In this document: in pieces, positions 1 through 64,000 of the stretch
Numbering within the stretch: position 1 is the first letter of the stretch
How the letters are laid out: every line of letters begins with the position of its first letter
Assembly (NCBI GenBank): GCA_000002435.2
Contig: CM018792.1
From: Giardia intestinalis
Taxonomy: Eukaryota
Direction: 5' to 3' (one strand)
Length of the DNA: 64,000 bases
Notes under the pieces: model-generated
The model's database searches: none
What the model saw: the letters and a program-made list of their open reading frames with translations, nothing else
Told to the model about the DNA's origin: nothing
Made by a program: the position numbers and the translations under genes

Positions 1-43
1 CTTAGAGACATAATCTGACGCGACATGACGTGACAATTTTAAA

Positions 44-3000
44 ATGATGCTCCTTCTGGCCCTGCTCCTTCAGATCTTGGCGTTTGACGCCATCATTGAT
101 CTAGGATGCGGGACATATCAGGTTGGTACGCTTAAAAAGAGTGCTGTCGGCAATCCAGTGGATATGATTCTTAACTCGCAATCTAAGCGGCATACGCCTT
201 CTCTCGTTGCATATGACGGAGAAGTCTTTTTTGTGGGCGAGTATGCGGAGATCTTTCAGAAACGCAAACCCGGGCTTGTCTTCTCTGGATTTACTGCAGG
301 AGTCATGGAAGACGCTTTAAACTTTGCAATGGACCCTGACGCCTCAGAGCTCAGCGTTTTTAAGGGGCAGCCAGCGACAACTCTCCTCACTGCGCTCATC
401 AACCACCTTGTTCATTCTCAGATTAATAGACCCAACGAAACCATTGATGTCACGCTTACAATTCCTCCGGGCCTCACTCTCCCGGAGATCTCAGCCATCC
501 GGGGCGCCATTGAAGCGGTTCCTGGAGTAAAGCTCCTCACTACTGTACCAATTCCGGTGGCAACGGCTATTACCTATTTGAGCTCACGGATGGGGACGAT
601 TAACAGGACGACAGTTTCTTCTATGTCTTTTGTGGTTGTGGACCTGGGATATCACAGCACAGACGTCTCTGTCGTGGAGGCTCTTTTTAAGCCAGACTCA
701 ACAGATGTTCAGATGCGTGTTGTGGCGACCAGCAGCTTGAAAGTAGGTGGTCATGCGGTAACAGAAGCACTAATTGAGAAGTATATCAGCCCAAACATTC
801 CCGGGCTCTCTTTCAGAAAGGATCTGCGGAAGTACAAACGGGCATACGAAGCTATCGAGAGGAGCAAAACCGCCCTTTCTGCTAATACTGAGACACGCAT
901 GGTGGTCGAAAGTGTCTTGCAAGATGGAGGGGATCTTCATGTTACGCTACTGCGTAGCCAGCTGAACGATCTATTGGATGAGATGTACAACGAGACAGCA
1001 ATGCAGCAGTTTGCAGAACTACGTGCATTGGTGGCTGAAAAATATAAGGACTCCATTTTCTACTTCTATGGTGCAGCGTCTCGCGCACTCCACATGCAAG
1101 CAAAAATGGAGCTGTTCTTTAACACAAGCATCCAGAAGACAGTTAATCTGGATGAGGGGGCGATATACGGTGCTGCCCTCATAGCTGCGCGATATGGGTC
1201 CGGTCATCGTGTTAGTTATAAATTCATTCCCAGCGATCAAACGCGGCCTCAGCTCTTTTATATTCCCAATAGACCGACGACCGAGGAAAGCGAGCATCTA
1301 AGTAACAACAGTGTAACGTCCATCCCGCTAATGAGGCTTAATCCTTACCAACGTAAAAGCATCAATAACGAAATATTTCCATATTTAGATGACGAATTCA
1401 TTGTATCTAATCAAACTATCACTATCAATCTTGAGAAAGAGGTCGATGTAGAGATTGATGACGCAGCCGAAGAAACGAAGGGGCATGCCTTGGAATCTGA
1501 CGAAACCTCCCTTGGAGATGATCTAGACACAGATGTGGCCGAAGGAGAGCCATTTGACGTAGCTCAAGACCCCTCAGCAAACAGTGAGCGCTCAGAGCAA
1601 CAGGAGCAGTCGGAAAAGGTATACGAAGACACCGAGCTGCCTCTCAATGAAACAGATATCGCTGAACGGCTGAAGAAGGCCCTTGAAAATATATCGCTAG
1701 AGCTACCTGAGAAGAAGAAAGTGCAAAAAACAATCTCCATCACTCCTCATAATATTACTGCGAAGTGGATCTCCACAAAAACCACTCCTTTTTATCAGAT
1801 AAACATAAGTGCTGGAGACCTCTTATCGATTGGCTGCAACTTCTACCTCCCAGAGTTCAAGCAGGAGTCTGTGCTGAGCAAATATTCCACTGGTTCTGTT
1901 GTCAAAGAGAAGGACCTTGCGCAACTAGAAAAGGACGTTTCTAATTATAATGCAAAGATTGAGCTTATAACAGAGGCTCTAAGGCAGTATCTCAAATATC
2001 CTCGACCAACAGCAACGAACAAGAAGCAGCGAAAAGATGACATGCAAGACACAAGGGACATACGTGTTAAGTTTTTGGTTAACATCACAACAGATTCTGC
2101 ATCCATACCATCTATTAACTTTGCAGCAATCCAGGTTCAAAATTGGTCCGATTATAATGCCGAGCTTCAAGAGCTTATAAAGGCCAAGAAGACAGACAAG
2201 AAACCTAAGGCTAAAGTTAAGGCCGTGGATATAGAGTTTGAGAGGAGGTGCCACGTGACCTTCAGCCCGGCGTTTTGGAACGGAACAGAGGTCTTTGCCA
2301 ATGGGTATAAGCTCATAGAAGATGCAAATAAGGTGCTACAGAACAGAAACCACTTGAGTCACAGCGTAAATGAAATAGAAAGCGTCATATATGCCGCACG
2401 TGACCTGCTGGAGAAGCACCCACCGAGTAAGATGGACGAGGGCGACGTCTTACTTTATGCGAGCGAGGGTGAGTCTATCGTTAAAGCGATTGACTCTGCC
2501 AAGCTTTTCATGGAAGAATTGGAAGAGAAGGAACCGTGTGGCGTTAACAACACCTGTGTGGTAGAGCGACTGACATCGACTAACGAGACTGTCAGTGCAC
2601 TGCGCAACGCCATGAAAGTCGTTTCAGATAGGCTTGCACACATCAAATGTATCGTCCCTCTTCGCGAGAGCTTTGGTAGCTATATTGCAGACCGGAATTA
2701 TTCCGTCAATAGCCTAAGAGCATACTCGAGGCTTCTGAAGGCAGATACAGCCGGAGAGGAAGGAACTGAAGCAGCAAATATTGCAGTGAGCGACAACGTC
2801 ATCAGCGAGCTGGCTAAACTTAATGAAACCATGAACTCTTTGAATCTGACGATGACATTGAACACTACGGTTGATCAGCTCAGGGAGCTCCGTGACACAG
2901 AGCTCATATGTCGCACAATGACTACACTGGATATTGACTCTCTAGTCAAGGACTACCAGGACGAAGAGGAGAAGCTAGAAACGGAGAAGCTGGAGGCAGA

Positions 3001-3775
3001 AAAGGAGCAAAAGAACAAATCATGGTTCAAAAAGATGATCGGCAAAGGAGGCTCTGAGATAGAGGAAAAAGAGAAAAAGATTCTCTACACAAAAGATGTC
3101 ATTCGCCGTTTGAAACGTGCGAAGATAGACTGTGGTACATTCACGCGATCTGCGGACAGACTGAGAACAAAAATAGATAATGTCGCAGACTTGCATAAAA
3201 AGGCATCAGATCTCTATGCAAGCATCACTGCAGAACTTCAGATGAGGCCAGAAACTAACTGCACGGTAGTCAATGAAACCCGCACTGATCTGGACAAAGC
3301 CATCCGGGAAGCTCGCTGGCAAATAGCCCATACCCAGGAGATTGTAAAGAATACAAAGCTGGCCTCGCTGACAAACGAAATACGGAAACTGAACGAAAAG
3401 GCCCAGAACCACCTTTCATATGCCAAAACGCTATTTCAGCTTCTAAGATCCATCTCAGACGTCAATCTAGAAGATATCACACAAGATGTCCAGGGAAAAC
3501 TCGACGAACTGGTTATTCTTCTTCGCAGATTGCGCGTCACAACTGTGTCAGAAAAACTGCTGGAGTATCTTAAAAATGGAGGGATTGCAGAGCTGAAAGA
3601 GCGCAACGCCTTTGCAGAGGAGCCATCAGAGGCAACGTTTGAAGAATACAACTCCAACGTAACGTCTGTGTTGAAAGCTGCTTTGTTGCCATCACCTTCC
3701 GCAAATGAAACTGTTGCTGATACGGCCAACAAAACTACAATTAACGCTACCAGCACCAAAAAGGAAGAGCTGTAA
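44..3775 (+). CDS. ER-lumenal Hsp70-superfamily chaperone, GRP170/Lhs1-like (divergent)
   Basis: ATG start with a hydrophobic N-terminal signal-like peptide MMLLLALLLQILAFDA. Hsp70 nucleotide-binding motifs are present in degenerate form: IDLGCGTYQVG (phosphate-1-like) and VVDLGYHSTDVSVV (phosphate-2-like). A long coiled, charged C-terminal extension (1243 aa total) is typical of Hsp110/GRP170. Many NxS/T sequons. The C-terminal tetrapeptide KEEL is a KDEL-type ER retrieval motif. Confidence 0.6.
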   Translation: MMLLLALLLQILAFDAIIDLGCGTYQVGTLKKSAVGNPVDMILNSQSKRHTPSLVAYDGEVFFVGEYAEIFQKRKPGLVFSGFTAGVMEDALNFAMDPDASELSVFKGQPATTLLTALINHLVHSQINRPNETIDVTLTIPPGLTLPEISAIRGAIEAVPGVKLLTTVPIPVATAITYLSSRMGTINRTTVSSMSFVVVDLGYHSTDVSVVEALFKPDSTDVQMRVVATSSLKVGGHAVTEALIEKYISPNIPGLSFRKDLRKYKRAYEAIERSKTALSANTETRMVVESVLQDGGDLHVTLLRSQLNDLLDEMYNETAMQQFAELRALVAEKYKDSIFYFYGAASRALHMQAKMELFFNTSIQKTVNLDEGAIYGAALIAARYGSGHRVSYKFIPSDQTRPQLFYIPNRPTTEESEHLSNNSVTSIPLMRLNPYQRKSINNEIFPYLDDEFIVSNQTITINLEKEVDVEIDDAAEETKGHALESDETSLGDDLDTDVAEGEPFDVAQDPSANSERSEQQEQSEKVYEDTELPLNETDIAERLKKALENISLELPEKKKVQKTISITPHNITAKWISTKTTPFYQINISAGDLLSIGCNFYLPEFKQESVLSKYSTGSVVKEKDLAQLEKDVSNYNAKIELITEALRQYLKYPRPTATNKKQRKDDMQDTRDIRVKFLVNITTDSASIPSINFAAIQVQNWSDYNAELQELIKAKKTDKKPKAKVKAVDIEFERRCHVTFSPAFWNGTEVFANGYKLIEDANKVLQNRNHLSHSVNEIESVIYAARDLLEKHPPSKMDEGDVLLYASEGESIVKAIDSAKLFMEELEEKEPCGVNNTCVVERLTSTNETVSALRNAMKVVSDRLAHIKCIVPLRESFGSYIADRNYSVNSLRAYSRLLKADTAGEEGTEAANIAVSDNVISELAKLNETMNSLNLTMTLNTTVDQLRELRDTELICRTMTTLDIDSLVKDYQDEEEKLETEKLEAEKEQKNKSWFKKMIGKGGSEIEEKEKKILYTKDVIRRLKRAKIDCGTFTRSADRLRTKIDNVADLHKKASDLYASITAELQMRPETNCTVVNETRTDLDKAIREARWQIAHTQEIVKNTKLASLTNEIRKLNEKAQNHLSYAKTLFQLLRSISDVNLEDITQDVQGKLDELVILLRRLRVTTVSEKLLEYLKNGGIAELKERNAFAEEPSEATFEEYNSNVTSVLKAALLPSPSANETVADTANKTTINATSTKKEEL

Positions 3776-3796
3776 AAATTCTGTGTGTAAATCTCT

Positions 3797-4159
3797 ATGG
3801 CGGTGATTATGGTACGTTGTATCAGTTCGTTCGAGCATGGTGTGGTGCTGTATATGCCCGTCAAAGTGAACGGAGGAGAGACGTTAGCAGACGTGGCCCA
3901 ACAGGTATGTCAACGTGTAAAGACAGAACCCAAATACAAGCCTCTTAAAACGCGGGTTGAGGCCTTCGATACCTTCAAAGTCTATGTCACGCCCGGCCAA
4001 GCAAAGCCCCCCAACCTGGTCATAGCACCCGAAGGCAACGAATTTACGTCGGATAACTGGAGAGGATTGGATGAGCTGGGAATAGAACCTGGCACCGAGC
4101 TTTCGTTCTTCTCCAGTAGCGCCTACAAAAGGTATAAAGAGGGCCGGGCGGCAGAGTAA
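3797..4159 (+). CDS. Small hypothetical protein (120 aa), possible ubiquitin-like/beta-grasp fold
   Basis: ATG at 3797 preceded by AT-rich sequence. Uninterrupted 120-codon ORF. The motif GIEPGTELSFF resembles a UBL beta-grasp C-terminal strand. No confident family assignment. Confidence 0.35.
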   Translation: MAVIMVRCISSFEHGVVLYMPVKVNGGETLADVAQQVCQRVKTEPKYKPLKTRVEAFDTFKVYVTPGQAKPPNLVIAPEGNEFTSDNWRGLDELGIEPGTELSFFSSSAYKRYKEGRAAE

Positions 4160-4182
4160 GTGCGCTTCCGGTCTCATAAAAA

Positions 4183-4959
4183 ATGGAGTCCGTATCTATG
4201 TCAAAGGACGTACTAATCGTTGGCTCTGACGGAGTAGAAGTTATAGTTCCAAAGCAGCTTGTGGCATGCTCCTTAGTTTTGCGGCGACAATCCATTTTGG
4301 GACCCATTACAATGTCATACACTGGAAAAGAGCTGTCCAGTGCAATAGCTACTTACATGGAATGTTTCTTGGCAGGGAAGCACCAGCAAATGGACCCTAG
4401 GGAGGCTGAAATATTAGAGGAAATGGGCCTGGGAGACGCGTCTACAGAGCAGCAACAGCAACAACACACCTGCCAAGCCACAGATCGGGAACCCAGCACT
4501 GGACAGAGATATTCACTTGGAGGTTGTCCCTATCACCACCAGACCCAGGAGATTACGTCATATAATGTTAACGATGCTAACGACATGGCGGATGTAACCA
4601 ATTTACCGACGATCACACTGGAAGAATTTCTGGCCAATGATGGGTCCGATGGCCGCAGACTTTGGATCTTGATAGACACAATAGTATTTGACGTGACAGA
4701 GTACCTTAATAAGCACCCTGGCGGAAGGGTTCCATTGCTAAATGGAGCCGGGAAGGACTCGACGCTGCAGTTCTATCAGCATCATGGCCGCAAGGGCAAC
4801 ACTAGACCGTTATTTAACCGCCTCAGATGCTTGGCAACGGGCCGTATGGACTCGTCCGACCTTCAGCGTGTGCCTGGATATCAAAAGATGAATGTAGAGG
4901 AGTGTGGTAATTCCTCCCTTAGAAAGCAGTTCCTTCAGTATTTTCATGTTGTAGAATGA
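4183..4959 (+). CDS. Cytochrome b5-like heme-binding domain protein with N-terminal extension
   Basis: C-terminal region ITLEEFLANDGSDGRRLWILIDTIVFDVTEYLNKHPGGRVPLLNGAGKDSTLQFYQHH matches the cytochrome b5 fold, including the HPGG heme-ligand motif and a second His. ATG preceded by aaaaa. Confidence 0.8.
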   Translation: MESVSMSKDVLIVGSDGVEVIVPKQLVACSLVLRRQSILGPITMSYTGKELSSAIATYMECFLAGKHQQMDPREAEILEEMGLGDASTEQQQQQHTCQATDREPSTGQRYSLGGCPYHHQTQEITSYNVNDANDMADVTNLPTITLEEFLANDGSDGRRLWILIDTIVFDVTEYLNKHPGGRVPLLNGAGKDSTLQFYQHHGRKGNTRPLFNRLRCLATGRMDSSDLQRVPGYQKMNVEECGNSSLRKQFLQYFHVVE

Positions 4960-4981
4960 ACACGCGGGCTTGTGCAGGCAT

Positions 4982-6238
4982 TTAGGACACGATTTTAACG
5001 GAGTAATTGCAGCACCTCTTCTGTTGGCTTAGGCACCCATAGGAAGAGAAGCATACATTAGAAGCAATCTCTTCATCTGGGGACACATACTCTATCTCAA
5101 TAGTGATGTTATGGACCTCTAAACTATGGAAGACAGATTTGACATCCTTCATGATCTGGCAGTGTCTTGTTCGGTCAATGGCGCCCGAGGGATTACAGAC
5201 GACTACGTGACAGTGGCCGATAACAGTCTCATCTGTAAATGTCCAAACGTGCAGGTCGTGTACGCCCAAGACACCGTCCACATCGAGGACCCTCTCTTTC
5301 AAAACGTCCAGAGAGAGGCCTTCGGGGATGGCCTGAAGTAGTATTCGTATGGTGGACTTCAACAGAGGGACTGCTGCACAAACTATTATTATGACCATGA
5401 GCATGGTAGTCATCGGGTCAACCAAGTGAGCAAGGGGATGCGTGACAAACTTTTGTACTAGTGCAGACACGATAGCAACCACAGACCCCATCAGGTCTCC
5501 GAGGACGTGGAGAAACACACCATGCATAGTAATGTTTCTCTGTTTCTTGGGGCCTCTGTGCCCCCTTCTCCTTCTCTTCTGAGCGCCATTAAGGAGCAGT
5601 GTAGTAGACTCAGGTGTGAGCGCAGTGCTGACCACTTGAACGGTGGAAGCAAGCGCATGGGAACCAAGAGAACTCTCAGAATTCCCGTCCGAGTGATCTG
5701 GATGACCTGACTCGTGGTAGTCCTGACAACCGGTATCATGAGCATGAGCATGATCATGATCATGGGCATTCCCGTGCTCATGGAAAATGAAGAGTCCTGC
5801 AATATTGACTACCAAACCGCCGATTGCCACGCCCAAGACTAAATCGATATGGTTCAAGTCAACTCCCTCTGCGGTGATTAGCTTCTGAACAGCTTCTGTC
5901 ACAAGAAAGAAAGCAGTAGATAGGAGAAAGGATGCATTAAAAAACCCTCCTATGGTTTCGCTTCGCTTATATCCAAAGGTAGCCTGTGCCGATGCCTGCT
6001 TCCTCCCCAAAACAAGAGAGATCAGACCTATGACAAGAGATAGCAGGTCTGACAGCATATGAAAGGCGTCTCCCACAAGGGTGAGGGAGTTTCCAACTAT
6101 GCCGACTATAAGCTCTGCCAGCATGTAGAAGAAGACCATCACCAGCATTGCAATCAGACGGCCGGTTCGGCTGTCCTTGGGCCGGATGTACTCTTGATTG
6201 ATAAGGTCTTCTGAGGTGGACTGGCACTCTGGGCTCAT
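4982..6238 (-). CDS. Cation diffusion facilitator (ZnT/SLC30-like) zinc transporter
   Basis: TM helices with the CDF signature LAELIVGIVGNSLTLVGDAFHMLSDLLSLVIGLISL. His-rich cytoplasmic loop HGNAHDHDHAHAHD. VFLHVLGDLMGSVVAIVSALV matches TM5 of the family. The ORF-track start at 6325 is a TTG; the first ATG is at 6238 (MSPECQ...) and is preceded by gagattttaaaagttttc. Confidence 0.8.
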   Translation of the reverse strand: MSPECQSTSEDLINQEYIRPKDSRTGRLIAMLVMVFFYMLAELIVGIVGNSLTLVGDAFHMLSDLLSLVIGLISLVLGRKQASAQATFGYKRSETIGGFFNASFLLSTAFFLVTEAVQKLITAEGVDLNHIDLVLGVAIGGLVVNIAGLFIFHEHGNAHDHDHAHAHDTGCQDYHESGHPDHSDGNSESSLGSHALASTVQVVSTALTPESTTLLLNGAQKRRRRGHRGPKKQRNITMHGVFLHVLGDLMGSVVAIVSALVQKFVTHPLAHLVDPMTTMLMVIIIVCAAVPLLKSTIRILLQAIPEGLSLDVLKERVLDVDGVLGVHDLHVWTFTDETVIGHCHVVVCNPSGAIDRTRHCQIMKDVKSVFHSLEVHNITIEIEYVSPDEEIASNVCFSSYGCLSQQKRCCNYSVKIVS

Positions 6239-6399
6239 GAAAACTTTTAAAATCTCGCGTGATTTTTGAGCAGATTGGGTTGGTACCAGAAGATTTGATT
6301 TTAGTGGGTTTCTAATAATGTGCAATATTTAAATGGAAAGCTGCCACATGAGAATGAAAAAGACCTTCAGATGCAATATATAATTGAATTGAAAGAACA
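6239..6399. promoter_or_regulatory. Divergent (bidirectional) AT-rich initiator region between the CDF transporter and eIF2-gamma genes
   Basis: 161-bp AT-rich spacer separating two divergently oriented ATGs. Giardia promoters are short AT-rich initiator elements abutting the start codon (established knowledge). Confidence 0.3.
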
Positions 6400-7836
6400 A
6401 TGGCCGATTCCCTTGGAACCCTTCCGCTGACACCGATGTATCTCTCACAGCAACCATTTCTGAAGCCAGAAGAGCTCCACCCGACCCATCCTGACGTGAT
6501 TTCCCGTCAAGCAACGATTAACATAGGGACTATTGGCCACGTTGCTCACGGCAAGTCAACCCTCGTCAAGGCCATCACGGGGATCACCACCGGGCGCTTC
6601 CACTCAGAAATGGAAAGGAACATCACAATAAAGCTAGGATACGCAAACGCCAAGATATTCAAGTGTCCGAAGTGTCCGGAGCCCCACAACTACTTCCCCA
6701 CAAGCTCTAGCATGCCAGACAACAGTAAGTGCAAGATGTGCGGCTCTGTCGGAACGCTTGTTAGACACATTTCTTTCGTAGATTGCCCAGGACACGACTT
6801 TTACATGGCAACGATGCTTACTGGCGCCTGTGTCATGGATGCTGCTCTGCTGCTCATTGCAGCCGATCAGCCCTGCCCACAGAGCCAGACCAAAGAGCAC
6901 CTGGCGGCCATAGACATTGCAGGAATAACTAAGGCCGATAGAGTCATCATAGTACAGAATAAGATTGACCTCATTAAGGAGCAGGAGGCAAAGAGCCACC
7001 ATCAGCAGATAGTCAACTACCTGAACATATCGTTAAAAACCAAGAATCCCCACATCATCCCTACGTCCGCAGTGAGTGGATATAATGTTGACCTAGTGCT
7101 CCACCACATTGTGAACAAGCTCCCAATACCGAAGCGGGACCTTACGCTGCCGCCACTCTTCATGGTGATACGCTCCTTCGACGTCAACAAGCCGGGGTAT
7201 GACATCGATAACATTCGCGGCGGTGTTGCTGGTGGAACGCTTCTTCAAGGCATGTTTAAGCTGGGAGACACCGTGGAAATTCGCCCCGGATACACCATCA
7301 TGAATGAGAAGACTGGCAAGTGCTCGTGCTATCCCCTCATAACAAAGATTATCTCCATCAAGGCAGATGAGAACGAGCTGCGCTATGCCATCCCTGGTGG
7401 GCTCATCGCCATCGGCACCTTCATAGACCCCTCATACACGCGCCAGGACAGGCTGGTCGGGTCTGTAATAGGATATCCAGGACACATGCCCCCAATAAGG
7501 CTCAACATAACTATTTATTATGAACTGATGCACCAGCTAATCTCTGCCGTCAACACAAATAACACTAAGATAGCAGTATTAGCGGTGAACGAGGTTATTC
7601 TTTTCACAATAGGGAGCAACTCTGTTAGCGGAACTATTAAGGCCGTCAGGACTGTCAATGGTGTGGAGAAGATCGCGGATGTCGTAATGAATAAGCCCAT
7701 ATGCGCCAAGACTGGCGAGCAGATAGCAATTAGCAGAAAGATAGCAACCGGGGCCTCCAGAAGCTGGCGTCTGATAGGCTGGGGGAAGATTCAGGATAAT
7801 CCGGATTGGGAAAATCTCAATTCTACAGAAGCGTAG
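6400..7836 (+). CDS. EIF2S3: Translation initiation factor eIF2 gamma subunit
   Basis: GTPase G1 motif GHVAHGKSTL, G3 motif DCPGHD and G4 motif NKID. Internal zinc ribbon CPKCPEP...CKMCGS before the switch region. Domains II/III are conserved, e.g. GGVAGGTLLQGMFKLGDTVEIRPG. Confidence 0.9.
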   Translation: MADSLGTLPLTPMYLSQQPFLKPEELHPTHPDVISRQATINIGTIGHVAHGKSTLVKAITGITTGRFHSEMERNITIKLGYANAKIFKCPKCPEPHNYFPTSSSMPDNSKCKMCGSVGTLVRHISFVDCPGHDFYMATMLTGACVMDAALLLIAADQPCPQSQTKEHLAAIDIAGITKADRVIIVQNKIDLIKEQEAKSHHQQIVNYLNISLKTKNPHIIPTSAVSGYNVDLVLHHIVNKLPIPKRDLTLPPLFMVIRSFDVNKPGYDIDNIRGGVAGGTLLQGMFKLGDTVEIRPGYTIMNEKTGKCSCYPLITKIISIKADENELRYAIPGGLIAIGTFIDPSYTRQDRLVGSVIGYPGHMPPIRLNITIYYELMHQLISAVNTNNTKIAVLAVNEVILFTIGSNSVSGTIKAVRTVNGVEKIADVVMNKPICAKTGEQIAISRKIATGASRSWRLIGWGKIQDNPDWENLNSTEA

Positions 7837-7841
7837 GGTGC

Positions 7842-8711
7842 TCAAAGCTGTGCTATCAGGGCTCGCGCCTCGTGGCAGTATCCGCCTCCAAACATCAGTG
7901 CATGATTGAGCATGTGAAAGAGATTGTAAATAGGGACTTTTCTCTTAAACTCTGGACTGATGGGGAGAACGCTGCCGTAGTCTCGTAGAAAGTTGGAATC
8001 GAAGCCTCCAAAGAGCTGAGTCATTGCTAGATCCACCTCATTATCTCCATAGTAACACGCTGGATCGTATATGCAGGGCACCCCGCCGGATGAACCTGCG
8101 TTTCCTCCCCACAGATCGCCGTGTAACAGCATCGGCACAACAGATGATGCGAGAGTCAGCAACTGATCACGTACACGCTCCACTGCACCTTGTCTTGTAA
8201 CTCCCTTGGGGAGGACTTTACCAAGAGCCCCAGCGCTTTCGAGCTTGAGGAGAACGTCATTGATCCTGTGCTCTGCAAACCACTCTGGCCAGCCTTGGCT
8301 TGTCTGAGCGTTATCTAACTCCGTTGACCCACAGAAAGTCCTGCACGGAAAGCCAAACTTCTCTGCTACCGAGCCTTTATGCATGGCAGCAAGATGTCTT
8401 CCGAGACCAGATGTGTCTCCAGAGAGACCCTTGAGTTGCGTCATGAGAAGATATGACTTGCCATTAAAGGTACCCACTGAAATTGGGCGAGGACACAGTA
8501 CAGACCTTGTCTCCGAAATGGCCTTCAGCCCATGGTACTCTCCCCTGAATGCCAATTCAGCGTCAGGTCCACCAAGCTTAAGGAATAGAGGCTCCGGTGC
8601 ACGTATTGCATATGTTGATGAAAAGCAACTGCCGCTCATTTCACAAATAGAATCCGGCGTAATACCCTTGATTGATAAGCTATCCAGAAGATTGACCACA
8701 AGAGCGCTCAT
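7842..8711 (-). CDS. Fructosamine/ketosamine-3-kinase family (protein-kinase-like fold) protein
   Basis: LLHGDLWGGNAG matches the FN3K-family catalytic motif LLHGDLWSGN. 289 aa, ATG start. Its stop codon lies 5 bp from the eIF2-gamma stop (convergent pair). Confidence 0.65.
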   Translation of the reverse strand: MSALVVNLLDSLSIKGITPDSICEMSGSCFSSTYAIRAPEPLFLKLGGPDAELAFRGEYHGLKAISETRSVLCPRPISVGTFNGKSYLLMTQLKGLSGDTSGLGRHLAAMHKGSVAEKFGFPCRTFCGSTELDNAQTSQGWPEWFAEHRINDVLLKLESAGALGKVLPKGVTRQGAVERVRDQLLTLASSVVPMLLHGDLWGGNAGSSGGVPCIYDPACYYGDNEVDLAMTQLFGGFDSNFLRDYGSVLPISPEFKRKVPIYNLFHMLNHALMFGGGYCHEARALIAQL

Positions 8712-9888
8712 GGACTCTTAAAATTAACATTACTTTAACGCAGAGACCTTTAATACAGAGACTCGAACAGCGTGATAAACTTTAATCTGTACAAGTGTGT
8801 AGGGTATGCAAAGCGTGTCCAGGTTTGAAAGTTGTATGGAATTGGAGCTTTCAAGTATGGGTCAGACTTTCATTTGAAGCCCGTCATGGAGCTGGTTCAT
8901 TGGAAAACAGCAACTGTGTGTGTCGTGGCCAATGCAATCATGAGCCTCTAGCTGACCCTCTTTATTCTCAATACAGCATTGAAGCGTGCTTATCTATGTT
9001 AGAGAGTTGAGCCTATGCAATATGAGTGAAAGCTGTCTTGCTTTTTCCACTAGGTGCAAAGCTGTGGCACGGTTTCACACCTGGGCATACATCCTTTGTC
9101 AATGATAAGTGGATTCAGGCCGCGCGTGTTATCGGCCCTGTCTTCAAACCCGATGACACGAATGACCTGGATGCGCAAAGCTCATACAGACGCGTGATTC
9201 TGCCATAAGAGTGGTGATCCAGAAAGGAGTTTCAGGAAGGTTATTAAGGATATCGACAAAGTTGGGCCTACTAATCTATAAGCCAGAAAACGGAGATCAG
9301 CCCATAAAGGTAAGCCACACTGCATTTCCACGTCAGTGCTCTGTGAGGACTAAGGGCTAAGTGGTGTGGATACTTTTGGCAATCCCTTTACAACGAAGCA
9401 CCAAGAGTACTGAATTTCTGGGCCCTTGGAATCTATCCTGTTGACTCTGATGCATTCTAAGGGTGATTATGGTTGTGCAAGGTCTGCTTTTGTATGGTTT
9501 GCTATAGGACAATTAGACCATAGAATACTATATGCTGGGATAAAGCCGCTTACTGAAAATGGATAGAGCGGTATCCATGGCGTTGCCCACGTCGGCGCCC
9601 TGTTGCGAACCCCTTCCATACGTGATGACTGGTCTCCGCAACACGGCCTAGGGAGCGCGCGTTGGCCCTCCCATGTGCCCGTTCCCTAGGCCGTGTTACG
9701 GATACTGGCAAGCCAAGATGTGCGTATCGCTCGAGGCCAGTCGTCGCATATGGGAGGGGCATGCGATGGGGGCTCTTGCGCTGGAGGCAGCTGGTCTGAC
9801 AGAGGTCCGGGTGGACAACGTCCTGAGTTCTGGAATTCATTTGATTGAAGCGATAACTTCTTTGTTAGTTAAAGAATTTACATAATTA

Positions 9889-10641
9889 TCAATCTGGCAA
9901 TGCGTCATTTCTGAACCAAAGAGAGCCATTACCAACAATTAGTGGGTGACTCAACAAGTGCTTAAAAGAAAATTCATCGGCTAGTAGAAGACCGGTGAAA
10001 TTCTGATAGTGAGATAAGTTGACTAGTGACAACGCTAAGCTGAATCTGTCTATGTGTGGTATTCCAGTGACAGGATCTGAAAACGCACTGTAGCTGGACT
10101 CGTTTTTCATGGAGCTGCTGATTCCGACGTACCAACTCTCGCCCTGAAGAATATCAATGAACGACGCTGCGTGACACGAGTCAACAAGAATGCAGAGGTA
10201 GGTAAAGCGACCTGCACCTTTCAGCGCATAGAGCACTCGCTCGAGGCTTTGCTTGTAGAGGATTGAAGAGTCTTGGAACCGAATGAACCCGGGAGACCCG
10301 TGACCAGCAAAGTACAAGACAAGAGTGTCTACCTGCGGAAGCGAAGCAGTATCCCACAGCTCCACAGATAAAAAGCGCAGGAATCTCTCTGGGCTGAGTT
10401 CATGCGGATGTATCACTTGATGGATAGCGTTCCTAAAATTAGAGTTCAATTGGAGCCAGCTGTGAGTAGGATCGTTGGCATACAGCAGGATGCTTTTATC
10501 GATCAAACCACTATTCATCAAAGTGCTATCAATTGTGGCTATGTCTACGTAGTGACGACTGTCCCAAAAAGCCCTAGATGTGTCCACACCGAGCAAGACA
10601 GTGGTGGCACTTATAAAATTACAAACCATAAACCATAGCAT
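9889..10641 (-). CDS. GPI8: GPI-anchor transamidase catalytic subunit GPI8 (peptidase C13 family), short form without C-terminal TM
   Basis: Catalytic His region LVLYFAGHGSPGFIRFQD aligns to GPI8 YMTGHGG.GFLKFQD. Catalytic Cys region LCILVDSCHAASF aligns to FIIDTCQGASM. The N-terminal block FWDSRHYVDIATIDSTL aligns to FWFNYRHVANTLSVY of human PIGK. The ORF-track start at 10680 is TTG; the first ATG at 10641 gives signal peptide MLWFMVCNFISATTVLLG and is preceded by cttttattattcatt. Confidence 0.8.
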   Translation of the reverse strand: MLWFMVCNFISATTVLLGVDTSRAFWDSRHYVDIATIDSTLMNSGLIDKSILLYANDPTHSWLQLNSNFRNAIHQVIHPHELSPERFLRFLSVELWDTASLPQVDTLVLYFAGHGSPGFIRFQDSSILYKQSLERVLYALKGAGRFTYLCILVDSCHAASFIDILQGESWYVGISSSMKNESSYSAFSDPVTGIPHIDRFSLALSLVNLSHYQNFTGLLLADEFSFKHLLSHPLIVGNGSLWFRNDALPD

Positions 10642-10752
10642 AATGAATAATAAAAGCGATGGACATACGCTACGGTACAATAAAATCTGAGAGCCTTAAG
10701 CAGGTTTGTAGACCTCTTAGTATTGAGAAGGTCTACAAGGATCCACGAGAAT

Positions 10753-13401
10753 CTACAAGAAAAAAGCGTAAAGCTTTCCGTCATGGGTGCCACCGATGAG
10801 TGCTCCTGTGCTGGAGGCGGCTAGCCAGCCAGTGGGAGAGCGGGCTCTGAAGATAGCGGAACTGTCAAAGACTATTCCTGACGTCCGAATGTCATATATT
10901 AGAATGCGTCCTTCATCTCCGGAAACGGCGAGACCGTTGCACTTGGGAAGAAACGCTACTCGTGGATTCGCTTTTACTGCCGATACTCCACTGAATAGTC
11001 GAATTGGTTGTTCAAGTGTCTGCCGCGCATCGTACAGCGCCACTTCTCCAGCTGTCATGCCAGAAGCACTAGTAGCAAAGATGTTCTCTGTCATGGACCC
11101 TAGGCAGGTATATGCCAGGTCAGGCAAGAAGACAGAAGGGGTCCTAGCATGCGGAGACACCTCGTTGCTTATTGTAGCCACCTTCTTCATGCGCGCAATG
11201 TCAACAACGCTCAAGGTATCAGATGGACCATTCTTATCCGATCTTGAATGAGTAAGGAAGCAAACTGGCGACTTGAAGCGAGTAAAGCAGGCACCCCCAT
11301 AAATCACTGATGGGAGACTCAAAACGGTCAGCTCAGTGTACGCCGGTTCCGTACAAGAAGCGCTGTCAGAGAAGCTTCCAGACACATCATATCTGTAGGC
11401 ATAAAGTGACGTATTTGCTGCAGCCAGGCACAGGCCCTCAGTGTCACATCGTGGCCAAATAAATGAGCACCATGCTGTCTCGTGGGGAGAGGCTTTACGA
11501 GGTTCGATTGAGAGGAGTTCCTTTCTGTTGCTCGCTATTGTTCGCCACACTCCTAGCGAGGCGTTTATGCCAGGAGTCAAAAGTAACTGGGAGCTCACAT
11601 GGGAGCTAAATGATGTTATGCGTGTAGAGGGAACGATGGACATCTTAAGCTTTAATGAGGGCCCCTTTTCTGTCGATGTTTTCGTGTATAGACTTATACA
11701 GTTGTCACTGGAGAGGTAAGCCAACGTCCCATCGTCCAAAGCCTCTGCATAAATAATCGGGCTGGATGTGGAAATGACCGCTAGCTGCTTCAGCCGCGAG
11801 TACCGCTTTAAAACCTCTTCCTCTTTGCCCAAGGAAGTAAGACTGGAAGTATTGTTTGGGAGCGATACCTGCTTTTGCTTGCTCAGTTTTTCCTGCTTGA
11901 GCTTCTGCTGCTCACTCCACGGAATAGAAGACGCATATCCAGATGACCTTACCTTATTCGTTGCTATTCGCCCTGTCCCTGCAGAAGCGGTTCTCTTTGC
12001 TTGCAATGAAGAAGCGACTTGTGATGACCTGGAAGGTACACTGGGCGCTCCCAGCTTGGTTCCACGCACAATCCGAGGATGCTGTGGGTTTAGAACTGAC
12101 GTGATGGGAAGAAACCATGTGTGCCCATCACAACTCTTCTGAAAGTCGTCAAATATAAGATCATACGCTTTCGGTTTTGGAGCATAGCCAATGGATAACC
12201 TTGTAAGAAGAGAGGCGTCGGTTGTATGAGCCCGAACTGCTACCATGCGGCTATGAAACAAATAAAGTTTTCGATTAGATGCCTCAATAATATAGAAATG
12301 GCTGCATCCATCCCTCCATTCAAAGACGGAAGACAAGACACTGTATGTACCCTTGCACTCCCTGGCAAGACACATTTCTAAACTCTCCGGGTCTTGATCA
12401 TCTCGTTCCGCTAAAGCAACGTTGCTGGGAGCGAGCGAGTTTGTCGGGACACCAAAGACCCCAACGTCTGTATCAACGAAAAGGGTTGTGGCAAGCATGA
12501 CATCGGGCTCCTCCAGAAGCTCATTTCTCGGCTGCACAGAGTCACGAGACTGGCCTAGACCGGCAGTAAAGATTTTGCTGGCCCCAAGGAAATACCCCAG
12601 CGGGATCTGCTGATCTGAAAACAGTTTGAGTGAGAGCTCAGGGCCGGCCTCACTCTGTGTAACTGAAAGGGTCTGCTTGTAAGGAATCACAGTGATATTT
12701 GTGTCGTTATATGCCACGATGTGTGTTTTGTCGTACCATAGTCCTGTTGGAATAAATGACAAGTGAAGTAAGGACTTGAACTCTCCCACAGCTATAGAAT
12801 TGTCTTCTTTAGAATAAGTAAATGTGAGGGTTGCAATGGACTGGTTTTTGCAGCCTAAGATTCCAGCGTATAACCGAGCACCCGACGACGAAACGGTTTG
12901 CTTCACTATTCCCACAGAGAAGAAATTGTCCTGGCGGTTGATGTAGGTGAACGAGGAAACATACACAAAGATGTCTTCAGAAATAGCGTAGATCAACACA
13001 TCATTGAGTAAAGTGCATATTAGGAAAGCTTCGTCATTGGAGACCGCCAGACACGTCCCAGACACAGGCCTTCCAGCAAGAGGGACCTGGGTTCTTTTCG
13101 TAAGTCTAGACTCGTGCTGCTGGGTCTCTCTAGCGCTTTGGAGAGACCAAGAAAAAAGACCCAGATCAAATCCGTTGTCTGAACGGTACACCACGGCGAG
13201 GAGGCAATTTAAAGTGGAAAGGATGCAGGCCTGTGGACTCTGGCAGCCCGCTCTAAACGTGAATGGTCGCGGGAGAGCCCGTATATGAACAGCTGCCTCG
13301 TGACCACCTACGACTGCACAGACATTTTCAGCAACACAGAAGGACGTGTACGCCTTGAGCGGAAGCTCTATCAGCTTCTCCGGGCTCTGTATAATCTGCA
13401 T
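10753..13401 (-). CDS. Large hypothetical protein, probable WD40/beta-propeller repeats
   Basis: Uninterrupted ~880-codon frame. Several WD-like blocks, e.g. GDEGRILIYDIRTSG and GGTHDGKLYAFF. The ORF-track start at 13455 is TTG; the first ATG at 13401 (MQIIQSPEKL) has an AT-rich upstream. Confidence 0.4.
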   Translation of the reverse strand: MQIIQSPEKLIELPLKAYTSFCVAENVCAVVGGHEAAVHIRALPRPFTFRAGCQSPQACILSTLNCLLAVVYRSDNGFDLGLFSWSLQSARETQQHESRLTKRTQVPLAGRPVSGTCLAVSNDEAFLICTLLNDVLIYAISEDIFVYVSSFTYINRQDNFFSVGIVKQTVSSSGARLYAGILGCKNQSIATLTFTYSKEDNSIAVGEFKSLLHLSFIPTGLWYDKTHIVAYNDTNITVIPYKQTLSVTQSEAGPELSLKLFSDQQIPLGYFLGASKIFTAGLGQSRDSVQPRNELLEEPDVMLATTLFVDTDVGVFGVPTNSLAPSNVALAERDDQDPESLEMCLARECKGTYSVLSSVFEWRDGCSHFYIIEASNRKLYLFHSRMVAVRAHTTDASLLTRLSIGYAPKPKAYDLIFDDFQKSCDGHTWFLPITSVLNPQHPRIVRGTKLGAPSVPSRSSQVASSLQAKRTASAGTGRIATNKVRSSGYASSIPWSEQQKLKQEKLSKQKQVSLPNNTSSLTSLGKEEEVLKRYSRLKQLAVISTSSPIIYAEALDDGTLAYLSSDNCISLYTKTSTEKGPSLKLKMSIVPSTRITSFSSHVSSQLLLTPGINASLGVWRTIASNRKELLSIEPRKASPHETAWCSFIWPRCDTEGLCLAAANTSLYAYRYDVSGSFSDSASCTEPAYTELTVLSLPSVIYGGACFTRFKSPVCFLTHSRSDKNGPSDTLSVVDIARMKKVATISNEVSPHARTPSVFLPDLAYTCLGSMTENIFATSASGMTAGEVALYDARQTLEQPIRLFSGVSAVKANPRVAFLPKCNGLAVSGDEGRILIYDIRTSGIVFDSSAIFRARSPTGWLAASSTGALIGGTHDGKLYAFFL

Positions 13402-13984
13402 AATCCGTGCTGTTTTTACCTCAAAACTTAAAATCCTTTTGTTTCTAAGGTCCAAGACACCATTCTCATAATCATAAGTGCAGCGGAATTTGAAGTTCTA
13501 TAATAAGCCTGTAAGAAAATAAAACCCCAACGTTTAAAAATACAATCCGAACCTTTACGAACTTAGCTTCATAAGGTTCGTACATAAGAAGGGAGAAAAT
13601 TTGGGAAAAAAGAACAGTCAACCAATCAGTATAAACACAAGCTTAAACTCTGTGTCTGAGTATCTGTACAATGACGACTCTCCAGTCATCGCTGATGCAG
13701 ATTGGTGTGCACATCGAATCGTCAAAGTAGAGGGCCGTACGAGAACGTTCCTAGAGACCTTGGATGTTTATTCGCATTTGCAGAAAGTTGTTGATAGAAG
13801 AGTCAAAGCAAATATTGCTGGCATTGCTGTGCGGGGTGGGACCTGGGCTGATACTCGAAGAAATGCCTGGTTACTGGGGCCCAAGGCAAGGCTTGCTGCC
13901 CTCCGTGTTGAAGCCACAGACAAGCTTCTGGAAAGGGCAGAGTCCAGGGCATCGTCTAGAAGATGCTGCACATGCTTTCACAGA

Positions 13985-15841
13985 ATGATCCTTGAAAGGT
14001 ACAAACGATTATGGACAGCCAAGCTTTCGCTGTTCGAAGAAGACCATTCTCCGTACAGGCAAATACTACTAGCATCCCTGCCTATTATGGGCTCTCTCTT
14101 TCTTGTCTCCTTCTACACCATAGTAGATACAATTATTATTTCACGGCACAACGGTACGCGAGAAATAGCCTCTGTGCTTAATTTTCTACCTTTCGAGCAA
14201 ATCCTCACGCTCAGCCCCATGCAGGCTCTGGGAACTGCAACAGCATCTCAGATATCTGTTGCTATAGGGGCTAAGAACTTCCCAGATGCAGAGATGATCT
14301 TTTCGATATTCTTTGTTGTGGGCTGCTGCATTGCTGTGCTTGTACCGCTTGTTTGTGTCCCTATCTTGCCGTTGGTTCTTCCCAGCTTAGGCGTCATACA
14401 GGAATATGTTCGTGATGTTTTGCGCTATGGTTACATTGCAATGGCCTGCATGCCCTTATGCAACTTTCTAGGACCTGCCATGGTGCCTATTCTCCGTTGT
14501 GAGAACAAGGCCGGCTTGGTCATGCTTCGACAGATCCTGGGAGTAGTCCTCAACATTATCCTTGATCTTATTTTCATCACTGCCCTGCACTTGGGGAACA
14601 GTGGTGCGGCCATAGCGACGGCAATCTCCATGCTTATCACGGGAGCGTGGATCTCCTCTCACTTCTTTATCTGTAAGCAAGCAAAGCTAAAAGCTGAGCA
14701 GGAAAACAGAACGAGATTTATCATTTTCAATCCAGTCCACATTCGCTGTGCCAAGAAGCAGCTTTCTTTGGTCTGCCGTATACTCGGGTTAACCGTTTCA
14801 AGCTATATTCAGTTTTTTCTGTTGAGCTTTGGCGCTCTCCTTTCTCTCTTTCTTCACAAGTATTGGATGCCAGATGCTGTAGCCCACGTCCGACAAGTCG
14901 GAGTTTCAATCGCTGCTCGAACGACTCTCATCTTGTCTAATCCTATCTCTGGTCTTCAAAATGGCATTCTTCCTGTTCTGGGATATACTGTGGGCCAGAA
15001 GTCCCCACGACGCATCTATGAGGTTTCTAAAGCCGGCCTAGTGATTCTTCTCATAGCGACAAGTGCGCAACTTATTCTATTTCAGCTCTTGGCTCCCTTT
15101 GTTATTCGCATATATAATCTTGACAGCGCCTACTATACCGCAGGCGTTCGGGCCCTGAGAATCCTCAACGCCATGGTTCCTATGCTAAGCTTTTCCACAT
15201 TGGCACTAGTCCTGTTTCAGGTTCAAAAGAAGCAGTATCATGCACTTGGGTTGCAGATGGTAAAGGTTGGCATGCAGGTGCTTTGGCAGCTCGTTGTTCC
15301 TTATATCCAGAAGGACTCAAAGGAGCTCGTGGCAGGCGTTCCTTTTTCAGACGCAGTCACAGGCGTCATCGGTCTTGGTATCATCATCGTGGAGTTCCGG
15401 CGCATGAAACAGAGAGCCAAGCAGGAGCTCGATGCTAAATTCGCCCACACGCGTATCCTTAGGACCTTCGATCTTTCAAAGGATGTACCGCAATCCGATA
15501 CTGGTCAGATGACGATGATATATCGGGGAAACGGTGGCTTGAAAAAGAGATGCAAGCCACTGGCATATGTAGATAGGAGGTCGCAATCCATCGAGATGGT
15601 AAAGGTGTCCAGCACTACAGCGCTCCCAATCGACGATGACGGCGCTTTCAGACCTCCTAGTTGGCCCGACCTGGTTACAGCTAGTAACCCGTGTAACCTC
15701 TGTTGTGCTTCGCCACTGACTATGCATCAATCGCGCGGTAAGGACATAGACATAGAACTCAGTAGCGACATAAGCGAGCTCAATGGAGAAAACCTTCCGT
15801 GTTACTATGTGTCATCACCTCAGCGTGCAAACAAAAAATAA
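13985..15841 (+). CDS. Multi-pass membrane transporter, MATE/MOP-superfamily-like
   Basis: About 12 predicted hydrophobic helices. TM1-2 region IVDTIIISRHNGTREIASV...ALGTATASQISVAIGAKNFPDAEMIF resembles the MATE N-lobe, including the Q.(I/L)GA.....A motif. The first in-frame ATG is at 13985, but the frame stays open (no ATG) back to 13601. Confidence 0.5.
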   Translation: MILERYKRLWTAKLSLFEEDHSPYRQILLASLPIMGSLFLVSFYTIVDTIIISRHNGTREIASVLNFLPFEQILTLSPMQALGTATASQISVAIGAKNFPDAEMIFSIFFVVGCCIAVLVPLVCVPILPLVLPSLGVIQEYVRDVLRYGYIAMACMPLCNFLGPAMVPILRCENKAGLVMLRQILGVVLNIILDLIFITALHLGNSGAAIATAISMLITGAWISSHFFICKQAKLKAEQENRTRFIIFNPVHIRCAKKQLSLVCRILGLTVSSYIQFFLLSFGALLSLFLHKYWMPDAVAHVRQVGVSIAARTTLILSNPISGLQNGILPVLGYTVGQKSPRRIYEVSKAGLVILLIATSAQLILFQLLAPFVIRIYNLDSAYYTAGVRALRILNAMVPMLSFSTLALVLFQVQKKQYHALGLQMVKVGMQVLWQLVVPYIQKDSKELVAGVPFSDAVTGVIGLGIIIVEFRRMKQRAKQELDAKFAHTRILRTFDLSKDVPQSDTGQMTMIYRGNGGLKKRCKPLAYVDRRSQSIEMVKVSSTTALPIDDDGAFRPPSWPDLVTASNPCNLCCASPLTMHQSRGKDIDIELSSDISELNGENLPCYYVSSPQRANKK

Positions 15842-15852
15842 AAGCAACGAGC

Positions 15853-16194
15853 ATGGCCAGCGAGGAATCTCATTTATCTACGATCTCTAACAAAGCAAAA
15901 AGCCCCCTGTGCAGCCACGAAGAAGATTCTGACCTTCCTATCCCCCCTAAGTTCTGCTGTGACTGCCATATGAAGACTTTTAGTACCCTTGAGCTGTGGC
16001 TTATCTGGATATTTACTCTGCCTCTCTTTCCTCTCATACTATTCTTTACTCTTGTGATAGCCTTCCAGCCCTTGGAGTACGGCATCTTCACGAGAACGAG
16101 TTTCTTCCTCGGGTGTCTGCTGTCCGGGATCTTCACAATTTGCATCTTTGGGCTGCTCATAGGGAAAGGCATGTATGTTGTGAATCTTGACTAG
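15853..16194 (+). CDS. Small hypothetical membrane protein (113 aa, two hydrophobic helices)
   Basis: ATG at 15853 preceded by the strongly AT-rich aacaaaaaataaaagcaacgagc. The ORF-track start at 15799 is GTG and overlaps the upstream gene end. Hydrophobic segments LWLIWIFTLPLFPLILFFTLVIAF and FFLGCLLSGIFTICIFGLLIG. Confidence 0.35.
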   Translation: MASEESHLSTISNKAKSPLCSHEEDSDLPIPPKFCCDCHMKTFSTLELWLIWIFTLPLFPLILFFTLVIAFQPLEYGIFTRTSFFLGCLLSGIFTICIFGLLIGKGMYVVNLD

Positions 16195-16365
16195 CTGTGA
16201 GGCTCTTTGTTTGTGATGCTTGCATAGATGGGGCCGCGAGAGGATTGCATTGCAGATCTTTAACCTTTAAGTTGTTGGGTTATTGAGTCATCATGCATTG
16301 AAATGTTGCATCTTTTGAAAATTACTTTTTGACTTAGCGGCAAGTCCATTTAACGACAAGTTCGT

Positions 16366-17409
16366 ATGACAACAAAAGACATCGAAAGCGTCGTCGCAGA
16401 ATGGGATCTGGAAAGGCGCCAGAGGGAAGATATCGAGTCAATTGTGGTGGAGCTGCTCGCTGCCGCTGACGCGAAAATTGCTGATACGCATACTCCATAC
16501 GATGTTATTGCAGCTGAGTTCTTACTAGAGACTATAGCCAACGCAGTAATGCTCTCCATTCCTACCCCGTCGCCCCCGGCCGTTCCTAAACTGACCATCT
16601 GTACAACTGCGCCTGGCGTCAACGACAGCGCTGTGACCAACGCGGTCACAAAGGTCTCTGAGAATATTGCGACTAAGTCGGTCGTGAAGACGCACTATGC
16701 CTCCCGGATCCAGGTCAACCAGGCCTCTGTTCAGCTTGTCGACCCTAGTTCTGACAAGGTGAAGATAGCGTCCACCCTTGATGATGTTCCGCTGACAGGA
16801 CAGTTTGACCCTGCAACGATCAAGTTCCTTCGGCCCGCCTCAAATGCGGGGGCACGAAAGCATGCGATGGAGCGTCTCGGGAAGGATGCCAGGAACAACC
16901 GAACCAGAAACACGATAACGCAGCAGCACAGTGACAGAAAGCAAGAGATTCTCGACCTTCTCAATGTCAACACAAAGGGCTCGTATGCAGTGCGCAAGAA
17001 GAAGATTGAAGAGCTTCCAGACAACTTGTACTATGTTGTCGACTCAGCTGGAAAGATCATCGGGCTGTTCAAGAACCAACCCCCGGCACAGTTAGCGCAG
17101 ATATCCGAGATGGCTGTCAAGGCTAAGAACGCAAAGGTGGTTGGCACAAACCGCAACACAGACCTTAACGCAGACCTCCGTCACCTTTCCGAGTCAGAGA
17201 TACGCTCCGAGGCAACGTCCATGATCAAGTCACAGATTAATGATGATGTCTCGTCCATCGGCAAGTCTCTGACTACGTTCCAAAAGGACAACGTAAACGT
17301 CCTGTCAATCCTTGTTCCGTCCCAAGGAGTCATTTTCAAGGGCGATGGAAAGGTGAAGAAGGGCCCCATAGACGAGCGGGTACGGAACGGAATGCGGGGC
17401 CAGCACTGA
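16366..17409 (+). CDS. Hypothetical protein (347 aa)
   Basis: Long uninterrupted ORF with ATG start. No recognisable domain. Confidence 0.4.
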   Translation: MTTKDIESVVAEWDLERRQREDIESIVVELLAAADAKIADTHTPYDVIAAEFLLETIANAVMLSIPTPSPPAVPKLTICTTAPGVNDSAVTNAVTKVSENIATKSVVKTHYASRIQVNQASVQLVDPSSDKVKIASTLDDVPLTGQFDPATIKFLRPASNAGARKHAMERLGKDARNNRTRNTITQQHSDRKQEILDLLNVNTKGSYAVRKKKIEELPDNLYYVVDSAGKIIGLFKNQPPAQLAQISEMAVKAKNAKVVGTNRNTDLNADLRHLSESEIRSEATSMIKSQINDDVSSIGKSLTTFQKDNVNVLSILVPSQGVIFKGDGKVKKGPIDERVRNGMRGQH

Positions 17410-17796
17410 GAGTCGCCTGCTTCATCCGTGGTTGGCACCTCCACTGTCGCAATCGTACTGTTACAGTGAACTTATCCTGCCTCTTGCTAGGCTTTATGTG
17501 CAATGAGTTTCACCCATTAATTTCTGTCAATCTCGGTCTCAACGGCCTGACGCCTTTTGCATATCTTTTGTCACGGATTTACTAGTAGTGGAAAAGCATG
17601 TTCTATACCCTGCTAAACCGAGATGCCTCTGGTTCTAGAAATATCCAAAAGCTCAGAACCAGAAACCCAGTAAGGCTTGAGCGAACAGTTCAATTTCCAA
17701 TAGACGACAAAGAGGTATTTACATATAGGCCCATTGCTCAGACGCTTTACCTCGACACCCACACGAAGACAGAGAAAGGATACCAGACGCAAGCCC

Positions 17797-20109
17797 TTAG
17801 TTGCTCCACATGTTTCCAAACTGTGCATAGATATCACCGCCCTCTACATCAGCAACTGCAGCAGACAGCCCCGAGAGGCTAAAACCTGTATCCTCTTTAT
17901 CAGTTGTTGCGAAGTTACCAAAATTGCTGAAAAGGAAGTCTGAATTGTTGTCAGCACCAGAGGTCCAGGAGAAGGTAGTATCGTAGGTACCACCGGTCGC
18001 AGCATTAGCTTGACGGGTGGCCTCGGCGTAGTCAGATGATAGGCGAGCGTCTCCAAAAGTTTTCGGAATGGATTCTTCTGGCTCCAGATGAAGCTTGGAG
18101 AACTCTTTGAACGCTTCATTGTTGATCAGAAAGTTGCACATTGTCGCGTCAAGATCGGCGTAGCCCTCTGTTAGCAGGTTAGCCAAAGCAGGAACTGTCT
18201 GAGGACATGAAATTGTAGTGAGGGTTGCCGAGGTGTTGTTAGAAACGTACTTGCGCTTCTCATCCATGGCTGCTTCGTCGGAGAGCTTCACGCTAATGCG
18301 CAGAAATGCTCTTGCAAAGGTTATATAGTACGTTAGCTTACTATCTCGACGCTTGAACATGGTGTAGTCACTGGACACTTCGTGCATGTCTTTTAGGAGT
18401 GTGGTCTCCTTAAATATATGCATGGAAATCTTTGAGTTGTAGTTGACGAACTCTACCAGTGGCAGCAGTACACGACTAATCACAAAGTGGAGATTGCTGT
18501 GCTCAGGAAAGCGCTTAAAAAGTGTGATCATGAAGGCAGGGATTTGAAGATTGATCAGCTTTAATATTATACTTGACGTGGTAATAACAAATGGGACGAC
18601 GGATCCGTCCGATCCTATCTGAATTGTGTCCACGAATGGTGTGTCGGAGGTCCCACCAGCGCCTGCATGAGCAAAGTTGGAGAGACACGCATATCTACTG
18701 AAGTCGAACAAATTGTTGCTTGCGTTAGCATTGGCCTCACCTGCGATCCACTCCTGAACTGGATTAATGCCGGTTCGCTTGAAGTACAGCTGATCGCGAA
18801 TGTCTGCAGTGATAGCAAGCAACCGGCCGATCATCTTTATCATGTCAAAGCACCCTATGCCCAGCGTGTTAGGAGGTGCCATGTTCATCATGTAGTTGAG
18901 GCGCTCTGGTAGAAGACTGAACAATTGGATTACACGGAAAAATGTCGGAGCGAATGTGGCCTCTAGCTCGTCAATCTCCTTTATGCCGAGGGGTGTCAGT
19001 CTTGGCTCAGTAGTCAACGAAGACGGTGTGCCACTGACTCCGCTTGATGAACTCTTTTTGCTGTCTGCCTTTGCTTTGGAGCAGGAGGCTTGTTTAGGTA
19101 TATGTGCTTCTTCGATATATCCAAGGGCTTCCGCCATACGCTTCTTGTGAACGTCCTCCGGAATCTTCGCGTCAAAGATGACCTGGCTGAGCTCGTGATA
19201 CTTTAGGGCCAAGGTCGTGACAATACTGCTAAGGGCACATATCATAACGTCACTGGCTTGGGGAAGACGGAGAAGTGAGGGTCCATGGAGGTGCGACGAG
19301 AGAACGTACTCGGCAATAACAGGTACTCTGTCGATGATAACCTTATAGAGATACGGAACCCTTTTATATAAGATCTGAGAGAGAATGGAGCTGGCAGACG
19401 TTACGCATTCGAATGGAATGACGGATTTATCAGAGGAAGTCAGAAAAGCTACGAGAGCGTAAATCGTACCCGAAGACATGGCAAGCTCGGCAATACTCTT
19501 GCATGCATCGGGGCAGGTCTCCATGGTATCAATGAGAAACTCCCTCAGTGAGTTCGTGACACAGGAGTTGACGGTGTGAGCGACCCAGGCGCGCATGTAC
19601 CCAATGTTCGCCTTTAGAAACTCCACCAATGGCATCACTCGCTTGGGAGAGAAGAGTATTGCATGGATGAGCTTGTTGAAGCCATTATAAACAAACTGTT
19701 TGCAGAGATCCCCAGGAAGAAGGGGGTCCGTCGCACCTGTGGTTAACTTAGAAATGTTCCTCGTGAGAGCCTCAAAAGGCAGTTGCAGAAGCTCATGTGA
19801 TGCAACCAGATTAGGCAGAATATCTTTGAGATTCTCGGCGCAGGAGAAGACCTCTATTGCACGCTCGGTAATCTCATTCGACTCCTTAACGTTGAAGATA
19901 ATGCGAAGAAGCTTTTTGAGTGTAGCAGGCTTACTGAAATATTCGATCAAGATGTCGGATTGGCTGCGGAGCTCAAACGTAAGGGTCTTGACCTCCAAAA
20001 GCTTCTCAAGACTGTCTGTGGCGATGAGCTGATCTATCGAGGCATCTGCCTCTGACTGATCGTAGATCGACCAATATAGAGCCTGCGACATCCCGCCCTG
20101 TCCCAGCAT
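17797..20109 (-). CDS. Hypothetical protein (770 aa), alpha-solenoid (ARM/HEAT-like) N-terminal region
   Basis: ATG at 20109 preceded by gtattttggtgcacttttaat. Helical repeat-like N-terminal half, Ser/Lys-rich linker. No confident family. Confidence 0.4.
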   Translation of the reverse strand: MLGQGGMSQALYWSIYDQSEADASIDQLIATDSLEKLLEVKTLTFELRSQSDILIEYFSKPATLKKLLRIIFNVKESNEITERAIEVFSCAENLKDILPNLVASHELLQLPFEALTRNISKLTTGATDPLLPGDLCKQFVYNGFNKLIHAILFSPKRVMPLVEFLKANIGYMRAWVAHTVNSCVTNSLREFLIDTMETCPDACKSIAELAMSSGTIYALVAFLTSSDKSVIPFECVTSASSILSQILYKRVPYLYKVIIDRVPVIAEYVLSSHLHGPSLLRLPQASDVMICALSSIVTTLALKYHELSQVIFDAKIPEDVHKKRMAEALGYIEEAHIPKQASCSKAKADSKKSSSSGVSGTPSSLTTEPRLTPLGIKEIDELEATFAPTFFRVIQLFSLLPERLNYMMNMAPPNTLGIGCFDMIKMIGRLLAITADIRDQLYFKRTGINPVQEWIAGEANANASNNLFDFSRYACLSNFAHAGAGGTSDTPFVDTIQIGSDGSVVPFVITTSSIILKLINLQIPAFMITLFKRFPEHSNLHFVISRVLLPLVEFVNYNSKISMHIFKETTLLKDMHEVSSDYTMFKRRDSKLTYYITFARAFLRISVKLSDEAAMDEKRKYVSNNTSATLTTISCPQTVPALANLLTEGYADLDATMCNFLINNEAFKEFSKLHLEPEESIPKTFGDARLSSDYAEATRQANAATGGTYDTTFSWTSGADNNSDFLFSNFGNFATTDKEDTGFSLSGLSAAVADVEGGDIYAQFGNMWSN

Positions 20110-20186
20110 ATTAAAAGTGCACCAAAATACTTTTTATCCTCAGAACAGGGACTTTAGTTTTTTAAAGTAAGTGTCAAACACTAAGC

Positions 20187-23100
20187 ATGATCAATATGGT
20201 CCCCGACTCTCTCTTCTTGCGCATCGTCCAAGGATCGGTGTTGCTAGCGTCGGAAACTAAAGGCTGTGCCCTCAAGTCTCTTCCTATAATTTGCAATGAA
20301 ATTGTCTGCGCAAGGTGTCGGCGTGTTTCTATCCTTGTACGTTCATACAGCTGCGGGCACTGCCTTTGCCTGGAGTGCTCTCCTTTAAGCAACCTGATTT
20401 GTGTTTGCTGCAAAGACTTCATCCAAGACAGCGTAATGTTAGTGTCGCCGGTCGACAGACTTCTCAGTGCGCTGAATGCAGCTATCCAGTGTCCGCACAA
20501 TAAGAGCTGTCGGGCATATTATAGTTTGTCTGCCTATTTGATGCACCTCCACACTGCCCATTATTCTAGAGCATATCTTGCTGACTCTTCGTCACAGAAA
20601 ACAGCCACGGCTATAGCCCCTTTAGAAAATGGGCGCCCTGGTCATGAGATGATACTTGTTGATAGCCAGTCTCCACAGGCGGTGGAGTCTGTTATCGAGC
20701 TACTTTGCACCACTCCGTCCACAGAAAATCTAATGGATGACAGCAAGGCTCTTTATCAACTACAGATAGGAGACAGCGTATTCACTGGCACTCCAGAGGC
20801 ATTACAGAATGACTTTGCCAGGATTGAGGAAGCCATTACCAAATGCTCTGTCTTCTCTCGAAAAGAGTACCAATTCATCGTAGAGAAGACCAGCAAGGCG
20901 TATACCTCCGATGGCGTTCAACAAGGGAAGGCGCTCAACTTTAACATACAGCAGCTTTTTCGGTGGCATATCTATCACTTAGCTGAGCTACCAAATGAGC
21001 TGCAAAAAACCAAGGTCTGCGCGACACTTACTTCTGTTAACTACACACCCCAGTTCTCACATCTTTTCGTCAACTTTATTTGTCAGATGCCTTCTCTCAA
21101 AAGCCTTATCATTGATAACGAAACTTTCCATTTCTCTATATCGACAATCATACAGCTCCAGAATAAAGCCGTACACCTGCGTGAGCTATATATATTTAGT
21201 TGCCATTTTGACATCGACCTTAATATGCTGAGGGAGCTCCGGACTGTATGGCTGCCAACACTAACCACACTGGTCATAGATTTTTCCGTACTCACTAAGG
21301 CGTTCTCTGGCACCTATATATCTATGCTCTCCACCCTTACCTTCATGTACCTCTCAGATTTCATGGGACATGACTACTTAGATTATAGGGCGACAGCCGC
21401 TGCTCCAGGAAAGCGGCAGGGCAAGCAGGGTAGCCTATTGTCAAATCTTTTCTTTAAAAAGCACAGCAGCCCCAGCCCCAAGGACAAGGAAGATAAGAGG
21501 TATAAGCCTTTTGTTTTACAGAAAATAGAGCGGTCTAGCATTCTTTTGAAAAGCGTTTCTGAGAAGCCAAAGACATCTGGAGCCAAGGCACGGGCACTCC
21601 CAGTTCCTATTGCATATGCATCTTATAACCATTCTTCTTCTCGTGAAAACTCTGCCCGTACCAGCGATTGTTCATGCGACAATAACTCCTTCGACAGCAG
21701 CAATGCCCCAAACATATTAGAGGACATCAGATTGAGCGCAACAAGCCCACTAATGATACTCAACTCTTATCACTCGCTTCTCTGCCAACGCTACGGCACA
21801 ACCCTCGGCTTAATCCACTACCCCATCTCCTCGGATCTACCCTTCCTGGGTGCTTGGGGCGAAGAGCCCTCTGGGTTTTTCGGGCTGGTCTTTGATGGGG
21901 TTTCATATGATATCTCCACCGTGGCGCTTAAGCTTATGGAGGACACTGCAATTGAGCCACTGATCCCCTTGGGGGCATTTAGAACCTCTAAGCCCCTCAA
22001 TATTTCATGTCAAGGAGAAGATGGTAAAGGTAAGCGCAAAGAAAAACGAGGACGTCATGAAAAGGGGCAAGACAGCAATCATCTTGCTAAGCACTCCCTC
22101 GCTTATCTGTTCTATACACCCTCTTTTGTTCCTTCCGGCACAGTGACCTTTACGGATTTCTGCAAGTCTTTCACTCCTGAGTGCTTGAATCTCGCTCTTC
22201 TTCTTTTTATATGCAGGTATGATGTCTCGCTGGAACATGTGCGGGTATTAGTGCTTAACTTATCCGAAACCTTAAGTTACAGAAGAAACATTCTTGATTA
22301 TGTGGTCAAGTCGTTGGCCCTGCGTAGTAACGCAGATGTAGAACAGATCCTTGAGTATCGGACAAAGCTCTCGTTTATATCTCGTAGAGATGAGCCTCCA
22401 CCTAAAGGTAGTGAGGCCTCTTTATCTCCTCAATGTGACCCGGACGATTCCACAGGTTATGATGAAAAAGTCGCCTTCTTTCTAGATTCCTTGGTTGCGT
22501 TACTGCCTTACTTGTATAGGATACGGGAGATAAAACTGGGTCCACGCTCTTCAAACATGTCCCTCCTTCTGCCCCCATACAACGGAGCCATTTATGTCTC
22601 TCTTTTGAGGCTGATATTTGTTGCATCGAGACGCCTAATTTCTATTCATCCAGCCATTAATTACATACTCCCTCTTCTCACTGGTGTAGAGCGCTTCAGA
22701 ACGATTGACGTGTTTTACGCCCACGTAAGGTCCGTCTATGAAATGATACGTGGTGAGTATTTTAATACTCATTATCACACGCACACATCTCTCCTGGAAG
22801 ACGGCAAGAAGATCGGAGACCTTGAGATGACAAGCTTAATTGACGATGATCCCAATTGCACAGAGTCACCAGGGGGGACCTTTAATAGTCTATGCAACAT
22901 CACTATCATGACACCTGGTGGGAAGGGCCTGGTTTATGGCAATGAAATTGATGAGGTTCACGTGTCTAGACCCTTTCGGCCTTTCAAATACTCAGTCTCT
23001 TCATTCGACTTTCAGTATGAGATAGAGTCAACCCTACCGCCTGTTCATCCCCAGCAATTGGTAGACTTATATGGACACTCTGGAGGAAGCCTGAAAACTA

Positions 23101-26100
23101 TAGATTCACTAGCCGACGAAACTTATATCTTCTCACACCTGCACCGATTGCTTCAATTGATGCCTCAATCCAACTTTTGTTTTCTTGATTTGCTTCCTCT
23201 CTGCCCGCCCCGCACCGTCGTGTATTGTCTGCAACTTATTAAAGAAGGTAGTGGGTCGTTTTCCTGCTCATCCTTCAACGCCATAGAGATGCTTTCCATT
23301 CCGTGCTCTAAGTTCTTTCTACTTGATACCGTAACAGATCCCACTGTCGTGCTGCTCGATACCTTACAAGAGACTATAGGATATAGAAGGTCTGGGGCCG
23401 GAAACAAATCTGATTCAACTTCTCATAAGCAAAACCGCTATTACAGCTTTGTCAAGTATAAATGTATGCTCGACAAATCTGTCTATGCACAGTCTTTGAT
23501 GGCTCAACACAGATTCATTCGCCATGAGCGGCGTGTCAGACAGCAATACAAACCTTCCATTGTGACCTTATCAAAGCCCCTTGTACTCAACAATTCCTAT
23601 GTCCATTTCTTCTTTAATATAACGCCGAACAGGATTGAAAACTTGTATATGGGACTACGGGCTTTTAACTCAAATAGAAAGCAAAGCGTGGAACAGGTCG
23701 ACTCCTTCAGCATCGACGCTTCTAAGTATATAGCGGAGATAATCAGCAGATTTATTTTGAACTATAGTGACCTTGATTTGCTGAGCTCTGTATGCATCTC
23801 CTCTCCCCTATTAGGAAGGACCATCCAGGAGGGGCATGCATCTAACTTGGATGCTGACGTATCCAATGACAATTCTCTTGTCAATGATGATCTGGCCAGT
23901 CCAATAAAGAAGGAGGTCACTAGAGGTATCCCGGATCCAGCAGACGCTTCTGTTACTCCGGATGAAGCTAAGGACAGTGCTCAGGCACTACCTAATGTGC
24001 TTCCACCTCGACTCCCAACAGCTTCTGCCTCTGCTGTTCCAGCACAGTCTTCTGCAAAAGTCTCAGAAGAAAATAAGAGTAAGCACTCTGACAACGATCC
24101 TTGCTGCTTCGTTGAATCATGCTTGTGCTCATGCGCTGTCCACCAGTCATCTTGCATCTGTACTGGTGGCACAGAGTTCTCGTCTTTAGTCGCTATCCGG
24201 CTTATTTCGTTAACACTATTAAACGTCGATGGCCTGCTATATTCCGATGTTAATCTAATCAATAAAGCAATCTCTGTTAAACTATTACGGCTATTATCGA
24301 AAGATCTAGACTCGCTGCTGCCCACGTATAATACCATGGGATCTCCAAACAGTCGGGGGTATATGTCCTCGAGTCACACGTGTGTAGGTGTGTTTGAAAA
24401 GTATCTAGAAGAGAGTCCTTCACACTTCACAGAACTAGTCACTACGATAGATCGCTTTCTATCCATGCTATTCAGTATTCCTGCACTACATACGGATTCT
24501 ACAATCCTAAATATGATTCTTATGCAACGCAATGCACTGTTTTCACAAGAGTCTTTTCAAGTCCAGAAGGCTCTAGTGTCCGCTCGAGGCACTAAAGATA
24601 AGAGTTCGCAAAAGCAAACCGTGGAAGAGCTCTCACCTGTATCGTGGAGGGTTCCTCGACTGGGACTGCAGTTTGCGCTCAATTTGAAGGGAACGCGCTT
24701 TTCTATTGATTCGTCAGCAGTCGGTACCCTCTCTGAAGTTAAGTCCCAGGTCACAAATACCACAGCGTGTACTTACACTAATTCAATTATAACCATTATC
24801 AAGCGAAGAGATGCGCCAGAGCTTGATATTGATGAGTCTGCACATATAGTTTTCAAGGATCATCCTGCGCCAAAGATCCACACGCTTGACATTCCTTCTA
24901 TTGATGGACTGAGCATAATCACTGCTCTTCACAACGAAGAAGAAGCATGTGCTTCAATCATGGAATCCCCTTGTGCTCAGCAGGCTTTGGCAGAGTCGCT
25001 TTTAGATGCTGGTGGGCCACTTATTGACAAGGAGGCGGTCTTTCTTCAGGACCCCAGTATAGAGTTCCCAACTGTGCTACCCGAAGACTCGCCTTACCAG
25101 GTGACTCCAAATCTCAGGAGCTACGTGGCGTCTCAGCGCCCTGTGGCTCTTCTAACGATCTGCAAGCCTTTATTATACTACTACATGATCTTTAAAGTGC
25201 TTATAGGAGAAAGCTTAAAAAAAGGCGAGTCTTTCTCTCCATTTGACGGGCAAGGAAATACTATTCTTATCGATTCACCTAGCTGCTCTCTTTCAGACCT
25301 TATTGTTCTTCCAATTGGAGGTGCGTCGTTTAAGCCTAACACATGTAGCATTTTCAGCATTTGCAAATCAGCAATACTCACACAAAACTTATTTAGGTGG
25401 CCTTCTCAGGCGGATCTGAATGTGCTAGATGTCCCGAAGCGTCTGAGTACGAAGTACCGATTGCCACAGAACAGCTCTAATCTCAGTGAGCACTCACACA
25501 CTAGCATAGATGCATATCCTTCTGATAACACAGAGGAGATCATCGTGTCTATCTATTTTGCTTATCAACTGCTCTATACTCTCTACAAACGGCCTCCCAG
25601 CACCACCGCACAGCATTTCTGCCTAAAGAAACCCAAGATTGCTCTAATCTATGGATCTGGAAAGTTGTTCAAGTGTGTAGACACCGTTATATCAGCTAAA
25701 TTGCTAGCATTCCTGCTCACGCTCCTTGCCACTGGCGTGCTGACAGACGTCATAGTAGACTCTGACGTTCTCCTACGCTACTTCCCAACTTCCATGGCAT
25801 ACAACGCTTTTATTCTCAACGGATCCATAGTCTCTAAGCTGTACAGGAATGGAAGCCTTGTTTTAGGATGGGATGCTGTTCGAGAGGGTGTTGATATTCC
25901 CTTTGCACTGTACTTGCAGCTTTTCCATGAGATTGGCACCACTAAGCTATCGGCAGAAAGCACTAAGCCTCTCACGTATCTAGACCTGAGTGGCACGCTT
26001 ACAACTGTGCAATCCCATAGTATCTATGACTATCACAACTACTCTGAGTCTCAGTTTGCCGAGTTTCTCAAGAATATTTCCACCCTCGATCAGACTATAG

Positions 26101-26747
26101 GGTTTCGGACGCTCATTCTTCCCACAAAGGTGCTTTCCCTCTCTGACCTTAGAAGGATCTATCGCCTTGCAGATATTGTATCCACTTCGCTTGCATGCAC
26201 GCGACTGCACAATATTGTATTCTCTAGTGTTTGCAGCATCTTCAAGCTGGTCGATGATGGACCAGAGGCAAATGCCGAGCTGCCCGCGAACCAATTCAAC
26301 CCACGTACCCAGATAAGGTCCCTATTTGCACTAAAACAAAACAAATGCTCAACCCTACACGTTTACAATAGAAACTGGAAGGACGCTATATCTTTCTTAA
26401 TCCACGTAGGCTCCAAATCCAAAGCACTATTTACCAGAGTGTGCACGCTAGACTTTTCTCCTCCAGAAGATGACTCGGGAGACAAATCTGTGGTCATATC
26501 CGGGTTGTTTGATCAAACAGTTTCATCATTAGTACTCCAGCTGATATCACTGTGCATAGGCGTCGATAGGCTTGTAATACCGCCACCCTCGGTGAGCGAG
26601 GAAAGGGAGTCTGATATTCAAGTGCTCAAGAAGTGGGTAGAAAAAGCTAACGAAATGAAGAAACTGCAAGAGGTGGTTCTCAATCCTCCAAACAAAGATA
26701 TAGCCTCTGAGCTGAGGCAATCTTTTTGCCATTTGTGCATCGGTTAA
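20187..26747 (+). CDS. Giant hypothetical protein (2186 aa) with N-terminal RING-type zinc finger (putative E3 ligase)
   Basis: ATG start. CARC-x11-CGHCLCLEC-x7-CVCC fits the C3HC4 RING spacing. 6.5-kb uninterrupted frame. Rest of the protein has no recognisable domains. Confidence 0.5.
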   Translation: MINMVPDSLFLRIVQGSVLLASETKGCALKSLPIICNEIVCARCRRVSILVRSYSCGHCLCLECSPLSNLICVCCKDFIQDSVMLVSPVDRLLSALNAAIQCPHNKSCRAYYSLSAYLMHLHTAHYSRAYLADSSSQKTATAIAPLENGRPGHEMILVDSQSPQAVESVIELLCTTPSTENLMDDSKALYQLQIGDSVFTGTPEALQNDFARIEEAITKCSVFSRKEYQFIVEKTSKAYTSDGVQQGKALNFNIQQLFRWHIYHLAELPNELQKTKVCATLTSVNYTPQFSHLFVNFICQMPSLKSLIIDNETFHFSISTIIQLQNKAVHLRELYIFSCHFDIDLNMLRELRTVWLPTLTTLVIDFSVLTKAFSGTYISMLSTLTFMYLSDFMGHDYLDYRATAAAPGKRQGKQGSLLSNLFFKKHSSPSPKDKEDKRYKPFVLQKIERSSILLKSVSEKPKTSGAKARALPVPIAYASYNHSSSRENSARTSDCSCDNNSFDSSNAPNILEDIRLSATSPLMILNSYHSLLCQRYGTTLGLIHYPISSDLPFLGAWGEEPSGFFGLVFDGVSYDISTVALKLMEDTAIEPLIPLGAFRTSKPLNISCQGEDGKGKRKEKRGRHEKGQDSNHLAKHSLAYLFYTPSFVPSGTVTFTDFCKSFTPECLNLALLLFICRYDVSLEHVRVLVLNLSETLSYRRNILDYVVKSLALRSNADVEQILEYRTKLSFISRRDEPPPKGSEASLSPQCDPDDSTGYDEKVAFFLDSLVALLPYLYRIREIKLGPRSSNMSLLLPPYNGAIYVSLLRLIFVASRRLISIHPAINYILPLLTGVERFRTIDVFYAHVRSVYEMIRGEYFNTHYHTHTSLLEDGKKIGDLEMTSLIDDDPNCTESPGGTFNSLCNITIMTPGGKGLVYGNEIDEVHVSRPFRPFKYSVSSFDFQYEIESTLPPVHPQQLVDLYGHSGGSLKTIDSLADETYIFSHLHRLLQLMPQSNFCFLDLLPLCPPRTVVYCLQLIKEGSGSFSCSSFNAIEMLSIPCSKFFLLDTVTDPTVVLLDTLQETIGYRRSGAGNKSDSTSHKQNRYYSFVKYKCMLDKSVYAQSLMAQHRFIRHERRVRQQYKPSIVTLSKPLVLNNSYVHFFFNITPNRIENLYMGLRAFNSNRKQSVEQVDSFSIDASKYIAEIISRFILNYSDLDLLSSVCISSPLLGRTIQEGHASNLDADVSNDNSLVNDDLASPIKKEVTRGIPDPADASVTPDEAKDSAQALPNVLPPRLPTASASAVPAQSSAKVSEENKSKHSDNDPCCFVESCLCSCAVHQSSCICTGGTEFSSLVAIRLISLTLLNVDGLLYSDVNLINKAISVKLLRLLSKDLDSLLPTYNTMGSPNSRGYMSSSHTCVGVFEKYLEESPSHFTELVTTIDRFLSMLFSIPALHTDSTILNMILMQRNALFSQESFQVQKALVSARGTKDKSSQKQTVEELSPVSWRVPRLGLQFALNLKGTRFSIDSSAVGTLSEVKSQVTNTTACTYTNSIITIIKRRDAPELDIDESAHIVFKDHPAPKIHTLDIPSIDGLSIITALHNEEEACASIMESPCAQQALAESLLDAGGPLIDKEAVFLQDPSIEFPTVLPEDSPYQVTPNLRSYVASQRPVALLTICKPLLYYYMIFKVLIGESLKKGESFSPFDGQGNTILIDSPSCSLSDLIVLPIGGASFKPNTCSIFSICKSAILTQNLFRWPSQADLNVLDVPKRLSTKYRLPQNSSNLSEHSHTSIDAYPSDNTEEIIVSIYFAYQLLYTLYKRPPSTTAQHFCLKKPKIALIYGSGKLFKCVDTVISAKLLAFLLTLLATGVLTDVIVDSDVLLRYFPTSMAYNAFILNGSIVSKLYRNGSLVLGWDAVREGVDIPFALYLQLFHEIGTTKLSAESTKPLTYLDLSGTLTTVQSHSIYDYHNYSESQFAEFLKNISTLDQTIGFRTLILPTKVLSLSDLRRIYRLADIVSTSLACTRLHNIVFSSVCSIFKLVDDGPEANAELPANQFNPRTQIRSLFALKQNKCSTLHVYNRNWKDAISFLIHVGSKSKALFTRVCTLDFSPPEDDSGDKSVVISGLFDQTVSSLVLQLISLCIGVDRLVIPPPSVSEERESDIQVLKKWVEKANEMKKLQEVVLNPPNKDIASELRQSFCHLCIG

Positions 26748-26760
26748 GATGCCTATGGGC

Positions 26761-28257
26761 TCATTGGAAAAGAATATTTAGAACATATTCAAGATTACCA
26801 CCGTATTGAGAAAGCAACTGAAGGACTTCTTCGTCTCTTCCATAGATTCCCATTGAATGAACCTCATCGAGCTCTTTGGTGAATCGTTGACGAAGCTGGT
26901 CTAGAGTAGAAGAAAAGCTGTTTTCTGATTGGGTACGTGGCTGACTCATTTGTCTATTATTACTAGTGCTAGATGTCCCCGTGTTCAGATAGCGATCCAT
27001 GACACTTGATAGCAGGTCAGGGTTGTTAAGGAGCTCTGTCACATAAGGAGAATTCCCGAATTGCTGTCTAATCATGTGCTGAAATAGAGGGCTATTAAAC
27101 TGTTGCCTGATCAGCTCTGGGTTTCTCGCCATCTCACGAAACATCTCTGCCATCATGGGATTGGACCTGATAAGGTCCATCATCGCATCTGGATTTATGG
27201 CACCAAAGCCCCTGGAGCCCAGCCCGCCATCTTGAACGGTTGGGGGTGGAAAGATTGGCCCCTCAACGATCTCATTCTGCAACATCTGAGAGTATGTCAT
27301 TGGAAAACCTGACTCCGAGAAGCGCGGATTGGTTCGTCCAAGAGTATACGAAAATAGACCTTCCTGGGATGCAGCGTTGAATAAGTTAGTGAACAGCGAA
27401 TTGCTCTCGCTGTTGAATAGGTTCTGCAAATATTCGTAAGCCCTAAGGCTGTCTGCACGCTGCTCCTCCGTCGGCTCATCCGCATCTTGCGACCTGTTCA
27501 ACCCAAATAGGTCTATCGGAGGGCGCTCCATCGACTGGAGGTTGGCCTGTAGGCGATTCATATCATGGCGCAGACGTTCAAGCATGGCAGCGCCACCCGG
27601 CGTTGTCGACATTTGAGTGATGGAGCTATCCACGTCGCGCAAAGCAGCCTGAAGCTTATCGGGGTTGCACATTAGTTCAGTAAACATTTCAATTGCCTCG
27701 GGGCTCTGCATATGTGCCGCAAGCTCTGGGTTACTCTGGAGCATCTCTCGCATCATAGGACTGTTGATAATGTGTTGCCTAACGAAGTCCTTGTTACCCA
27801 ATAAGGATCTAACCATAGGATTTCCCGAGAGTAGAGAAAATACAGAGTCCATAGAATTCATGTTAGCATTAGAAAATAAGTCTCCCGGGGCGGCTGGGAA
27901 CTGTGGCTGTTGCTGTTGCTGCTGTGGCTGTGATTGAGGGGCGGTTGACTGAAAAGGCGCGGGTTGCTGAGTTTGCTCAGCAGAAACCGGCGGTGCAGTC
28001 TGTGCTGGCGTCGGGACCGCGATCTTTGCTTTCTTTACCGATATGTGGATAACACTACCGCTAGAAATCCCAAAATGACTGAGAGGCTTGGAACCAACAA
28101 GCATCTGTCCGCTGTAAATAAGACGCACCAAAGATGGGTCGACAGACAGTTTCAAGCCAACCTGGGTGCGTAAATCATCAACAAGAGCAGTGTCCGGCAC
28201 AGAAAGCTCGAAGTCGACGCTCTTGTCCAGGGGGTTCTTGATGCATAGGTCTAACAT
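26761..28257 (-). CDS. Ubiquilin/Dsk2-like protein (UBL-STI1 repeats-UBA)
   Basis: N-terminal ubiquitin-like domain (..LVRLIYSGQMLVGSKPLSHFGISSGSVIHISV). Central STI1-like repeats (NPELAAHMQSPEAIEMF, NPELIRQQFNSPLFQHM). C-terminal UBA domain (MGIYGRDEEVLQLLSQYGGNLEYVLNILFQ). The ORF-track start at 28275 is TTG; the first ATG is at 28257 (MLDLCIK). Confidence 0.75.
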   Translation of the reverse strand: MLDLCIKNPLDKSVDFELSVPDTALVDDLRTQVGLKLSVDPSLVRLIYSGQMLVGSKPLSHFGISSGSVIHISVKKAKIAVPTPAQTAPPVSAEQTQQPAPFQSTAPQSQPQQQQQQPQFPAAPGDLFSNANMNSMDSVFSLLSGNPMVRSLLGNKDFVRQHIINSPMMREMLQSNPELAAHMQSPEAIEMFTELMCNPDKLQAALRDVDSSITQMSTTPGGAAMLERLRHDMNRLQANLQSMERPPIDLFGLNRSQDADEPTEEQRADSLRAYEYLQNLFNSESNSLFTNLFNAASQEGLFSYTLGRTNPRFSESGFPMTYSQMLQNEIVEGPIFPPPTVQDGGLGSRGFGAINPDAMMDLIRSNPMMAEMFREMARNPELIRQQFNSPLFQHMIRQQFGNSPYVTELLNNPDLLSSVMDRYLNTGTSSTSNNRQMSQPRTQSENSFSSTLDQLRQRFTKELDEVHSMGIYGRDEEVLQLLSQYGGNLEYVLNILFQ

Positions 28258-28317
28258 TTTAAAATGAAAAGCCAAAATTTGAACCGTATGAACCTAATGC
28301 GGTCAGTGTTCGTCGGT

Positions 28318-29310
28318 CTATTGAAGATCCCACATTCGCAAAGACTCAGAGCTGGGGTATGACGATGTGTCTTGTTTTTCAATAAGGTCCAATTGCCCAG
28401 TTCGTGTAAGTCCTAATAAGCAGCAGCCCGACACTGCATCAGCAACGTTGATGCAAAAGGAGGGTGTCACGATGAAGTCTTGATAGACGCATGCGAGCGT
28501 AGTGATTGCGTTGGTAGGAAACCGTGTGGTACTGTGAGCAATAATCCCTTTACTTATGTCGATAATGTAGAAGCAGCCAGCATAATTCCCGATGCCAGAA
28601 ATTACGATCAATAAGAACTCATATGGCAAAAGTACGTGATTATAAATTCCGCTCAATTTGGGCAGAAGCCACTTGCGGGCCGGCGTTAAAGTAATGCTAA
28701 TCCAGCGGGCATCGACGGGGTTATGCCTGTTGTATACAAATTCCCAGAGATCGCTAAAGGATTTCTTTCCGTTTGTTCCCCCGTGCAAAAAGACGCGGTC
28801 GTTAGCAACAGCCATTGCGTGCCCGTATCGTCTCGACGGCCTTTGCGTTTCCGCTCTTTGCAACTCGACAACAGTTCCCTCGTGGAGATCGACTATGTGT
28901 GTATCATTTAGGATGTCAGTTAATATTGTCCGTCCTCCAAAGATCAGCAGGTGTGTATCAGAAAGGAGTGCAATAGCATGCTCCCGCCGTGGCAAGTGAG
29001 GGGCGGCGACGGCCCGCAATGCAGTGCCAGAAAATATCAAAAGATCGCCCAACACCTTCTTCTCCTGCCTGTTGTACCCTCCATGAATGACTGCAATCTT
29101 TCCATTGCACGCAGAGGCTGTTAATATGCGGTTCCGTAGCAGTGGCGCACGCGCATAAAGAACAAACCGAAGCTCCCCGACAAGTGTGTAGTAAATCTCA
29201 TTGTACACTGTGGTGATGAATATGCGATGGTCAATGCTGAACATCTCCCCTTGAGACTCCGCGAATACACGTTCGTGCGTCTTGATCAGGCTATAAGGAA
29301 CGGGCTCCAT
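28318..29310 (-). CDS. Kelch-repeat (beta-propeller) protein
   Basis: Repeated Kelch-type blocks with GG doublets and conserved aromatic/Arg positions: IAVIHGGYN, HLLIFGGRT, RRYGHAMAVANDRVFLHGGTNGKKSFSDLWEF. Confidence 0.55.
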   Translation of the reverse strand: MEPVPYSLIKTHERVFAESQGEMFSIDHRIFITTVYNEIYYTLVGELRFVLYARAPLLRNRILTASACNGKIAVIHGGYNRQEKKVLGDLLIFSGTALRAVAAPHLPRREHAIALLSDTHLLIFGGRTILTDILNDTHIVDLHEGTVVELQRAETQRPSRRYGHAMAVANDRVFLHGGTNGKKSFSDLWEFVYNRHNPVDARWISITLTPARKWLLPKLSGIYNHVLLPYEFLLIVISGIGNYAGCFYIIDISKGIIAHSTTRFPTNAITTLACVYQDFIVTPSFCINVADAVSGCCLLGLTRTGQLDLIEKQDTSSYPSSESLRMWDLQ

Positions 29311-29412
29311 GAGCCACCAATTTTTGTCACTTTTGTTACCTTGTTACGGTTGATAGTATCTACGAGATTTACTACTGTGCGAGAGCAATCTCTCATTTGT
29401 TTCTTGCTAGGG

Positions 29413-30561
29413 TCAGCCGTCTATGGATTGAATTGGTTGCCATTTCTCAATGGGTCTACGACAGATCGGGCAGTCCCTTCGATTCATATCCACAAGCCTG
29501 TTTGAGCACTCTACACAGGCACACTTGTGGCCACATGGCAAGCACTCCATTGTACAGCAAGCGTCAAGACAGATGGAGCATTGCCCCAGCTTGTCCTCCT
29601 GACCTTTATACTTCTTCTCCAGAAGAAATTGAAGACCGTTCCCGGCCAGCAGACTCATGCACTCCTTGTTGTCTAATTGCTTGGCTATCTGATAGGGAGT
29701 TACCCCAGCAACGTTTTTCATGTCGTATTCGCGTTCAATTAATAGCTTAATGGACTCAATGGACCCCTTCTGCGTTGCAAACATGAGCGCGAACCAACCA
29801 TCGGGCCGTGACAACCGAGCCTCAGCATCCAGAAGCTCGCGTACGCACTCATGCTTATTGGCAAGAGCTGCACGCATGAGCGCTGTGAGACCGTTGGAGT
29901 CAGTCAGGGTGCTTTCCTTCTGGAGTAACAAGGGTATTACATTGGAGTTTCCATGGGAGGCTGCAAACATCAGCGCAGTCAAGCCGCAATTATCCTGCCG
30001 CCCACCATACTCCTCCAGATACGCCGCGACCTCATCTCGATCGCCCTTACACGCAGCTTCCATAAGCGGCGTCAGCCCCATTGCTTCCTTCTCCAGTGCC
30101 AATAGCTTTTCAACCAGTTCCGTGTTCTTAATGAAGATAGCGAAGTTAAGGGCGCACAATTTGGTTGTGGTGGTCAGACAGGCCTCCGTATCTTTAAGGA
30201 GGTCAACGATGCTTCCGTGCTTATAGACAGTGGCGTAGATAAGAGCGGACCACCCGTCCTTGTCCTGCATACGTGCCTCCTTCTGCATGAGCAACTTTGC
30301 CGAGTTATAGTTCCCTAGGCGAGCAGCATGCATAAGTGCCGTGCGCTTCATGGCATCTCTCATCCCGGCCTCGTGCTCAAGAAGTAAAGGAATAACGTCA
30401 GATGAGTCTCGCATGGCTGCAATAATGAGGGCCGTGTTGCCCACACTATTGACGGAGCCGGCCTTATCTATATGATTTTTAACATTCGCCACGTTATTGT
30501 GAGCCGCAGCAACCATAAGACTGGTGTCCCCTAGAAGCTCCACATATCTGGGCTGTGCCAT
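29413..30561 (-). CDS. Ankyrin-repeat protein with C-terminal C3HC4 RING finger (putative E3 ubiquitin ligase)
   Basis: About 9 ankyrin repeats (G.TALM.AA..G....V..LL). C-terminal CSICLDACCTMECLPCGHKCACVECSNRLVDMNRRDCPICRRPI is a MIB/IAP-type RING. Confidence 0.8.
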   Translation of the reverse strand: MAQPRYVELLGDTSLMVAAAHNNVANVKNHIDKAGSVNSVGNTALIIAAMRDSSDVIPLLLEHEAGMRDAMKRTALMHAARLGNYNSAKLLMQKEARMQDKDGWSALIYATVYKHGSIVDLLKDTEACLTTTTKLCALNFAIFIKNTELVEKLLALEKEAMGLTPLMEAACKGDRDEVAAYLEEYGGRQDNCGLTALMFAASHGNSNVIPLLLQKESTLTDSNGLTALMRAALANKHECVRELLDAEARLSRPDGWFALMFATQKGSIESIKLLIEREYDMKNVAGVTPYQIAKQLDNKECMSLLAGNGLQFLLEKKYKGQEDKLGQCSICLDACCTMECLPCGHKCACVECSNRLVDMNRRDCPICRRPIEKWQPIQSIDG

Positions 30562-30610
30562 GGAATGATTGGCAGAAAGCGAAAGTTTTTTGTGATTCTA
30601 ATCTACCATT

Positions 30611-32032
30611 CTAGACATCAAGCTTATCTACTTTCGTCCAAAGAGCTCGACGAACCTGGTCTGCATCAGCCTTAAGTTGGATTTGGTGGTACAGCGTGCA
30701 GAAAGCCCTCTCCATCACGTCTCTGAGGACATCGAATTCTGCTGCCCTTGAATTGGTCTCACTGGCAACCGCTTCATCTACCTCATAAACAATTCTATGG
30801 AGCCGTGTCAGAGTCTCATCAACAAGCAGCTCTCTGTCCTTCCATTCTGTATCCCAGACGGTACCTGTGTTCAGAAGCAGCTGGTGGGCTTGCGTAGTCT
30901 TGCTTATTGACGTGGCAAGCGCATCCTGAACTTTTACGCCGTCACATTCTATTTGCTGCTTGAGCTCTTGGAACAGTGTGCGCATATCCTCTTCTACCTT
31001 TTCAAAGTGCTGCTTCCATAGGGTGTCTGCCTGCTGAAATACCGAAGAGAAGGATGCTAAGTCATCTAGGGCGGCCCTTTGCTCAGTCATGCTCTCCTGC
31101 ACCTGTCCCTTGAGAGACGAGAATTCTAAGAAGGTATCATCGATGTACTGCCGAAGCTCCTTGGAGGTGTTGTCGAGCATTCGCTGAACATCGGTAAGCG
31201 TTGATGACTTCATATCCTCAAAGGACCCCAACAGAGTTGCTTGTGCTGTATCGATGCGGCTAATGGATGAGTTAATCATCTGCACGGTATTGTTAAGGCC
31301 TTGAATATCGGCCTCGCGCCGCTCCGTCTCTTGCTTGATCAGAGATGTCACACTCTGCTCCGCTGCCTGTTGTGCTTCTGAAATCACTTTAGGGATTTCT
31401 GCCACTGCTGACTCTACCTCAGAGCGAATACTTTGAGCAACAGCGGAAAACCTATCTGCATCTTGCTGATATAGCAGCTTAAGGTCATCAAAGGAGTCTC
31501 TGGCGGCAGTCTGTTGCGTCATCATGTCTGCTATCTCTCCCTTGAGACTAGAGAGGTTTGCTTCTAAGGCAGCAATAGTCTTCTGTATTTCTCCTTGCCC
31601 CGATTGTAGAGAGTCAATCTCCTTCCGTGACTCACTGCGGATTGTACTGGCTAGTTCCTTAATACTTGCTGTCTCTTTTTGGAGCTGCATATATCCCTGT
31701 TCAAACTCAAGAACCTTATGGCTGTCGCTACGCAGTGCCTCTACATCTTTTCTAATGTTCTCAATGCTCTCTTGCAGAAATGACTTGAGACTGTCGATGG
31801 AAGCTTGGGTGCTCTGAATGAAGTCCCCTACCTCCGACTCTACTCTGTCTGCAAGTGACAGATCGACCTTATGATCCAACAAGGTACAGACTTCATTTCT
31901 TGTGGGGCACTTGAGGACCCTTTCTTGAACAATGATGGCGGCATCTGCAACCTCCTGGAGCTTGTGGCTTAGGTAGGTTATTTGTTCCTTCAGCTTAAGT
32001 GGGACCTCAATCTTCCAGTCTTCGTCATTCAT
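30611..32032 (-). CDS. Coiled-coil hypothetical protein (473 aa)
   Basis: ATG start. Heptad-rich, Q/E/L-rich sequence throughout. No enzymatic motifs. Confidence 0.45.
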   Translation of the reverse strand: MNDEDWKIEVPLKLKEQITYLSHKLQEVADAAIIVQERVLKCPTRNEVCTLLDHKVDLSLADRVESEVGDFIQSTQASIDSLKSFLQESIENIRKDVEALRSDSHKVLEFEQGYMQLQKETASIKELASTIRSESRKEIDSLQSGQGEIQKTIAALEANLSSLKGEIADMMTQQTAARDSFDDLKLLYQQDADRFSAVAQSIRSEVESAVAEIPKVISEAQQAAEQSVTSLIKQETERREADIQGLNNTVQMINSSISRIDTAQATLLGSFEDMKSSTLTDVQRMLDNTSKELRQYIDDTFLEFSSLKGQVQESMTEQRAALDDLASFSSVFQQADTLWKQHFEKVEEDMRTLFQELKQQIECDGVKVQDALATSISKTTQAHQLLLNTGTVWDTEWKDRELLVDETLTRLHRIVYEVDEAVASETNSRAAEFDVLRDVMERAFCTLYHQIQLKADADQVRRALWTKVDKLDV

Positions 32033-32253
32033 CAGGGCTACCGGCTGCTTATCTGCCCCACGGCTGGAATTTGTGAATATTTATTAAACTGCATTCTCCA
32101 GAGCACAATCCTGTTTGCTCGCTGATTGCGTCTCTGCACACATCCCATGGGATGGCCCGATGTGCTGTCCTAACCGAAACCGGCTGCATAAGCCGGCCAC
32201 GCCACAGACCTGAGCGGCGACAAAGCAACCACTCTGTGACCCCGGCTGGAAAG

Positions 32254-32326
32254 TGCCGAGTTTGGGACTCGAACCCAAGACCGATAGATCTTCAGTCTAC
32301 CGCTCTACCATCTGAGCTAACTCGGC
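32254..32326 (-). tRNA. tRNA-Phe (anticodon GAA)
   Basis: Reverse complement reads GCCGAGT-TA-GCTC-AGATGGTA-GAGC-G-GTAGA-CTGAAGA-TCTAT-CGGTC-TTGGG-TTCGAGT-CCCAA-ACTCGGC-A. Perfect 7-bp acceptor stem, T-loop TTCGAGT, anticodon loop CTGAAGA. 73 nt, no intron. Confidence 0.9.
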
Positions 32327-32378
32327 GACGGTTGCCGCAAATCGGCAGGACATGTATTTTTTTCTGTGTTGTGCCCGT

Positions 32379-34058
32379 TTACTGGCGCGATCGGGGCGTG
32401 TAGCCTGCAATCTCGACGATCCGCGGCCGGACGTTGTACCGCCACGGCGCGGCGACGTCATTGAAGACCTTCTGGCGCGCAACCAGCGCGTCGTTCCGTC
32501 GGATCGAAAGGCCGAGCTCTCGGGCGCAGCTCAGAAACTCGTCCCACCAGCCGAGCTCGGTCAGGAGATAACGCATGATGATATCACAGTCTCCCAGAAG
32601 CTCCAAGTCCCAGTTGTGCGGCCGTCCAACCGACTCCAGGTTAATGAGCACCTGCGGCACCGTGCGCGGAAGCTTCCCCAAAATCCCGCTAACTGGCTTC
32701 ACGCGGAGCGAGGATCCTATTGCAATAAACATATCTGCTACAGAACAATCGTCGTCGATGAACTCCTCCAGATCTGATGACAACTTCTCACCAAAGAATA
32801 TGATTTGAGGCTTAAGAATTCCCCGAATCTGAAGGCCACTCGACCTTCCGTCCGCATGCTGGCCCGAGCTACTGCAGAGGTCATCTAGCTTTATCTTGAG
32901 ATAGCAGGGGTCATCGCCCTCGGTTACCTTGTCAAACGGGAAATTTGTGCGCACTGTACTACTAGAGGTGTTGTTCAGCAGCTCTTCCAGGCGTGGAGTA
33001 ATAGAGCTTCCAAGGGCGCTTCTTACAGCAGCCTTAAACTGATCCCCGTCGCCATCCAGCAAAGAGCCAGCTGCATGGACGTCTGCAAGCTCCCTTTCGC
33101 AAAGGAAGCTCCGTCGAAACGATTGGAAGCACTCTCGACATAACGGAAGGCACGCCTCTTCAACCACTGTTCGACGCAAAAGCTCCATGGGGAACTTGGC
33201 CCCGCAATCAATGCACGTAAACGTATGAAACGATCCATGGCAGTTGATGATGTATTTCTGTGTGATCTGCGCCTGGACCTCAAGGCAATCGATATTCTGC
33301 GTATAAATCCTTTGTAGCTGACCACGCTTTTCTAACAATCGCATAAATAGATGCACAACAGTAGGCTTGAACTGAGGTCCTGGGAAAATCTCGGGGCAAA
33401 AGCGATAAAATGGTATTGGATTGCCCCTGAAAAAGTCAAGATTAAACATGTCTGTGGGCTTCTGTAGATTGTACTGCTGCAACCTATTGTAGATTCCATT
33501 TTTGCTGCGGAAATCGGGGATCCCTGCCGAGACAGAAATCCCTGCTCCCACCAGGAAGATGACCTTCCTTGCGCGTCTGAGCTGGTAAATGAATGCCTCA
33601 GGAGATGTACATGACGTAATTCGCTTGCGCGGTAGCTTTACCTCCAACAACTCCAAGACAACCTGCTCCAAGAACTCCAAGAGCACATCGTTTCCAAAGG
33701 AATGCTTCGGAAGCTTCAAGCCCAGGTCAGCGAGAATCTGTGTTGGAGGAACACCAAGTTCTAGTAAAGAAAGGATCCAGAGACGAAACCCGCCCGGAGA
33801 GATGTGCCCGGATAGATCGTCTAGAACAGAATCGTCGTCCTCGTCACCCAGATGCTCCGTTGCAGAGGGTGCAGTATCCACTCTGACGAGATTCTTGGAT
33901 CCAGGATCATGGATGGCCGGAATCCGCATGTCGATGTGGACAGGATAGTCGCAAAGAGAGGTAACAGATACCTCCCGAGATGCGAAGTCCGTTGCAGGAA
34001 TGAGTTCTTCGTTCTCTAGGCCAGAGTGTAGAAGGATGGCTTCGAGAGCCGATTTCAT
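32379..34058 (-). CDS. Sir2-family NAD-dependent protein deacetylase (sirtuin) with N-terminal extension
   Basis: Rossmann motif VIFLVGAGISVSAGIPDFRSKNGIY, TQNIDCLE, catalytic HGSF. Zn-binding Cys pairs CIDCGAKF...CLPLCRECF. Confidence 0.85.
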   Translation of the reverse strand: MKSALEAILLHSGLENEELIPATDFASREVSVTSLCDYPVHIDMRIPAIHDPGSKNLVRVDTAPSATEHLGDEDDDSVLDDLSGHISPGGFRLWILSLLELGVPPTQILADLGLKLPKHSFGNDVLLEFLEQVVLELLEVKLPRKRITSCTSPEAFIYQLRRARKVIFLVGAGISVSAGIPDFRSKNGIYNRLQQYNLQKPTDMFNLDFFRGNPIPFYRFCPEIFPGPQFKPTVVHLFMRLLEKRGQLQRIYTQNIDCLEVQAQITQKYIINCHGSFHTFTCIDCGAKFPMELLRRTVVEEACLPLCRECFQSFRRSFLCERELADVHAAGSLLDGDGDQFKAAVRSALGSSITPRLEELLNNTSSSTVRTNFPFDKVTEGDDPCYLKIKLDDLCSSSGQHADGRSSGLQIRGILKPQIIFFGEKLSSDLEEFIDDDCSVADMFIAIGSSLRVKPVSGILGKLPRTVPQVLINLESVGRPHNWDLELLGDCDIIMRYLLTELGWWDEFLSCARELGLSIRRNDALVARQKVFNDVAAPWRYNVRPRIVEIAGYTPRSRQ

Positions 34059-34097
34059 TTTTCTAAACCCTGAGGCATTTAGGAAGTAACGACTGTA

Positions 34098-36140
34098 TCA
34101 TTTACCTGAAGGCTCATCAGTAAGGCAAGTGCTTTTGATAAGATCTCCGGCAACACGCTTAATGAGACCCGTGAAGGAAGAGGAAATGAGCTCTTGAGCA
34201 GCAGCCCTTTTAGATGCTAAAGGCGAGTGATAATGCACAGAGACAATAGCCGCAGATGAACAAGGCTGAATGGAGAGTTCTGAGATCACGTAAGGCTTCG
34301 CCATTGTCTTCAAATCGTCTGTAAGGCTTTCACGACGCCGCTGTAGCTTCTCGACCAGATCGTTGAGCTGATCATCATATTTCGGTGTGATTCGAAAGTG
34401 AAGTGCATCCAGCTCCTGAGGCAGGGTGGTGGACTTTAGCAGCACACCGGCAACAGCGTTGTCGCCAGACCCAGCCAAGTAGCGGGACAACGGAGATGAC
34501 GTGAACAGACTTACGTCATAATTAGGGTCCTGCAAAAGCTCGCAGTCCAAGGTCTGAGTATCACAAAGGGGAACAAGAGAATAGTCAGTAAAGTGACTAA
34601 TGGGAAGCGAGCTGCTGGTGTGTGCTCTATATGTTGCGCCAGGGTCTCCGGCTTCTTCAACAGAGATATCTGGGGCAAGGAGAGACTTTGGCCAGCGGGT
34701 AATTGTGTCCCATACATCACTATTAAATGTTCCCGTGCTGTCGCCACCACTTGAGCTTATTATTCCAACAAAGCTGTGACAGTACGACGCCCAATGACAA
34801 TTCAGAGGTGCATAGACACATTTCCCTATTGTGTTATGGTAGCTAGCATGACGAATTGCTAGTTCCTTGGTAGATGTTGAGAAACCAATTGCATCAAGGA
34901 TCGTCTTGAATTTAGTGAAAACACTGGATGGAAGTCGTGTTATATCTACAACTACATTCTCTGAGGCAATGACGTTTGCATTCTGCATCAATGCAAGCTG
35001 AGACTTGGTAGAAAACCCTAACATTCCAACAATGGCTTCACCAGTTGAAGTCTGTCCCGTGATAGCGATGGATGTTGGAACACGAAGACTCTTAGAATAA
35101 AAGAATGGGACAAGCGCTTCGGTGACTCCGTCCACGGTTGCCTCCTTAGCTTCTTTGGACTCCTTCTCAAGCAAAGACTCAAACTTGTTATCACAATCTT
35201 TCTTAAGGTTGACAAGTTCGTCTTTGCAACCCATTAGTTCAGCAAGCGATGAAATAGTTGTTTCAATGTCTCCGGGAAGGAACATGTCCATTCCGTCCCG
35301 ACCTACAAGATCGAGGGCCTCCTGCATCAATTGTTCATTGGCAAACACGTCAGCTGCTGTCTTCTCAGGGTGGGCATTGGCATAGAAGCGGAGAGCCTGA
35401 TTAACGTATCCAGCTGGATCGCGATTAATAAGCACTCTAAGTGCCTCATTTGGAACCATTTCTGCCAGGAAATTGAATGGAGCAACGGTAAGGCTTGTTC
35501 CGAGGATAAGCAACATGCTTGTCTTTTCTGCATCTCCAATTATCTCGGGGGCAAGCTGAAACTCCGAAGGTAATTGCTCTCCAAAGAACACTATCCTGGG
35601 CTTTAAAACCCGACCGCAACGTGGGCAATGTGAGACAGATTGGTCCATGGCTGCAGCACGGAAAACGTTCTGGTCTTCCACTTGGTAGGTACACACACCA
35701 GAGACATTCCCTAGACAGTACAAGCCTTTACAATAGCTTCCATGACACTGCAAAATACGCCGGGGAGACACTCCTGCAAATATTTCAAGCTCGTCGATAT
35801 TCTGTGTGTAGATAAATCGCACAAGACCCCTATCTTCTAAGATCTTAAAGAAGTGGTGTGCCATGGTGGGCTTATACTTGTAAGACGGGAAGATAGATAC
35901 TGACAGCGAGGAGAACGGTCGGGGACGCAAGCAGTAGTACGAGAGATCAAACATGGAGGTGGGCGTTGGCAAGTTATAGCGTTCGAGTTGAGAGTAGAGA
36001 CCTGTTCCTTTGGAACGAAAATCCGGTATTCCCGCTGCGACAGAAATTCCTGCACCAGCAAGGATGACAATGGATTCTTTCTTGGCTCTGGAAATACTCT
36101 CTACGAGGCGCTTGAGAGTCTGCCCATAATTAGCAGGCAT
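34098..36140 (-). CDS. Sir2-family NAD-dependent protein deacetylase (sirtuin), long C-terminal extension
   Basis: N-terminal VILAGAGISVAAGIPDFRSKGTGLY, TQNIDELE, QCHGSY. Zn ribbon CKGLYC...CPRCGRVLKPRIVFFGEQLP. Tandem paralog of the preceding gene, 39 bp spacer. Confidence 0.85.
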   Translation of the reverse strand: MPANYGQTLKRLVESISRAKKESIVILAGAGISVAAGIPDFRSKGTGLYSQLERYNLPTPTSMFDLSYYCLRPRPFSSLSVSIFPSYKYKPTMAHHFFKILEDRGLVRFIYTQNIDELEIFAGVSPRRILQCHGSYCKGLYCLGNVSGVCTYQVEDQNVFRAAAMDQSVSHCPRCGRVLKPRIVFFGEQLPSEFQLAPEIIGDAEKTSMLLILGTSLTVAPFNFLAEMVPNEALRVLINRDPAGYVNQALRFYANAHPEKTAADVFANEQLMQEALDLVGRDGMDMFLPGDIETTISSLAELMGCKDELVNLKKDCDNKFESLLEKESKEAKEATVDGVTEALVPFFYSKSLRVPTSIAITGQTSTGEAIVGMLGFSTKSQLALMQNANVIASENVVVDITRLPSSVFTKFKTILDAIGFSTSTKELAIRHASYHNTIGKCVYAPLNCHWASYCHSFVGIISSSGGDSTGTFNSDVWDTITRWPKSLLAPDISVEEAGDPGATYRAHTSSSLPISHFTDYSLVPLCDTQTLDCELLQDPNYDVSLFTSSPLSRYLAGSGDNAVAGVLLKSTTLPQELDALHFRITPKYDDQLNDLVEKLQRRRESLTDDLKTMAKPYVISELSIQPCSSAAIVSVHYHSPLASKRAAAQELISSSFTGLIKRVAGDLIKSTCLTDEPSGK

Positions 36141-36285
36141 TTATTTTGAACCCAGATTTACTAGTGTCTAATATATTCTGATTGGTAGTGGTTAGCTTAA
36201 GGGATGATCTTAGAGTGCGTAGAGGCAGGCGGAAAAGCAACGAAACTGATCTCTAACGCCTAGTTAGAAAGATGACACAGGGTAC

Positions 36286-39200
36286 TCAACGTCTGCGTCT
36301 ATAGTCTCGATGGTCGCTCTCGCTCTCCTCTTCAAAGTCAATGACCTCGGATGAAAATTCATCGTCTCCTTGCAGGTTGTCTGGCTCTGATGTCGCGCAT
36401 GAGCCCGTGATCTCATCGTCTTCGTCGTCCTCATCATAGCTATTCTCTTGAAAAGCATCACTGTCATCATCCTGCTCTTCAGAGGAGGACTCTGAGTCTG
36501 ACTTGAAGAAGGCGTTCCAGCTACCGCCCTCGAGGAACTCAACATAGTCCTCGCGCTTGTTATAGTACTTAGCAGTGAAGTCCTTCCACTTAGTCGTCTC
36601 AGGAGTAATATAGTACTTAATACCCATTGCATTGACCCAGTCTTGTAGCTCGTGAACATACTTACTTTGAATGGAGCTGATAGTGACAGGGTCCATGCGT
36701 ATGTCTCTGTAATGAAAAGTCATGTGGAATGTCGAATCGCGATACAAGTTCAGATTCTCGAAAACCACCATGTCTAAGTCTTCCACAGCAACGATGAACT
36801 GGGTCTTTGGTTCCATGCACCCCAGTCTCCTGTTCTTATATATATGGAATGTCTGGTTGCCTTGGTAAGAAGCAAAGAATGATGGGTAGTTTCTATCTCG
36901 CGTACAGACCTTAAACAAATGACCAGCATAGATAGGATTCTTTTCCTCATAGGCGTGAAGTGCGTCGTTCATGCACGATAGAAATTGGTCGTAAATTTTG
37001 TTTGCCTTTCGCATGTTTTGTGCAGCTGCACGCTCGTGCTCGACCTCTTCTCGGTCGGTCTTTGGCTTAACGCCACTACTCAGCCTCACGCCGGTCTCAA
37101 AGTTGCATAAGAAGGTAATCCCGTTCTGTGGCTTTGTAAGGACAGTCTCGTCATACTCACCCTTGGGAAGATCTCCCAGGATGAGCTGCTTTATGGATGT
37201 TGGGGTTCGAAACATGAAGTAGAGGATAGCGATGTGGGAGGAATCCCGCAGCTTTTCAAAGACACACGTCTTAATGTTTTTATAGAGCAAGCAGATCTTT
37301 ATCTGCCTTGAGGGGTTTCCATAAAGGTACAGCAGACCATTCTCATGGACGTGTAGCCCTCCTCCCTCTTTAGAACGTTGCCGCTCGATGTTAGGCCGTA
37401 CCTGTAGAGGCTGGTTAAGGTTTGAGCTAGAGAGATGGAAATAGTACGGATTGCTGGACTGGAACAGGGAGATGGTTTCTGGCTTCAGTATTGCGCTCTT
37501 CACAGCCTCGCCCATCAGATTGTCTATATCCATGTCAATTTGGATTGGCTCATTTCTATGTAACTCATTTTGCTGCTTCTGTCTGAATGCCGTCAAGTGA
37601 TTGGTCAACTCTTCCACTATTTTTTCTGCTTTGCTTGCGGCACACTCAAAGAGAATCTCCTTCAGAAATACATTAGACGTGCCATACAGCTCTAGCTGAG
37701 GGTAGTTGTCTCGTGCCTTACCAGTCACAACACCTGGAGCAGCCAATTGCATCCTTATAAGAGTAACACCGGCCTCATTGGTCCCAGCAATCTTAATGCT
37801 ATGAATCATGTTCGGATGAATCGGAACAGGCCTGCTGTTAATCATAATAAAGAGAGAGTCAGAAGTGGTCATCTTATAGATTATTGAATCATCTCCTCCT
37901 ATCGCTGACGGATAGTCGTTGACGCTGGAGAACGCCATAGCAATCTCTCGCACCACACCTTCCTTACGGAATTTCTGTCGTCCTGCACGAAACCGTTCCT
38001 CTATACGTTGCTTAAGCTCCAACCCTAGGCGAGCCTGACTCTCGTTGAGAGCCTTTTGCCTGCTAGCACGCTCCTGACGCACATGCCGGCGCTCTTCTAT
38101 ATTGCGATCACGCATAACACTGACCTGCACATCTGATGATTCATCGCTTTCAGATGACTCTGAAGGTTGAGTGAGAGACGTAGCCAACCCACCGGCCTTG
38201 GTTTCTCCCGACTCTGTGATCATAAAGAAGCCTCGCAGACATGCAGTTGTGGAGTTACGCATGTTGTCTGGCCCTGTCAGTACGTGCTGCGTGTCATTGG
38301 AGTGAGCGAGTGCCAAAAGGATAGTATCTCCATAGACAATGTCAAATGAAATTCCCTTATCTGGAATTGTAACATGAGCAGCAGTAGTAAGGAAGAGCGG
38401 GGTAGAGCCAGTGATTATAGTCTCTGCGGTCCTTTTGCTAAGAGAGTCTTGCCCAAGACAGAGAGGAGCAAGCCCAGAAGAGCGAAGTGCCTCCAGAGCT
38501 TGTTCCTTCGTTGTAACACCAGCGCCCGTGGGAGCCCCACAAACACCCCCTAGCTCGAGCTTGTCAAAGGAAAGAGAAATGGAGAGATTGGTTCGCTTGC
38601 ATGTAAGTGTGCTTGAGGTGTTGGCTCGCGCACTAAGGAGTTGCTCTGCTAGGCTCGATAGCGAAGTGTTTTCTTTCACCAGATCAAACGACTCCCTGTG
38701 TACTCGCTCAACTGCCTCAAAAGCAGACCGTACAGCTCCTGCAATACTTATATGGGCGCAAGCGACTGTTCTAGCCACGGCTCCTGTCATGCCATTCCGT
38801 GTGACAGCGCAAATTACGTTTGTCAGGGCGAGCCGACCAGGCTCTGGTCCAGATGCAGAGACGATTTGCAGCTCATTGACTACACTATGCCCCAACACAG
38901 ATGCGTGGAGTGCTCTACGTAAGACGGTCGACAGGCTGTCATCTAGAGTGTCTTTAGTGGCTGTGCTAACTAGAGACACGGAGGCTGTGAGCCGGGACGT
39001 CTTGTTAAGAGCAAGAAGCTGTTGCTCTGTAAGTTGGATATATCGAGCACCAGAGCCAGCAGATAGCTCTTTGGAAATGTCTGCAGAGCCCCCACAGGCC
39101 AAATTGATGGCGGCGTCTAGCATCGTTCGCCGCTGGGACTCCAAGCAACGACCACCCCCGAAAGTTTTCTCTAATGCGTTGTAAACTTTTCCATAGCATG

Positions 39201-39783
39201 ATAAGGCCTCTTGGCTGGCAGCGCGAAGTAGGCTGTGGTAACCACTTGGAATAAAGGAAAGAATATCTAGAGCAAGTTCAGTTACATCGATATTCATAGA
39301 AAAGTTTGGCATGCTTGCAATCTGCGCTCTGAGTTCTTCCATTAACTTGTTTCCGCTCTTCTCAATAATAGAAATGTCAGCAGACATAACGCCAAGGGTT
39401 CGTGTCTTGGACGCTTTAAGCCGCTCCATTGCTTCAGCAAGACCTGGAGGAGGCTTGCCTTTGCCCATTAGCAATACCTCTGTCTCGATGTTTTCAGAAG
39501 ATCTTCCCGTGAACAAGGAAAGCGTCTTGTGGGCGCGCTCGTTAATGGGGAGAAATAAAACAGTCCTCTGGGCCTTCATAAAGAGGACCGGCACACCTTT
39601 CATGTCATTTCCAGTCAGTAAGCGTAGCAGGGAGGCTGTAGCAGAAGATGGAGACGCCGTCATAAAGTCGCTTGTCTGGTAAAGCCAGAAATTGTCCGCC
39701 TGAATACCTTCGTATGCGTCCCATCTCCGGAAGATGTGATGCACCGCCGCATGGTACATGGAGATACTGCTAGACTCTGTCAT
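36286..39783 (-). CDS. SPT16: FACT complex subunit SPT16 (histone chaperone)
   Basis: Middle and C-terminal blocks align to Spt16: VRPNIERQRSKEGGGLHVHENG vs [21 protein letters not shown], and HSIKIAGTNEAGVTLIRMQLAAPG vs [24 protein letters not shown]. Acidic C-terminal tail EEQDDDSDAFQENSYDEDDEDDE. 1165 aa. ATG preceded by gatggatttaaaaaact. Confidence 0.8.
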   Translation of the reverse strand: MTESSSISMYHAAVHHIFRRWDAYEGIQADNFWLYQTSDFMTASPSSATASLLRLLTGNDMKGVPVLFMKAQRTVLFLPINERAHKTLSLFTGRSSENIETEVLLMGKGKPPPGLAEAMERLKASKTRTLGVMSADISIIEKSGNKLMEELRAQIASMPNFSMNIDVTELALDILSFIPSGYHSLLRAASQEALSCYGKVYNALEKTFGGGRCLESQRRTMLDAAINLACGGSADISKELSAGSGARYIQLTEQQLLALNKTSRLTASVSLVSTATKDTLDDSLSTVLRRALHASVLGHSVVNELQIVSASGPEPGRLALTNVICAVTRNGMTGAVARTVACAHISIAGAVRSAFEAVERVHRESFDLVKENTSLSSLAEQLLSARANTSSTLTCKRTNLSISLSFDKLELGGVCGAPTGAGVTTKEQALEALRSSGLAPLCLGQDSLSKRTAETIITGSTPLFLTTAAHVTIPDKGISFDIVYGDTILLALAHSNDTQHVLTGPDNMRNSTTACLRGFFMITESGETKAGGLATSLTQPSESSESDESSDVQVSVMRDRNIEERRHVRQERASRQKALNESQARLGLELKQRIEERFRAGRQKFRKEGVVREIAMAFSSVNDYPSAIGGDDSIIYKMTTSDSLFIMINSRPVPIHPNMIHSIKIAGTNEAGVTLIRMQLAAPGVVTGKARDNYPQLELYGTSNVFLKEILFECAASKAEKIVEELTNHLTAFRQKQQNELHRNEPIQIDMDIDNLMGEAVKSAILKPETISLFQSSNPYYFHLSSSNLNQPLQVRPNIERQRSKEGGGLHVHENGLLYLYGNPSRQIKICLLYKNIKTCVFEKLRDSSHIAILYFMFRTPTSIKQLILGDLPKGEYDETVLTKPQNGITFLCNFETGVRLSSGVKPKTDREEVEHERAAAQNMRKANKIYDQFLSCMNDALHAYEEKNPIYAGHLFKVCTRDRNYPSFFASYQGNQTFHIYKNRRLGCMEPKTQFIVAVEDLDMVVFENLNLYRDSTFHMTFHYRDIRMDPVTISSIQSKYVHELQDWVNAMGIKYYITPETTKWKDFTAKYYNKREDYVEFLEGGSWNAFFKSDSESSSEEQDDDSDAFQENSYDEDDEDDEITGSCATSEPDNLQGDDEFSSEVIDFEEESESDHRDYRRRR

Positions 39784-39833
39784 AGTTTTTTAAATCCATC
39801 CTGTGCCCGAGGATTTACTGGCAAACTAAACGA

Positions 39834-40790
39834 CTAGAAGAGGTTCCGCAGGATACCACTCATACCCGTAGAGAGAGTAGCCCGCATGTCGAAATCGCTT
39901 GAACATTCAAAGACCTCATAGTTTCTCTCCAGGTTCTCGCTCACCGTTAGCACAGACGCAAAGTTTTTCTTCTGAGTGTAATCGGGAGCGCTCCACACTG
40001 TTGAGAGAAGGTCGCCAAACATCAATACAAAACCCTCATAGCAGAGCTGATGAGACCGGAGAATATGGGAGAGCTGATTGTCATGGAGGAATTTGAGAAC
40101 TGGTATCAATCCAAAAGAACATCCGGCTCCTCTTGCAGACCGTTCAAAACACTGAACCTCTGCCGAGGGGTCAGACCACAGCAGGTCACTGAAGAGACAG
40201 GAAAGTCCTTCGGGGAAATCTCTAAATCTACATATGGTATGCATCTGATCTATTATTTGAAAGGATGGAGAAAGCCCTGCATGAACTGCAAATAGCTCAT
40301 TTTGGATTAAGGCAGCAATAGGCAGCGCTTCAAACGTGTCTATCATCGCTCTCCAAACATCCTTTTGGTGATTAATATCATAGTGTGAGAATTTAGCGCG
40401 AATCTCGTCTTGAAACCCATAGGATTGACAGATCTTTTCATCCTCGTGGTTCCCACGGAGTAAGTATATGGACTTGGGGTACTTTATCTTAAGCAGGAAG
40501 AGGTAGATGATGACCTCCAGTGAGTGAGTCCCTCTGTCAACGTAATCACCTAAAAATAGATAAGTAGACTTTGGGACTTCCCCAGCAATCTTGAAAATTT
40601 CAAAGAGGTCAAAGAGCTGCCCATGTATGTCTCCTATGACAACGATTGGTAAAGCAAGAGAGAGCAAATTTGCTTCTGTGAAGAATATATCTCTGACCAA
40701 GTCCGTTAGCTGTATTATCTCGATATGGGTAGGAAGCCGCTGATGCCGGTAAATATTGTGAAGAAGGACATCGACATCTATTCCTGGCAT
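39834..40790 (-). CDS. Serine/threonine protein phosphatase catalytic subunit, PPP family (PP2A/PP4/PP6-like)
   Basis: Signature motifs GDIHGQ, GDYVDRG, GNHE, plus a later HAG-type block. Confidence 0.85.
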   Translation of the reverse strand: MPGIDVDVLLHNIYRHQRLPTHIEIIQLTDLVRDIFFTEANLLSLALPIVVIGDIHGQLFDLFEIFKIAGEVPKSTYLFLGDYVDRGTHSLEVIIYLFLLKIKYPKSIYLLRGNHEDEKICQSYGFQDEIRAKFSHYDINHQKDVWRAMIDTFEALPIAALIQNELFAVHAGLSPSFQIIDQMHTICRFRDFPEGLSCLFSDLLWSDPSAEVQCFERSARGAGCSFGLIPVLKFLHDNQLSHILRSHQLCYEGFVLMFGDLLSTVWSAPDYTQKKNFASVLTVSENLERNYEVFECSSDFDMRATLSTGMSGILRNLF

Positions 40791-40872
40791 CGTTTCCGAG
40801 TATTTTTAAATTAATCCTTCCTGCAGAGATTAGGGACTTCTTGGCACTCTCGTTCTAGCTTCGCCTGTCCCG

Positions 40873-42171
40873 ATGACTCGCTTCTCTGGCTCTACTCTTA
40901 CTCCAGCCAGTATGGCTGAAACCCATCACTTTACCACCTCTGAGCTGCCAAAATCGAGCATGAGCATTTGGCAAACCATTCGAAAGGGGCCCGTCCGTAC
41001 CGCCTGGACCCTAACTAGCTATATCACCGCAGTACATGGCGATGCTATTTCGTGTATAGATCTTTTGCATGTGGGGGCAATGCGCTACGTTGCCATTGGA
41101 AGCTACGATGGTGTAGTCTCCATATGGAGTGTAGTCAGCCCAACGATGGTGCATAGGAGGCAGAAATTTACACTCCAGTCGGCTCCTATGCGCACAATTC
41201 AAGTGGCTAGGGGCGCCATTATTGTCTGCAACGGGGGGCATATGTATCATTTGGTGCTGGATGAGCAGCCCCGTCTATTGCATGAACTAAATCGTCCACT
41301 GATAGCTGCAGATCTTGCAGTACCGTCTCCCTACCTCGTAGCCATTTCGAAAAGTAACTGCATCATTCTAGTGGATATTTCTGCGGTCTTGAAGACGTGC
41401 CCTGGGGACGAGAGCGAACAGCCTGCAGAGCTGAGCAGAAGGCAACCCAAGGAGATACTGATTTCAGACATTGTAGAATCCAGCCAGCCCAGAATGTGTG
41501 CCACTGATCCGGATGGAGCCAGTGAGCAGATTCCACAGGTTACTGAACCGACAGACTTTCGACCTACCACTCCTGCCAATGCTATAAGCAACGCCCTAGA
41601 GGATTCAGAGATAGAAACCGAAGATGTGTGCACGCGGACGGCCTATATTGCTTGCGCATGCCTTCTGACACCCACTTATGTTGTGTTTGTTTGCTCCCAT
41701 GGATTCTTTTACCTCTACAACTTTCTTCGGGAGGAGCTTGTGTTTAAATTTCAACTACCTCGCAATGCAATCGCAACATACATGTCTGCTGCCTACACAG
41801 CTTCCACGACTGGGCCTTTTGTGGCAGAGAAGGTGTATATCTCTGCAGCAGATGGGTCTCTGACGGTCTGGAAGCTTGCCATCGAGAAAAAGGAGCTGCA
41901 GCCTATCGCCATGAGATCAAACTACGGTAGTGCGGTAAGCTGCATCACGCTGTCGAACCCGCAATTTGTGGTGCTGGGTCTCTCCAACGGGAAGATCAAA
42001 ATCTACGAAGTAGACAACATCAGCCACAGCATCGGTGTCTGCCGGGCCGTACCCGACGACCAGACCTACCAGACGGCTGGGATCGCCTGCGCTCTGTGGC
42101 TGGACCAAGACACCATAATCGCAGGCAGCTGGGACAGGGGGGTCTTCGTCTACACCCGCCCCTGCGAGTAG
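40873..42171 (+). CDS. WD40-repeat hypothetical protein (432 aa)
   Basis: ATG start. WD-like blocks IGSYDGVVSIWSV, GSLTVWKL, IAGSWDRGVFVY. Confidence 0.5.
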   Translation: MTRFSGSTLTPASMAETHHFTTSELPKSSMSIWQTIRKGPVRTAWTLTSYITAVHGDAISCIDLLHVGAMRYVAIGSYDGVVSIWSVVSPTMVHRRQKFTLQSAPMRTIQVARGAIIVCNGGHMYHLVLDEQPRLLHELNRPLIAADLAVPSPYLVAISKSNCIILVDISAVLKTCPGDESEQPAELSRRQPKEILISDIVESSQPRMCATDPDGASEQIPQVTEPTDFRPTTPANAISNALEDSEIETEDVCTRTAYIACACLLTPTYVVFVCSHGFFYLYNFLREELVFKFQLPRNAIATYMSAAYTASTTGPFVAEKVYISAADGSLTVWKLAIEKKELQPIAMRSNYGSAVSCITLSNPQFVVLGLSNGKIKIYEVDNISHSIGVCRAVPDDQTYQTAGIACALWLDQDTIIAGSWDRGVFVYTRPCE

Positions 42172-42370
42172 GGAGCGCCAGCGGGTCCGGCCGGCGAAGA
42201 TTGAGAAAAGGAGCGGGGTGCAAGCACGCGCCAACGGGCTCCCGCGAAACCAGAGGTCCCCCAGCGACTCTAGACTGAAGCTGGTGCTAACTGTCTCTGT
42301 TTTTGTTAACCACGCCGCGCTTTTATTTCCAACCGCCTATTTCAATTTAAAATGGTTTACTCTGGGGACG

Positions 42371-45256
42371 CTACCGGTCGTCGAAATTCCGAATGACCTG
42401 CTCATAGGAGGCGACGCCCTTGTTGAACTTGGTCATCAACGTTGCAATAAGCCCTCTGTTGTCCACAATTAGACTATAGACACTGTTTGCTATTGCAATC
42501 AGGCGAGTCATCTCAATGGCCTCTCGCTTTTTCAATAAGCTAGTCATTCTTTCGCTCCCCTTGACGCCCCGAGGACCGCTTTTCCCTTCCCTACTCTCTT
42601 CGTTGATTGTCACGATCTTTCTAATGAACTCGTCGTCTTCGTTGCTAATTATACAGAAGGTTTTGACTATGTGATGAGAATAGACAATGCAGTCATTGAA
42701 CAGTGTATCCAGAATATTAACTACGTTGTTGCTCACTAGGCCCAGTGACATAATGAGCCCATTTGCAAATGCTGACATTCCCGAGACAAGGTCATCCAGA
42801 GACTTTGCGTTAACAAGCGTATCTTGAAACTTTGCTATGCACTCAGTCAAGATTGTGACATACTGGAACTGCAAGCTGTGAATGAAGTCAAGCATGGTGA
42901 TGAGCATTTTGTATGCTACCCCAAAGAATATTATGATAGGGCTCTTGTCTGAACGCAAAGCATTCGCATACACCTCTATCTTGTCATGTGGTACTCGTTC
43001 CAACTTCCTCAGTCGCTGTAAGGTTGTCCATGCTTTTTGGAGCTCAATTTCAGATACCTTTGCTCTCAGAATATGCCTGAATACTAAGTTAAGCCGCTCC
43101 ATAACCGGTGTCGTGAGAACTAGATTGAGTGGATATGTCACATCGTATTGCAAACCTAATAGATTGAGGACTTTAGGATCAGGAGAATCTGTTGCTCTAT
43201 CGGGAACATATGTTTGTGGGTAGAGCACGCTATTAAGATGATGTTTGAAAAGCTCTGGGCACACAATAACGTTCATTCGCTCGTTGTAAGGGAGGTTTGC
43301 TAGCGATGAGGTCTTGATAACCATCTTGAACTTACTTCTTATTCGAAGGATATTCGCCACGCTTCGCGATAAAACAAGCTCGCTGATGGCAGACTCAACG
43401 AAGCACGACAAGAAGTCTCCGGCCATAACCAGATAGAAGGCATATATGTTTTGAAGATGACCCCTAAAGTCAAGATACTCAGGATTGATGAAGAAATCAA
43501 GCACCTTAGTTTGAACACGCGCGTTAATATCTATGAGCTGTTTATATAATCGAATATGGGCCAGCTCTAAGTCCCCAGTACTTCCGTCGCCACAGACCAA
43601 GGAGGCAACCGTCTCCTCCCCATGCCTAAAGCCTTGAGTAGTCTCTCCGGATGCTTCAGCAGAAAGCAGGAGAAGCTCCTGACCAGAAGCATTTGGGCCT
43701 TTGTCTATGTACTGCTTCTTTTTCCACTTCAGTAGAACGGTGCTCCTCCCAATATCACACAGATGAGTTTTGATGTTGTTGAGAAAAAGAGGGACCTGTG
43801 CATCGTCTACTTTAAACATTTGCATCCACGTGTTAATGGTTGTCTTCCCCTGCTCCTCTGCTAACTCCGTCGAGTGAGACTTCCTGATGAAAAAGTCTGC
43901 TGCATCCGAGTCTGGGATCACAGCTTCATTGATGTATCTGTCCATTATTCTACCCAAGGGTTTTAGCGATTCGGAGAGCAGATACTGGAAGACTTCTTTC
44001 ACAGATAGTCCACTAGACTGTAGCACAGCTGTTTCTAGCTGTTGCAGTAATGCACATCCCCTCACCACCCCGAGTCTACTACATAGGTCGGCAACATTCT
44101 CTAAAATAATGTGTATCTGTTTCGTTTTGACCTCTAAAGTCTGTAAACTTAGAGATCCTCTTTCAGCACTGCTCTGCATTTTCCCATAATGCTTTTTCGA
44201 CAAGTCTGCCAAATAAAAATCATACTCTTTTATTATGCAACGCAATGCTTGAGAGAATGCGTTAGCTATCCGTCCATACTCCGGAACTTGGTGTGTGTAA
44301 ATGGTGTTGACAATTTGAAAACGCGCGTGCGCATGGACGAGGACCCTCTGCGTCATTGCTACCAGTGTAGCCGGCAACTCGGTTGCGACTTCTTTTCTGA
44401 TCGTCACCACGTACTCCTTATTCTGCTCAGATACCTGTAAGTAAGTTGTCTGCATGCACCCTTGTAGAACAGCGATACAATCGGAGACAAGTAGGTGTTC
44501 TTGCAGCAGGCTATCATTCATTACCATGGGCTGTTGTATATGCGCTAGAGATATGAAGCTTCGTGAGACAAGATCAGATTGATTCTGCACCCCAAAAAAC
44601 CACATGGGAAACGTGATCCCTGCCTTTGAAAGCTCCATATTAGCATGCTGTGCGGACTGTATGGCAGTATTCAGTGCTATCTCGTTCAATGCTGATTCTC
44701 GTTCAGATTTTGTAGGTAGTGACGAAATTGCTTGCTGCTGCTGTAAAGTAAGGAGCGGCTTGGTTCCAGTATGCTTGCCTGCTACCTGGTCTTCAATGAG
44801 AGGTGCTGCTTGAGGATCAATCGCATTCATAAGCTTGTTCATGTTCTGTTGGGATAATGGCTGAGTGACGGCTCGCTTCTCCACTGAAGTTGGAATAACC
44901 GGCTGCTGAGATGCTTCCTGCTTCGGAAGAGCAGCAGTCGCTGGGTGAGATGCGATGGCAGTAACAAGAGACGCTACGTTTTGGGTTGTATTGTTTGATG
45001 ATAGCGCCGTTAGCCGTGTCATCACTGACTCTGACTTCAAAGGAGGTATGGATGGCTTAGAATCTGCAGGCTTGTCGGTAGTCTTCTCCGGGCTACTACG
45101 AGTGGGATGAGATACCACATTGCTTCCCAGCCTGCTGTACTTATTAACCAAATCCTGGACCTGCGAGGGAGGAGTCTTCCCTTCTGTTGCGAGCTTGGGA
45201 CTTCTGTGTAGGTTTAACAGTTCTTTTACTCGAGGGTCGGCAAACACGCTCGACAT
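42371..45256 (-). CDS. Gamma-tubulin complex component (GCP2/GCP3-like, Spc97/Spc98 family)
   Basis: GRIP1-like region ..MDRYINEAVIPDSDAADFFIRK.. (cf. W..G.L.DPYGEFFI). GRIP2-like region LDFFINPEYLDFRGHLQNIYAFYLVMAGDFLSCFVESAISEL. Start moved from the ORF-track ATG at 45328 to the ATG at 45256 (MSSVFADPRVKELL), which carries the strong AT-rich initiator aaaatatctaaatattcaaatc. Confidence 0.55.
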   Translation of the reverse strand: MSSVFADPRVKELLNLHRSPKLATEGKTPPSQVQDLVNKYSRLGSNVVSHPTRSSPEKTTDKPADSKPSIPPLKSESVMTRLTALSSNNTTQNVASLVTAIASHPATAALPKQEASQQPVIPTSVEKRAVTQPLSQQNMNKLMNAIDPQAAPLIEDQVAGKHTGTKPLLTLQQQQAISSLPTKSERESALNEIALNTAIQSAQHANMELSKAGITFPMWFFGVQNQSDLVSRSFISLAHIQQPMVMNDSLLQEHLLVSDCIAVLQGCMQTTYLQVSEQNKEYVVTIRKEVATELPATLVAMTQRVLVHAHARFQIVNTIYTHQVPEYGRIANAFSQALRCIIKEYDFYLADLSKKHYGKMQSSAERGSLSLQTLEVKTKQIHIILENVADLCSRLGVVRGCALLQQLETAVLQSSGLSVKEVFQYLLSESLKPLGRIMDRYINEAVIPDSDAADFFIRKSHSTELAEEQGKTTINTWMQMFKVDDAQVPLFLNNIKTHLCDIGRSTVLLKWKKKQYIDKGPNASGQELLLLSAEASGETTQGFRHGEETVASLVCGDGSTGDLELAHIRLYKQLIDINARVQTKVLDFFINPEYLDFRGHLQNIYAFYLVMAGDFLSCFVESAISELVLSRSVANILRIRSKFKMVIKTSSLANLPYNERMNVIVCPELFKHHLNSVLYPQTYVPDRATDSPDPKVLNLLGLQYDVTYPLNLVLTTPVMERLNLVFRHILRAKVSEIELQKAWTTLQRLRKLERVPHDKIEVYANALRSDKSPIIIFFGVAYKMLITMLDFIHSLQFQYVTILTECIAKFQDTLVNAKSLDDLVSGMSAFANGLIMSLGLVSNNVVNILDTLFNDCIVYSHHIVKTFCIISNEDDEFIRKIVTINEESREGKSGPRGVKGSERMTSLLKKREAIEMTRLIAIANSVYSLIVDNRGLIATLMTKFNKGVASYEQVIRNFDDR

Positions 45257-45267
45257 GATTTGAATAT

Positions 45268-46398
45268 TTAGATATTTTGGGCTAGTTCGGTGCACAAAGG
45301 CCCTGTCCACCCTGAAACACATACGCATGCGCTGGCTATGCAGACCCCATGATTCCCACAGACCTCGTTTAGTTCTGCATCAGTTATGCATGCTGTACTA
45401 TAACACATACTGGCGGTATTTATTGGTAAATCCTCGGTACAGGTGCATGCATAAAGCTCAGGCCCGTCTGAGTCGCCTGACACCATGAAACACGACCCAT
45501 AGTTACTACATTCCAGAGGTGTGCTGCTATTCACTGGATAGGAAATGCAAGACTTTGGAATACAGCGGTCTCTGGACGACATGTAGATACTAGCCTCGCT
45601 ACACGCATCACAGTATATGCCTTTATACGGCGCATGGCATGCACAGAAATGAGCAGAGCGACCCGCATCATACGTACAAACTCCATTGCCACTGCATTCT
45701 GTCAGAAGGCTACTCCGCACTTCAATCACGCATTCGGAAGCAACACATCTATTTTCGACTAACTGAAAACCTTTGTCACAGACACATGAATAGGTTGCTA
45801 CGTCATCCACTATCTGTTTGGTACATCGACCGTTAAGACACGGGATTCCGTTGCGAATGCATGTTAGAGGGTAGCACAGCTCTGATTCTAGCAGAGCTGC
45901 TTGGGGGCTACAATGGCAGTGAGGAACAGGTTGCAGTAGGCATCGACCAAGGGAAGAATCAACTGAGCTACAAAGCTGTTCGTTGGATACGCAATTCCTT
46001 GGGTGGCAGCCGTCCTGAGCAAAGAGGGTTCCCTCGTCGCACACAGGCTTTATGTGCTCACAGCTAACACCATAGTAGCGTGGGTCGCATTCGCACAGTC
46101 CCGCTCTGCAGAATCCGTGCCCACTGCATATGTTGGATGGATCCCCTCCAGTAAGGCAGTCCTGAGAGTAGCACACAAAGTCGATGGCAGTGCATCCAGA
46201 GATGCATGAGCAGTCGTATGCACCGTAAGCTGTGAGCACGCATAGCCCAGCATCTCCACACTCTCCCAGCGTCCCATCGGGGTACTCTGTAACGCAGGAC
46301 TCGGGGATACAAGTGGAGTCTACTTTTCTCGTACCAGGTGGACACACTATTGTCGGCAAAGCATTACACAGCAGACCACCCCAAATAAGGATCTGCAT
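45268..46398 (-). CDS. Secreted cysteine-rich EGF-like repeat protein (tenascin-like/high-cysteine protein family)
   Basis: Multiple EGF-like C-x-C modules (CSGHGFCRAGLCECDPRYYGVSCE etc.). No CRGKA tail and no C-terminal TM. The ORF-track start at 46476 is GTG; the first ATG at 46398 gives signal peptide MQILIWGGLLCNALP with an AT-rich upstream. Confidence 0.6.
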   Translation of the reverse strand: MQILIWGGLLCNALPTIVCPPGTRKVDSTCIPESCVTEYPDGTLGECGDAGLCVLTAYGAYDCSCISGCTAIDFVCYSQDCLTGGDPSNICSGHGFCRAGLCECDPRYYGVSCEHIKPVCDEGTLFAQDGCHPRNCVSNEQLCSSVDSSLGRCLLQPVPHCHCSPQAALLESELCYPLTCIRNGIPCLNGRCTKQIVDDVATYSCVCDKGFQLVENRCVASECVIEVRSSLLTECSGNGVCTYDAGRSAHFCACHAPYKGIYCDACSEASIYMSSRDRCIPKSCISYPVNSSTPLECSNYGSCFMVSGDSDGPELYACTCTEDLPINTASMCYSTACITDAELNEVCGNHGVCIASACVCVSGWTGPLCTELAQNI

Positions 46399-46427
46399 AG
46401 CCAAACTGAGCAAATTAAATAATTGAA

Positions 46428-47426
46428 ATGGAGCGGGCAGGGAGCCGAAGAGGGTCAGAAGATAAGCCCCGTGCACCTACGACAGCACGAGGAAAGCGTA
46501 TCATGAAAGAGAGGGAGCCCAAGATTGTTGAAAATAATAAGAATACAATCTTTCTTTCAGGCTCCACTGCCAACAAGGACTGCAACGATCTCTTGAGGGA
46601 TCTCCTCTCTATGCGCGCCCCAATGGGTGTGCGCAGAAGATTCAGAGATAGGGAGGCCAATCCCTTTGTAGACGCCAGTGAGCTCGAGTTTTTGTCGCAG
46701 CGGGTTGATTGCTCCCTGTTCTGCACGGGAACAAGCTCGAAGAAGCGGCCATCCAATATAGTTATTGGTCGGATGTTTGATGGACAGGTGCTGGACATGG
46801 TTGAGCTGGGTATTGACCTCTACCTAGGCTTGACTGACATACACTCACCAAAGCCCCAATTCGGGACGAAGCCGGCCCTGATCTTCGAGGGGGACCTGTG
46901 GAGCAATGACACGATATTCGAGGGGTGTAAGTCTATCCTCATGGACTTCTTCCGGGGCCCCACGATCACGGCCATGGCCCATGCATCTCTGCGCTACTGC
47001 CATGTCTTCTATGCGGTCGGGTCCGAAGACTTGCAGACGCGTCGCATCCTTATGCGCACCTATTACCTGTGCACGAGCCGCGAGCTAGAGGAGAAGGAGA
47101 ATGTCAAGAAGCTCCACCAGGAGAGCTGCGGGGGGATCACTATCATCCCCATGGGACCCAACGTCGACTTCACCCTCCGACGGACGCGGATCCTCGACCG
47201 CTCGGAGATGGCTGCGGCCATGCGCCGGCAGCGCGCCAAGAAGGACCCCTCGAAGGTCCCGGGCGTCAAGAACGCAGAGTACGACGAGCTCGGCCGCGAG
47301 TTCGGGACCGTCTACGTCGACCGCCAGGACCTCGACAAGCTCGGCCTGCGGCGCTTCAAGGGGCTCCGCCGCGACCGGTCCGAGAGCGGGGAGGAAGGCG
47401 ACGGAGAGGAGAGCGCCAGCGAGTAA
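46428..47426 (+). CDS. RPF2: Ribosome production factor 2 (RPF2), Brix-domain protein
   Basis: Brix-domain core CSLFCTGTSSKKRPSNIVIGRMFDGQVLDMVELGI matches the RPF2 consensus (SLF..G.HSKKRP.NL..GR.FD..LLDM.E.G). Basic, acidic C-terminal tail. Divergent from the EGF-like gene with a 29-bp spacer. Confidence 0.7.
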   Translation: MERAGSRRGSEDKPRAPTTARGKRIMKEREPKIVENNKNTIFLSGSTANKDCNDLLRDLLSMRAPMGVRRRFRDREANPFVDASELEFLSQRVDCSLFCTGTSSKKRPSNIVIGRMFDGQVLDMVELGIDLYLGLTDIHSPKPQFGTKPALIFEGDLWSNDTIFEGCKSILMDFFRGPTITAMAHASLRYCHVFYAVGSEDLQTRRILMRTYYLCTSRELEEKENVKKLHQESCGGITIIPMGPNVDFTLRRTRILDRSEMAAAMRRQRAKKDPSKVPGVKNAEYDELGREFGTVYVDRQDLDKLGLRRFKGLRRDRSESGEEGDGEESASE

Positions 47427-47482
47427 ACTGGAGCAGGGACGTATGGGTATATGTCTGTTTCTCGCCCTGGGAGGGGACCGCT

Positions 47483-47564
47483 GGCGCTATGGCCGAGTGG
47501 TTAAGGCGGTTGACTCGAAATCAACTGTGCTCCGCACGCGTGGGTTCGAATCCCACTGGCGCCG
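47483..47564 (+). tRNA. tRNA-Ser (anticodon CGA)
   Basis: GGCGCTA-TG-GCC-GAGTGGTTAA-GGC-G-GTTGA-CTCGAAA-TCAAC-[14-nt variable arm TGTGCTCCGCACGC]-GTGGG-TTCGAAT-CCCAC-TGGCGCC-G. Class II tRNA, 82 nt. Confidence 0.85.
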
Positions 47565-47619
47565 CTTGGCCCCGTAACAGCGCCCTCCACGCGCGTCCTG
47601 GCCGGAGCGGGCGGACGAC

Positions 47620-47693
47620 GCTCGTGTGGCGCAGCTGGTTAGCGCGTGTGACTTATGATCACGAGGTCGAGGGTTCGAGCCCCTCCTCGAGCA
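47620..47693 (+). tRNA. tRNA-Ile (anticodon UAU), intronless
   Basis: GCTCGTG-TG-GCGC-AGCTGGTTA-GCGC-G-TGTGA-CTTATGA-TCACG-AGGTC-GAGGG-TTCGAGC-CCCTC-CTCGAGC-A. D-arm and anticodon arm almost identical to vertebrate tRNA-Ile-UAU exons. One U6:U67 mismatch in the acceptor stem. Confidence 0.75.
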
Positions 47694-47695
47694 GT

Positions 47696-48121
47696 TTACT
47701 TCTGCGCCGCAACCACGTTGACGACCTCGACAAGGAGCCCCTCCTGCAGCTGGGCCCGGACGCAGCAGCGGCAGGGGCGCGTGGCTGGCACGCAGAAGAC
47801 CTCGCGGTAGAGCTCGTTGAAGCGGGCCTCCTCACTGTCGCTGAGAGACGTGGACAGGAAGATGTTGAGCGAAACGATATAGTCCAGACCAGAGTTGGCA
47901 TACTCTAGACACTTTCGGATGTTATCGAAGGTCTGACGCGTCTGCTCCTCGAGACCCTTGTGAAGAGTCCCAGACTTGTCGATGCCCACGGACCCGCCGA
48001 GGTAGACCATCCCGTTAACCACGGCTATCTGGCCGACGTTCTCGAACTTCACCACGTCTGGGCAGACAAGAAACGTAGGCGTGGGCATCCCTAAGTTTTT
48101 AGAAAGAATGCCATAAATCAT
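47696..48121 (-). CDS. RidA/YjgF/L-PSP family reactive-intermediate deaminase
   Basis: GQIAVVNGMVYLGGSVGIDKSGTL...EEQTRQTFDNIRKCLEYANSGLDYIVSLNIFL...VFCVPATRPCRCCVRAQLQEGLLVEVVNVVA matches the RidA fold, including the conserved Arg/Glu catalytic region. The ORF-track start is TTG; a first ATG at 48121 (MIYGILSKNLG) or at 48088 (MPTPTF) is possible. Confidence 0.75.
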   Translation of the reverse strand: MIYGILSKNLGMPTPTFLVCPDVVKFENVGQIAVVNGMVYLGGSVGIDKSGTLHKGLEEQTRQTFDNIRKCLEYANSGLDYIVSLNIFLSTSLSDSEEARFNELYREVFCVPATRPCRCCVRAQLQEGLLVEVVNVVAAQK

Positions 48122-48499
48122 AAACAATATATAGATTTATAATGATAGATTCGCTGTGGTACCGACCGCAAAAACCTTACTAGAAGATAGAGCAACGCTT
48201 ACCTCTGGAGTAGTGATGCTGCGGCGCTCTATTCACAATCAGAAGAATCGCGCTGACAACCTTATCGACACCGGTTATATACTGCAGCATTCCCCCATAT
48301 CCAGTTAAATTGAAAGTCTGGTCTTGGCGACATAACTATAGCTGAAGGCCTACTCTGAAGATATAGGCTAATAAGTGACGGGATTCAAACTCTATCTAGA
48401 CCTCACGGTGTGATAGAATGAGGGCCTAAGGGATATCTTATTAAATATAAGACAGAAATCCATCAGTAACTTTAGACTGAGCGGCTTAAATCTTAAAAC

Positions 48500-50857
48500 C
48501 TATATTTTGTTACAAAATTCTATCAGACTCAATCCCTCATTGACCAAAACGCTGATATCCAGTGGAAGTGGATTGAGAATGATATTTCTCAAGATCTGTA
48601 AGCCACCGCGAGGCAGGTAGATCGACACTGCATTGATCATATGACTGACATCGCCGTACACAAGCCCTTTATCAGTACCGATGTTCACCACTAAGGTCAT
48701 GGCGACGCGGATCAGCCTGTCCCTCAACGTGAGTATGGAGTCCTCCATTTTCTTAAGGTTGCGGTGGCTACCCGAGGAACTCGATTTTGAAGGGGTTGGA
48801 CTATGAGACCCACCTCCTATCCGTTCCTCAAAGATACAAATGCTCTTGTGTTCAGGATCAAGTTCATGATTAATGGCTGATACCATGTCAAAAACTGCAG
48901 TCTGTAGTGACGTAAGGGCATTTTGTAACTGCGGATTGAGCTCACAGCTTCTGCTGAATGTAGCAATATCTAAGCTTAATTGATTCAAGGCTGGTTTATA
49001 CGAGGTAATCGGAAGTGGCTTTTGCAAAGAGTGCCTTGAACTTGATACCGATGGAGACGCGATAACCTCGAGATCCTTGAGATTTGGCTGGGCCTCTAGA
49101 GTAAAAAGATCGGCAGCGTCGACGGAGTCTTCACTAGTAGGAAGACATGGAGACAATGGTATATCTGAAAGGTAGTAAGAAATAAAGATTTCAGAATTCT
49201 CGACAGCATCCTTTTTAGCCAGGAAAGGAGAGGCTACATAGATCTTGCTAATTTTCTCCATCATTAGATCCACCTCTTCAGGAATAATATTTGCCACAGA
49301 AGAGGGTCGAGATAAAATTGACCGAATATCGGTCGCATTGGATCGCGACGGCTTTCGTTCCTGTTTTCGGGAGTATGAAGATGCATGCAGATCTTCGTAC
49401 TCTAACTGAGTGAGCCGTTCCGCGATTGGTTGGTCCTTACCAGGAGATAGACTATGGTGCGTAGGAGGGGTGTTTACCTGCACGAGGCTGGAGCTAGAGT
49501 AGCTGCGCTCATGCTTTGATGGTCTTACCGCACCAAAATCGTCTTCGCTTTCCTTTAGTCTGTTATCTGTCTGGGTAAATCGTCTAATTAGTAAACTCCT
49601 GGGTCGCACTGGACGATGAGCCAAGTCCTTGATGAATGAGGTCGGCACTACATTCTCAGCGCCCAGTGGGGTGCGCTCGGATACCTGGGCACCTGTCTCC
49701 AGTGTAGACGCTACCTTCTCAGATTGTGCCATTGCACTCGAAGAAGGAAGATCCAAGTTATCTAGATAGCTTGTATCGCTCATTAGAACGGAATTCAAGT
49801 GGGTTATTTGATATTCTTTGGACTTTAAGCCGGTTGCTTGTGGAGTACACGACTGATCACTTTGAACACCCGATCCAGCAGAAGGGTAAGTCTCTTCTGA
49901 GGTGTTAAGGAGAGTCTGTGCAGATCCCTTGTGCAGAGTTTTAAGGACAACAGAGCCTTTAGAATGACTTCCAGGCTGGTGCAGGGTGGAATTGAATTTT
50001 GTTCTGCGGTTTTCTAAAGTACGAGGAGGTGGCACTGGCGGAGACTCTTTCGCTAGTATTGGACTATGAGTACTACTGCATTGACCATTTTCCTTATTCT
50101 CTACATTATGGTTCGCTTGATCTATTTGAGGAAGAAGCTTAGGTGGCTGTCGTTCTGACGAATTGAGTTGTGGGATTCGGTTCCGCCTATGCTCACGCAC
50201 TCTATGGTTCTCGTGCCTTATCTCATTCACTACCTTGAATGCATCAGCTAAAAGGCTAGTTGTTGACAATGCGTCTACGTTGACTCGTACTGACGGATAT
50301 GTGTTGACAAATGAGCTTAGAGAAATTGGAAAGGGCGATTGAGGACTACCTAGAAGAGTGAAGAACCCCTTGTTGGGGACGACAGTCATATATGTTGGAA
50401 GATGAAACGCTTTATCCTTGGTAACCTTATCTAAAAGAGCAGAAAGGTCAAACACATTATCGCTCATGAGACCAAAAGCAATACTGCCTACAGCTGCGGC
50501 GAGACCTCGAAAGTGGTGGGCTCTGTGAGCTGCTGCTCGTGTGACACCAGAGTCTGTCCCGACGAAACACAACTGTACGATGCCGCACTGATGACTCGGT
50601 CGGATATTAGTGTGGACCCAAGCTTGTGACCCAACTTTAAACTGAGTACTCTTTACGAGAAGGAATGCATGAATACATACATCTTCTGCCATTCGAACTG
50701 CAAGCCCTTCAAAGCCATCTCTATCCGACTCCATATATGTAAGCGTCAAATTATCTTGCTGTCGCAATGAAACCCAGATATTGGGCTGGTCAGCGATTAG
50801 AAGTGCTTGAAGTGCTGCTCTGAATTGGCTTGGGTTCGTGATGCGAATTTGATCCAT
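48500..50857 (-). CDS. Hypothetical protein (about 785 aa), ordered N-terminal domain plus Ser/Pro-rich low-complexity middle
   Basis: Continuous frame. The ORF-track start is GTG; the first ATG is at 50857 (MDQIRITNPSQ). No recognisable domain. Confidence 0.4.
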   Translation of the reverse strand: MDQIRITNPSQFRAALQALLIADQPNIWVSLRQQDNLTLTYMESDRDGFEGLAVRMAEDVCIHAFLLVKSTQFKVGSQAWVHTNIRPSHQCGIVQLCFVGTDSGVTRAAAHRAHHFRGLAAAVGSIAFGLMSDNVFDLSALLDKVTKDKAFHLPTYMTVVPNKGFFTLLGSPQSPFPISLSSFVNTYPSVRVNVDALSTTSLLADAFKVVNEIRHENHRVREHRRNRIPQLNSSERQPPKLLPQIDQANHNVENKENGQCSSTHSPILAKESPPVPPPRTLENRRTKFNSTLHQPGSHSKGSVVLKTLHKGSAQTLLNTSEETYPSAGSGVQSDQSCTPQATGLKSKEYQITHLNSVLMSDTSYLDNLDLPSSSAMAQSEKVASTLETGAQVSERTPLGAENVVPTSFIKDLAHRPVRPRSLLIRRFTQTDNRLKESEDDFGAVRPSKHERSYSSSSLVQVNTPPTHHSLSPGKDQPIAERLTQLEYEDLHASSYSRKQERKPSRSNATDIRSILSRPSSVANIIPEEVDLMMEKISKIYVASPFLAKKDAVENSEIFISYYLSDIPLSPCLPTSEDSVDAADLFTLEAQPNLKDLEVIASPSVSSSRHSLQKPLPITSYKPALNQLSLDIATFSRSCELNPQLQNALTSLQTAVFDMVSAINHELDPEHKSICIFEERIGGGSHSPTPSKSSSSGSHRNLKKMEDSILTLRDRLIRVAMTLVVNIGTDKGLVYGDVSHMINAVSIYLPRGGLQILRNIILNPLPLDISVLVNEGLSLIEFCNKI

Positions 50858-51350
50858 ACACGGCACACCCGTGTTAGAAGATAACTGGAGATCAGTTTTT
50901 AAATTAGAGATTTACTCCGTCTTAACTTGTGTCTGTTTCAACTGACAAGGAGGCAAATGCCACTGTAAATCATCAGACAGTCTTTGCAGATCGTGGGGTC
51001 ATTGGAGATGCCTTTCTTTATGGGTGACAACGATTTGTCCAACCATTTATAGGTCTTTTCCGCTTGATCCTTTGCTTTGCACTATAAAGCTATCAGCCTA
51101 GACAACCCCCTACCTTTGACACCGGTGCATTGCTCTACAGCAATGTAGGGATGTGGACTGCGCTTATCTGCGGTCTCTCCACCATGCAGTCCTTGTCTTC
51201 TTAGTCCGCAGCTCCATGGTTGCACGCCAGCACGAGTCGCGCCGCCCGGCTGGGAGGACCCTGGGTCAGCGCCCCGGCCCACCAGTGTGAGGCGTTAGGC
51301 ACCCACTGTTCGCCCACGCCAGAACACTGCTCACCTGTCCACCACACAGC

Positions 51351-51357
51351 ATTTACT
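51351..51357 (-). promoter_or_regulatory. Putative Giardia polyadenylation signal AGTAAAT (AGTRAAY) downstream of the VSP stop
   Basis: Reverse complement of atttact, about 20 nt past the TAG of the 51378..53189 ORF. AGTRAAY is the established Giardia poly(A) signal. Confidence 0.4.
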
Positions 51358-51377
51358 ACCTAAGTACGCAGCTAAGT

Positions 51378-53189
51378 CTACGCCTTCCCCCTGCAGAGGA
51401 ACCACCAGCAGAGGAAGCCCACGAGGCCCCCCACGACGACGACCACAGCGACGGAGATCCCCGCGATGGCGCCTGTGCTGAGGCCGCTCCTGTTGGCGCC
51501 AGAGGACACACACTTACCACCCTCCAGACTGTACCCATCACTGCACTCCCCACACACATCATCCATCACACAGCTCTTGCAATCACCCACAGAGCATGTC
51601 ACACACCCACTGCCGTCCTTGTTGGGCTTCCTATCACTGTCACAGGAGGTACACACAGCGGGGGTCATGCCAGCATCAGATGGAGCTGTTGGGGCTGTAC
51701 ACTGTGAACAGCCATCCACCCCCACGTATGCCTTCTGACCAGCCAGCTCGACACCAAGGGGGTTCCCACAGGAGAGGACAGACTGCTTGTCCTTGGTGGG
51801 CGAGGGAGGGATGAAGTACCCAGCTGCCGCCTCTGTGCAGACACCATCACCTGCCTTTGTGCACATGGACTTACCCGGCTGAGCTGATATACTATAACAA
51901 CCACCCATGTATAGGAAGTATCCCATAGTACATGATGTGCAGACATTATTGACACATCCTGTATTGCCTTTAGCCTCACTAGCACAGAGACCATCAATAG
52001 GGAACTCACTGTCCTTTCCACAGTAAGAACAGTAGTGAAGCTCCTTCCCTGTGTTGTCGATTACTATTGCATCACAGGCTCCAGATGTCCCACCACAGGC
52101 CGTGGGGTCTTCACACACCTTTGTACACGTGACCCCAGTTGAAGGTTCTCCACTGGGTCTGTAGTTCACCTTGCATTTTGTGCACTTAAATGTGCCACTA
52201 TTTGTGCACTCGGCACACCCCTCGATGCCACCTTTGGTTGTGTCACTACATGAGATGCACTCACCAGAGGAGCTATCCTTCAAGAAGTACCCTTGCTTAC
52301 ATGTCAGGCACTTACTCGGATCTTCCTTCTTGGAGCATGTCGCACAGCCTGGAGCGCACGGATCGCACGCAAAACCCCCACCGTTAGTATTCTCGATGTA
52401 TCCCTCCAGGCATTTTGAACAGGTTGGCGGATTTCCTGCCGTCTTCTCACATATGCTGCACCCGGCAATGCCCTTATCATTTACGCCAGCATCAGGGGAC
52501 GCATCGCCGCAAAGAGCACACGTTTTGTCCTCCTTCATAAATAAGGCCCCGTCAGCGCCCTTGCACCCGTCAAGCGTTTTATCGACGCAGGTCGATGTCC
52601 CGTCGAGGGCCGTCCTGGGGGTCTTATTGGTCCCGCAGTTAGTGCACTTCGGCTTCCCCGTGGTCTTGTCGAAGGAGCATGCCGTGCAATCTGCGTGTAT
52701 CTCACTGCATGCTTTGCAGGTCATTGTTAGCTCGTCTGCATACTGATTGTTCTCACACGTATTAGAGCATGAGTTATCTGACTTCAGATAGGTCCCCGGC
52801 TTGCATGTCTCACAGTTGGTCGCACCGGCCCCGGTACATGTGGCACAGTTCTGATTGCATGGCTTGCAAAGCTTATCGCTCAGGAAGTATCCATCTTGGC
52901 AGGTACTACATGTAGCTGCTCCTGCACTCTGTGGTGCCTGACACTGTGCGCAGTTATCCACTCCCATGACCCCGTCTCTCTGTGTAGTATCAGAGCAGAG
53001 GATGCACTCGTTGCCAGGGGCTACTGGGCTGGCCGGGTTCTGGAATAGATACGCGGCGCCTGCCTTGCAGGTGGTGCACACTCCCTTGTCGGCCGCCGTG
53101 CATATCTCGTTGCCAGGATCTTGTCCTACCTTGTAGCACCCGCCCATGAAGAGGAGTCCCACACCATCACTATCACCCCCACACCACAC
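51378..53189 (-). CDS. Variant-specific surface protein (VSP) family ORF, apparently 5'-truncated (no signal peptide/ATG), possible pseudogene
   Basis: CXXC-rich throughout, two GGCY motifs, and the C-terminal TM plus invariant tail GGLVGFLCWWFLCRGKA. The frame opens with GTG only 41 bp past the upstream VSP stop. The first in-frame ATG (53157, MGGCYKV) has no signal peptide. Confidence 0.55.
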   Translation of the reverse strand: MWCGGDSDGVGLLFMGGCYKVGQDPGNEICTAADKGVCTTCKAGAAYLFQNPASPVAPGNECILCSDTTQRDGVMGVDNCAQCQAPQSAGAATCSTCQDGYFLSDKLCKPCNQNCATCTGAGATNCETCKPGTYLKSDNSCSNTCENNQYADELTMTCKACSEIHADCTACSFDKTTGKPKCTNCGTNKTPRTALDGTSTCVDKTLDGCKGADGALFMKEDKTCALCGDASPDAGVNDKGIAGCSICEKTAGNPPTCSKCLEGYIENTNGGGFACDPCAPGCATCSKKEDPSKCLTCKQGYFLKDSSSGECISCSDTTKGGIEGCAECTNSGTFKCTKCKVNYRPSGEPSTGVTCTKVCEDPTACGGTSGACDAIVIDNTGKELHYCSYCGKDSEFPIDGLCASEAKGNTGCVNNVCTSCTMGYFLYMGGCYSISAQPGKSMCTKAGDGVCTEAAAGYFIPPSPTKDKQSVLSCGNPLGVELAGQKAYVGVDGCSQCTAPTAPSDAGMTPAVCTSCDSDRKPNKDGSGCVTCSVGDCKSCVMDDVCGECSDGYSLEGGKCVSSGANRSGLSTGAIAGISVAVVVVVGGLVGFLCWWFLCRGKA

Positions 53190-53216
53190 ATAGCACTATC
53201 ACTATCACTGTACAGC

Positions 53217-53223
53217 ATTCACT
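53217..53223 (-). promoter_or_regulatory. Putative polyadenylation signal AGTGAAT (AGTRAAY) of the upstream VSP, lying inside the head of the truncated VSP ORF
   Basis: Reverse complement of attcact, 8-14 nt downstream of the TAG of the 53231.. VSP. Confidence 0.4.
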
Positions 53224-53230
53224 ACCTAAG

Positions 53231-56200
53231 TCACGCCTTCCCTCTACAGATGAACCACCAGCAGAGGAACCCTACGAGGCCCCCCACGACGACGACCACA
53301 GCCACGGAGATCCCCGCGATGGCACCTGTGCTGAGGCCGCTCTTGTTGACGCTTCCGCCGGTGTTGTCGCCGTCTGTTTTGATATAGCAGGTGACAGGAC
53401 CGCCATTGCCACCAGCTGGCGGGGCGCAGCTTACGCAATTAGCGACACCAGTGATTTGGTTGTTATTTCCACTACTAGCTGTACATTTGAAGCATTTATC
53501 ACCGGCACCTTTGTAGTATCCAGGAAGGCATTCAGTGCAGGCATTAGAATCATTGCATTTTGCACAGCCTTCAGAGCACTCCGGACACTTCTCTTGCACA
53601 GGTGCCTGGTTATTTGCAGCACACATAGTGCACTTTCCGTTACTAGCGAGCGTGCAAACCGATTTGCCAGGAAGCTTAGCCACACCATAGCACCCGCCCG
53701 ACATGAGAGTATACTCTCCTGCACATTTGGTGCACTTGCCATCTGCCGCCGTGCATACGCTCGCGTCTCTCCCGGCAGCTGCCACCGTTGTACAAATTCC
53801 GTCGATCGGGGCGTACCCGTCCTTGCACTGAGCACAGTACTTCGCGCCCCCCACGTTAGCCGTGCACTGCCCGTCTGCACAGTTGGTAATGAACGCACCA
53901 GTGCACTCCTTGACGCATGTTCCGGCTGTGCCAGATCCATACAGGAGAGAATACCCGGGATAGCAGGCCGTGCAGGAAGCAGCGTTTGCATCGCCGTTGC
54001 ATTCTGCACACGTAGCATGGCAGGAAGCACAGACACTGACTCCGTTAATATTATCGGCATATGTTCCAGCAGGACAGTTGTCCAAGCATGCATTGCCCGA
54101 AGGAGTAAGCCGCTTGTCTGTACACTCGGAGCACACAACCGTCGATTCTGCTTCTCCAGAGAGCGTTTTGAGGGCACACTTTTTGCAGCCTGTGATGCCG
54201 TGGGTTGCGTCGCTGCATGAGAGGCACATCCCCTTCGAGTCACCGGCCTTCTCTCTAGTGAAGTGCGTCTTATCGGAGGTGCACTCTTCGGCAGTAAGGC
54301 ACGCTCCCGATTGCCCAGCTGCAGACTCTGGCTTTAGATACCGTCCCTCTTTACAGCCAGTGCACTTGTCGGCCTGGTTCGTCATGGCGTTCTCGGTGCA
54401 TCCGTCGCAGCTGGAGTGGCACCCCGGCGTGGCGGCGGGGCATTTCCCGTTCTCTGGTGGTGCGCCGGTACTGCATCTAGCGCAGACATCATTCTGATCG
54501 CATCGTTCACAGTTAGCATCTGAGCAAGAGAAGCACTGCGTACCTGCAGTATTAGGCTTTTGGCCTTCTGCACACTTCTTGCACTCCTTTGCGTCGGAAA
54601 CGCTGTCGTCGGTGTAGTAGCCCGCGCTCCCCTGGCAGTCGACCGCGCTGACGCACGTCCCCGTCGGGTCGCTGGGATTCGTCTTCTTCAGGTAGGGCGC
54701 GGCGCCGTTTGCGTCGCATTTGGTGCACTTATCGGCCGTTCCAGCACACGCCGTGCAAGGGGCGTTGCACTTCTTGCACTCCTTTGCGTCGGAAACGCTG
54801 TCGTCGGTGTAGTAGCCCGCGCTCCCCTGGCAGTCGACCGCGCTGACGCACGTCCCCGTCGGGTCGCTGGGATTCGTCTTCTTCAGGTAGGGCGCGGCGC
54901 CGTTTGCGTCGCATTTGGTGCACTTATCGGCCGTTCCAGCACACGCCGTGCAAGGGGCGTTGCACTTCTTGCACTCCTTTGCGTCGGAAACGCTGTCGTC
55001 GGTGTAGTAGCCCGCGCTCCCCTGGCAGTCGACCGCGCTGACGCACGTCCCCGTCGGGTCGCTGGGATTCGTCTTCTTCAGGTAGGGCGCGGCGCCGTTT
55101 GCGTCGCATTTGGTGCACTTATCGGCCGTTCCAGCACACGCCGTGCAAGGGGCGTTGCACTTCTTGCACTCCTTTGCGTCGGAAACGCTGTCGTCGGTGT
55201 AGTAGCCCGCGCTCCCCTGGCAGTCGACCGCGCTGACGCACGTCCCCGTCGGGTCGCTGGGATTCGTCTTCTTCAGGTAGGGCGCGGCGCCGTTTGCGTC
55301 GCATTTGGTGCACTTATCGGCCGTTCCAGCACACGCCGTGCAAGGGGCGTTGCACTTCTTGCACTCCTTTGCGTCGGAAACGCTGTCGTCGGTGTAGTAG
55401 CCCGCGCTCCCCTGGCAGTCGACCGCGCTGACGCACGTCCCCGTCGGGTCGCTGGGATTCGTCTTCTTCAGGTAGGGCGCGGCGCCGTTTGCGTCGCATT
55501 TGGTGCACTTATCGGCCGTTCCAGCACACGCCGTGCAAGGGGCGTTGCACTTCTTGCACTCCTTTGCGTCGGAAACGCTGTCGTCGGTGTAGTAGCCCGC
55601 GCTCCCCTGGCAGTCGACCGCGCTGACGCACGTCCCCGTCGGGTCGCTGGGATTCGTCTTCTTCAGGTAGGGCGCGGCGCCGTTTGCGTCGCATTTGGTG
55701 CACTTATCGGCCGTTCCAGCACACGCCGTGCAAGGGGCGTTGCACTTCTTGCACTCCTTTGCGTCGGAAACGCTGTCGTCGGTGTAGTAGCCCGCGCTCC
55801 CCTGGCAGTCGACCGCGCTGACGCACGTCCCCGTCGGGTCGCTGGGATTCGTCTTCTTCAGGTAGGGCGCGGCGCCGTTTGCGTCGCATTTGGTGCACTT
55901 ATCGGCCGTTCCAGCACACGCCGTGCAAGGGGCGTTGCACTTCTTGCACTCCTTTGCGTCGGAAACGCTGTCGTCGGTGTAGTAGCCCGCGCTCCCCTGG
56001 CAGTCGACCGCGCTGACGCACGTCCCCGTCGGGTCGCTGGGATTCGTCTTCTTCAGGTAGGGCGCGGCGCCGTTTGCGTCGCATTTGGTGCACTTATCGG
56101 CCGTTCCAGCACACGCCGTGCAAGGGGCGTTGCACTTCTTGCACTCCTTTGCGTCGGAAACGCTGTCGTCGGTGTAGTAGCCCGCGCTCCCCTGGCAGTC

Positions 56201-56842
56201 GACCGCGCTGACGCACGTCCCCGTCGGGTCGCTGGGATTCGTCTTCTTCAGGTAGGGCGCGGCGCCGTTTGCGTCGCATTTGGTGCACTTATCGGCCGTT
56301 CCAGCACACGCCGTGCAAGGGGCGTTGCACTTCTTGCACTCCTTTGCGTCGGAAACGCTGTCGTCGGTGTAGTAGCCCGCGCTCCCCTGGCAGTCGACCG
56401 CGCTGACGCACGTCCCCGTCGGGTCGCTGGGATTCGTCTTCTTCAGGTAGGGCGCGGCGCCGTTTGCGTCGCATTTGGTGCACTTATCGGCCGTTCCAGC
56501 ACACGCCGTGCAAGGGGCGTTGCACTTCTTGCACTCCTTTGCGTCGGAAACGCTGTCGTCGGTGTAGTAGCCCGCGCTCCCCTGGCAGTCGACCGCGCTG
56601 ACGCACGTCCCCGTCGGGTCGCTGGGATTCGTCTTCTTCAGGTAGGGCGTGTTGCCGTTTGCGTCGCATTTGGTGCATTTTTTCCCAGTTGAATCGCATT
56701 CAGCGCAACCATCGATCGATGGACTGCATGCATCAGCCAGTGCGACTGCAAAAATCAAACCAATTCCTACCAACATTGAGGCCAGAAGCTGGCACAGCAC
56801 CGCTCTGGTTTGCATTAAGAGGCGCACGGGATCCTGCTTCAT
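53231..56842 (-). CDS. Variant-specific surface protein (VSP) containing ~11 tandem 65-aa repeats
   Basis: Signal-like N-terminus (..MQTRAVLCQLLASMLVGIGLIFAVALADA), CXXC-rich ectodomain, GGCYG motif, and C-terminal TM plus CRGKA tail. The ORF-track start is TTG; plausible ATG starts are 56890, 56842 (MKQDP) or 56815 (MQTRAV), and the exact start is uncertain. Internal 65-aa repeat unit KCDANGAAPYLKKTNPSDPTGTCVSAVDCQGSAGYYTDDSVSDAKECKKCNAPCTACAGTADKCT. Confidence 0.8.
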   Translation of the reverse strand: MKQDPVRLLMQTRAVLCQLLASMLVGIGLIFAVALADACSPSIDGCAECDSTGKKCTKCDANGNTPYLKKTNPSDPTGTCVSAVDCQGSAGYYTDDSVSDAKECKKCNAPCTACAGTADKCTKCDANGAAPYLKKTNPSDPTGTCVSAVDCQGSAGYYTDDSVSDAKECKKCNAPCTACAGTADKCTKCDANGAAPYLKKTNPSDPTGTCVSAVDCQGSAGYYTDDSVSDAKECKKCNAPCTACAGTADKCTKCDANGAAPYLKKTNPSDPTGTCVSAVDCQGSAGYYTDDSVSDAKECKKCNAPCTACAGTADKCTKCDANGAAPYLKKTNPSDPTGTCVSAVDCQGSAGYYTDDSVSDAKECKKCNAPCTACAGTADKCTKCDANGAAPYLKKTNPSDPTGTCVSAVDCQGSAGYYTDDSVSDAKECKKCNAPCTACAGTADKCTKCDANGAAPYLKKTNPSDPTGTCVSAVDCQGSAGYYTDDSVSDAKECKKCNAPCTACAGTADKCTKCDANGAAPYLKKTNPSDPTGTCVSAVDCQGSAGYYTDDSVSDAKECKKCNAPCTACAGTADKCTKCDANGAAPYLKKTNPSDPTGTCVSAVDCQGSAGYYTDDSVSDAKECKKCNAPCTACAGTADKCTKCDANGAAPYLKKTNPSDPTGTCVSAVDCQGSAGYYTDDSVSDAKECKKCNAPCTACAGTADKCTKCDANGAAPYLKKTNPSDPTGTCVSAVDCQGSAGYYTDDSVSDAKECKKCAEGQKPNTAGTQCFSCSDANCERCDQNDVCARCSTGAPPENGKCPAATPGCHSSCDGCTENAMTNQADKCTGCKEGRYLKPESAAGQSGACLTAEECTSDKTHFTREKAGDSKGMCLSCSDATHGITGCKKCALKTLSGEAESTVVCSECTDKRLTPSGNACLDNCPAGTYADNINGVSVCASCHATCAECNGDANAASCTACYPGYSLLYGSGTAGTCVKECTGAFITNCADGQCTANVGGAKYCAQCKDGYAPIDGICTTVAAAGRDASVCTAADGKCTKCAGEYTLMSGGCYGVAKLPGKSVCTLASNGKCTMCAANNQAPVQEKCPECSEGCAKCNDSNACTECLPGYYKGAGDKCFKCTASSGNNNQITGVANCVSCAPPAGGNGGPVTCYIKTDGDNTGGSVNKSGLSTGAIAGISVAVVVVVGGLVGFLCWWFICRGKA
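54571..56692. repeat. Tandem array of ~11 copies of a 195-bp unit (10 copies identical at nucleotide level, terminal copies slightly divergent)
   Basis: Exact 195-bp periodicity is visible directly. For example, gttgcacttcttgcactcctttgcgtcggaaacgctgtcg recurs at 54741, 54936, 55131 and so on. Ten identical 64-aa minus-strand sub-ORFs at 195-bp steps in the ORF track confirm this. Confidence 0.95.
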
Positions 56843-59800
56843 GTCACGGAATTCAATGGAACACAGCGGCCAACGGAAGCGAGGGCACATCCTCAAGCTA
56901 CACCGGAGACCCGTTAATGCAGCATCCGCCCTCAACAAGCACGACTGAGGAAGCCCAGCGCTGGCTTTCCTTGCTCTGAGAAGGCATAAGTGTATACATA
57001 GATAATGAGTGCATCCATTGCTACATTAACCCAGCTGGCGCTTGTAGCCCTTGACATCCGTAGCCACCGTGTCCTGTAATCTGTCTGATTGCCTGAGTGA
57101 CCATCGTGGGGGACACAGCGATCGTGATGCTCATGGAGTGGCATGGGGCCGGCTCTAGGATCACGCCGCCATCCGGGCAGACGCGCACCACAGAAAGCCT
57201 CTTGTTGCCACCGTCCGAGGCTCACAGGATTGCAGGGCTCAGGGAGCCTCTGTCCCATCAGCGAGACTGGCCTCGCCCGACGCCTCCAGCACTCTGCCAA
57301 TAGCTGGCGGACAAGCGTGCACAATAGCTTTGGACGGAGGGTACAAGGGACAGCAAAACAAGACAGTCAAGTAGGCGTTGACGGTACAAACACTGCCAGC
57401 CCTCAGTCAGAGAGCAGGCATCTGGGAAAGGTGAGGGTTGCTTGTTACTCTACACCTTAACGGCCAGGCTCAACAGTAGTCACTGTTTGAGAGCTCCATT
57501 TGAAAGCACTGTAGATGAGACTCTCTGCCTTCCTGGATGTTGATCCCAAGAATGTGCTGCCTGATTGTTTGTCTCTGCATCGGAGTCGTTGCTAACGGCC
57601 GTCCTGGTGCAGCAAGGGGCCCATACAAGAACCATGTGCCGGGCACTACTCAAGAACAGAACAGATATCGTTGCTACTCATAGGCTTAGACCGATTTTCC
57701 GAAGCGACAGATGTCAAGGGCAAGGACGGGGCCTGTTTCCGAGTCCCTAATTCGAGAGTTTGTGTGAGGACCACAGCACTCTGTTAGACCTTCCTGGAAG
57801 AGGACATCCACACATATCCTTGACTCCAATCCACGTCAAAGAACGCCCAGCGGCTGCCATAGCAGTTGGGCAATGCCATCACTCCTTGCTCAGAGCTACC
57901 CATCGTTGGTGATAAGCAGCTAGCGACAGGGAAAAGCTTCTTTAGACTTCTGATTGCGCCTCAACGTTTTCAAGTCCCCCCTATCGTTTTGCTGAGCCCA
58001 TGTTTCGCTGGTCTGGTGTGCTTGTATCCGTTCCAAAGCATGCTTGAAGTGGCGGCCAAGTGCTAGGCTTCATGTAGTTACCTCAGGCCACAGTGCTCGT
58101 GCGCAATAAGCAGAGTCTCCGGTCCACTGGCCACTGCTCTTGCTGCTCGTAAGCCTGCTCAGTGAGTGGCTATGGCAGGATCCTCCGCAAATGCGTATCT
58201 TTTGATACTTATTTCCATGTGCACAGAGGCAGGTGCACTGTAACTAGTCAAGGCGCCTGCTGCTCAGCCTCCTCGCCGTGGGGGTCTACTGCATACCCCT
58301 TCAGCAGATATTGATTAATGTGCCAGATACAACTACATCCTCAGACTGTCAACTGTGCATGTAGAAGTTTCAGGCCATCCTCTAGCACTGTTCCAATGCC
58401 GCAGAATCTGGATGGGACATCCCGACTACAAGCGCAGCGCAAGGCTAGCGCATTATGTCCGGCACTCTCTTACATTGCAGTTGGCTCCGGCGGCTATTGC
58501 CCTGGACTTACGTTTGGAGATAGGATGATCTGTACCCATCAGTGTGGATGAGCCATTGTCAACCATCGCAGAGACGCTCAGAGTCAACGTAGGCCACACA
58601 TTGATAAGCCGTAATGGATTGCTGGGCAGTCGTAGTACCCGGCAGCGCGCCTTATGGAGCTGTGGCAAGTGAATACGCTGACTTCCGATTCGCCTATCCA
58701 TTAGGGTCCAGACACTTCAAATGGATATGCAGTATATGCTAGCCACGGTTCAGACTGCCAGCTGCATGGATCCTGTGACTGGCCATTAGACATCTTTACT
58801 GTGGTTGTAACACAGTGAAGTGGTACTATATACGCTTGCTGGCGATCATCCGCTATGCACAAATGTACCCGTCGGAGGCCAGTGTATCGGTCACTTTCTG
58901 CTGCGAAGGGAATGCTTAGCCGCTAGCACAGCCGATTCTCTACACCCTACTGATGGCTGTTTTGCGTATATCAGGCTTGGTATCCGCAAGCGAAGTATCC
59001 AGTTAGCAACAGACCAGGGTTATGTTCATCGGAGCAGATGATCAAGCACCAGAGCTGGATTGTCAAGTCCCAGAAGGTGCCACCTCTTCTGGAACGCCCC
59101 TACAAAAACAAGAACCCGACAGCGGAGTTGTGAGGAACTCGAAGTAAGGTCGATCAGGGCACTCTCCTGGGTTCGATGCCATGTTGATTCTAAGGTCTCA
59201 GATGATACAGGAACGCAAAGAATGGCCTCCGCAGCACGCCAAGATTGTGTCATGGAAAGAGCTTCGAAGACTACTGCTCGCTTCATGGACTCTCTTACGA
59301 GTATCCTATGCATCTCTAATAAGGATGAGACGTCCAGCTTAGCATGGATTCCACTACGGTGTCTAAGACAGAATCTGCAAGGGGGTCACTCATCACTATC
59401 TTTCTAATGTATCACTCACTGAAGACCGAGTTCCTATCATAAAGGGCCGAGGAAGAATGACAATAGAATCCATGCAATAGCGCCTGCATAGTTCATTCAG
59501 GGATGAAATTCCAACCTTGGGCCATTTGCCTTTTGACGCTCTCTGTGGATCCCTGAGGAACCTGTGAAGAGGGATGCATTACATAGAAATGATGCTAAGT
59601 AAGCTCGTGGTAACAATTCAATGAAGGCGCCCAAGACAACAAAAAGCGCACCCTCGTCAGCCAGGCAGATCGAGATCACTCCGCAGCCGAAACAACGACT
59701 GTGTGGGGATTCACGTGGGGATTGGAGGCGTGTGCTCGCTAGTACAACATCACGCTCTAACTGGTTGATGCTTCTGAAGCGGGGAAGGAGCACTCTTGGA

Positions 59801-59920
59801 AGACCGTAGTGTCAGAGGTGCAGTACTACAGGCCATAGGTGAGAGTCCCAGCAACACAGCATTTAAAGTATCGATAAGCGATGGAAATATCAGCTTTTAA
59901 AAAGGGAGTATAGATTCAAT

Positions 59921-60298
59921 ATGGGGGACAATAGGCTATCTGTGGAGAATACGTACCAGTTAGGACCAGAAGAGCCCCTCACGCGCTTGGCTATCAGGCC
60001 TCTGGTTCAGAAGGCTCTACAGAAGCAGTTTTTGAATTGGACATATGACGCTAAAACTGGGGCATCCAAGAGCCGCGACACTTGCGCAATGATACAGAAT
60101 TACATAAATGATAGTGCAGTTGTTCCGCCTCGCTACAAGGTTATGGTTCAAGTATTTATTGTACCTCTCAAAGGGCAATGCGTCCGGCTTGCTACGCGTT
60201 CCGTCTGGGAACCGTCCACAGACAATTTGGTCAGCGAAACGTTCACTGGCCGTGATTACGCTGCAACTGCCCTTGTTTTTTACACATATAATGAGTGA
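59921..60298 (+). CDS. Tctex1-family dynein light chain (DYNLT-like)
   Basis: C-terminal half KYKVMVQVFIVPLKGQCVRLATRSVWEPSTDNLVSETFTGRDYAATALVFYTY matches the Tctex1 fold consensus (YK..v.v.i.q..g.g....s.c.WD...D......). ATG preceded by cagcttttaaaaagggagtatagattcaat. Confidence 0.55.
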   Translation: MGDNRLSVENTYQLGPEEPLTRLAIRPLVQKALQKQFLNWTYDAKTGASKSRDTCAMIQNYINDSAVVPPRYKVMVQVFIVPLKGQCVRLATRSVWEPSTDNLVSETFTGRDYAATALVFYTYNE

Positions 60299-60404
60299 TG
60301 AGAAGCGCCCAATCAGTTAAAATCCTCTTTCTAGCTACTTCCCTAGCTACTTTTCTAACTACTAATTGGGACCAAAATGCTCAAGAATGTGACTGAGAGT
60401 AAAT

Positions 60405-62141
60405 TCACTCGGGTAATACATTAGAAGATGCTTCGCTATTGCTGGCGCTGCTGTTGTTATAAGAAGAAACTTTGGCATTGAGCTTCTTGAGCTTGGCTAG
60501 GGCACTGGTATACATCCGCTCCAACCTTTCTATTTTCTTTTGCTGTGCTAGAATTATGGTCTCAACGTGTTTCTCCTTAATTGTGAAGTCTCTGCTGTAC
60601 CACCCAAGTTTGTCTGCATAAACAGGTGTAAATAGGTAAAGAACACTGAAAGACCCGAGACAATATAGTATCAGAATTGAAGTTCGATAATACATCCCAT
60701 AAATGGCCGAAACAACAAACAACGCCTCGACCGATATCCGAAAAGACTGAGGCAGCACTCCTCTCCTGTAGAGGACGCGACCAAGGTGCGGGTAAGGAAC
60801 ACTGGAAATAGTAAGCAAGCAAAGCACTAGAACTGATGTGGAAAATGTTATTTGCTTGAGCATCGGCAGTGGGAGATTAAGGGTCCGAAACCAAAAGTGC
60901 GACAAGGTCCAATCCTGCTCAAATAGCACGCACAGTAAGCCTGCCATGGTGGCTGTAGCCGGCGACGGAAGCCCGAAAAAGAAGTAGACCCCACCCTTGA
61001 CCTGCTGGGCTCTCTTATTTAGGATGAAGCGGACAAGCCTGTAGAACACACAGAAAATATATACCCCCGCAAGTGTTATAGACCAAAGGCCACTGCTATA
61101 AGGGACGAAGGAGCTGGAGATGTGATGGATCAGTAGACCAACGGCAATTCCAAAAGACGTCGCATCTGCCACATCGTCAAACAACTCTCCGTTCTTAGTA
61201 CTACCCCACTTCTCTGCAACACGGCCATCAAATAAGTCGAACAACTGACCCATCATGATGCATGAAAGGACAAGAACACTGAGTGTCCCAGAAGAAACAG
61301 TCGATCCAGGTGGGAGCACAAGGAAGTGTATCCCTAACAAACCGCAAAGCAAATTAAGGATAGAGACGCAATTAGCATACCAATTCTGGGGAACACGTGA
61401 GAGAAACTGTTCTATGGTAACCAGCAGCGTTGCAATGAACAATAGGGCGTTGGAAAAGTATTCTAGATGGGATACATTAAGGGATCGTCGGAATGTTAAA
61501 ATGCGGAAAACATTTGTGTCATGATGGAAGAGGTTTTTGTTGTCGTTTAGAAGAAACTGAATAAATAGGCAAGTGTAAAGGCAGGAGTGCTTAAAGAGCG
61601 ACCGAAGAGTATTTCGTGTAGCTTGGCGACGGATTGTAACGTTAGACCACGAGCTAAGAATGATAAAGAGCATAGCCAATGCAGGATCTATTAGCGAAAT
61701 GTATGTAGCTTGCTCGTCGATAGATTGAGGATTGATTGCCTGGATCACTGAAGACACAGGCTGGAGCCGCGGAATCATTAGAAAGAAAAATATGGGAATG
61801 TAGAAGCACTGTTCTGAGTAGGGTGTTATGCACAGACGTGCTTGTGTTCCTAATAGCCACGGCTTCCATTTGGTGTGTTTGGCAGATTTTGTTCGCGTTT
61901 CAAGGTTGAGAATGTTTGCAGTAGATGCAGCCATACAGACGATGTAGAGCACCAGTGCTAAGGTTGTGTGGCCATTATAGAGCAAAAGAGACACTATGAG
62001 TCCGAGACCTAAGCACAGCCTAATCATTGCATTGGCTCCGGAACCGGTCCGTGATTTCATCAGATGTGAAAGCCCATACCCTGCAGTTACCCATACCAGT
62101 ATGAAAAGGATAAGCAAGGCAAAGGCTGCCTTAGGCTCCAT
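60405..62141 (-). CDS. CDP-alcohol phosphatidyltransferase family protein, phosphatidylserine-synthase-like
   Basis: FDLFDGRVAEKWGSTKNGELFDDVADATSFGIAVGLL matches the CDP-OH transferase motif D-G-x2-A-(R)-...-G-x3-D-x3-D and is closest to the PssA/CHO1 type (DGRVAR...SxFG.ELDSLAD..SFG). Many TM helices. C-terminal coiled-coil tail. The ORF-track start is TTG; the first ATG at 62141 (MEPKAAFALLILFILV) has the strong AT-rich initiator ctctttaaaaaaagagccctatagc. Confidence 0.6.
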   Translation of the reverse strand: MEPKAAFALLILFILVWVTAGYGLSHLMKSRTGSGANAMIRLCLGLGLIVSLLLYNGHTTLALVLYIVCMAASTANILNLETRTKSAKHTKWKPWLLGTQARLCITPYSEQCFYIPIFFFLMIPRLQPVSSVIQAINPQSIDEQATYISLIDPALAMLFIILSSWSNVTIRRQATRNTLRSLFKHSCLYTCLFIQFLLNDNKNLFHHDTNVFRILTFRRSLNVSHLEYFSNALLFIATLLVTIEQFLSRVPQNWYANCVSILNLLCGLLGIHFLVLPPGSTVSSGTLSVLVLSCIMMGQLFDLFDGRVAEKWGSTKNGELFDDVADATSFGIAVGLLIHHISSSFVPYSSGLWSITLAGVYIFCVFYRLVRFILNKRAQQVKGGVYFFFGLPSPATATMAGLLCVLFEQDWTLSHFWFRTLNLPLPMLKQITFSTSVLVLCLLTISSVPYPHLGRVLYRRGVLPQSFRISVEALFVVSAIYGMYYRTSILILYCLGSFSVLYLFTPVYADKLGWYSRDFTIKEKHVETIILAQQKKIERLERMYTSALAKLKKLNAKVSSYNNSSASNSEASSNVLPE

Positions 62142-62172
62142 GCTATAGGGCTCTTTTTTTAAAGAGGTCAAG

Positions 62173-63423
62173 CTACTCGGTGAGAGTACGGACGGTGTCG
62201 GCAGCCTCTATCACTGAGAGCCGCCGCCCGGTAGCCATGCTCATTATATTGCTGTCTATTTCATTCTTCAAAGCCGGTGCTCTAGGATGACTTTTAGATA
62301 CAGAGCTAAAGGCAGGGCTAGTAGGGCTGGAATAAAGCACATGGCTGTTGAAGCTAACGCGACGTAATCCACGTGCACTATCGCCAATGCTTGTTGCTTT
62401 CTCTCTGCTTATGTCGAGGGCGAGCTCATTGAGGGTAGTTTCGGCAAAGTTAACAAAAGAGCTGCGCTGGTCCACTTGTAGTTCATCCTTCTGTACCTCT
62501 GTCGTTCGCTTCATCTGTTCATATGCTGGATATGCTCTCTCAGATTGCGAAGTAAGCTCGTCTAGTTGCTCTTGTTTGCGTTTTAATGCACTCTCGAGAA
62601 GCGCTACTTTGCCTTCTAACTCACGGATCTTATCGGTTCTGATTTCTAACTGCGCAGCCTGGAGATTCTTTAACTGACTAAATGACTTCTTTGCATCTTC
62701 GAGAAGAACTCTTCGCTCGGTCTTTTCCGTTTCCAGCTGTGCTCTAAGTGTAATGATTTCTGCCCTGAGGCGCTCATTTTCCACATGTAGTTCCTGGTTT
62801 TCGCGACTGCTCTGTCTAGCCTCTTCCGGAGTGCTCTTGTTAGCATTCAACAACAGTACAATTGTATAGAGAGATCTATTGAGACGATTTAAGCATAGAC
62901 ATTCGGTGTCTTCGTCTATATATGAGGGAAGAGTGGAGATAAGACGGCCTTCGTCAGCGTGGTTATGACCTGTATTTGAAAATATGTTAATGTAATTCTC
63001 AAGGGCGTTGACAAGAAGCTCTTCGTTAGTCTGGTATTGGGTGACCATCCTCTTTAGTTTTGCAGTCTCCGATATTAAATTATTTTTCACCCTCTCGCTT
63101 AATTGCAGAGCCTTTTCAACGCTAGCACACTTTGTTTGCTGACCTACATACTCCGTTGTTACTCGCGCTAAGTCGGCCTCTAGTTGATGTAATGAGTCCT
63201 GGAGTGCGCGAATTTTCGTCTGATCCTCCAGTGCTTTATCGTGAGACATCAGCGCCACAGATGTTTGAGACTTTAGGTATAGAGTTTCGTTCTGCTGGAT
63301 CTTCGCCTCTAGCTTAATAACTCGGTCGATCAATGTCCTGTTTTCCTGTTCGAGGGCAGAAACGAGCACATTCTGCATGTCGTTCGTTTTTTCCTCAAAG
63401 AGTAATAAATAGCAGATTGACAT
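62173..63423 (-). CDS. Coiled-coil hypothetical protein (416 aa)
   Basis: ATG start. Heptad-rich E/L/K/Q sequence. No enzymatic motifs. Confidence 0.4.
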   Translation of the reverse strand: MSICYLLLFEEKTNDMQNVLVSALEQENRTLIDRVIKLEAKIQQNETLYLKSQTSVALMSHDKALEDQTKIRALQDSLHQLEADLARVTTEYVGQQTKCASVEKALQLSERVKNNLISETAKLKRMVTQYQTNEELLVNALENYINIFSNTGHNHADEGRLISTLPSYIDEDTECLCLNRLNRSLYTIVLLLNANKSTPEEARQSSRENQELHVENERLRAEIITLRAQLETEKTERRVLLEDAKKSFSQLKNLQAAQLEIRTDKIRELEGKVALLESALKRKQEQLDELTSQSERAYPAYEQMKRTTEVQKDELQVDQRSSFVNFAETTLNELALDISREKATSIGDSARGLRRVSFNSHVLYSSPTSPAFSSVSKSHPRAPALKNEIDSNIMSMATGRRLSVIEAADTVRTLTE

Positions 63424-63723
63424 TGCCGTTGCTTATCATCGTCAAATGCAGTACTATATACCACATCCGATCCCAACCATCTGATAGCCGGGCATTGTGT
63501 CAAGAACCAACGAATACTTTTACTTCTAAACACTGAATTTCTAGCTAGTGCATTACTAGATGGAGAGGGTGTTTGCTCTGATGTGGCATCCGATACCAAT
63601 GATGACGCAAACATATACCTAAAACTTAACCAAGCTTTAATCATCCTAGCACTCAAGCATAGCCTCTAGAACTCCCACTGTTCTTACTATAGTCAACTAC
63701 TCAACATAAAAATTGTAGGATTG

Positions 63724-64000
63724 CTATCCCTTTAGCCCCATCTTGAGCTTTGGCTCCTGGACCTGATCAGTCTTGACCTCCTTGGTGCTCCAATCGATCA
63801 GCTCTCCGTTACCAACCGTTACATAATCGCGTGCGTAGTGCATATTGTTATCATTTCTGTCTAAGGGGTCCATAAGGACTCGCAAAATATCGTCTGCAGC
63901 CTTTTCTAAATAGTCCTCACTTCCCTTGGCGTACCTCTTAAACCCAGCATCGTTGCATACAAAATAAACGTGGGTTCCATGTGGAACAAGATAGTATCGC
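63724..64000 (-). CDS. 3' end (C-terminal ~92 aa) of a gene that continues beyond the window, hypothetical
   Basis: Minus-strand frame open from the window edge to the TAG at 63724-63726. Translation: ..HGTHVYFVCNDAGFKRYAKGSEDYLEKAADDILRVLMDPLDRNDNNMHYARDYVTVGNGELIDWSTKEVKTDQVQEPKLKMGLKG*. Not in the ORF track because it is truncated by the window. Confidence 0.3.
   Translation of the reverse strand, partial: RYYLVPHGTHVYFVCNDAGFKRYAKGSEDYLEKAADDILRVLMDPLDRNDNNMHYARDYVTVGNGELIDWSTKEVKTDQVQEPKLKMGLKG

Follow-up and report, generated by a model that had tools for sequence, protein, structure and literature searches.

The GC-rich island in the spacer between a fructosamine-3-kinase-like gene (FN3K-like) and the GPI8 gene of Giardia intestinalis is a 244-nt imperfect palindrome (9579-9822), which is restricted to assemblage A and is single-copy among the DNA stretch analyzed here (64,000 nucleotides, hereafter the window) and the loci compared with it. 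It is best read as an inverted-duplication hairpin locus, a known kind of element, and not as a conserved RNA gene. Our preferred explanation is that of a young hairpin-RNA locus whose duplex has been kept foldable, either as a Dicer substrate or as a barrier to read-through. We hold this explanation tentatively, with a probability of about 0.45, and a neutral DNA scar ranks close behind it.

A preliminary description, made by eye from the same DNA, had noted an island of about 60% GC containing a 15-bp perfect inverted repeat with roughly 28 nt between its copies, as well as further G-rich stretches, and had taken it for a candidate RNA gene. The composition is as described, with 59% GC over 9550-9850 and 64% over the palindrome itself, compared to 49% in the whole window, in which only 2.9% of 244-nt windows are equally GC-rich or more. 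The repeat is also genuine, with 28 nt between the two copies, but it lies about 12 nt away from the location first given for it, 9628-9686 (see Table 1 for the actual positions). It is the only perfect inverted repeat of at least 13 nt with a loop of 3-60 nt in the 64-kb window, and none was obtained in 20 shuffles. A further G-rich stretch, GGGAGGGGCATGCGATGGGGGCTC, is found at 9752-9775. A G-quadruplex element was considered and rejected, as there are only three G-runs.

This 15-bp repeat is the tip of a series of nested inverted repeats, which together make up the palindrome. On the + strand, the predicted hairpin comprises 79 Watson-Crick and 17 G·U pairs and is closed by a CCCU apical loop (9666-9669). 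The fold of 9540-9860 reaches -158.5 kcal/mol on the + strand (z = -7.8, dinucleotide shuffles) and -138.4 kcal/mol on the - strand (z = -5.3), and the minimum free energies (MFE) of 9579-9822 are -140.9 and -123.3 kcal/mol, respectively. Depending on the comparison, the + strand MFE is thus lower by about 18-24 kcal/mol (17.6-24). The hairpin is the strongest fold in the 64-kb window, and of all 250-nt windows it alone stands out once GC content is corrected for (z -5.9 for the + strand, -3.2 for the - strand). The folding check proposed in the preliminary description therefore reveals a strong and strand-biased folding potential. In addition, the apical tip GCCCTCCCATGTGC (9665-9678) is similar to CCCCTTCCATACGTG (9610-9624) within the 5' strand of the middle stem, so that both are able to pair with 9746-9761; this resemblance reflects either an alternative fold or the trace of a second, nested duplication.

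Table 1. Location of the features discussed in the text (positions refer to the window, unless a contig is named).
Feature	Position	Strand	Remarks
FN3K-like (fructosamine-3-kinase-like), left neighbor	7842-8711	-	PF03881; 5' end faces the pseudogene
[FeFe]-hydrogenase-like pseudogene, N-terminal remnant, aa 1-148	8772-9190	+	stop codons, frameshift, lost cysteines
Same pseudogene, C-terminal remnant, aa ~417-456	9238-9354	+	tblastn
Imperfect palindrome folding as a single long hairpin	9579-9822	+ (better-folding)	244 nt, 64% GC
Outer stem	9579-9590/9811-9822	+	one of three stacked stems
Second stem	9591-9607/9762-9779	+	one of three stacked stems
Middle stem (26 bp), 5' strand	9610-9636	+	pairs with 9733-9759
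Middle stem, 3' strand	9733-9759	+	position 9750 A>G in L003 and L019 (U-A to U-G)
Apical hairpin (64 nt, ~28 bp)	9637-9700	+	palindrome centre 9667/9668
Perfect 15-bp inverted repeat, left copy	9640-9654	+	AACACGGCCTAGGGA
Perfect 15-bp inverted repeat, right copy	9683-9697	+	TCCCTAGGCCGTGTT
Right-arm-only segment (32 nt)	9701-9732	+	folds into a small side hairpin
Right-arm-only segment (31 nt)	9780-9810	+	two small hairpins
TGTAAA, poly(A)-signal-like hexamer	9877-9882	-	7 nt past the GPI8 stop; also in P15
GPI8 (GPI-anchor transamidase), right neighbor	9889-10641	-	PF01650; 3' end faces the hairpin
Giardia U6 snRNA	42209-42310	-	RF02494, 135 bits
VSP genes at the junction	L007 1158-3569; L013 6512-8923; L015 7119-9647

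The two strands also differ in the way the arms have diverged. On the + strand, differences between the arms result in 15 G·U pairs and in only 3 C·A mismatches, the latter being would-be wobble pairs on the - strand (binomial P = 0.004 without mutational bias). A covariance model of 9605-9765 scores 190.9 bits on the + strand and 40.5 bits on the - strand. Moreover, in the related contig L003, which carries a complete hairpin, the sole substitution in the hairpin (9750 A>G) converts a U-A pair into a U-G pair. The wobble bias suggests that an RNA hairpin may have been preserved on the + strand. The asymmetry also suggests + sense transcription through the element, which would be implied under either reading of the bias, namely selection on the RNA or transcription-associated deamination of the non-template + strand.

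The second of these readings belongs to the most serious alternative, under which the palindrome was left behind at a breakpoint by fold-back repair or template switching, is neutral and does not function as an RNA, and the G·U excess results from mutations that favor one strand (C>T and A>G on the + strand as the non-template one). The flanking spacer does show the same skew on the + strand, with G in excess of C and T in excess of A, so that mutation could account for part of the G·U excess. However, 15 G·U pairs versus 3 C·A mismatches are still unlikely (P ~0.03) under a 60:40 bias, which is about what the skew of the flanks suggests, and only about six arm differences break a pair whereas 15 preserve one. 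We consider a neutral scar quite possible, at somewhat more than one chance in three, and several observations on the genomic setting and on related genomes also speak in its favor.

The first of them concerns the spacer itself. Described earlier as gene-free, it in fact contains a decayed [FeFe]-hydrogenase pseudogene (8772-9354, + strand), which we mapped by tblastn, the queries being P0121, an intact orthologue of 457 aa, and its relatives. The intact form has ferredoxin-type 4Fe-4S domains and an Fe-hydrogenase large-subunit domain (PF02906), while the pseudogene has lost its middle part, from about aa 149 to aa 415 (~270 codons). Three other lineages of Giardia (L010/L008, L011, and L012) have an intact hydrogenase gene next to FN3K, in head-to-head orientation in L008, and the gene is also absent from this site in P15. 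As the pseudogene ends near 9354, a derivation of the hairpin from hydrogenase coding sequence was rejected. The position of the palindrome at a synteny breakpoint, alongside a pseudogene with so large an internal deletion, is in line with a neutral scar.

The identification of the neighboring genes as FN3K-like and GPI8 holds, as shown by PF03881 and PF01650 (Pfam matches recorded for identical proteins in related contigs), and the GPI8 protein is identical to XP_001707708.1 of strain WB. The window belongs to assemblage A and represents strain WB or an isolate almost identical to it. The preliminary description had noted that its reading would fall if the island were the 3' UTR of the FN3K gene. 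This identity is ruled out by orientation, because the FN3K start codon points to the spacer; the element is located downstream of GPI8 instead, 67 nt past its stop codon and between two converging units, i.e. the 3' end of the pseudogene (+ strand) and that of GPI8 (- strand). Such a location, together with the AT-rich, poly(A)-like signals which separate the hairpin from GPI8, would suit a cis element of the neighboring genes, acting as a structure of the GPI8 3' UTR or as a barrier to convergent read-through. Nevertheless, the TGTAAA hexamer found just past the GPI8 stop codon, which we take to be a poly(A) signal from what is generally known of such signals in Giardia, suggests that the GPI8 mRNA ends short of the hairpin. 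Furthermore, the - strand, which is the sense strand of GPI8, folds markedly worse, the GPI8 genes of assemblages E and B are devoid of hairpin, and Giardia is not known to use hairpin-type terminators. A cis element is therefore improbable in our opinion.

Orthologous loci were reached via the flanking proteins (the contig obtained from P0001 ended short of the region). Four assemblage A contigs (L001, L002, L004, and L005) are identical to the window across the spacer and the hairpin. L003 is a mosaic haplotype: it departs from WB at 11 positions within 8955-9506 and again at 9750, but nowhere in the following 3 kb, suggesting a haplotype switch near the hairpin. In assemblage E (P15), unrelated GC-rich DNA and a VSP gene lie downstream of GPI8 (L013), and a paralogous VSP gene precedes FN3K (L007). 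Assemblage B has a VSP gene past GPI8, with a spacer in between (L015 and L016). Downstream of GPI8, WB and P15 are similar only up to 9836, that is up to the border of the hairpin, and no counterpart of the hairpin was detected at the E and B loci or at the other loci compared, be it by sensitive blastn, tblastx, MAFFT alignment, fold scan or a covariance model built from 9605-9765. The absence of the element from the E and B loci is consistent with a neutral scar. The two P15 VSP genes, which both encode 803 aa and are 77% identical, are located on separate contigs, one next to each flanking gene; the GPI8-FN3K junction is a synteny breakpoint, and WB has neither VSP arrangement. Arms derived from a VSP gene were considered and rejected, as no similarity was found to the VSPs compared.

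One further assemblage A contig, L019 (SRR3177919), which differs from WB by 1.9%, aligns with the right arm (9664-9888) except for a 13-nt deletion, but is unrelated from the palindrome centre onwards (the break is at 9663/4 and the centre at 9667/8). Its last 96 nt (3954-4049) have no match among the sequences compared, and its version of the element does not fold better than shuffles (z -0.19). L019 thus appears to be without the left arm, either as a real structural variant broken at the centre or as an assembly artefact. The GPI8-carrying Logan contigs listed are similar in length (37,920-37,973 nt), and L019, the one among them whose end was inspected, stops about 300 nt past the GPI8 stop codon. 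The two arms of the palindrome differ at about 20% of positions, in addition to the two right-arm-only segments of about 32 nt. As this divergence is around ten times that between WB and L019, the duplication predates the WB-L019 split, and the L019 lineage has lost one arm if the contig is real. Under such a loss, any function of the element would be dispensable.

A divergence starting at the palindrome centre is what breakage at the centre of a cruciform or hairpin predicts, and it therefore counts in favor of a neutral scar. More generally, the element shares several features with palindromes formed at breakpoints by fold-back repair or template switching: synteny is broken at its site, next to an internally deleted pseudogene, it consists of nested inverted repeats, and a related isolate diverges at its centre. 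It differs from them in that the divergence between its arms far exceeds that between the lineages which carry them, and in its + strand wobble bias, which a pure DNA-level scar does not predict. Reverse-complement arms around one centre, a lineage-restricted distribution and a rearranged locus are all found here, as in palindromes produced by inverted duplication, and we infer that the element originated in this way amid rearrangements of the locus.

Insertion of a foldback transposon or MITE downstream of GPI8 would also account for a lineage-specific element of which nearly the entire length consists of two inverted arms. However, no target-site duplication can be read in the sequence flanking 9579-9822, neither the 64-kb window nor any compared locus contains a second copy, metagenome, prokaryote-genome and viral collections gave no match when scanned for exact patterns, and the arms are about 20% diverged. 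This makes a transposon very unlikely. Even less likely is a small protein-coding gene, for which the candidates are a 96-aa ORF (9550-9840, - strand) and a 55/70-aa ORF ending at 9885 (+ strand). Although these ORFs exist, and the 55-aa one is called by a gene caller in related contigs, they have no Pfam match and no genuine homologue among 1.84 billion representative proteins, a search in which the 96-aa ORF returned two tandem-repeat artefacts. In addition, they overlap in several frames on both strands, as GC-rich DNA gives, in a sequence which is palindromic. The earlier view that the short overlapping ORFs are not genes is thus confirmed.

The preliminary description had gone further in proposing an RNA gene, possibly an snRNA, RNase P/MRP RNA, SRP RNA, telomerase RNA or a snoRNA cluster. 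Its general part, namely that the element is RNA-like and noncoding, is supported in part, while none of these housekeeping families is supported. A housekeeping structured RNA gene (the above families, including U3 or another snoRNA) would be in line with the high GC content, the strong structure, and the presence on the + strand of a box C-like GUGAUGA at 9622 and of CUGA at 9796 and 9823. Besides, Giardia RNAs are divergent and Rfam can miss them. Rfam covariance models, which the preliminary description had recommended, were run at E<=10 on 8700-10000 and at the gathering threshold on the entire window. No family came at or near its gathering score at the locus, where the only matches at E<=10 were sub-threshold miRNA hairpins, namely mir-3155 (27.9 and 26.2 bits on the two strands, versus a gathering score of 70) and mir-587 (15.7 versus 80). 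As both strands are matched, these are chance matches of the sort any long hairpin gives. In contrast, Gl_U6 and the tRNAs of the same window score well. The tRNA scan recovered the three tRNAs reported previously and had no match at the locus.

Searches for diagnostic motifs gave a similar picture. Neither an Sm site (RAU3-6GR) is present in 9400-9900 on either strand, nor a telomere template (more than one TAGGG, e.g. CCCTACC), all that occurs being single CCCTA units inside the stem; a Giardia telomerase RNA sequence for comparison was not found in a review (PMC10999387). SRP RNA has a long helix 5 which ends in helices 6/8, with GNAR tetraloops and conserved helix-8 loops. As a rod with two apical hairpins, the element resembles it superficially, but its apical loop is CCCU and no SRP model was matched at E<=10. 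In box C/D snoRNAs, RUGAUGA and CUGA are joined by a terminal stem, typically within 70-120 nt, whereas the boxes are here about 175-200 nt apart, box C is located inside the 26-bp stem, and the flanks are unpaired. Signals of Giardia introns (GTATGT/CTATGT, and CTRACACACAG with <=2 mismatches for the 3' site) are absent from 9400-9900, and the element does not qualify as a spliceosomal intron, be it a cis intron or a trans half, as it has no flanking exons and does not appear among the 42 candidates listed in Table 1 of Seabolt 2023 (PMC10711314).

Giardia ncRNA genes have been described with a 12-nt 3' processing motif, [TAC]C[CA]TT[TC][ATC][CTA]T[CTA]AA, located at their 3' end or immediately past it (Hudson et al. 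2012, PMC3510501). Like these genes, the hairpin is intergenic and GC-richer than its flanks. Unlike them, it is not conserved between isolates, and it lacks a downstream motif on either strand: no exact match occurs within 10 kb of the hairpin, and the sole match with one mismatch (9841-9852, - strand) is broken at an invariant position and located 5' of the hairpin on that strand. The comparison with published Giardia ncRNAs called for in the preliminary description was likewise negative, as the element is not in the supplements of Hudson et al., and no mention of it was found by sequence-string search of the literature or in the text of Chen 2007. Finally, the element is rod-like and does not show a multi-domain architecture, and a housekeeping RNA is disfavored because syntenic DNA from assemblages E and B does not contain the element and because its left arm is apparently missing in L019. 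All this makes a housekeeping RNA gene highly improbable.

The hairpin-RNA locus which we favor may have arisen as follows. An inverted duplication, by fold-back or template switching, would have created the palindrome during rearrangements of a locus where Giardia lineages differ in gene loss and VSP gene insertion. Transcription in the + sense, probably reading through from the divergent promoter of FN3K and the pseudogene, would then yield an RNA folding into an imperfect duplex of about 110 bp that bears two small side hairpins. The RNA may be cut into small RNAs by Dicer, or may halt read-through into GPI8. Giardia has both Dicer and Argonaute. A more specific version, in which loss of the VSP and hydrogenase genes gave rise to an assemblage-A-specific hairpin-RNA gene that is transcribed from the + strand, selected for its foldability, and diced into small RNAs, seems doubtful to us, at roughly one chance in seven.

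The extended imperfect duplex within one transcript that characterizes miRNA and hpRNA precursors is present in the predicted fold. Like plant proto-miRNAs and Drosophila hpRNA genes, the element folds back on itself into a single long, imperfect duplex (about 110 bp), it is lineage-restricted and single-locus, and it is G·U-rich on one strand only. It differs from these young MIRNA-like loci in that no donor or target gene was found for its arms, a search for complementary targets in the 64-kb window being negative, and in that no small RNAs are documented from it among 100 checked sequences. The latter are Argonaute-bound small RNAs from Table S1 of Saraiya 2014 (PMC3937270): none of the 100 that were checked, out of 105, maps to the hairpin, which also fits a neutral scar. 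With respect to Giardia miRNA precursors (miR2, miR4, miR5, and others; PMC2583053, PMC3196473, PMC3937270), the apical hairpin (9637-9700) is similar in size and stem length. Nevertheless, it differs from the snoRNA- and hairpin-derived precursors by having no snoRNA features and, again, no match to the published small RNAs.

The Dicer/Argonaute system of Giardia has a link to antigenic variation. Should the + strand RNA exist and be diced, the locus would document the birth of a small-RNA locus by inverted duplication, a rare and datable event, in a deep-branching eukaryote. It would then be a natural example of a Dicer substrate that was born de novo and lost among Giardia sub-lineages, and a locus polymorphic among zoonotic assemblage A isolates. 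If the element is only a scar, a false candidate is removed for those Giardia RNAs which are still unidentified, such as telomerase RNA, and a seemingly empty spacer turns out to be a hydrogenase pseudogene at a VSP-associated breakpoint.

Our searches also brought to light other features of the window. The 12-nt motif is found as TCCTTTTCTCAA at 42201-42212 (- strand), where it overlaps the 3' end of the U6 snRNA, as in Hudson et al. 2012. There are four further exact matches, at 20621-20632 and 40001-40012 (both on the - strand) and at 44094-44105 and 48745-48756 (both on the + strand), making five in total in the 64-kb window, where chance would give 2.9. Some of them could mark unannotated ncRNA genes located immediately upstream; Rfam at E<=0.1 over 39500-49500 detected nothing new. 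Exact matches to miR72 and miR77 (Saraiya et al. 2014) occur at 54566-54593 and 53324-53350, respectively, both on the - strand. VNKSGLSTG, the conserved motif at the C-terminus of VSPs, is encoded by the miR77 sequence, which indicates a VSP-type gene at this position, and as the published coordinates of miR72 and miR77 are about 240 kb apart, at least one of them is multi-copy. Lastly, the most GC-rich stretch of the window (47100-47415, 71%) is located just upstream of tRNA-Ser and tRNA-Ile; it is probably coding, as it lies inside a 332-aa ORF (46428-47426, + strand).

Follow-up and report, generated by a model that had tools for sequence, protein, structure and literature searches.

A two-gene vsp linear array in Giardia lamblia WB: a head-less pseudo-VSP behind vspA6 as a putative silent recombination cassette

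Two VSP-family open frames lie head-to-tail on the minus strand of the 64-kb window, the whole stretch of Giardia lamblia (assemblage A1, WB) DNA analysed here. The question raised by this locus is whether it holds two surface-antigen genes or one such gene followed by a copy that is not made as an antigen. With a probability of about 70%, we read the locus as a linear array of two vsp genes, in which vspA6 is followed by a ψVSP, ORF2, that would act as a silent recombination cassette. ORF2 belongs to the class of pseudo-VSPs that have a complete frame with a CRGKA end and lack a signal peptide; the Rodriguez-Walker 2022 preprint likewise defines its pVSP class as an ORF without a signal peptide. 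The coordinates of the array are collected in Table 1.

Table 1 Positions of the features of the vspA6–ORF2 array within the 64-kb window
Feature	Position	Strand	Basis
vspA6/CRP170-type VSP, intact, first array member	53231..56776	-	ORF and translation; 1181 aa from ATG 56776
VSP initiator CAATGTT (PyAatgTT) of vspA6	56772..56778	-	Pattern scan and sequence
195-bp tandem repeats of vspA6 (10.8 copies, 99% matches, 65-aa repeats)	54573..56677	-	Tandem Repeats Finder
Stop codon TGA of vspA6	53231-53233	-	Sequence
Extended PAS of vspA6, ACTTAGGTAGTGAAT (first A is the last base of TGA)	53217..53231	-	Sequence and pattern match
Array spacer, 41 nt	53190..53230	-	Sequence; contains PAS, out-of-frame ATG and GTGATAG-type short repeats
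ORF2, head-less ψVSP open frame	51378..53195	-	ORF; GTG 53187-53189, first ATG 53145-53147, stop TAG 51378-51380
Start of collinear homology to full-length VSPs, GVGLLFMGGCYK (residues ~83-99 of intact relatives)	53130..53183	-	tblastn
Candidate gene-conversion tract, 157 nt identical to the paralogous ψVSP on contig L006	51850..52006	-	Sliding-window DNA identity
C-terminal 38 aa of ORF2, NRSGLSTGAIAGISVAVVVVVGGLVGFLCWWFLCRGKA (TM anchor and CRGKA)	51381..51494	-	Translation, alignment to vspA6
3' UTR of ORF2	51351..51377	-	Sequence, alignments, pattern match

The upstream member shows the 5' features typical of an array head, namely an Inr, a signal peptide and an extended upstream non-coding region. 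Its translation carries the signal peptide MLVGIGLIFAVALA, a TM segment and CRGKA, and matches the Pfam VSP family (PF03302) with E=3.8e-63. The start region reads gcctCAATGTTgg, and a minus-strand pattern scan across the VSP region returned a single YAATGTT, that of vspA6 at 56772-56778; this PyAatgTT element was defined as the VSP Inr by Adam 2010 (PMC2996952; BMC Genomics 11:424). Upstream of the gene, ~3.1 kb without a substantial ORF extend to a Tctex-1 gene at 59921-60298. The 195-bp repeat and the 99 bp that precede it match vspA6 as described in Adam 2010 (PMC2996952). The table of that study lists vsp67 as A6, on chromosome 4 and first in a linear array, with a 195-bp repeat and CAATGTT; the row of vsp66 is adjacent, but the table flags vsp68 (593 aa) instead of vsp66 as the gene that shares the array with vsp67.

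Behind this gene, ORF2 encodes 603 aa when read from its GTG (51378..53189) and 589 aa from its first ATG. The distance of 41 nt (53190-53230) between the stop of vspA6 and the GTG is that given by a first reading, made from the letters alone (the sequence-only reading); 83 nt lie between that stop and the ATG. The frame itself is already open from 53195, its limit being set by an in-frame TAG in the spacer at 53196-53198. From the ATG, ORF2 is 100% identical to XP_001707733.1, a VSP of G. lamblia ATCC 50803 (our P0001). The 589-aa form contains 71 Cys and 26 CXXC, and the row of vsp66/GL50803_14297 in Additional file 1 of Adam 2010 gives the same length, Cys and CXXC counts. ORF2, the former XP_001707733.1, is thus probably vsp66/GL50803_14297, which it matches by size, composition and neighbouring number. 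The head-less WB proteins that we retrieved are all known from the old annotation only (source eukprot), and the intact WB VSPs are also present in current NCBI/UniRef. In the contig collection, exact-sequence look-ups of ORF2 (ATG form), vspA6 and P0008, an intact relative, gave no match, and a literature search returned no mention of GL50803_14297 nor of AF236020, AF236019 and AF230275. A metagenome scan with CTTAGGTAGTGAATGCT found seven loci; none of the seven had a CRGKA-ending frame and most were AT-rich, so we set them aside as chance matches.

ORF2 retains much of what makes a VSP. It matches PF03302 with E=1.4e-40 (139.8 bits; cut-off 31.4). Its 605 codons contain no internal stop, although shuffles lead one to expect ~27 and the two remaining frames have 16 and 49. 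The protein ends in GAIAGISVAVVVVVGGLVGFLCWWFLCRGKA, a hydrophobic TM segment followed by CRGKA, the usual VSP tail. This tail was correctly described in the sequence-only reading as complete, and so was its near-identity to that of vspA6 over the last ~120 nt: the aligned 3' ends share 109 of 120 nt, a likeness that is not pair-specific, as the ~117-nt 3' end is conserved family-wide in vsp genes (Adam 2010, PMC2996952). Each gene is followed by the 17-mer CTTAGGTAGTRAATGCT, which has no other occurrence in the 64 kb (0.01 expected by chance).

The head, by comparison with full-length VSPs, is missing. The first ATG (53147) encodes MGGCYKV, and over the first 30 aa the Kyte-Doolittle mean of 10-residue windows peaks at 0.88 for the ATG form and 1.74 for the GTG form, compared with 2.2-3.0 for vspA6 and seven intact paralogues. 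Neither N-terminus, MWCGGDSDGVGLLFMGGCY (GTG form) or MGGCYKVGQD, contains the hydrophobic core of a 14-17 aa signal peptide, as had been proposed from the absence of a leader after the GTG and the first ATG. The minus-strand pattern scan of the region found no PyAATGTT at the ORF2 start, where the ATG stands in the context cttcATGGGC. The first GGCY lies at residue 95 in intact relatives vs residue 2-27 in head-less ones, and ORF2 lacks ~90 N-terminal residues, corresponding to the signal peptide and the first Cys-rich module. Since ORF2 begins just before this first GGCY, it is left without these residues, without the initiator element and without upstream promoter space. A tblastn search of the window with the N-terminal 100 aa of nine intact VSPs recovered only internal modules of vspA6 and ORF2. 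The sequence-only reading had named a restored leader as what would overturn it; here, neither an intron nor a frameshift nor an exon in the vicinity brings back a signal peptide, and the frame-corrected ATG gives MLYSDSDSAMWCGG, which is not a leader.

What separates the two genes is derived from a VSP 3' end. The extended PAS of vspA6 resembles the published consensus ACUUAGRUAGURAAYRY (Rodriguez-Walker 2022 preprint), and its AGTGAAT, which had been placed inside the first codons of ORF2, in fact occupies 53217-53223, which is 28 nt before the GTG and on the far side of the TAG bounding the frame. In the frame of vspA6, three stops (TGA, TAG, TGA) come after the CDS. An ATG at 53216-53218 overlaps the vspA6 poly(A) signal (AGTGAATG). 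In the window its reading frame is shifted by 2 nt from that of the VSP body, and the ORF that it opens has only 30 codons; the equivalent ATG opens the annotated ORF of three head-less paralogues (P0004, P0015 and P0019), which reads MLYSDSDS..AMWCGGDS..LFMGGCY. At the other end, ORF2 is followed by a 12-nt degenerate partial copy, ACTTAGCTGCGT, at 51366-51377 and then by an extended PAS, ACTTAGGTAGTAAAT, at 51351-51365. A match to the extended PAS pattern ACTTAGRTAGTRAAYRY, namely ACTTAGGTAGTAAATGC, starts 13 nt past the ORF2 stop, at 51365, and the AGTAAAT that had been assigned to ORF2 as its own signal is present at 51351-51357, within CTTAGGTAGTAAATGCT. Neither a GTGATAG spacer nor a further VSP was found 3' of ORF2, so the array ends there. 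Its 3' flank resembles that of a solitary VSP on contig L005. Two solitary, non-array genes, P0048 (P15, on L007) and P0009 (on L005), served as examples of non-array 3' flanks only.

The spacer and the truncation are not private to this locus. The spacer head TGACTYAGGTAGTGAATGCTNTAYARTG(T)GTGATA is found at the junction in the window and at five junctions on the independent contigs L006, L017 and L018. The N-terminal breakpoint of ORF2 is common to P0002, P0003, P0004, P0012, P0015 and P0019, and head-less paralogues start with MGGCY (P0002), MGLLFIGGCY (P0003) or MLYSDSDS..LFMGGCY (P0004, P0015 and P0019). Truncation and spacer being common to paralogues and independent contigs, the head-less state would have been inherited with the array unit rather than made locally. 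Judged from these junctions, the unit arrived with its array spacer (VSP 3' UTR plus GTGATAG-type repeats) and apparently not by deletion at this locus. ORF2 as a 5'-deleted tandem duplicate of vspA6 was rejected, with 33% identity to the non-repeat part of vspA6 outside the TM tail. The proposal of a 5'-deleted copy arranged head-to-tail thus holds in that ORF2 is a head-less copy behind an intact VSP, and does not hold as a local deletion, given this low identity and the shared breakpoint and spacer.

The body of ORF2 is a mosaic. In 40-aa windows it is 87-100% identical to one after another of five paralogues, among them the intact VSP P0008 (87-90% over aa 181-240), against a background of 40-60%. 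At the DNA level, the 157-nt identical tract sits in a ~300-nt block of 88-100% identity with flanks of ~55%, while ORF2 and the L006 copy are 68.7% identical overall. Such a patchwork, near-identical now to one paralogue and now to another, suggests segmental gene conversion; as far as sequence comparison goes, it shows that ORF2 and other copies have exchanged sequence, in one direction or the other (ψVSP to VSP or the reverse). The pattern is consistent with the sequence-donor idea of the sequence-only reading, which is a published hypothesis for such copies. A bolder extension is that the array spacer, with its extended PAS and GTGATAG/GTG-rich repeats, might be a specialised joint, prone to recombination, at which VSP bodies are captured through microhomologies and arrays of head-less cassettes are so built up, with cassettes of the ORF2 type selected to stay open for periodic copying of their segments into Inr-bearing VSPs such as relatives of vspA6; we regard this as quite improbable. 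An example of microhomology is the GATA of GAGATATGCAC, at the breakpoint in L017/L018.

How else might a long open frame without a head be explained? It could be an inert relic, left over from a vsp gene that was discarded and now lacking any role, with a frame that is open through recent origin or passive homogenisation, an alternative to the reservoir idea already offered in Adam 2010 (PMC2996952). The missing promoter, Inr and signal peptide fit such a relic, as do the spacer ATG that has drifted out of frame and the degenerate duplication in the 3' UTR. A relic is nevertheless unlikely, as the lack of stops noted above, compared with shuffles and with the other frames, is hard to reconcile with it, and the long near-identical tracts in several copies, an intact VSP among them, suggest that ORF2 is still exchanging sequence. 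The open frame might instead belong to a functional, atypical VSP, translated from the ATG at 53147 (or the GTG at 53189) on a read-through or cryptic mRNA and reaching the surface without a classical signal peptide. ORF, TM segment, CRGKA tail and PAS are all intact in ORF2, the first WB genome annotated it as a VSP protein, and VSP constructs without the N domain localised to the membrane in Li et al. 2013 (PMC3656445), where N-terminally truncated constructs still reach the membrane; the Rodriguez-Walker 2022 preprint disputes that truncation experiment. Such a protein is very unlikely, however, for a frame without a signal peptide and without the Inr that is present in 135 of 136 real VSPs (Rodriguez-Walker 2022 preprint), with just 41 nt of 3'-UTR-derived sequence upstream of it. 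ORF2 also lacks the GYY...VxCY "motif 1" needed for localisation according to Li et al. 2013 (PMC3656445), and genes of this kind are ψVSPs in current annotations. In the portion of the PMC7332775 proteomics supplements that was covered, GL50803_14297 was not among the matches listed, "14297" occurring only as digits in intensity values.

The tight head-to-tail position behind an expressed gene would also suit a source of regulatory RNA, in which vspA6 read-through or antisense transcription across ORF2 yields dsRNA or small RNAs that silence other VSPs by homology. For many VSPs, antisense reads outnumber sense reads in strand-specific RNA-seq (Rodriguez-Walker 2022 preprint), and tracts common to many paralogues would allow cross-targeting. 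Against this, a canonical extended PAS stands between vspA6 and ORF2, the ψVSPs of G. muris are essentially non-transcribed (Xu 2020, Microb Genom 6:mgen000402) and no feature seen here needs the idea, which makes it highly improbable. An assembly or sequencing artefact, with a frameshift, collapsed repeat or mis-join masking a normal N-terminus, has some grounds in that VSP regions are difficult to assemble, the vspA6 repeat number is 10.8 here vs ~23-25 published, a slippage-prone TG run lies within the spacer, and the short-read contigs found via the neighbour gene at 62173-63423 stop at ~59.1 kb, ~2.3 kb upstream of vspA6. Yet the 41 nt between vspA6 and ORF2 leave no room for a head, there is no head-like sequence elsewhere in the window, and correcting the frame, as noted, still does not yield a signal peptide. 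The head-less architecture is repeated in many paralogues and in independent assemblies, other assemblies being where the sequence-only reading had suggested looking for an intact N-terminus, and the old RefSeq protein XP_001707733.1 starts at the same ATG as ORF2. An artefact is extremely improbable.

We therefore return to ORF2 as a silent cassette behind vspA6. Transcripts of vspA6 would be cleaved and polyadenylated at ACTTAGGTAGTGAAT, ahead of ORF2. ORF2, with no start site of its own, would not be made as a surface antigen; its transcriptional silence is probable from the missing signals and by analogy with similar copies. The frame may be kept open by swapping tracts with other VSP and ψVSP copies via segmental gene conversion, and we propose that such exchange would thus make ORF2 a silent cassette in the pool that reshuffles vsp diversity. 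Antigenic switching in Giardia involves no DNA rearrangement (Adam 2010, PMC2996952), so any reservoir role, here putative, would act over evolutionary time and not as a switch mechanism. A stop-free frame of 603 codons is unusual for a dead gene and speaks against a silent cassette, as it could mean selection on the protein.

This architecture has been published. Adam 2010 (PMC2996952) described linear arrays of vsp genes with a mean spacing of 60 bp (range ~0-241 bp), found the Inr in no downstream array member and proposed these members as unexpressed cassettes for recombination. Xu 2020 (Sci Data 7:38) annotated 208 ψVSPs, without signal peptides and often in arrays. In the G. lamblia arrays, as at vspA6-ORF2, genes stand in head-to-tail order, tens of bp apart; an Inr, a signal peptide and an extensive non-coding stretch upstream characterise the first member, and the downstream member lacks Inr and signal peptide and has CXXC, a TM segment, CRGKA and an extended PAS. 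The Clade-I type body and evidence of recombination among copies are likewise shared with ORF2. We see no essential difference, and vspA6-ORF2 is an instance of the class. The present analysis adds to the published description a spacer sequence (PAS plus GTGATAG-type repeats) common to several junctions, a breakpoint that recurs ahead of the first GGCY and, at this locus, a spacer ATG offset by 2 nt from the frame.

The telomere-adjacent ψVSP arrays of G. muris also consist of signal-peptide-less copies that are reported to be silent and to undergo recombination or gene conversion with intact VSPs; Xu 2020 (mgen000402) found them essentially non-transcribed, with signs of gene conversion. They comprise 5-23 genes next to telomeres, whereas vspA6-ORF2 has two genes, ordinary flanking genes in the 64-kb window and an expressed VSP at its head. 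A donor or reservoir role for such copies has been put forward by Adam 2010 (PMC2996952), Xu 2020 (mgen000402) and the Rodriguez-Walker 2022 preprint. The VSG pseudogene arrays of T. brucei offer a functional analogy only, the proteins being unrelated: they store many incomplete surface-antigen genes as a silent archive able to donate segments to functional genes, but T. brucei switches by gene conversion into an expression site and Giardia VSPs switch without DNA rearrangement.

The head-less ψVSP behind vspA6 is thus a real but ordinary observation, and the locus is to be annotated as a single surface-antigen gene, vspA6, with one ψVSP behind it. This instance holds no new principle; its shared spacer and recurrent breakpoint could aid in cataloguing array junctions or in testing how arrays grow, and the wider interest of ψVSP arrays is that they may be an archive from which the surface coat of Giardia is diversified.

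vspA6 (CRP170), the intact VSP gene directly upstream of the head-less frame ORF2, begins at an ATG that sits within CAATGTT, the VSP initiator PyAatgTT (Inr), and this is the biologically sensible start of the frame. A leader (MLVGIGLIFAVALA), 99 bp of unique sequence, the 195-bp repeats and ~1.3 kb of non-repetitive VSP sequence with a TM segment and CRGKA at its end follow in turn, as published for vspA6/CRP170 (Adam 2010, PMC2996952). Both vspA6 and ORF2 matched the Pfam VSP family (PF03302) well over threshold.

Features of vspA6 and ORF2, and the high-identity partners of ORF2 segments
Feature	Position	Strand	Detail
vspA6 frame	ATG 56776 to TGA 53231-53233	minus	ORF and translation
195-bp repeat	54573-56677	minus	10.8 copies, inside vspA6
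ORF2	open from 53195; stop TAG 51378-51380	minus	GTG 53189; first ATG 53147 (MGGCYKV...)
Partner P0008 (intact WB VSP)	~aa 181-240 of ORF2
Partner P0020	aa 261-360 of ORF2
Partner P0003	aa 381-460 of ORF2
Partner P0002	aa 441-540 of ORF2
Partner P0006	aa 521-560 of ORF2

The repeat number seen here (1181-aa protein) compares with ~23-25 copies in the literature, and GL50803_221693 is listed with 2259 aa. Copy-number variation between vspA6 alleles has been reported, and the lower number reflects either a shorter allele or collapse of the repeat in the assembly. The 195-bp repeat also produces reading frames that are not genes: a 710-aa ORF on the opposite (plus) strand (54560-56692) and, in another minus-strand frame (54729-56699), a series of identical 64-aa ORFs. 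The vspA6 protein (53234-56776) also gave a whole-protein match to the Pfam CLIP domain PF12032 (E=4e-12) with no single significant stretch, most likely the sum of weak matches to its repeated Cys pattern rather than a real domain. On its 5' side, vspA6 is separated from the Tctex-1 gene (59921-60298) by some 3.1 kb (~56780-59920) without any substantial ORF. The flanking genes are covered by four short-read (Logan) contigs (L001-L004), which all end before the VSPs, the longest near ~59.1 kb; this suggests that the sequence 5' of vspA6 is repeated or hard to assemble.

ORF2 ends in ...LCWWFLCRGKA and TAG, and the near identity of the 3'-terminal ~120 nt of vspA6 and ORF2 noted in the sequence-only reading was borne out (109/120 identical). 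The 17-mer CTTAGGTAGTRAATGCT lies 3' of both genes and nowhere else in the 64-kb window (chance expectation 0.01). The distance from the vspA6 stop to the GTG of ORF2 is exactly 41 nt, as had been stated. The AGTGAAT of vspA6, said to lie inside the first codons of ORF2, is in fact upstream of them (53217-53223), since the frame opens only after a TAG at 53196-53198; this placement was the one incorrect point in that observation. In the 3' UTR of ORF2, the real ACTTAGGTAGTAAAT is immediately preceded by ACTTAGCTGCGT (51366-51377), 12 nt that repeat the beginning of the extended polyadenylation signal (PAS) in partial and degenerate form.

From its ATG, ORF2 shows 100% identity along all 589 aa to XP_001707733.1, "VSP [Giardia lamblia ATCC 50803]", which places the window in G. 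lamblia WB or a nearly identical strain of A1. This length, the 71 Cys and the 26 CXXC are the values of vsp66/GL50803_14297, listed as Clade I, chromosome 4, "no Inr" (Adam 2010, PMC2996952, Additional file 1). The adjoining entry, vsp67 (A6), reads "first in linear array, 195-bp repeat, CAATGTT" (Adam 2010, PMC2996952). The same table gives vsp68 (593 aa, GL50803_15123) as the array partner of vsp67 and leaves vsp66 unflagged, whereas the ORF directly behind vspA6 in the window has 589 aa; either the label is wrong or the assemblies differ. The protein search returned Giardia VSPs throughout, save for a few VSP-like entries under other names. Three VSP-family proteins from Giardia draft assemblies (P0079, P0089, P0112) carry the NCBI names "Dynein light chain", "NAD synthase" and "Queuine tRNA-ribosyltransferase", apparently through annotation-transfer errors. 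Four head-less WB proteins looked up singly (P0001, P0002, P0004, P0015) occur in the old annotation only, unlike intact WB VSPs, which are present in current NCBI/UniRef; this fits reclassification as pseudogenes.

In the intact relatives (P0005-P0008, P0016, P0023, P0045) the N-terminus is a hydrophobic leader and the first GGCY lies at residue 95, whereas it falls at residues 2-27 in ORF2 and a whole set of paralogues. When residues 1-100 from nine intact VSPs were compared with the window by tblastn, collinear similarity was confined to residues ~83-99, at 53183-53130; no VSP head was found elsewhere, the other matches being paralogous internal modules of both VSPs. The possible N-termini of ORF2 lack a hydrophobic core (maximum 10-residue Kyte-Doolittle values of 0.88 and 1.74, vs 2.2-3.0 in intact VSPs), confirming that it has no hydrophobic leader. 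A pattern scan of the minus strand in the VSP region found no PyAATGTT besides that of vspA6. Behind the vspA6 stop lie two further in-frame stops and then an ATG (53216-53218) overlapping AGTGAATG. This spacer ATG is in frame in P0004, P0015 and P0019 (MLYSDSDS..AMWCGGDS..LFMGGCY); in the window its frame is shifted by 2 nt relative to the VSP body and it opens a 30-codon ORF only, an offset consistent with a difference in TG-run length. Correcting the frame yields no signal peptide either. With no head by tblastn, no room for a leader exon in 41 nt, no hydrophobic core and no PyAATGTT, neither an intron nor a frameshift restores an upstream ATG with a signal peptide, and the head-less reading therefore stands.

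The sequence-only reading took ORF2 for a 5'-deleted copy arranged head-to-tail. A head-less body does lie behind an intact VSP; no local deletion is involved, as the same junction follows each CRGKA stop on three independent contigs with ORF2 relatives (L006, L017, L018). It reads TGACTYAGGTAGTGAATGCT-NTAYARTG-(T)GTGATA..., with a variable number of GTGATAG-like units before the head-less body. L006 and the window share the body start ...CTCTTCAT(G/A)GG(C/A)GG(G/A)TGCTAC, coding LLFMGGCY or LLFIGGCY, and in L017 and L018 the body begins ~10 codons later, at ICTAAS; another L006 unit retains the last 70 codons only. Flanks after ORF2, at the array end, and after a solitary VSP (L005) carry AGTAAAY without GTGATAG units. 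It follows that the head-less state is a property of a repeated array unit made up of spacer and truncated body, and that it did not arise at the ORF2 locus. Another array type, possibly from assemblage B, has a ~520-bp spacer (TGACTCTCTAGTGAATGTCCGCTCTGTC...; L015 378-900 and 2148-2670, L016 68-590) that keeps its first 150 nt unchanged from one junction to the next; its translation explains the odd N-termini of P0070, P0071, P0110 and P0115.

ORF2 was also considered as a copy of its neighbour and rejected, with 33% identity to non-repeat vspA6 outside the TM tail. Scanned in 40-residue windows against its 12 best relatives, ORF2 showed 40-60% identity along most of its length, and successive windows reached 87-100% with changing partners. 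At the DNA level it is 68.7% identical overall to the L006 gene, with a 157-nt exact run (51850-52006) inside a ~300-nt block of 88-100% identity. Such a mosaic is the hallmark of gene conversion or recombination acting on segments. The ORF2 frame has 0 stops in 605 codons (16 and 49 in the other two frames, ~27 in shuffles), and segmental exchange offers an explanation for a frame that is open without expression signals.

More than half of the vsp genes of WB belong to "linear arrays", 60 bp apart on average, in which the leading gene frequently carries the Inr and has a long upstream region; downstream members never have the Inr, and they were proposed to be probably unexpressed and perhaps recombination cassettes or discarded remains (Adam 2010, PMC2996952). 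A later annotation counted 208 ψVSPs without signal peptides, many of them arranged in arrays (Xu 2020, Sci Data 7:38). A class with a "complete ORF ... ending in CRGKA, but no SP" has been defined, the extended PAS ACUUAGRUAGURAAYRY marks VSPs and pVSPs alike, and the Inr is present in 135/136 true VSPs (Rodriguez-Walker 2022 preprint). The ψVSP arrays of G. muris are reported to have essentially no transcription and to show signs of gene conversion with VSPs (Xu 2020, G. muris paper).

The best-supported reading makes ORF2 a silent ψVSP cassette located behind vspA6, its silence and reservoir role being what we infer. The vspA6 mRNA would end at its own PAS, ahead of ORF2. A rival reading has ORF2 as a putative source of read-through or antisense RNA. 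Having neither initiator nor leader, ORF2 would be silent. An atypical expressed VSP could draw on the claim that the N domain is dispensable for localisation (Li et al. 2013, PMC3656445); however, ORF2 lacks the motif 1 required according to the same study, and the claim itself is contested (Rodriguez-Walker 2022 preprint). ORF2 might instead be an inert relic; as a cassette, it would persist as an open mosaic via sequence exchange with other copies. That the missing head is an assembly artefact is unlikely, because the architecture is recurrent.

The arrangement of vspA6 and ORF2 is a kind of feature already documented and annotated. To this our analysis makes small additions only: an explicit spacer consensus, a recurrent breakpoint before the first GGCY, a frame-shifted spacer ATG at the ORF2 locus and tract-level evidence of exchange.

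What the first reader, a model, noticed from the sequence alone, without database searches (positions are those of the whole stretch)
56950..59900. ~3-kb ORF desert between the VSP pair and the Tctex1 gene
No frame on either strand exceeds ~130 codons across ~2.95 kb. Elsewhere in this window intergenic spacers are typically 5-400 bp. In this compact genome such a gap is unusual. It could be a decayed pseudogene or retroelement remnant, a long non-coding transcript, or a VSP-associated recombination-prone spacer.
Basis: seen in the sequence. Interest (0 to 1): 0.5.

Follow-up and report, generated by a model that had tools for sequence, protein, structure and literature searches.

The report
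Non-coding spacer upstream of Giardia vspA6
The 3-kb gene-free stretch is real, but it is the long, neutrally evolving non-coding spacer that typically flanks Giardia surface-antigen (VSP) genes, here lying between vspA6/CRP170 and the Tctex-1 gene, so it is an ordinary example of a published genome feature.

Summary
The ORF desert exists. Its true extent is 56777-59920 (3,144 bp), from the ATG of vspA6/CRP170 (minus strand, ATG at 56776 with the VSP initiator CAATGTT) to the ATG of Tctex-1 (59921, plus strand). I found no sign of coding: stop density and longest open frame match shuffled sequence, and codon usage equals shuffled. Six-frame Pfam, a 5.8-billion-protein search, tblastn with neighbouring and G. 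muris genes, Rfam, tRNA and intron-motif scans all found nothing.

The same layout (VSP, then 2.4-3.7 kb without ORFs, then Tctex-1) occurs in assemblages AII (DH), E (P15) and B (GS), so it is not an assembly chimera. WB 57292-59860 aligns to P15 at about 71%, close to the 74% identity of four-fold degenerate sites, and indels are not multiples of three. That is neutral DNA older than the A/E split.

The VSP-proximal 520 bp is not shared with P15. It contains a 236-bp repeat (57062-57297) that also sits beside another VSP. AI-AII divergence falls from 7.6% next to the VSP to 0.6% next to Tctex-1.

Published work already reports gene-poor, GC-richer VSP flanks (mean 2.1 kb, 53.9% GC; here 53.7%). 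Verdict: already known, low interest. Transcription was not tested.

The parts
56777..59920 (.). The whole non-coding head-to-head spacer (3,144 bp, 51.8% GC) between vspA6 (minus strand) and Tctex-1 (plus strand)
   Evidence: no ORF above 130 aa, stop density and codon usage like shuffled sequence, and the largest gap in the window (median gap 92 bp).
53231..56776 (-). vspA6 / CRP170 / vsp67: signal peptide, 99 bp, then 10.8 identical 195-bp repeats (54573-56677), then a 1.3-kb unique part ending in CRGKA
   Evidence: The description of vspA6 in PMC2996952 matches: 99 bp followed by 195-bp repeats.
56770..56780 (-). VSP initiator element PyAATGTT (TCAATGTTGG on the minus strand) around the ATG at 56776
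   Evidence: Sequence. The consensus is given in PMC2996952 and PMC3610916.
51378..53189 (-). Second VSP of a two-gene head-to-tail array, 41 bp downstream of vspA6. It has no signal peptide at its first ATG, so it is probably a pseudo-VSP array member.
   Evidence: Array features are described in PMC2996952 and PMC7000408.
56777..57061 (.). VSP-proximal unique segment. It has no homology with P15 and is the fastest-diverging part between AI and AII (about 7%).
57062..57297 (.). A 236-bp dispersed repeat associated with VSP genes. A copy 88% identical (90-91.5% to the AII orthologues) lies about 70 bp beyond the 3' end of a different 747-aa VSP, in the opposite relative orientation, in three assemblies. 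One of these is from the same ENA sample (ERZ27317378) as L020.
   Evidence: proteins P0081-P0083; loci L026-L028.
57292..59860 (.). Ancestral spacer, orthologous to the P15 (assemblage E) spacer. Identity is about 66-78% (overall 71%), and the sequence is evolving neutrally.
   Evidence: identity 0.710 over 2,632 aligned columns; 47 of 55 indels are not multiples of three. One search gives four-fold site identity of 0.737.
58100..58221 (.). An imperfect hairpin of about 120 nt, partly kept in P15 with 3 compensatory pairs, 6 broken pairs and a 24-nt loop insertion. This is a weak candidate only.
   Evidence: With 200 shuffles z is -2.7 (minus strand) and -1.85 (plus strand), which does not survive correction for about 150 windows.
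59117..59117 (.). The position where twelve k=31 Logan contigs from AI and AII read sets all end. Longer-k and long-read assemblies run through it. It also roughly marks the drop in AI-AII divergence.
59861..59920 (+). AT-rich core promoter of Tctex-1 (28% GC). It is the only part of the spacer conserved in assemblages A, E and B.
   Evidence: GC. (20-nt exact WB/P15 run at 59882-59901). (GS versus P15, 84% over the last 44 bp).
59921..60298 (+). Tctex-1 family (dynein light chain) gene, identical to XP_001707736.1 of G. intestinalis WB

Best explanation
[quoted passage not shown] It is shared head-to-head with the housekeeping Tctex-1 gene. I could identify functional sequence only at the two ends: the VSP initiator at the vspA6 ATG, and a roughly 60-bp AT-rich core promoter for Tctex-1. 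The interior is unconstrained DNA and is composite. About 520 bp next to the VSP travels with the VSP; it is absent from the orthologous P15 locus and includes a 236-bp repeat found beside another VSP. The remaining roughly 2.6 kb is an old single-copy spacer that predates the A/E split and drifts at the synonymous rate. How it works, by inference: it has no sequence-specific role. It persists because VSP loci sit at synteny breakpoints where VSP bodies are repeatedly replaced by recombination. Compaction is not enforced there, and the spacer passively separates a fast-turning-over, variably expressed VSP from a conserved housekeeping gene. Shown here: non-coding status, orthology, neutral rate, composite structure, divergence gradient. 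Inferred: passive persistence and a buffering role.
For: Non-coding status. No known RNA family. Identity of the flanking genes. Same architecture in DH (L019), ENA contig L020, P15 (L017) and GS-B (L013), all ORF-free and with no genes called by annotators apart from one 106-aa ORF annotated in GS-B (L013). WB/P15 spacer identity of 0.71 against four-fold site identity of 0.737, with 47 of 55 indels not multiples of three, and no conserved block beyond chance (longest exact run 24 nt, simulated 95th percentile 27). VSP plus proximal 520 bp not homologous to P15, with the homology boundary (57292) meeting the end of the 236-bp repeat (57297). AI-AII divergence of 7.6% falling to 0.6% across the spacer, with the part left of 59117 at 4.3-4.8% against 1.4-1.5% on the right (Fisher 5e-6 and 8e-5), and 0.8% in flanking genes. 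Literature: the first vsp of an array has 'an extended noncoding region upstream' plus an initiator (PMC2996952). Regions around VSPs are gene-poor with higher allelic variation (PMC7000408). VSP intergenic regions have median 1,280 and mean 2,131 nt against 79 and 392 genome-wide, and the 2-kb VSP upstream averages 53.9% GC (bioRxiv 10.1101/2022.03.07.483299). Here the figures are 3,144 nt and 53.7%.
Against: No expression, chromatin or small-RNA data were available, so a regulatory or transcribed role is not excluded. The neutral-rate estimate rests on one diverged comparison (P15). The two AII sequences (DH, L020) share most of their differences and are not independent. One hairpin (58100-58221) shows three compensatory changes. 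The cause of the recurrent contig break at 59117 is unexplained. The spacer has kept a similar size (2.4-3.7 kb) in A, B and E despite neutral sequence drift, which could hint at selection on length or on a spacing function.
Confidence: 0.75

Rival explanations
1. The spacer is the fully decayed remains of ancestral protein-coding genes. In G. muris, three genes occupy the interval between the orthologue of the 788-aa gene and Tctex-1: a 144-aa gene with a V-ATPase-related domain, a 978-aa gene and a 921-aa ankyrin gene. These would have been lost in G. intestinalis when a VSP took over the locus. This concerns origin and is compatible with the best explanation.
For: G. muris locus L010 has about 7.4 kb with three genes where G. 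intestinalis has VSPs plus the spacer. The right-hand synteny (Tctex-1, CDP-alcohol phosphatidyltransferase, PCIF1_WW) and the left-hand 788-aa orthologue are conserved.
Against: There is no tblastn similarity of these three proteins to the WB, DH, P15 or GS spacers, even at E<=5 on a tiny database. There are no Pfam domains in any frame and no codon-usage trace.
Confidence: 0.2
2. The spacer is functional non-coding DNA. It could be a long non-coding RNA or small-RNA source, or an epigenetic control or insulator region involved in mutually exclusive VSP expression.
For: The position and size of the spacer are kept in assemblages A, B and E. One hairpin is partly conserved with three compensatory pairs. 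The bioRxiv preprint 10.1101/2022.03.07.483299 argues that VSP 'promoter' regions are larger and under epigenetic control.
Against: Sequence evolves at the synonymous rate, with no block conserved beyond chance. Nothing is alignable with assemblage B except the Tctex-1 core promoter. Rfam found nothing at E<=1. Mean fold z-score over 152 windows is 0.06. The hairpin is not significant after multiple testing and was not found in the supplementary files held for the Argonaute small-RNA paper.
Confidence: 0.1
3. The spacer is a remnant of a non-LTR retroelement (GilM, GilT or GilD) or another transposable element.
For: Retroelement relics lie between some head-to-head VSP pairs (PMC7000408 Table 2; bioRxiv preprint). 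The spacer does contain one 236-bp dispersed repeat.
Against: There is no reverse-transcriptase, endonuclease or other Pfam domain in six frames. A k=141 contig assembles straight through the spacer, so it holds no long repeat. Most of it is single-copy and orthologous between A and E at neutral divergence. No terminal or tandem repeats were found.
Confidence: 0.04
4. The stretch is an assembly chimera or mis-join at a VSP locus.
For: Twelve k=31 contigs end at exactly 59117, and VSP repeats are known to collapse in assemblies (PMC2996952).
Against: The same continuous sequence appears in the DH NCBI contig, an ENA k=141 contig, one Logan contig that passes 59117, and colinearly in P15.
Confidence: 0.01

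Closest known systems
Gene-poor, GC-richer intergenic flanks of Giardia VSP genes (Adam et al. 2010, PMC2996952; Xu et al. 2020, PMC7000408; bioRxiv 10.1101/2022.03.07.483299)
   Same: It lies upstream of the first, initiator-bearing vsp of a linear array. Its length is far above the genome median. GC over the 2 kb upstream is 53.7% against the published 53.9%. It has no genes, and variation is higher near the VSP.
   Different: At 3.1 kb it is longer than the published mean (2.1 kb).
The 2-4 kb non-coding DNA between inverted identical VSP pairs (for example vsp1267)
   Same: Similar size, and a non-coding spacer next to VSP 5' or 3' ends.
   Different: Here the partner gene is a housekeeping gene rather than a duplicated VSP. 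There is no inverted duplication and no reverse-transcriptase relic.
Subtelomeric and internal antigen-gene flanks in other parasites (Plasmodium var upstream regions, Trypanosoma VSG 70-bp-repeat regions). This comparison is from my own knowledge.
   Same: A long non-coding 5' flank of a variant surface antigen gene at a recombination-prone locus.
   Different: No conserved upstream sequence class (such as upsA/B/C) or repeat array was found here, only one 236-bp dispersed repeat. The Giardia spacer interior shows no sequence constraint.

Membership tests
Giardia VSP-flanking gene-poor intergenic region | Directly adjoins a bona fide VSP gene (CXXC-rich, CRGKA tail, initiator PyAATGTT at the ATG) | tested here: met
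   vspA6 ends in CRGKA and CAATGTT sits at 56776. It matches the published vspA6 layout.
Giardia VSP-flanking gene-poor intergenic region | Length far above the genome-wide intergenic length (median 79, mean 392 nt; VSP flanks median 1,280, mean 2,131 nt) | tested here: met
   The gap is 3,144 bp against a window median of 92 bp.
Giardia VSP-flanking gene-poor intergenic region | Elevated GC in the 2 kb upstream (published mean 53.9%) | tested here: met
   53.7% over 56777-58776, against 47.9% in the non-VSP ORFs of the window.
Giardia VSP-flanking gene-poor intergenic region | Higher sequence variation than the surrounding genome | tested here: met
   Between isolates, 4.3-4.8% left of 59117 against 0.8% in flanking genes and 2.46% at four-fold sites. 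Within-isolate allelic variation could not be tested.
Decayed protein-coding pseudogene | Frameshifted or fragmentary similarity to a known protein or domain | tested here: not met
   The only hits of the longest open frame are spurious short ORFs called over copies of the same 236-bp DNA repeat, plus one weak match (E 3e-5, 30% identity) to a 704-aa repetitive Ser/Thr-rich protein that I read as low-complexity noise.
Decayed protein-coding pseudogene | Residual codon bias or three-base periodicity of substitutions and indels | tested here: not met
   Codon log-likelihood is -0.029 against -0.019 for shuffled sequence and +0.123 for coding. Of the WB/P15 indels, 47 are not multiples of three and 8 are.
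Non-LTR retroelement remnant (GilM/GilT/GilD) | Reverse-transcriptase or endonuclease domain remnant | tested here: not met
   Six-frame Pfam at E<=1 returned 0 families.
Non-LTR retroelement remnant (GilM/GilT/GilD) | Nucleotide similarity to Gil element consensus sequences | not testable with these tools
   No Giardia repeat library or whole WB genome was reachable.
Known structured RNA gene or long non-coding RNA | Match to an RNA family, or significant conserved secondary structure | tested here: not met
   Rfam at E<=1 found none and ARAGORN found none in the region. Mean fold z is 0.06. The one hairpin is inconclusive.
Known structured RNA gene or long non-coding RNA | A discrete transcript | not testable with these tools
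   No RNA-seq data were available.
Spliced gene | Giardia intron branch/acceptor motif CTRACACRCAG | tested here: not met
   No match in 56777-59920 with up to 1 mismatch. The six matches elsewhere in the window are at chance level.

The most novel reading that the evidence does not exclude
The spacer may not be mere filler. Its length could be maintained in assemblages A, B and E because it acts as an insulator or chromatin domain that lets vspA6 be silenced and switched without disturbing the adjacent housekeeping promoter. It might also yield a small RNA from the partly conserved hairpin at 58100-58221. A linked reading concerns the break near 59117. It is seen both in k=31 assemblies of a dozen isolates and as a step in AI-AII divergence, and it could mark a recombination or haplotype boundary of an allelically heterozygous vspA6 domain.
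Probability: 0.08. Interest if true: 0.55.

Novelty: already known. Interest (0 to 1): 0.15.

Why it matters
It matters little as a discovery, because long gene-poor VSP flanks in Giardia are already published. The locus is still a clean worked example of three points. Such a flank can be old: it is shared by assemblages A and E and is positionally present in B. It is free of sequence constraint. And only the VSP plus about 0.5 kb of proximal DNA turns over. That helps anyone defining VSP 'cassette' boundaries, designing knock-ins at vspA6, or choosing neutral sites in a very compact genome. It also warns annotators not to force gene models into such gaps.

Tried and rejected
1. VSP pseudogene. 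A 22-nt inverted match between 58214-58235 and the neighbouring VSP suggested one. Neither tblastn with both local VSPs nor the Pfam VSP model found anything, so I treat the match as chance.

2. Six-frame homology. A concatenate of all 71 stop-free segments of at least 30 aa was searched against 5.8 billion proteins and gave 0 hits. Three exact look-ups of desert ORFs in the contig index found nothing or were not on record.

3. Full HMMER library search. It rejected the frame with stops and the concatenate. The longest open frame alone hit only three short ORFs, plus one weak match (E 3e-5) to a low-complexity repeat protein. The three short ORFs turned out to be called over copies of a 236-bp DNA repeat, not a protein family.

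4. Depletion of AT-rich promoter-like 10-mers. The rate is 1.3 per kb against 28 per kb in other intergenic DNA, which looked striking. Base composition explains it: 15% of dinucleotide shuffles are as low, and the P15 spacer is not depleted.

5. Conserved non-coding islands between WB and P15. The longest exact run (24 nt) and the best 50-column identity (0.92) are within simulation.

6. tRNA-like B-box GGTTCGATGCC at 59170-59180. No T-arm pairing forms, and ARAGORN and Rfam are negative.

7. Upstream region of a P15 vspA6-like gene (L025). It has no similarity to the WB proximal flank.

8. The WB paralogue P0017 was not on record, and Yang & Adam 1994 is not held in the library.

9. Bacterial-type promoter and terminator scans are at chance level and are irrelevant for this eukaryote.
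Full report
**What is there**

The window is Giardia intestinalis WB (assemblage AI). The 125-aa protein at 59921-60298 is identical to XP_001707736.1, a Tctex-1 family protein.

[quoted passage not shown] It has a signal peptide (MLVGIGLIFAVALA), then 99 bp, then 10.8 perfect copies of a 195-bp repeat (54573-56677), and it ends in CRGKA. This is the published layout of vspA6 / CRP170 / vsp67 (PMC2996952).

Its ATG is at 56776, inside the VSP initiator consensus PyAATGTT (CAATGTT). The gene-free stretch therefore runs from 56777 to 59920, which is 3,144 bp.

A second VSP (51378-53189) follows vspA6 after 41 bp and lacks a signal peptide. The pair is a head-to-tail 'linear array', and the desert is the 5' flank of its first member.

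**Checking the observation**

- The longest ORF with a start codon is 130 aa, and the longest stop-free run is 142-144 aa.
- Shuffles of the same sequence give a longest run of 134 +/- 27 aa, and 30% of them reach the observed value.
- Stops are spread over all six frames, 32-49 per ~993 codons.
- None of 254 other 3,144-bp windows in the 64 kb is this empty.
- The median gap between long ORFs is 92 bp.

**Is anything encoded?**

- A codon-usage log-likelihood trained on 24 genes of the window gives +0.123 for coding windows. The desert scores -0.029 and shuffled desert -0.019. No desert window passes the shuffled 95th percentile.
- Six-frame translations hit no Pfam family at E<=1.
- A concatenate of all 71 stop-free segments of at least 30 aa hit nothing among 5.8 billion proteins. 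That database does contain Giardia proteomes.
- tblastn with every long ORF of the window found nothing above chance. The same held for the genes that occupy this position in G. muris and in another Giardia-like genome.
- Rfam at E<=1 and ARAGORN found nothing in the region.
- The Giardia intron acceptor motif is absent.
- Annotators and gene callers put no gene in the corresponding gap in DH, P15 or an ENA contig, and only a 106-aa ORF in GS-B.

**Comparison with other genomes**

The arrangement is minus-strand VSP, then an ORF-free stretch, then Tctex-1. It recurs as follows:

| Genome | Locus | ORF-free stretch |
|---|---|---|
| DH (assemblage AII) | L019 | 2.9 kb, 95.8% identical to WB |
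| ENA k=141 contig | L020 | 96.6% identical to WB |
| P15 (assemblage E) | L017 | 3.7 kb |
| GS-B (assemblage B) | L013 | 2.4 kb |

This rules out an assembly chimera.

WB 57292-59659 aligns colinearly with P15 at 66-71% identity, while the flanking genes align at 83-85%. In a global alignment, identity is 0.71 over 2,632 columns, and 47 of 55 indels are not multiples of three. Identity at 783 four-fold degenerate sites of four flanking genes is 0.737. The interior therefore drifts at about the neutral rate. No block is conserved beyond simulation.

With assemblage B, nothing aligns except the last ~45 bp before the Tctex-1 ATG. That stretch belongs to a 60-bp, 28%-GC segment that I interpret as the Tctex-1 core promoter.

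In G. muris, three genes occupy the interval between the orthologue of the 788-aa gene and Tctex-1: 144 aa, 978 aa and a 921-aa ankyrin protein. The VSP locus therefore sits at a synteny breakpoint, as reported in general for Giardia multigene families (PMC7000408).

**Composite structure**

The VSP bodies and the first ~520 bp upstream of vspA6 have no counterpart at the P15 locus.

Within that proximal part, the longest open frame of the desert gave three hits in the full HMMER library. These proved to be short spurious ORFs called over DNA homologous to window 57001-57297.

One of them lies at a different locus in assemblage AII genomes. There, a 236-bp copy (88% identical to WB 57062-57297) sits about 70 bp beyond the 3' end of another 747-aa VSP, in the opposite relative orientation. 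One of these contigs comes from the same ENA sample (ERZ27317378) as L020.

The end of this repeat (57297) coincides with the start of P15 homology (57292). The desert is therefore a VSP-linked module of about 0.5 kb plus an older spacer of about 2.6 kb.

**Divergence gradient and the 59117 break**

AI-AII differences fall steadily from 7.6% per 331 bp next to the VSP to 0.6% next to Tctex-1 (Spearman -0.80 for L020). Left of 59117 the rate is 4.3-4.8%, and right of it 1.4-1.5% (Fisher 5e-6 and 8e-5). Flanking genes show 0.8% and four-fold sites 2.46% (13/528). DH and L020 share most of their differences, so they amount to one comparison rather than two.

Separately, twelve Logan k=31 contigs from different AI and AII read sets all stop at exactly 59117. 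A k=141 contig, the DH contig, P15 and one Logan contig run through that position; the Logan contig carries extra SNPs at 59079-59110.

I could not determine the cause. The two candidate explanations are a short repeat of 31-140 nt, or allelic heterozygosity of the VSP-proximal domain. Xu et al. report more allelic variation around VSPs, and allelic repeat-number variation is documented for vspA6 (PMC2996952).

**Comparison with what is known**

- Adam et al. [quoted passage not shown]
- Xu et al. 2020 state that 'regions around VSPs tend to be gene-poor' with higher allelic variation.
- A 2022 preprint quantifies this. VSP intergenic regions have median 1,280 and mean 2,131 nt, against 79 and 392 genome-wide, and the 2-kb VSP upstream averages 53.9% GC. 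The present spacer is 3,144 nt, with 53.7% GC over its VSP-proximal 2 kb.

All testable defining features of this class are met. The features of a pseudogene, retroelement remnant, spliced gene or known RNA are not.

**Leads that did not hold up**

- The scarcity of AT-rich promoter-like 10-mers is explained by base composition.
- A hairpin at 58100-58221 stood out in a fold scan. It scores z -2.7 and -1.85 with 200 shuffles. In P15 it keeps 25 of 31 pairs, with three compensatory changes, six broken pairs and a loop insertion. That is too weak to claim, and it was not found in the small-RNA supplement searched.

**Verdict**

The best explanation (confidence 0.75) is a passive, neutrally evolving, composite VSP flank, with functional sequence only at its two ends. 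Its possible origin from decayed ancestral genes (0.2) is compatible with this but leaves no trace. A regulatory or RNA role (0.1) would need expression and chromatin data.

The kind of feature is already known, and interest is low.

Noticed in passing
window 54573-56677: vspA6 carries 10.8 perfectly identical 195-bp repeats here. The literature gives about 22-23 copies, and the DH (AII) orthologue has roughly one. This could be allelic or isolate copy-number variation, or assembly collapse.
   Followed up: partly
window 51378-53189 (-): The second VSP of the array has no signal peptide at its first ATG (MGGCYKVGQ...) and lies 41 bp after the vspA6 stop codon. It is probably a pseudo-VSP or recombination cassette as described for array members.
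   Followed up: partly
window 59117: Twelve Logan (k=31) contigs from different AI and AII sequencing runs all end at this exact base, while longer-k and long-read assemblies pass through. The cause is unknown; a short repeat elsewhere in the genome or allelic heterozygosity are the candidates.
   Followed up: partly
window 57062-57297; L026 8144-8379, L027 4648-4883, L028 1505-1740: A 236-bp dispersed repeat (88-91% identity) is found upstream of vspA6, and also about 70 bp downstream of a different 747-aa VSP in the opposite relative orientation. Gene callers place spurious 76-149-aa ORFs over it.
   Followed up: yes
window 58100-58221: An imperfect hairpin of about 120 nt, partly conserved in P15 with three compensatory pairs. 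It is not statistically secure.
   Followed up: partly
L010 (G. muris) 3286-9959: G. muris has three genes (144 aa, 978 aa and a 921-aa ankyrin protein) where G. intestinalis has the VSP array plus the spacer. The locus is a synteny breakpoint between Giardia species.
   Followed up: partly
L026 3458-8000: Another gene-poor stretch of about 4.5 kb lies next to a VSP in an assemblage A genome. It contains only short called ORFs, including an 87-aa ankyrin fragment that may be a decayed ankyrin-repeat gene.
   Followed up: no
window 59170-59180: GGTTCGATGCC matches the tRNA B-box consensus GGTTCGANNCC, but no T-arm can be paired and ARAGORN and Rfam are negative. It is probably chance.
   Followed up: partly
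window 51848-51869 and 58214-58235: A 22-nt inverted match (95%) links the second VSP and the spacer. There is no extended similarity at DNA or protein level, so it is probably chance.
   Followed up: yes
window 47427-48499: The second-largest class of gap in the window (about 1.07 kb, 53% GC) adjoins tRNA-Ser (47483-47565) and tRNA-Ile (47620-47693), which lie among overlapping mechanical ORFs at 46428-47908.
   Followed up: no
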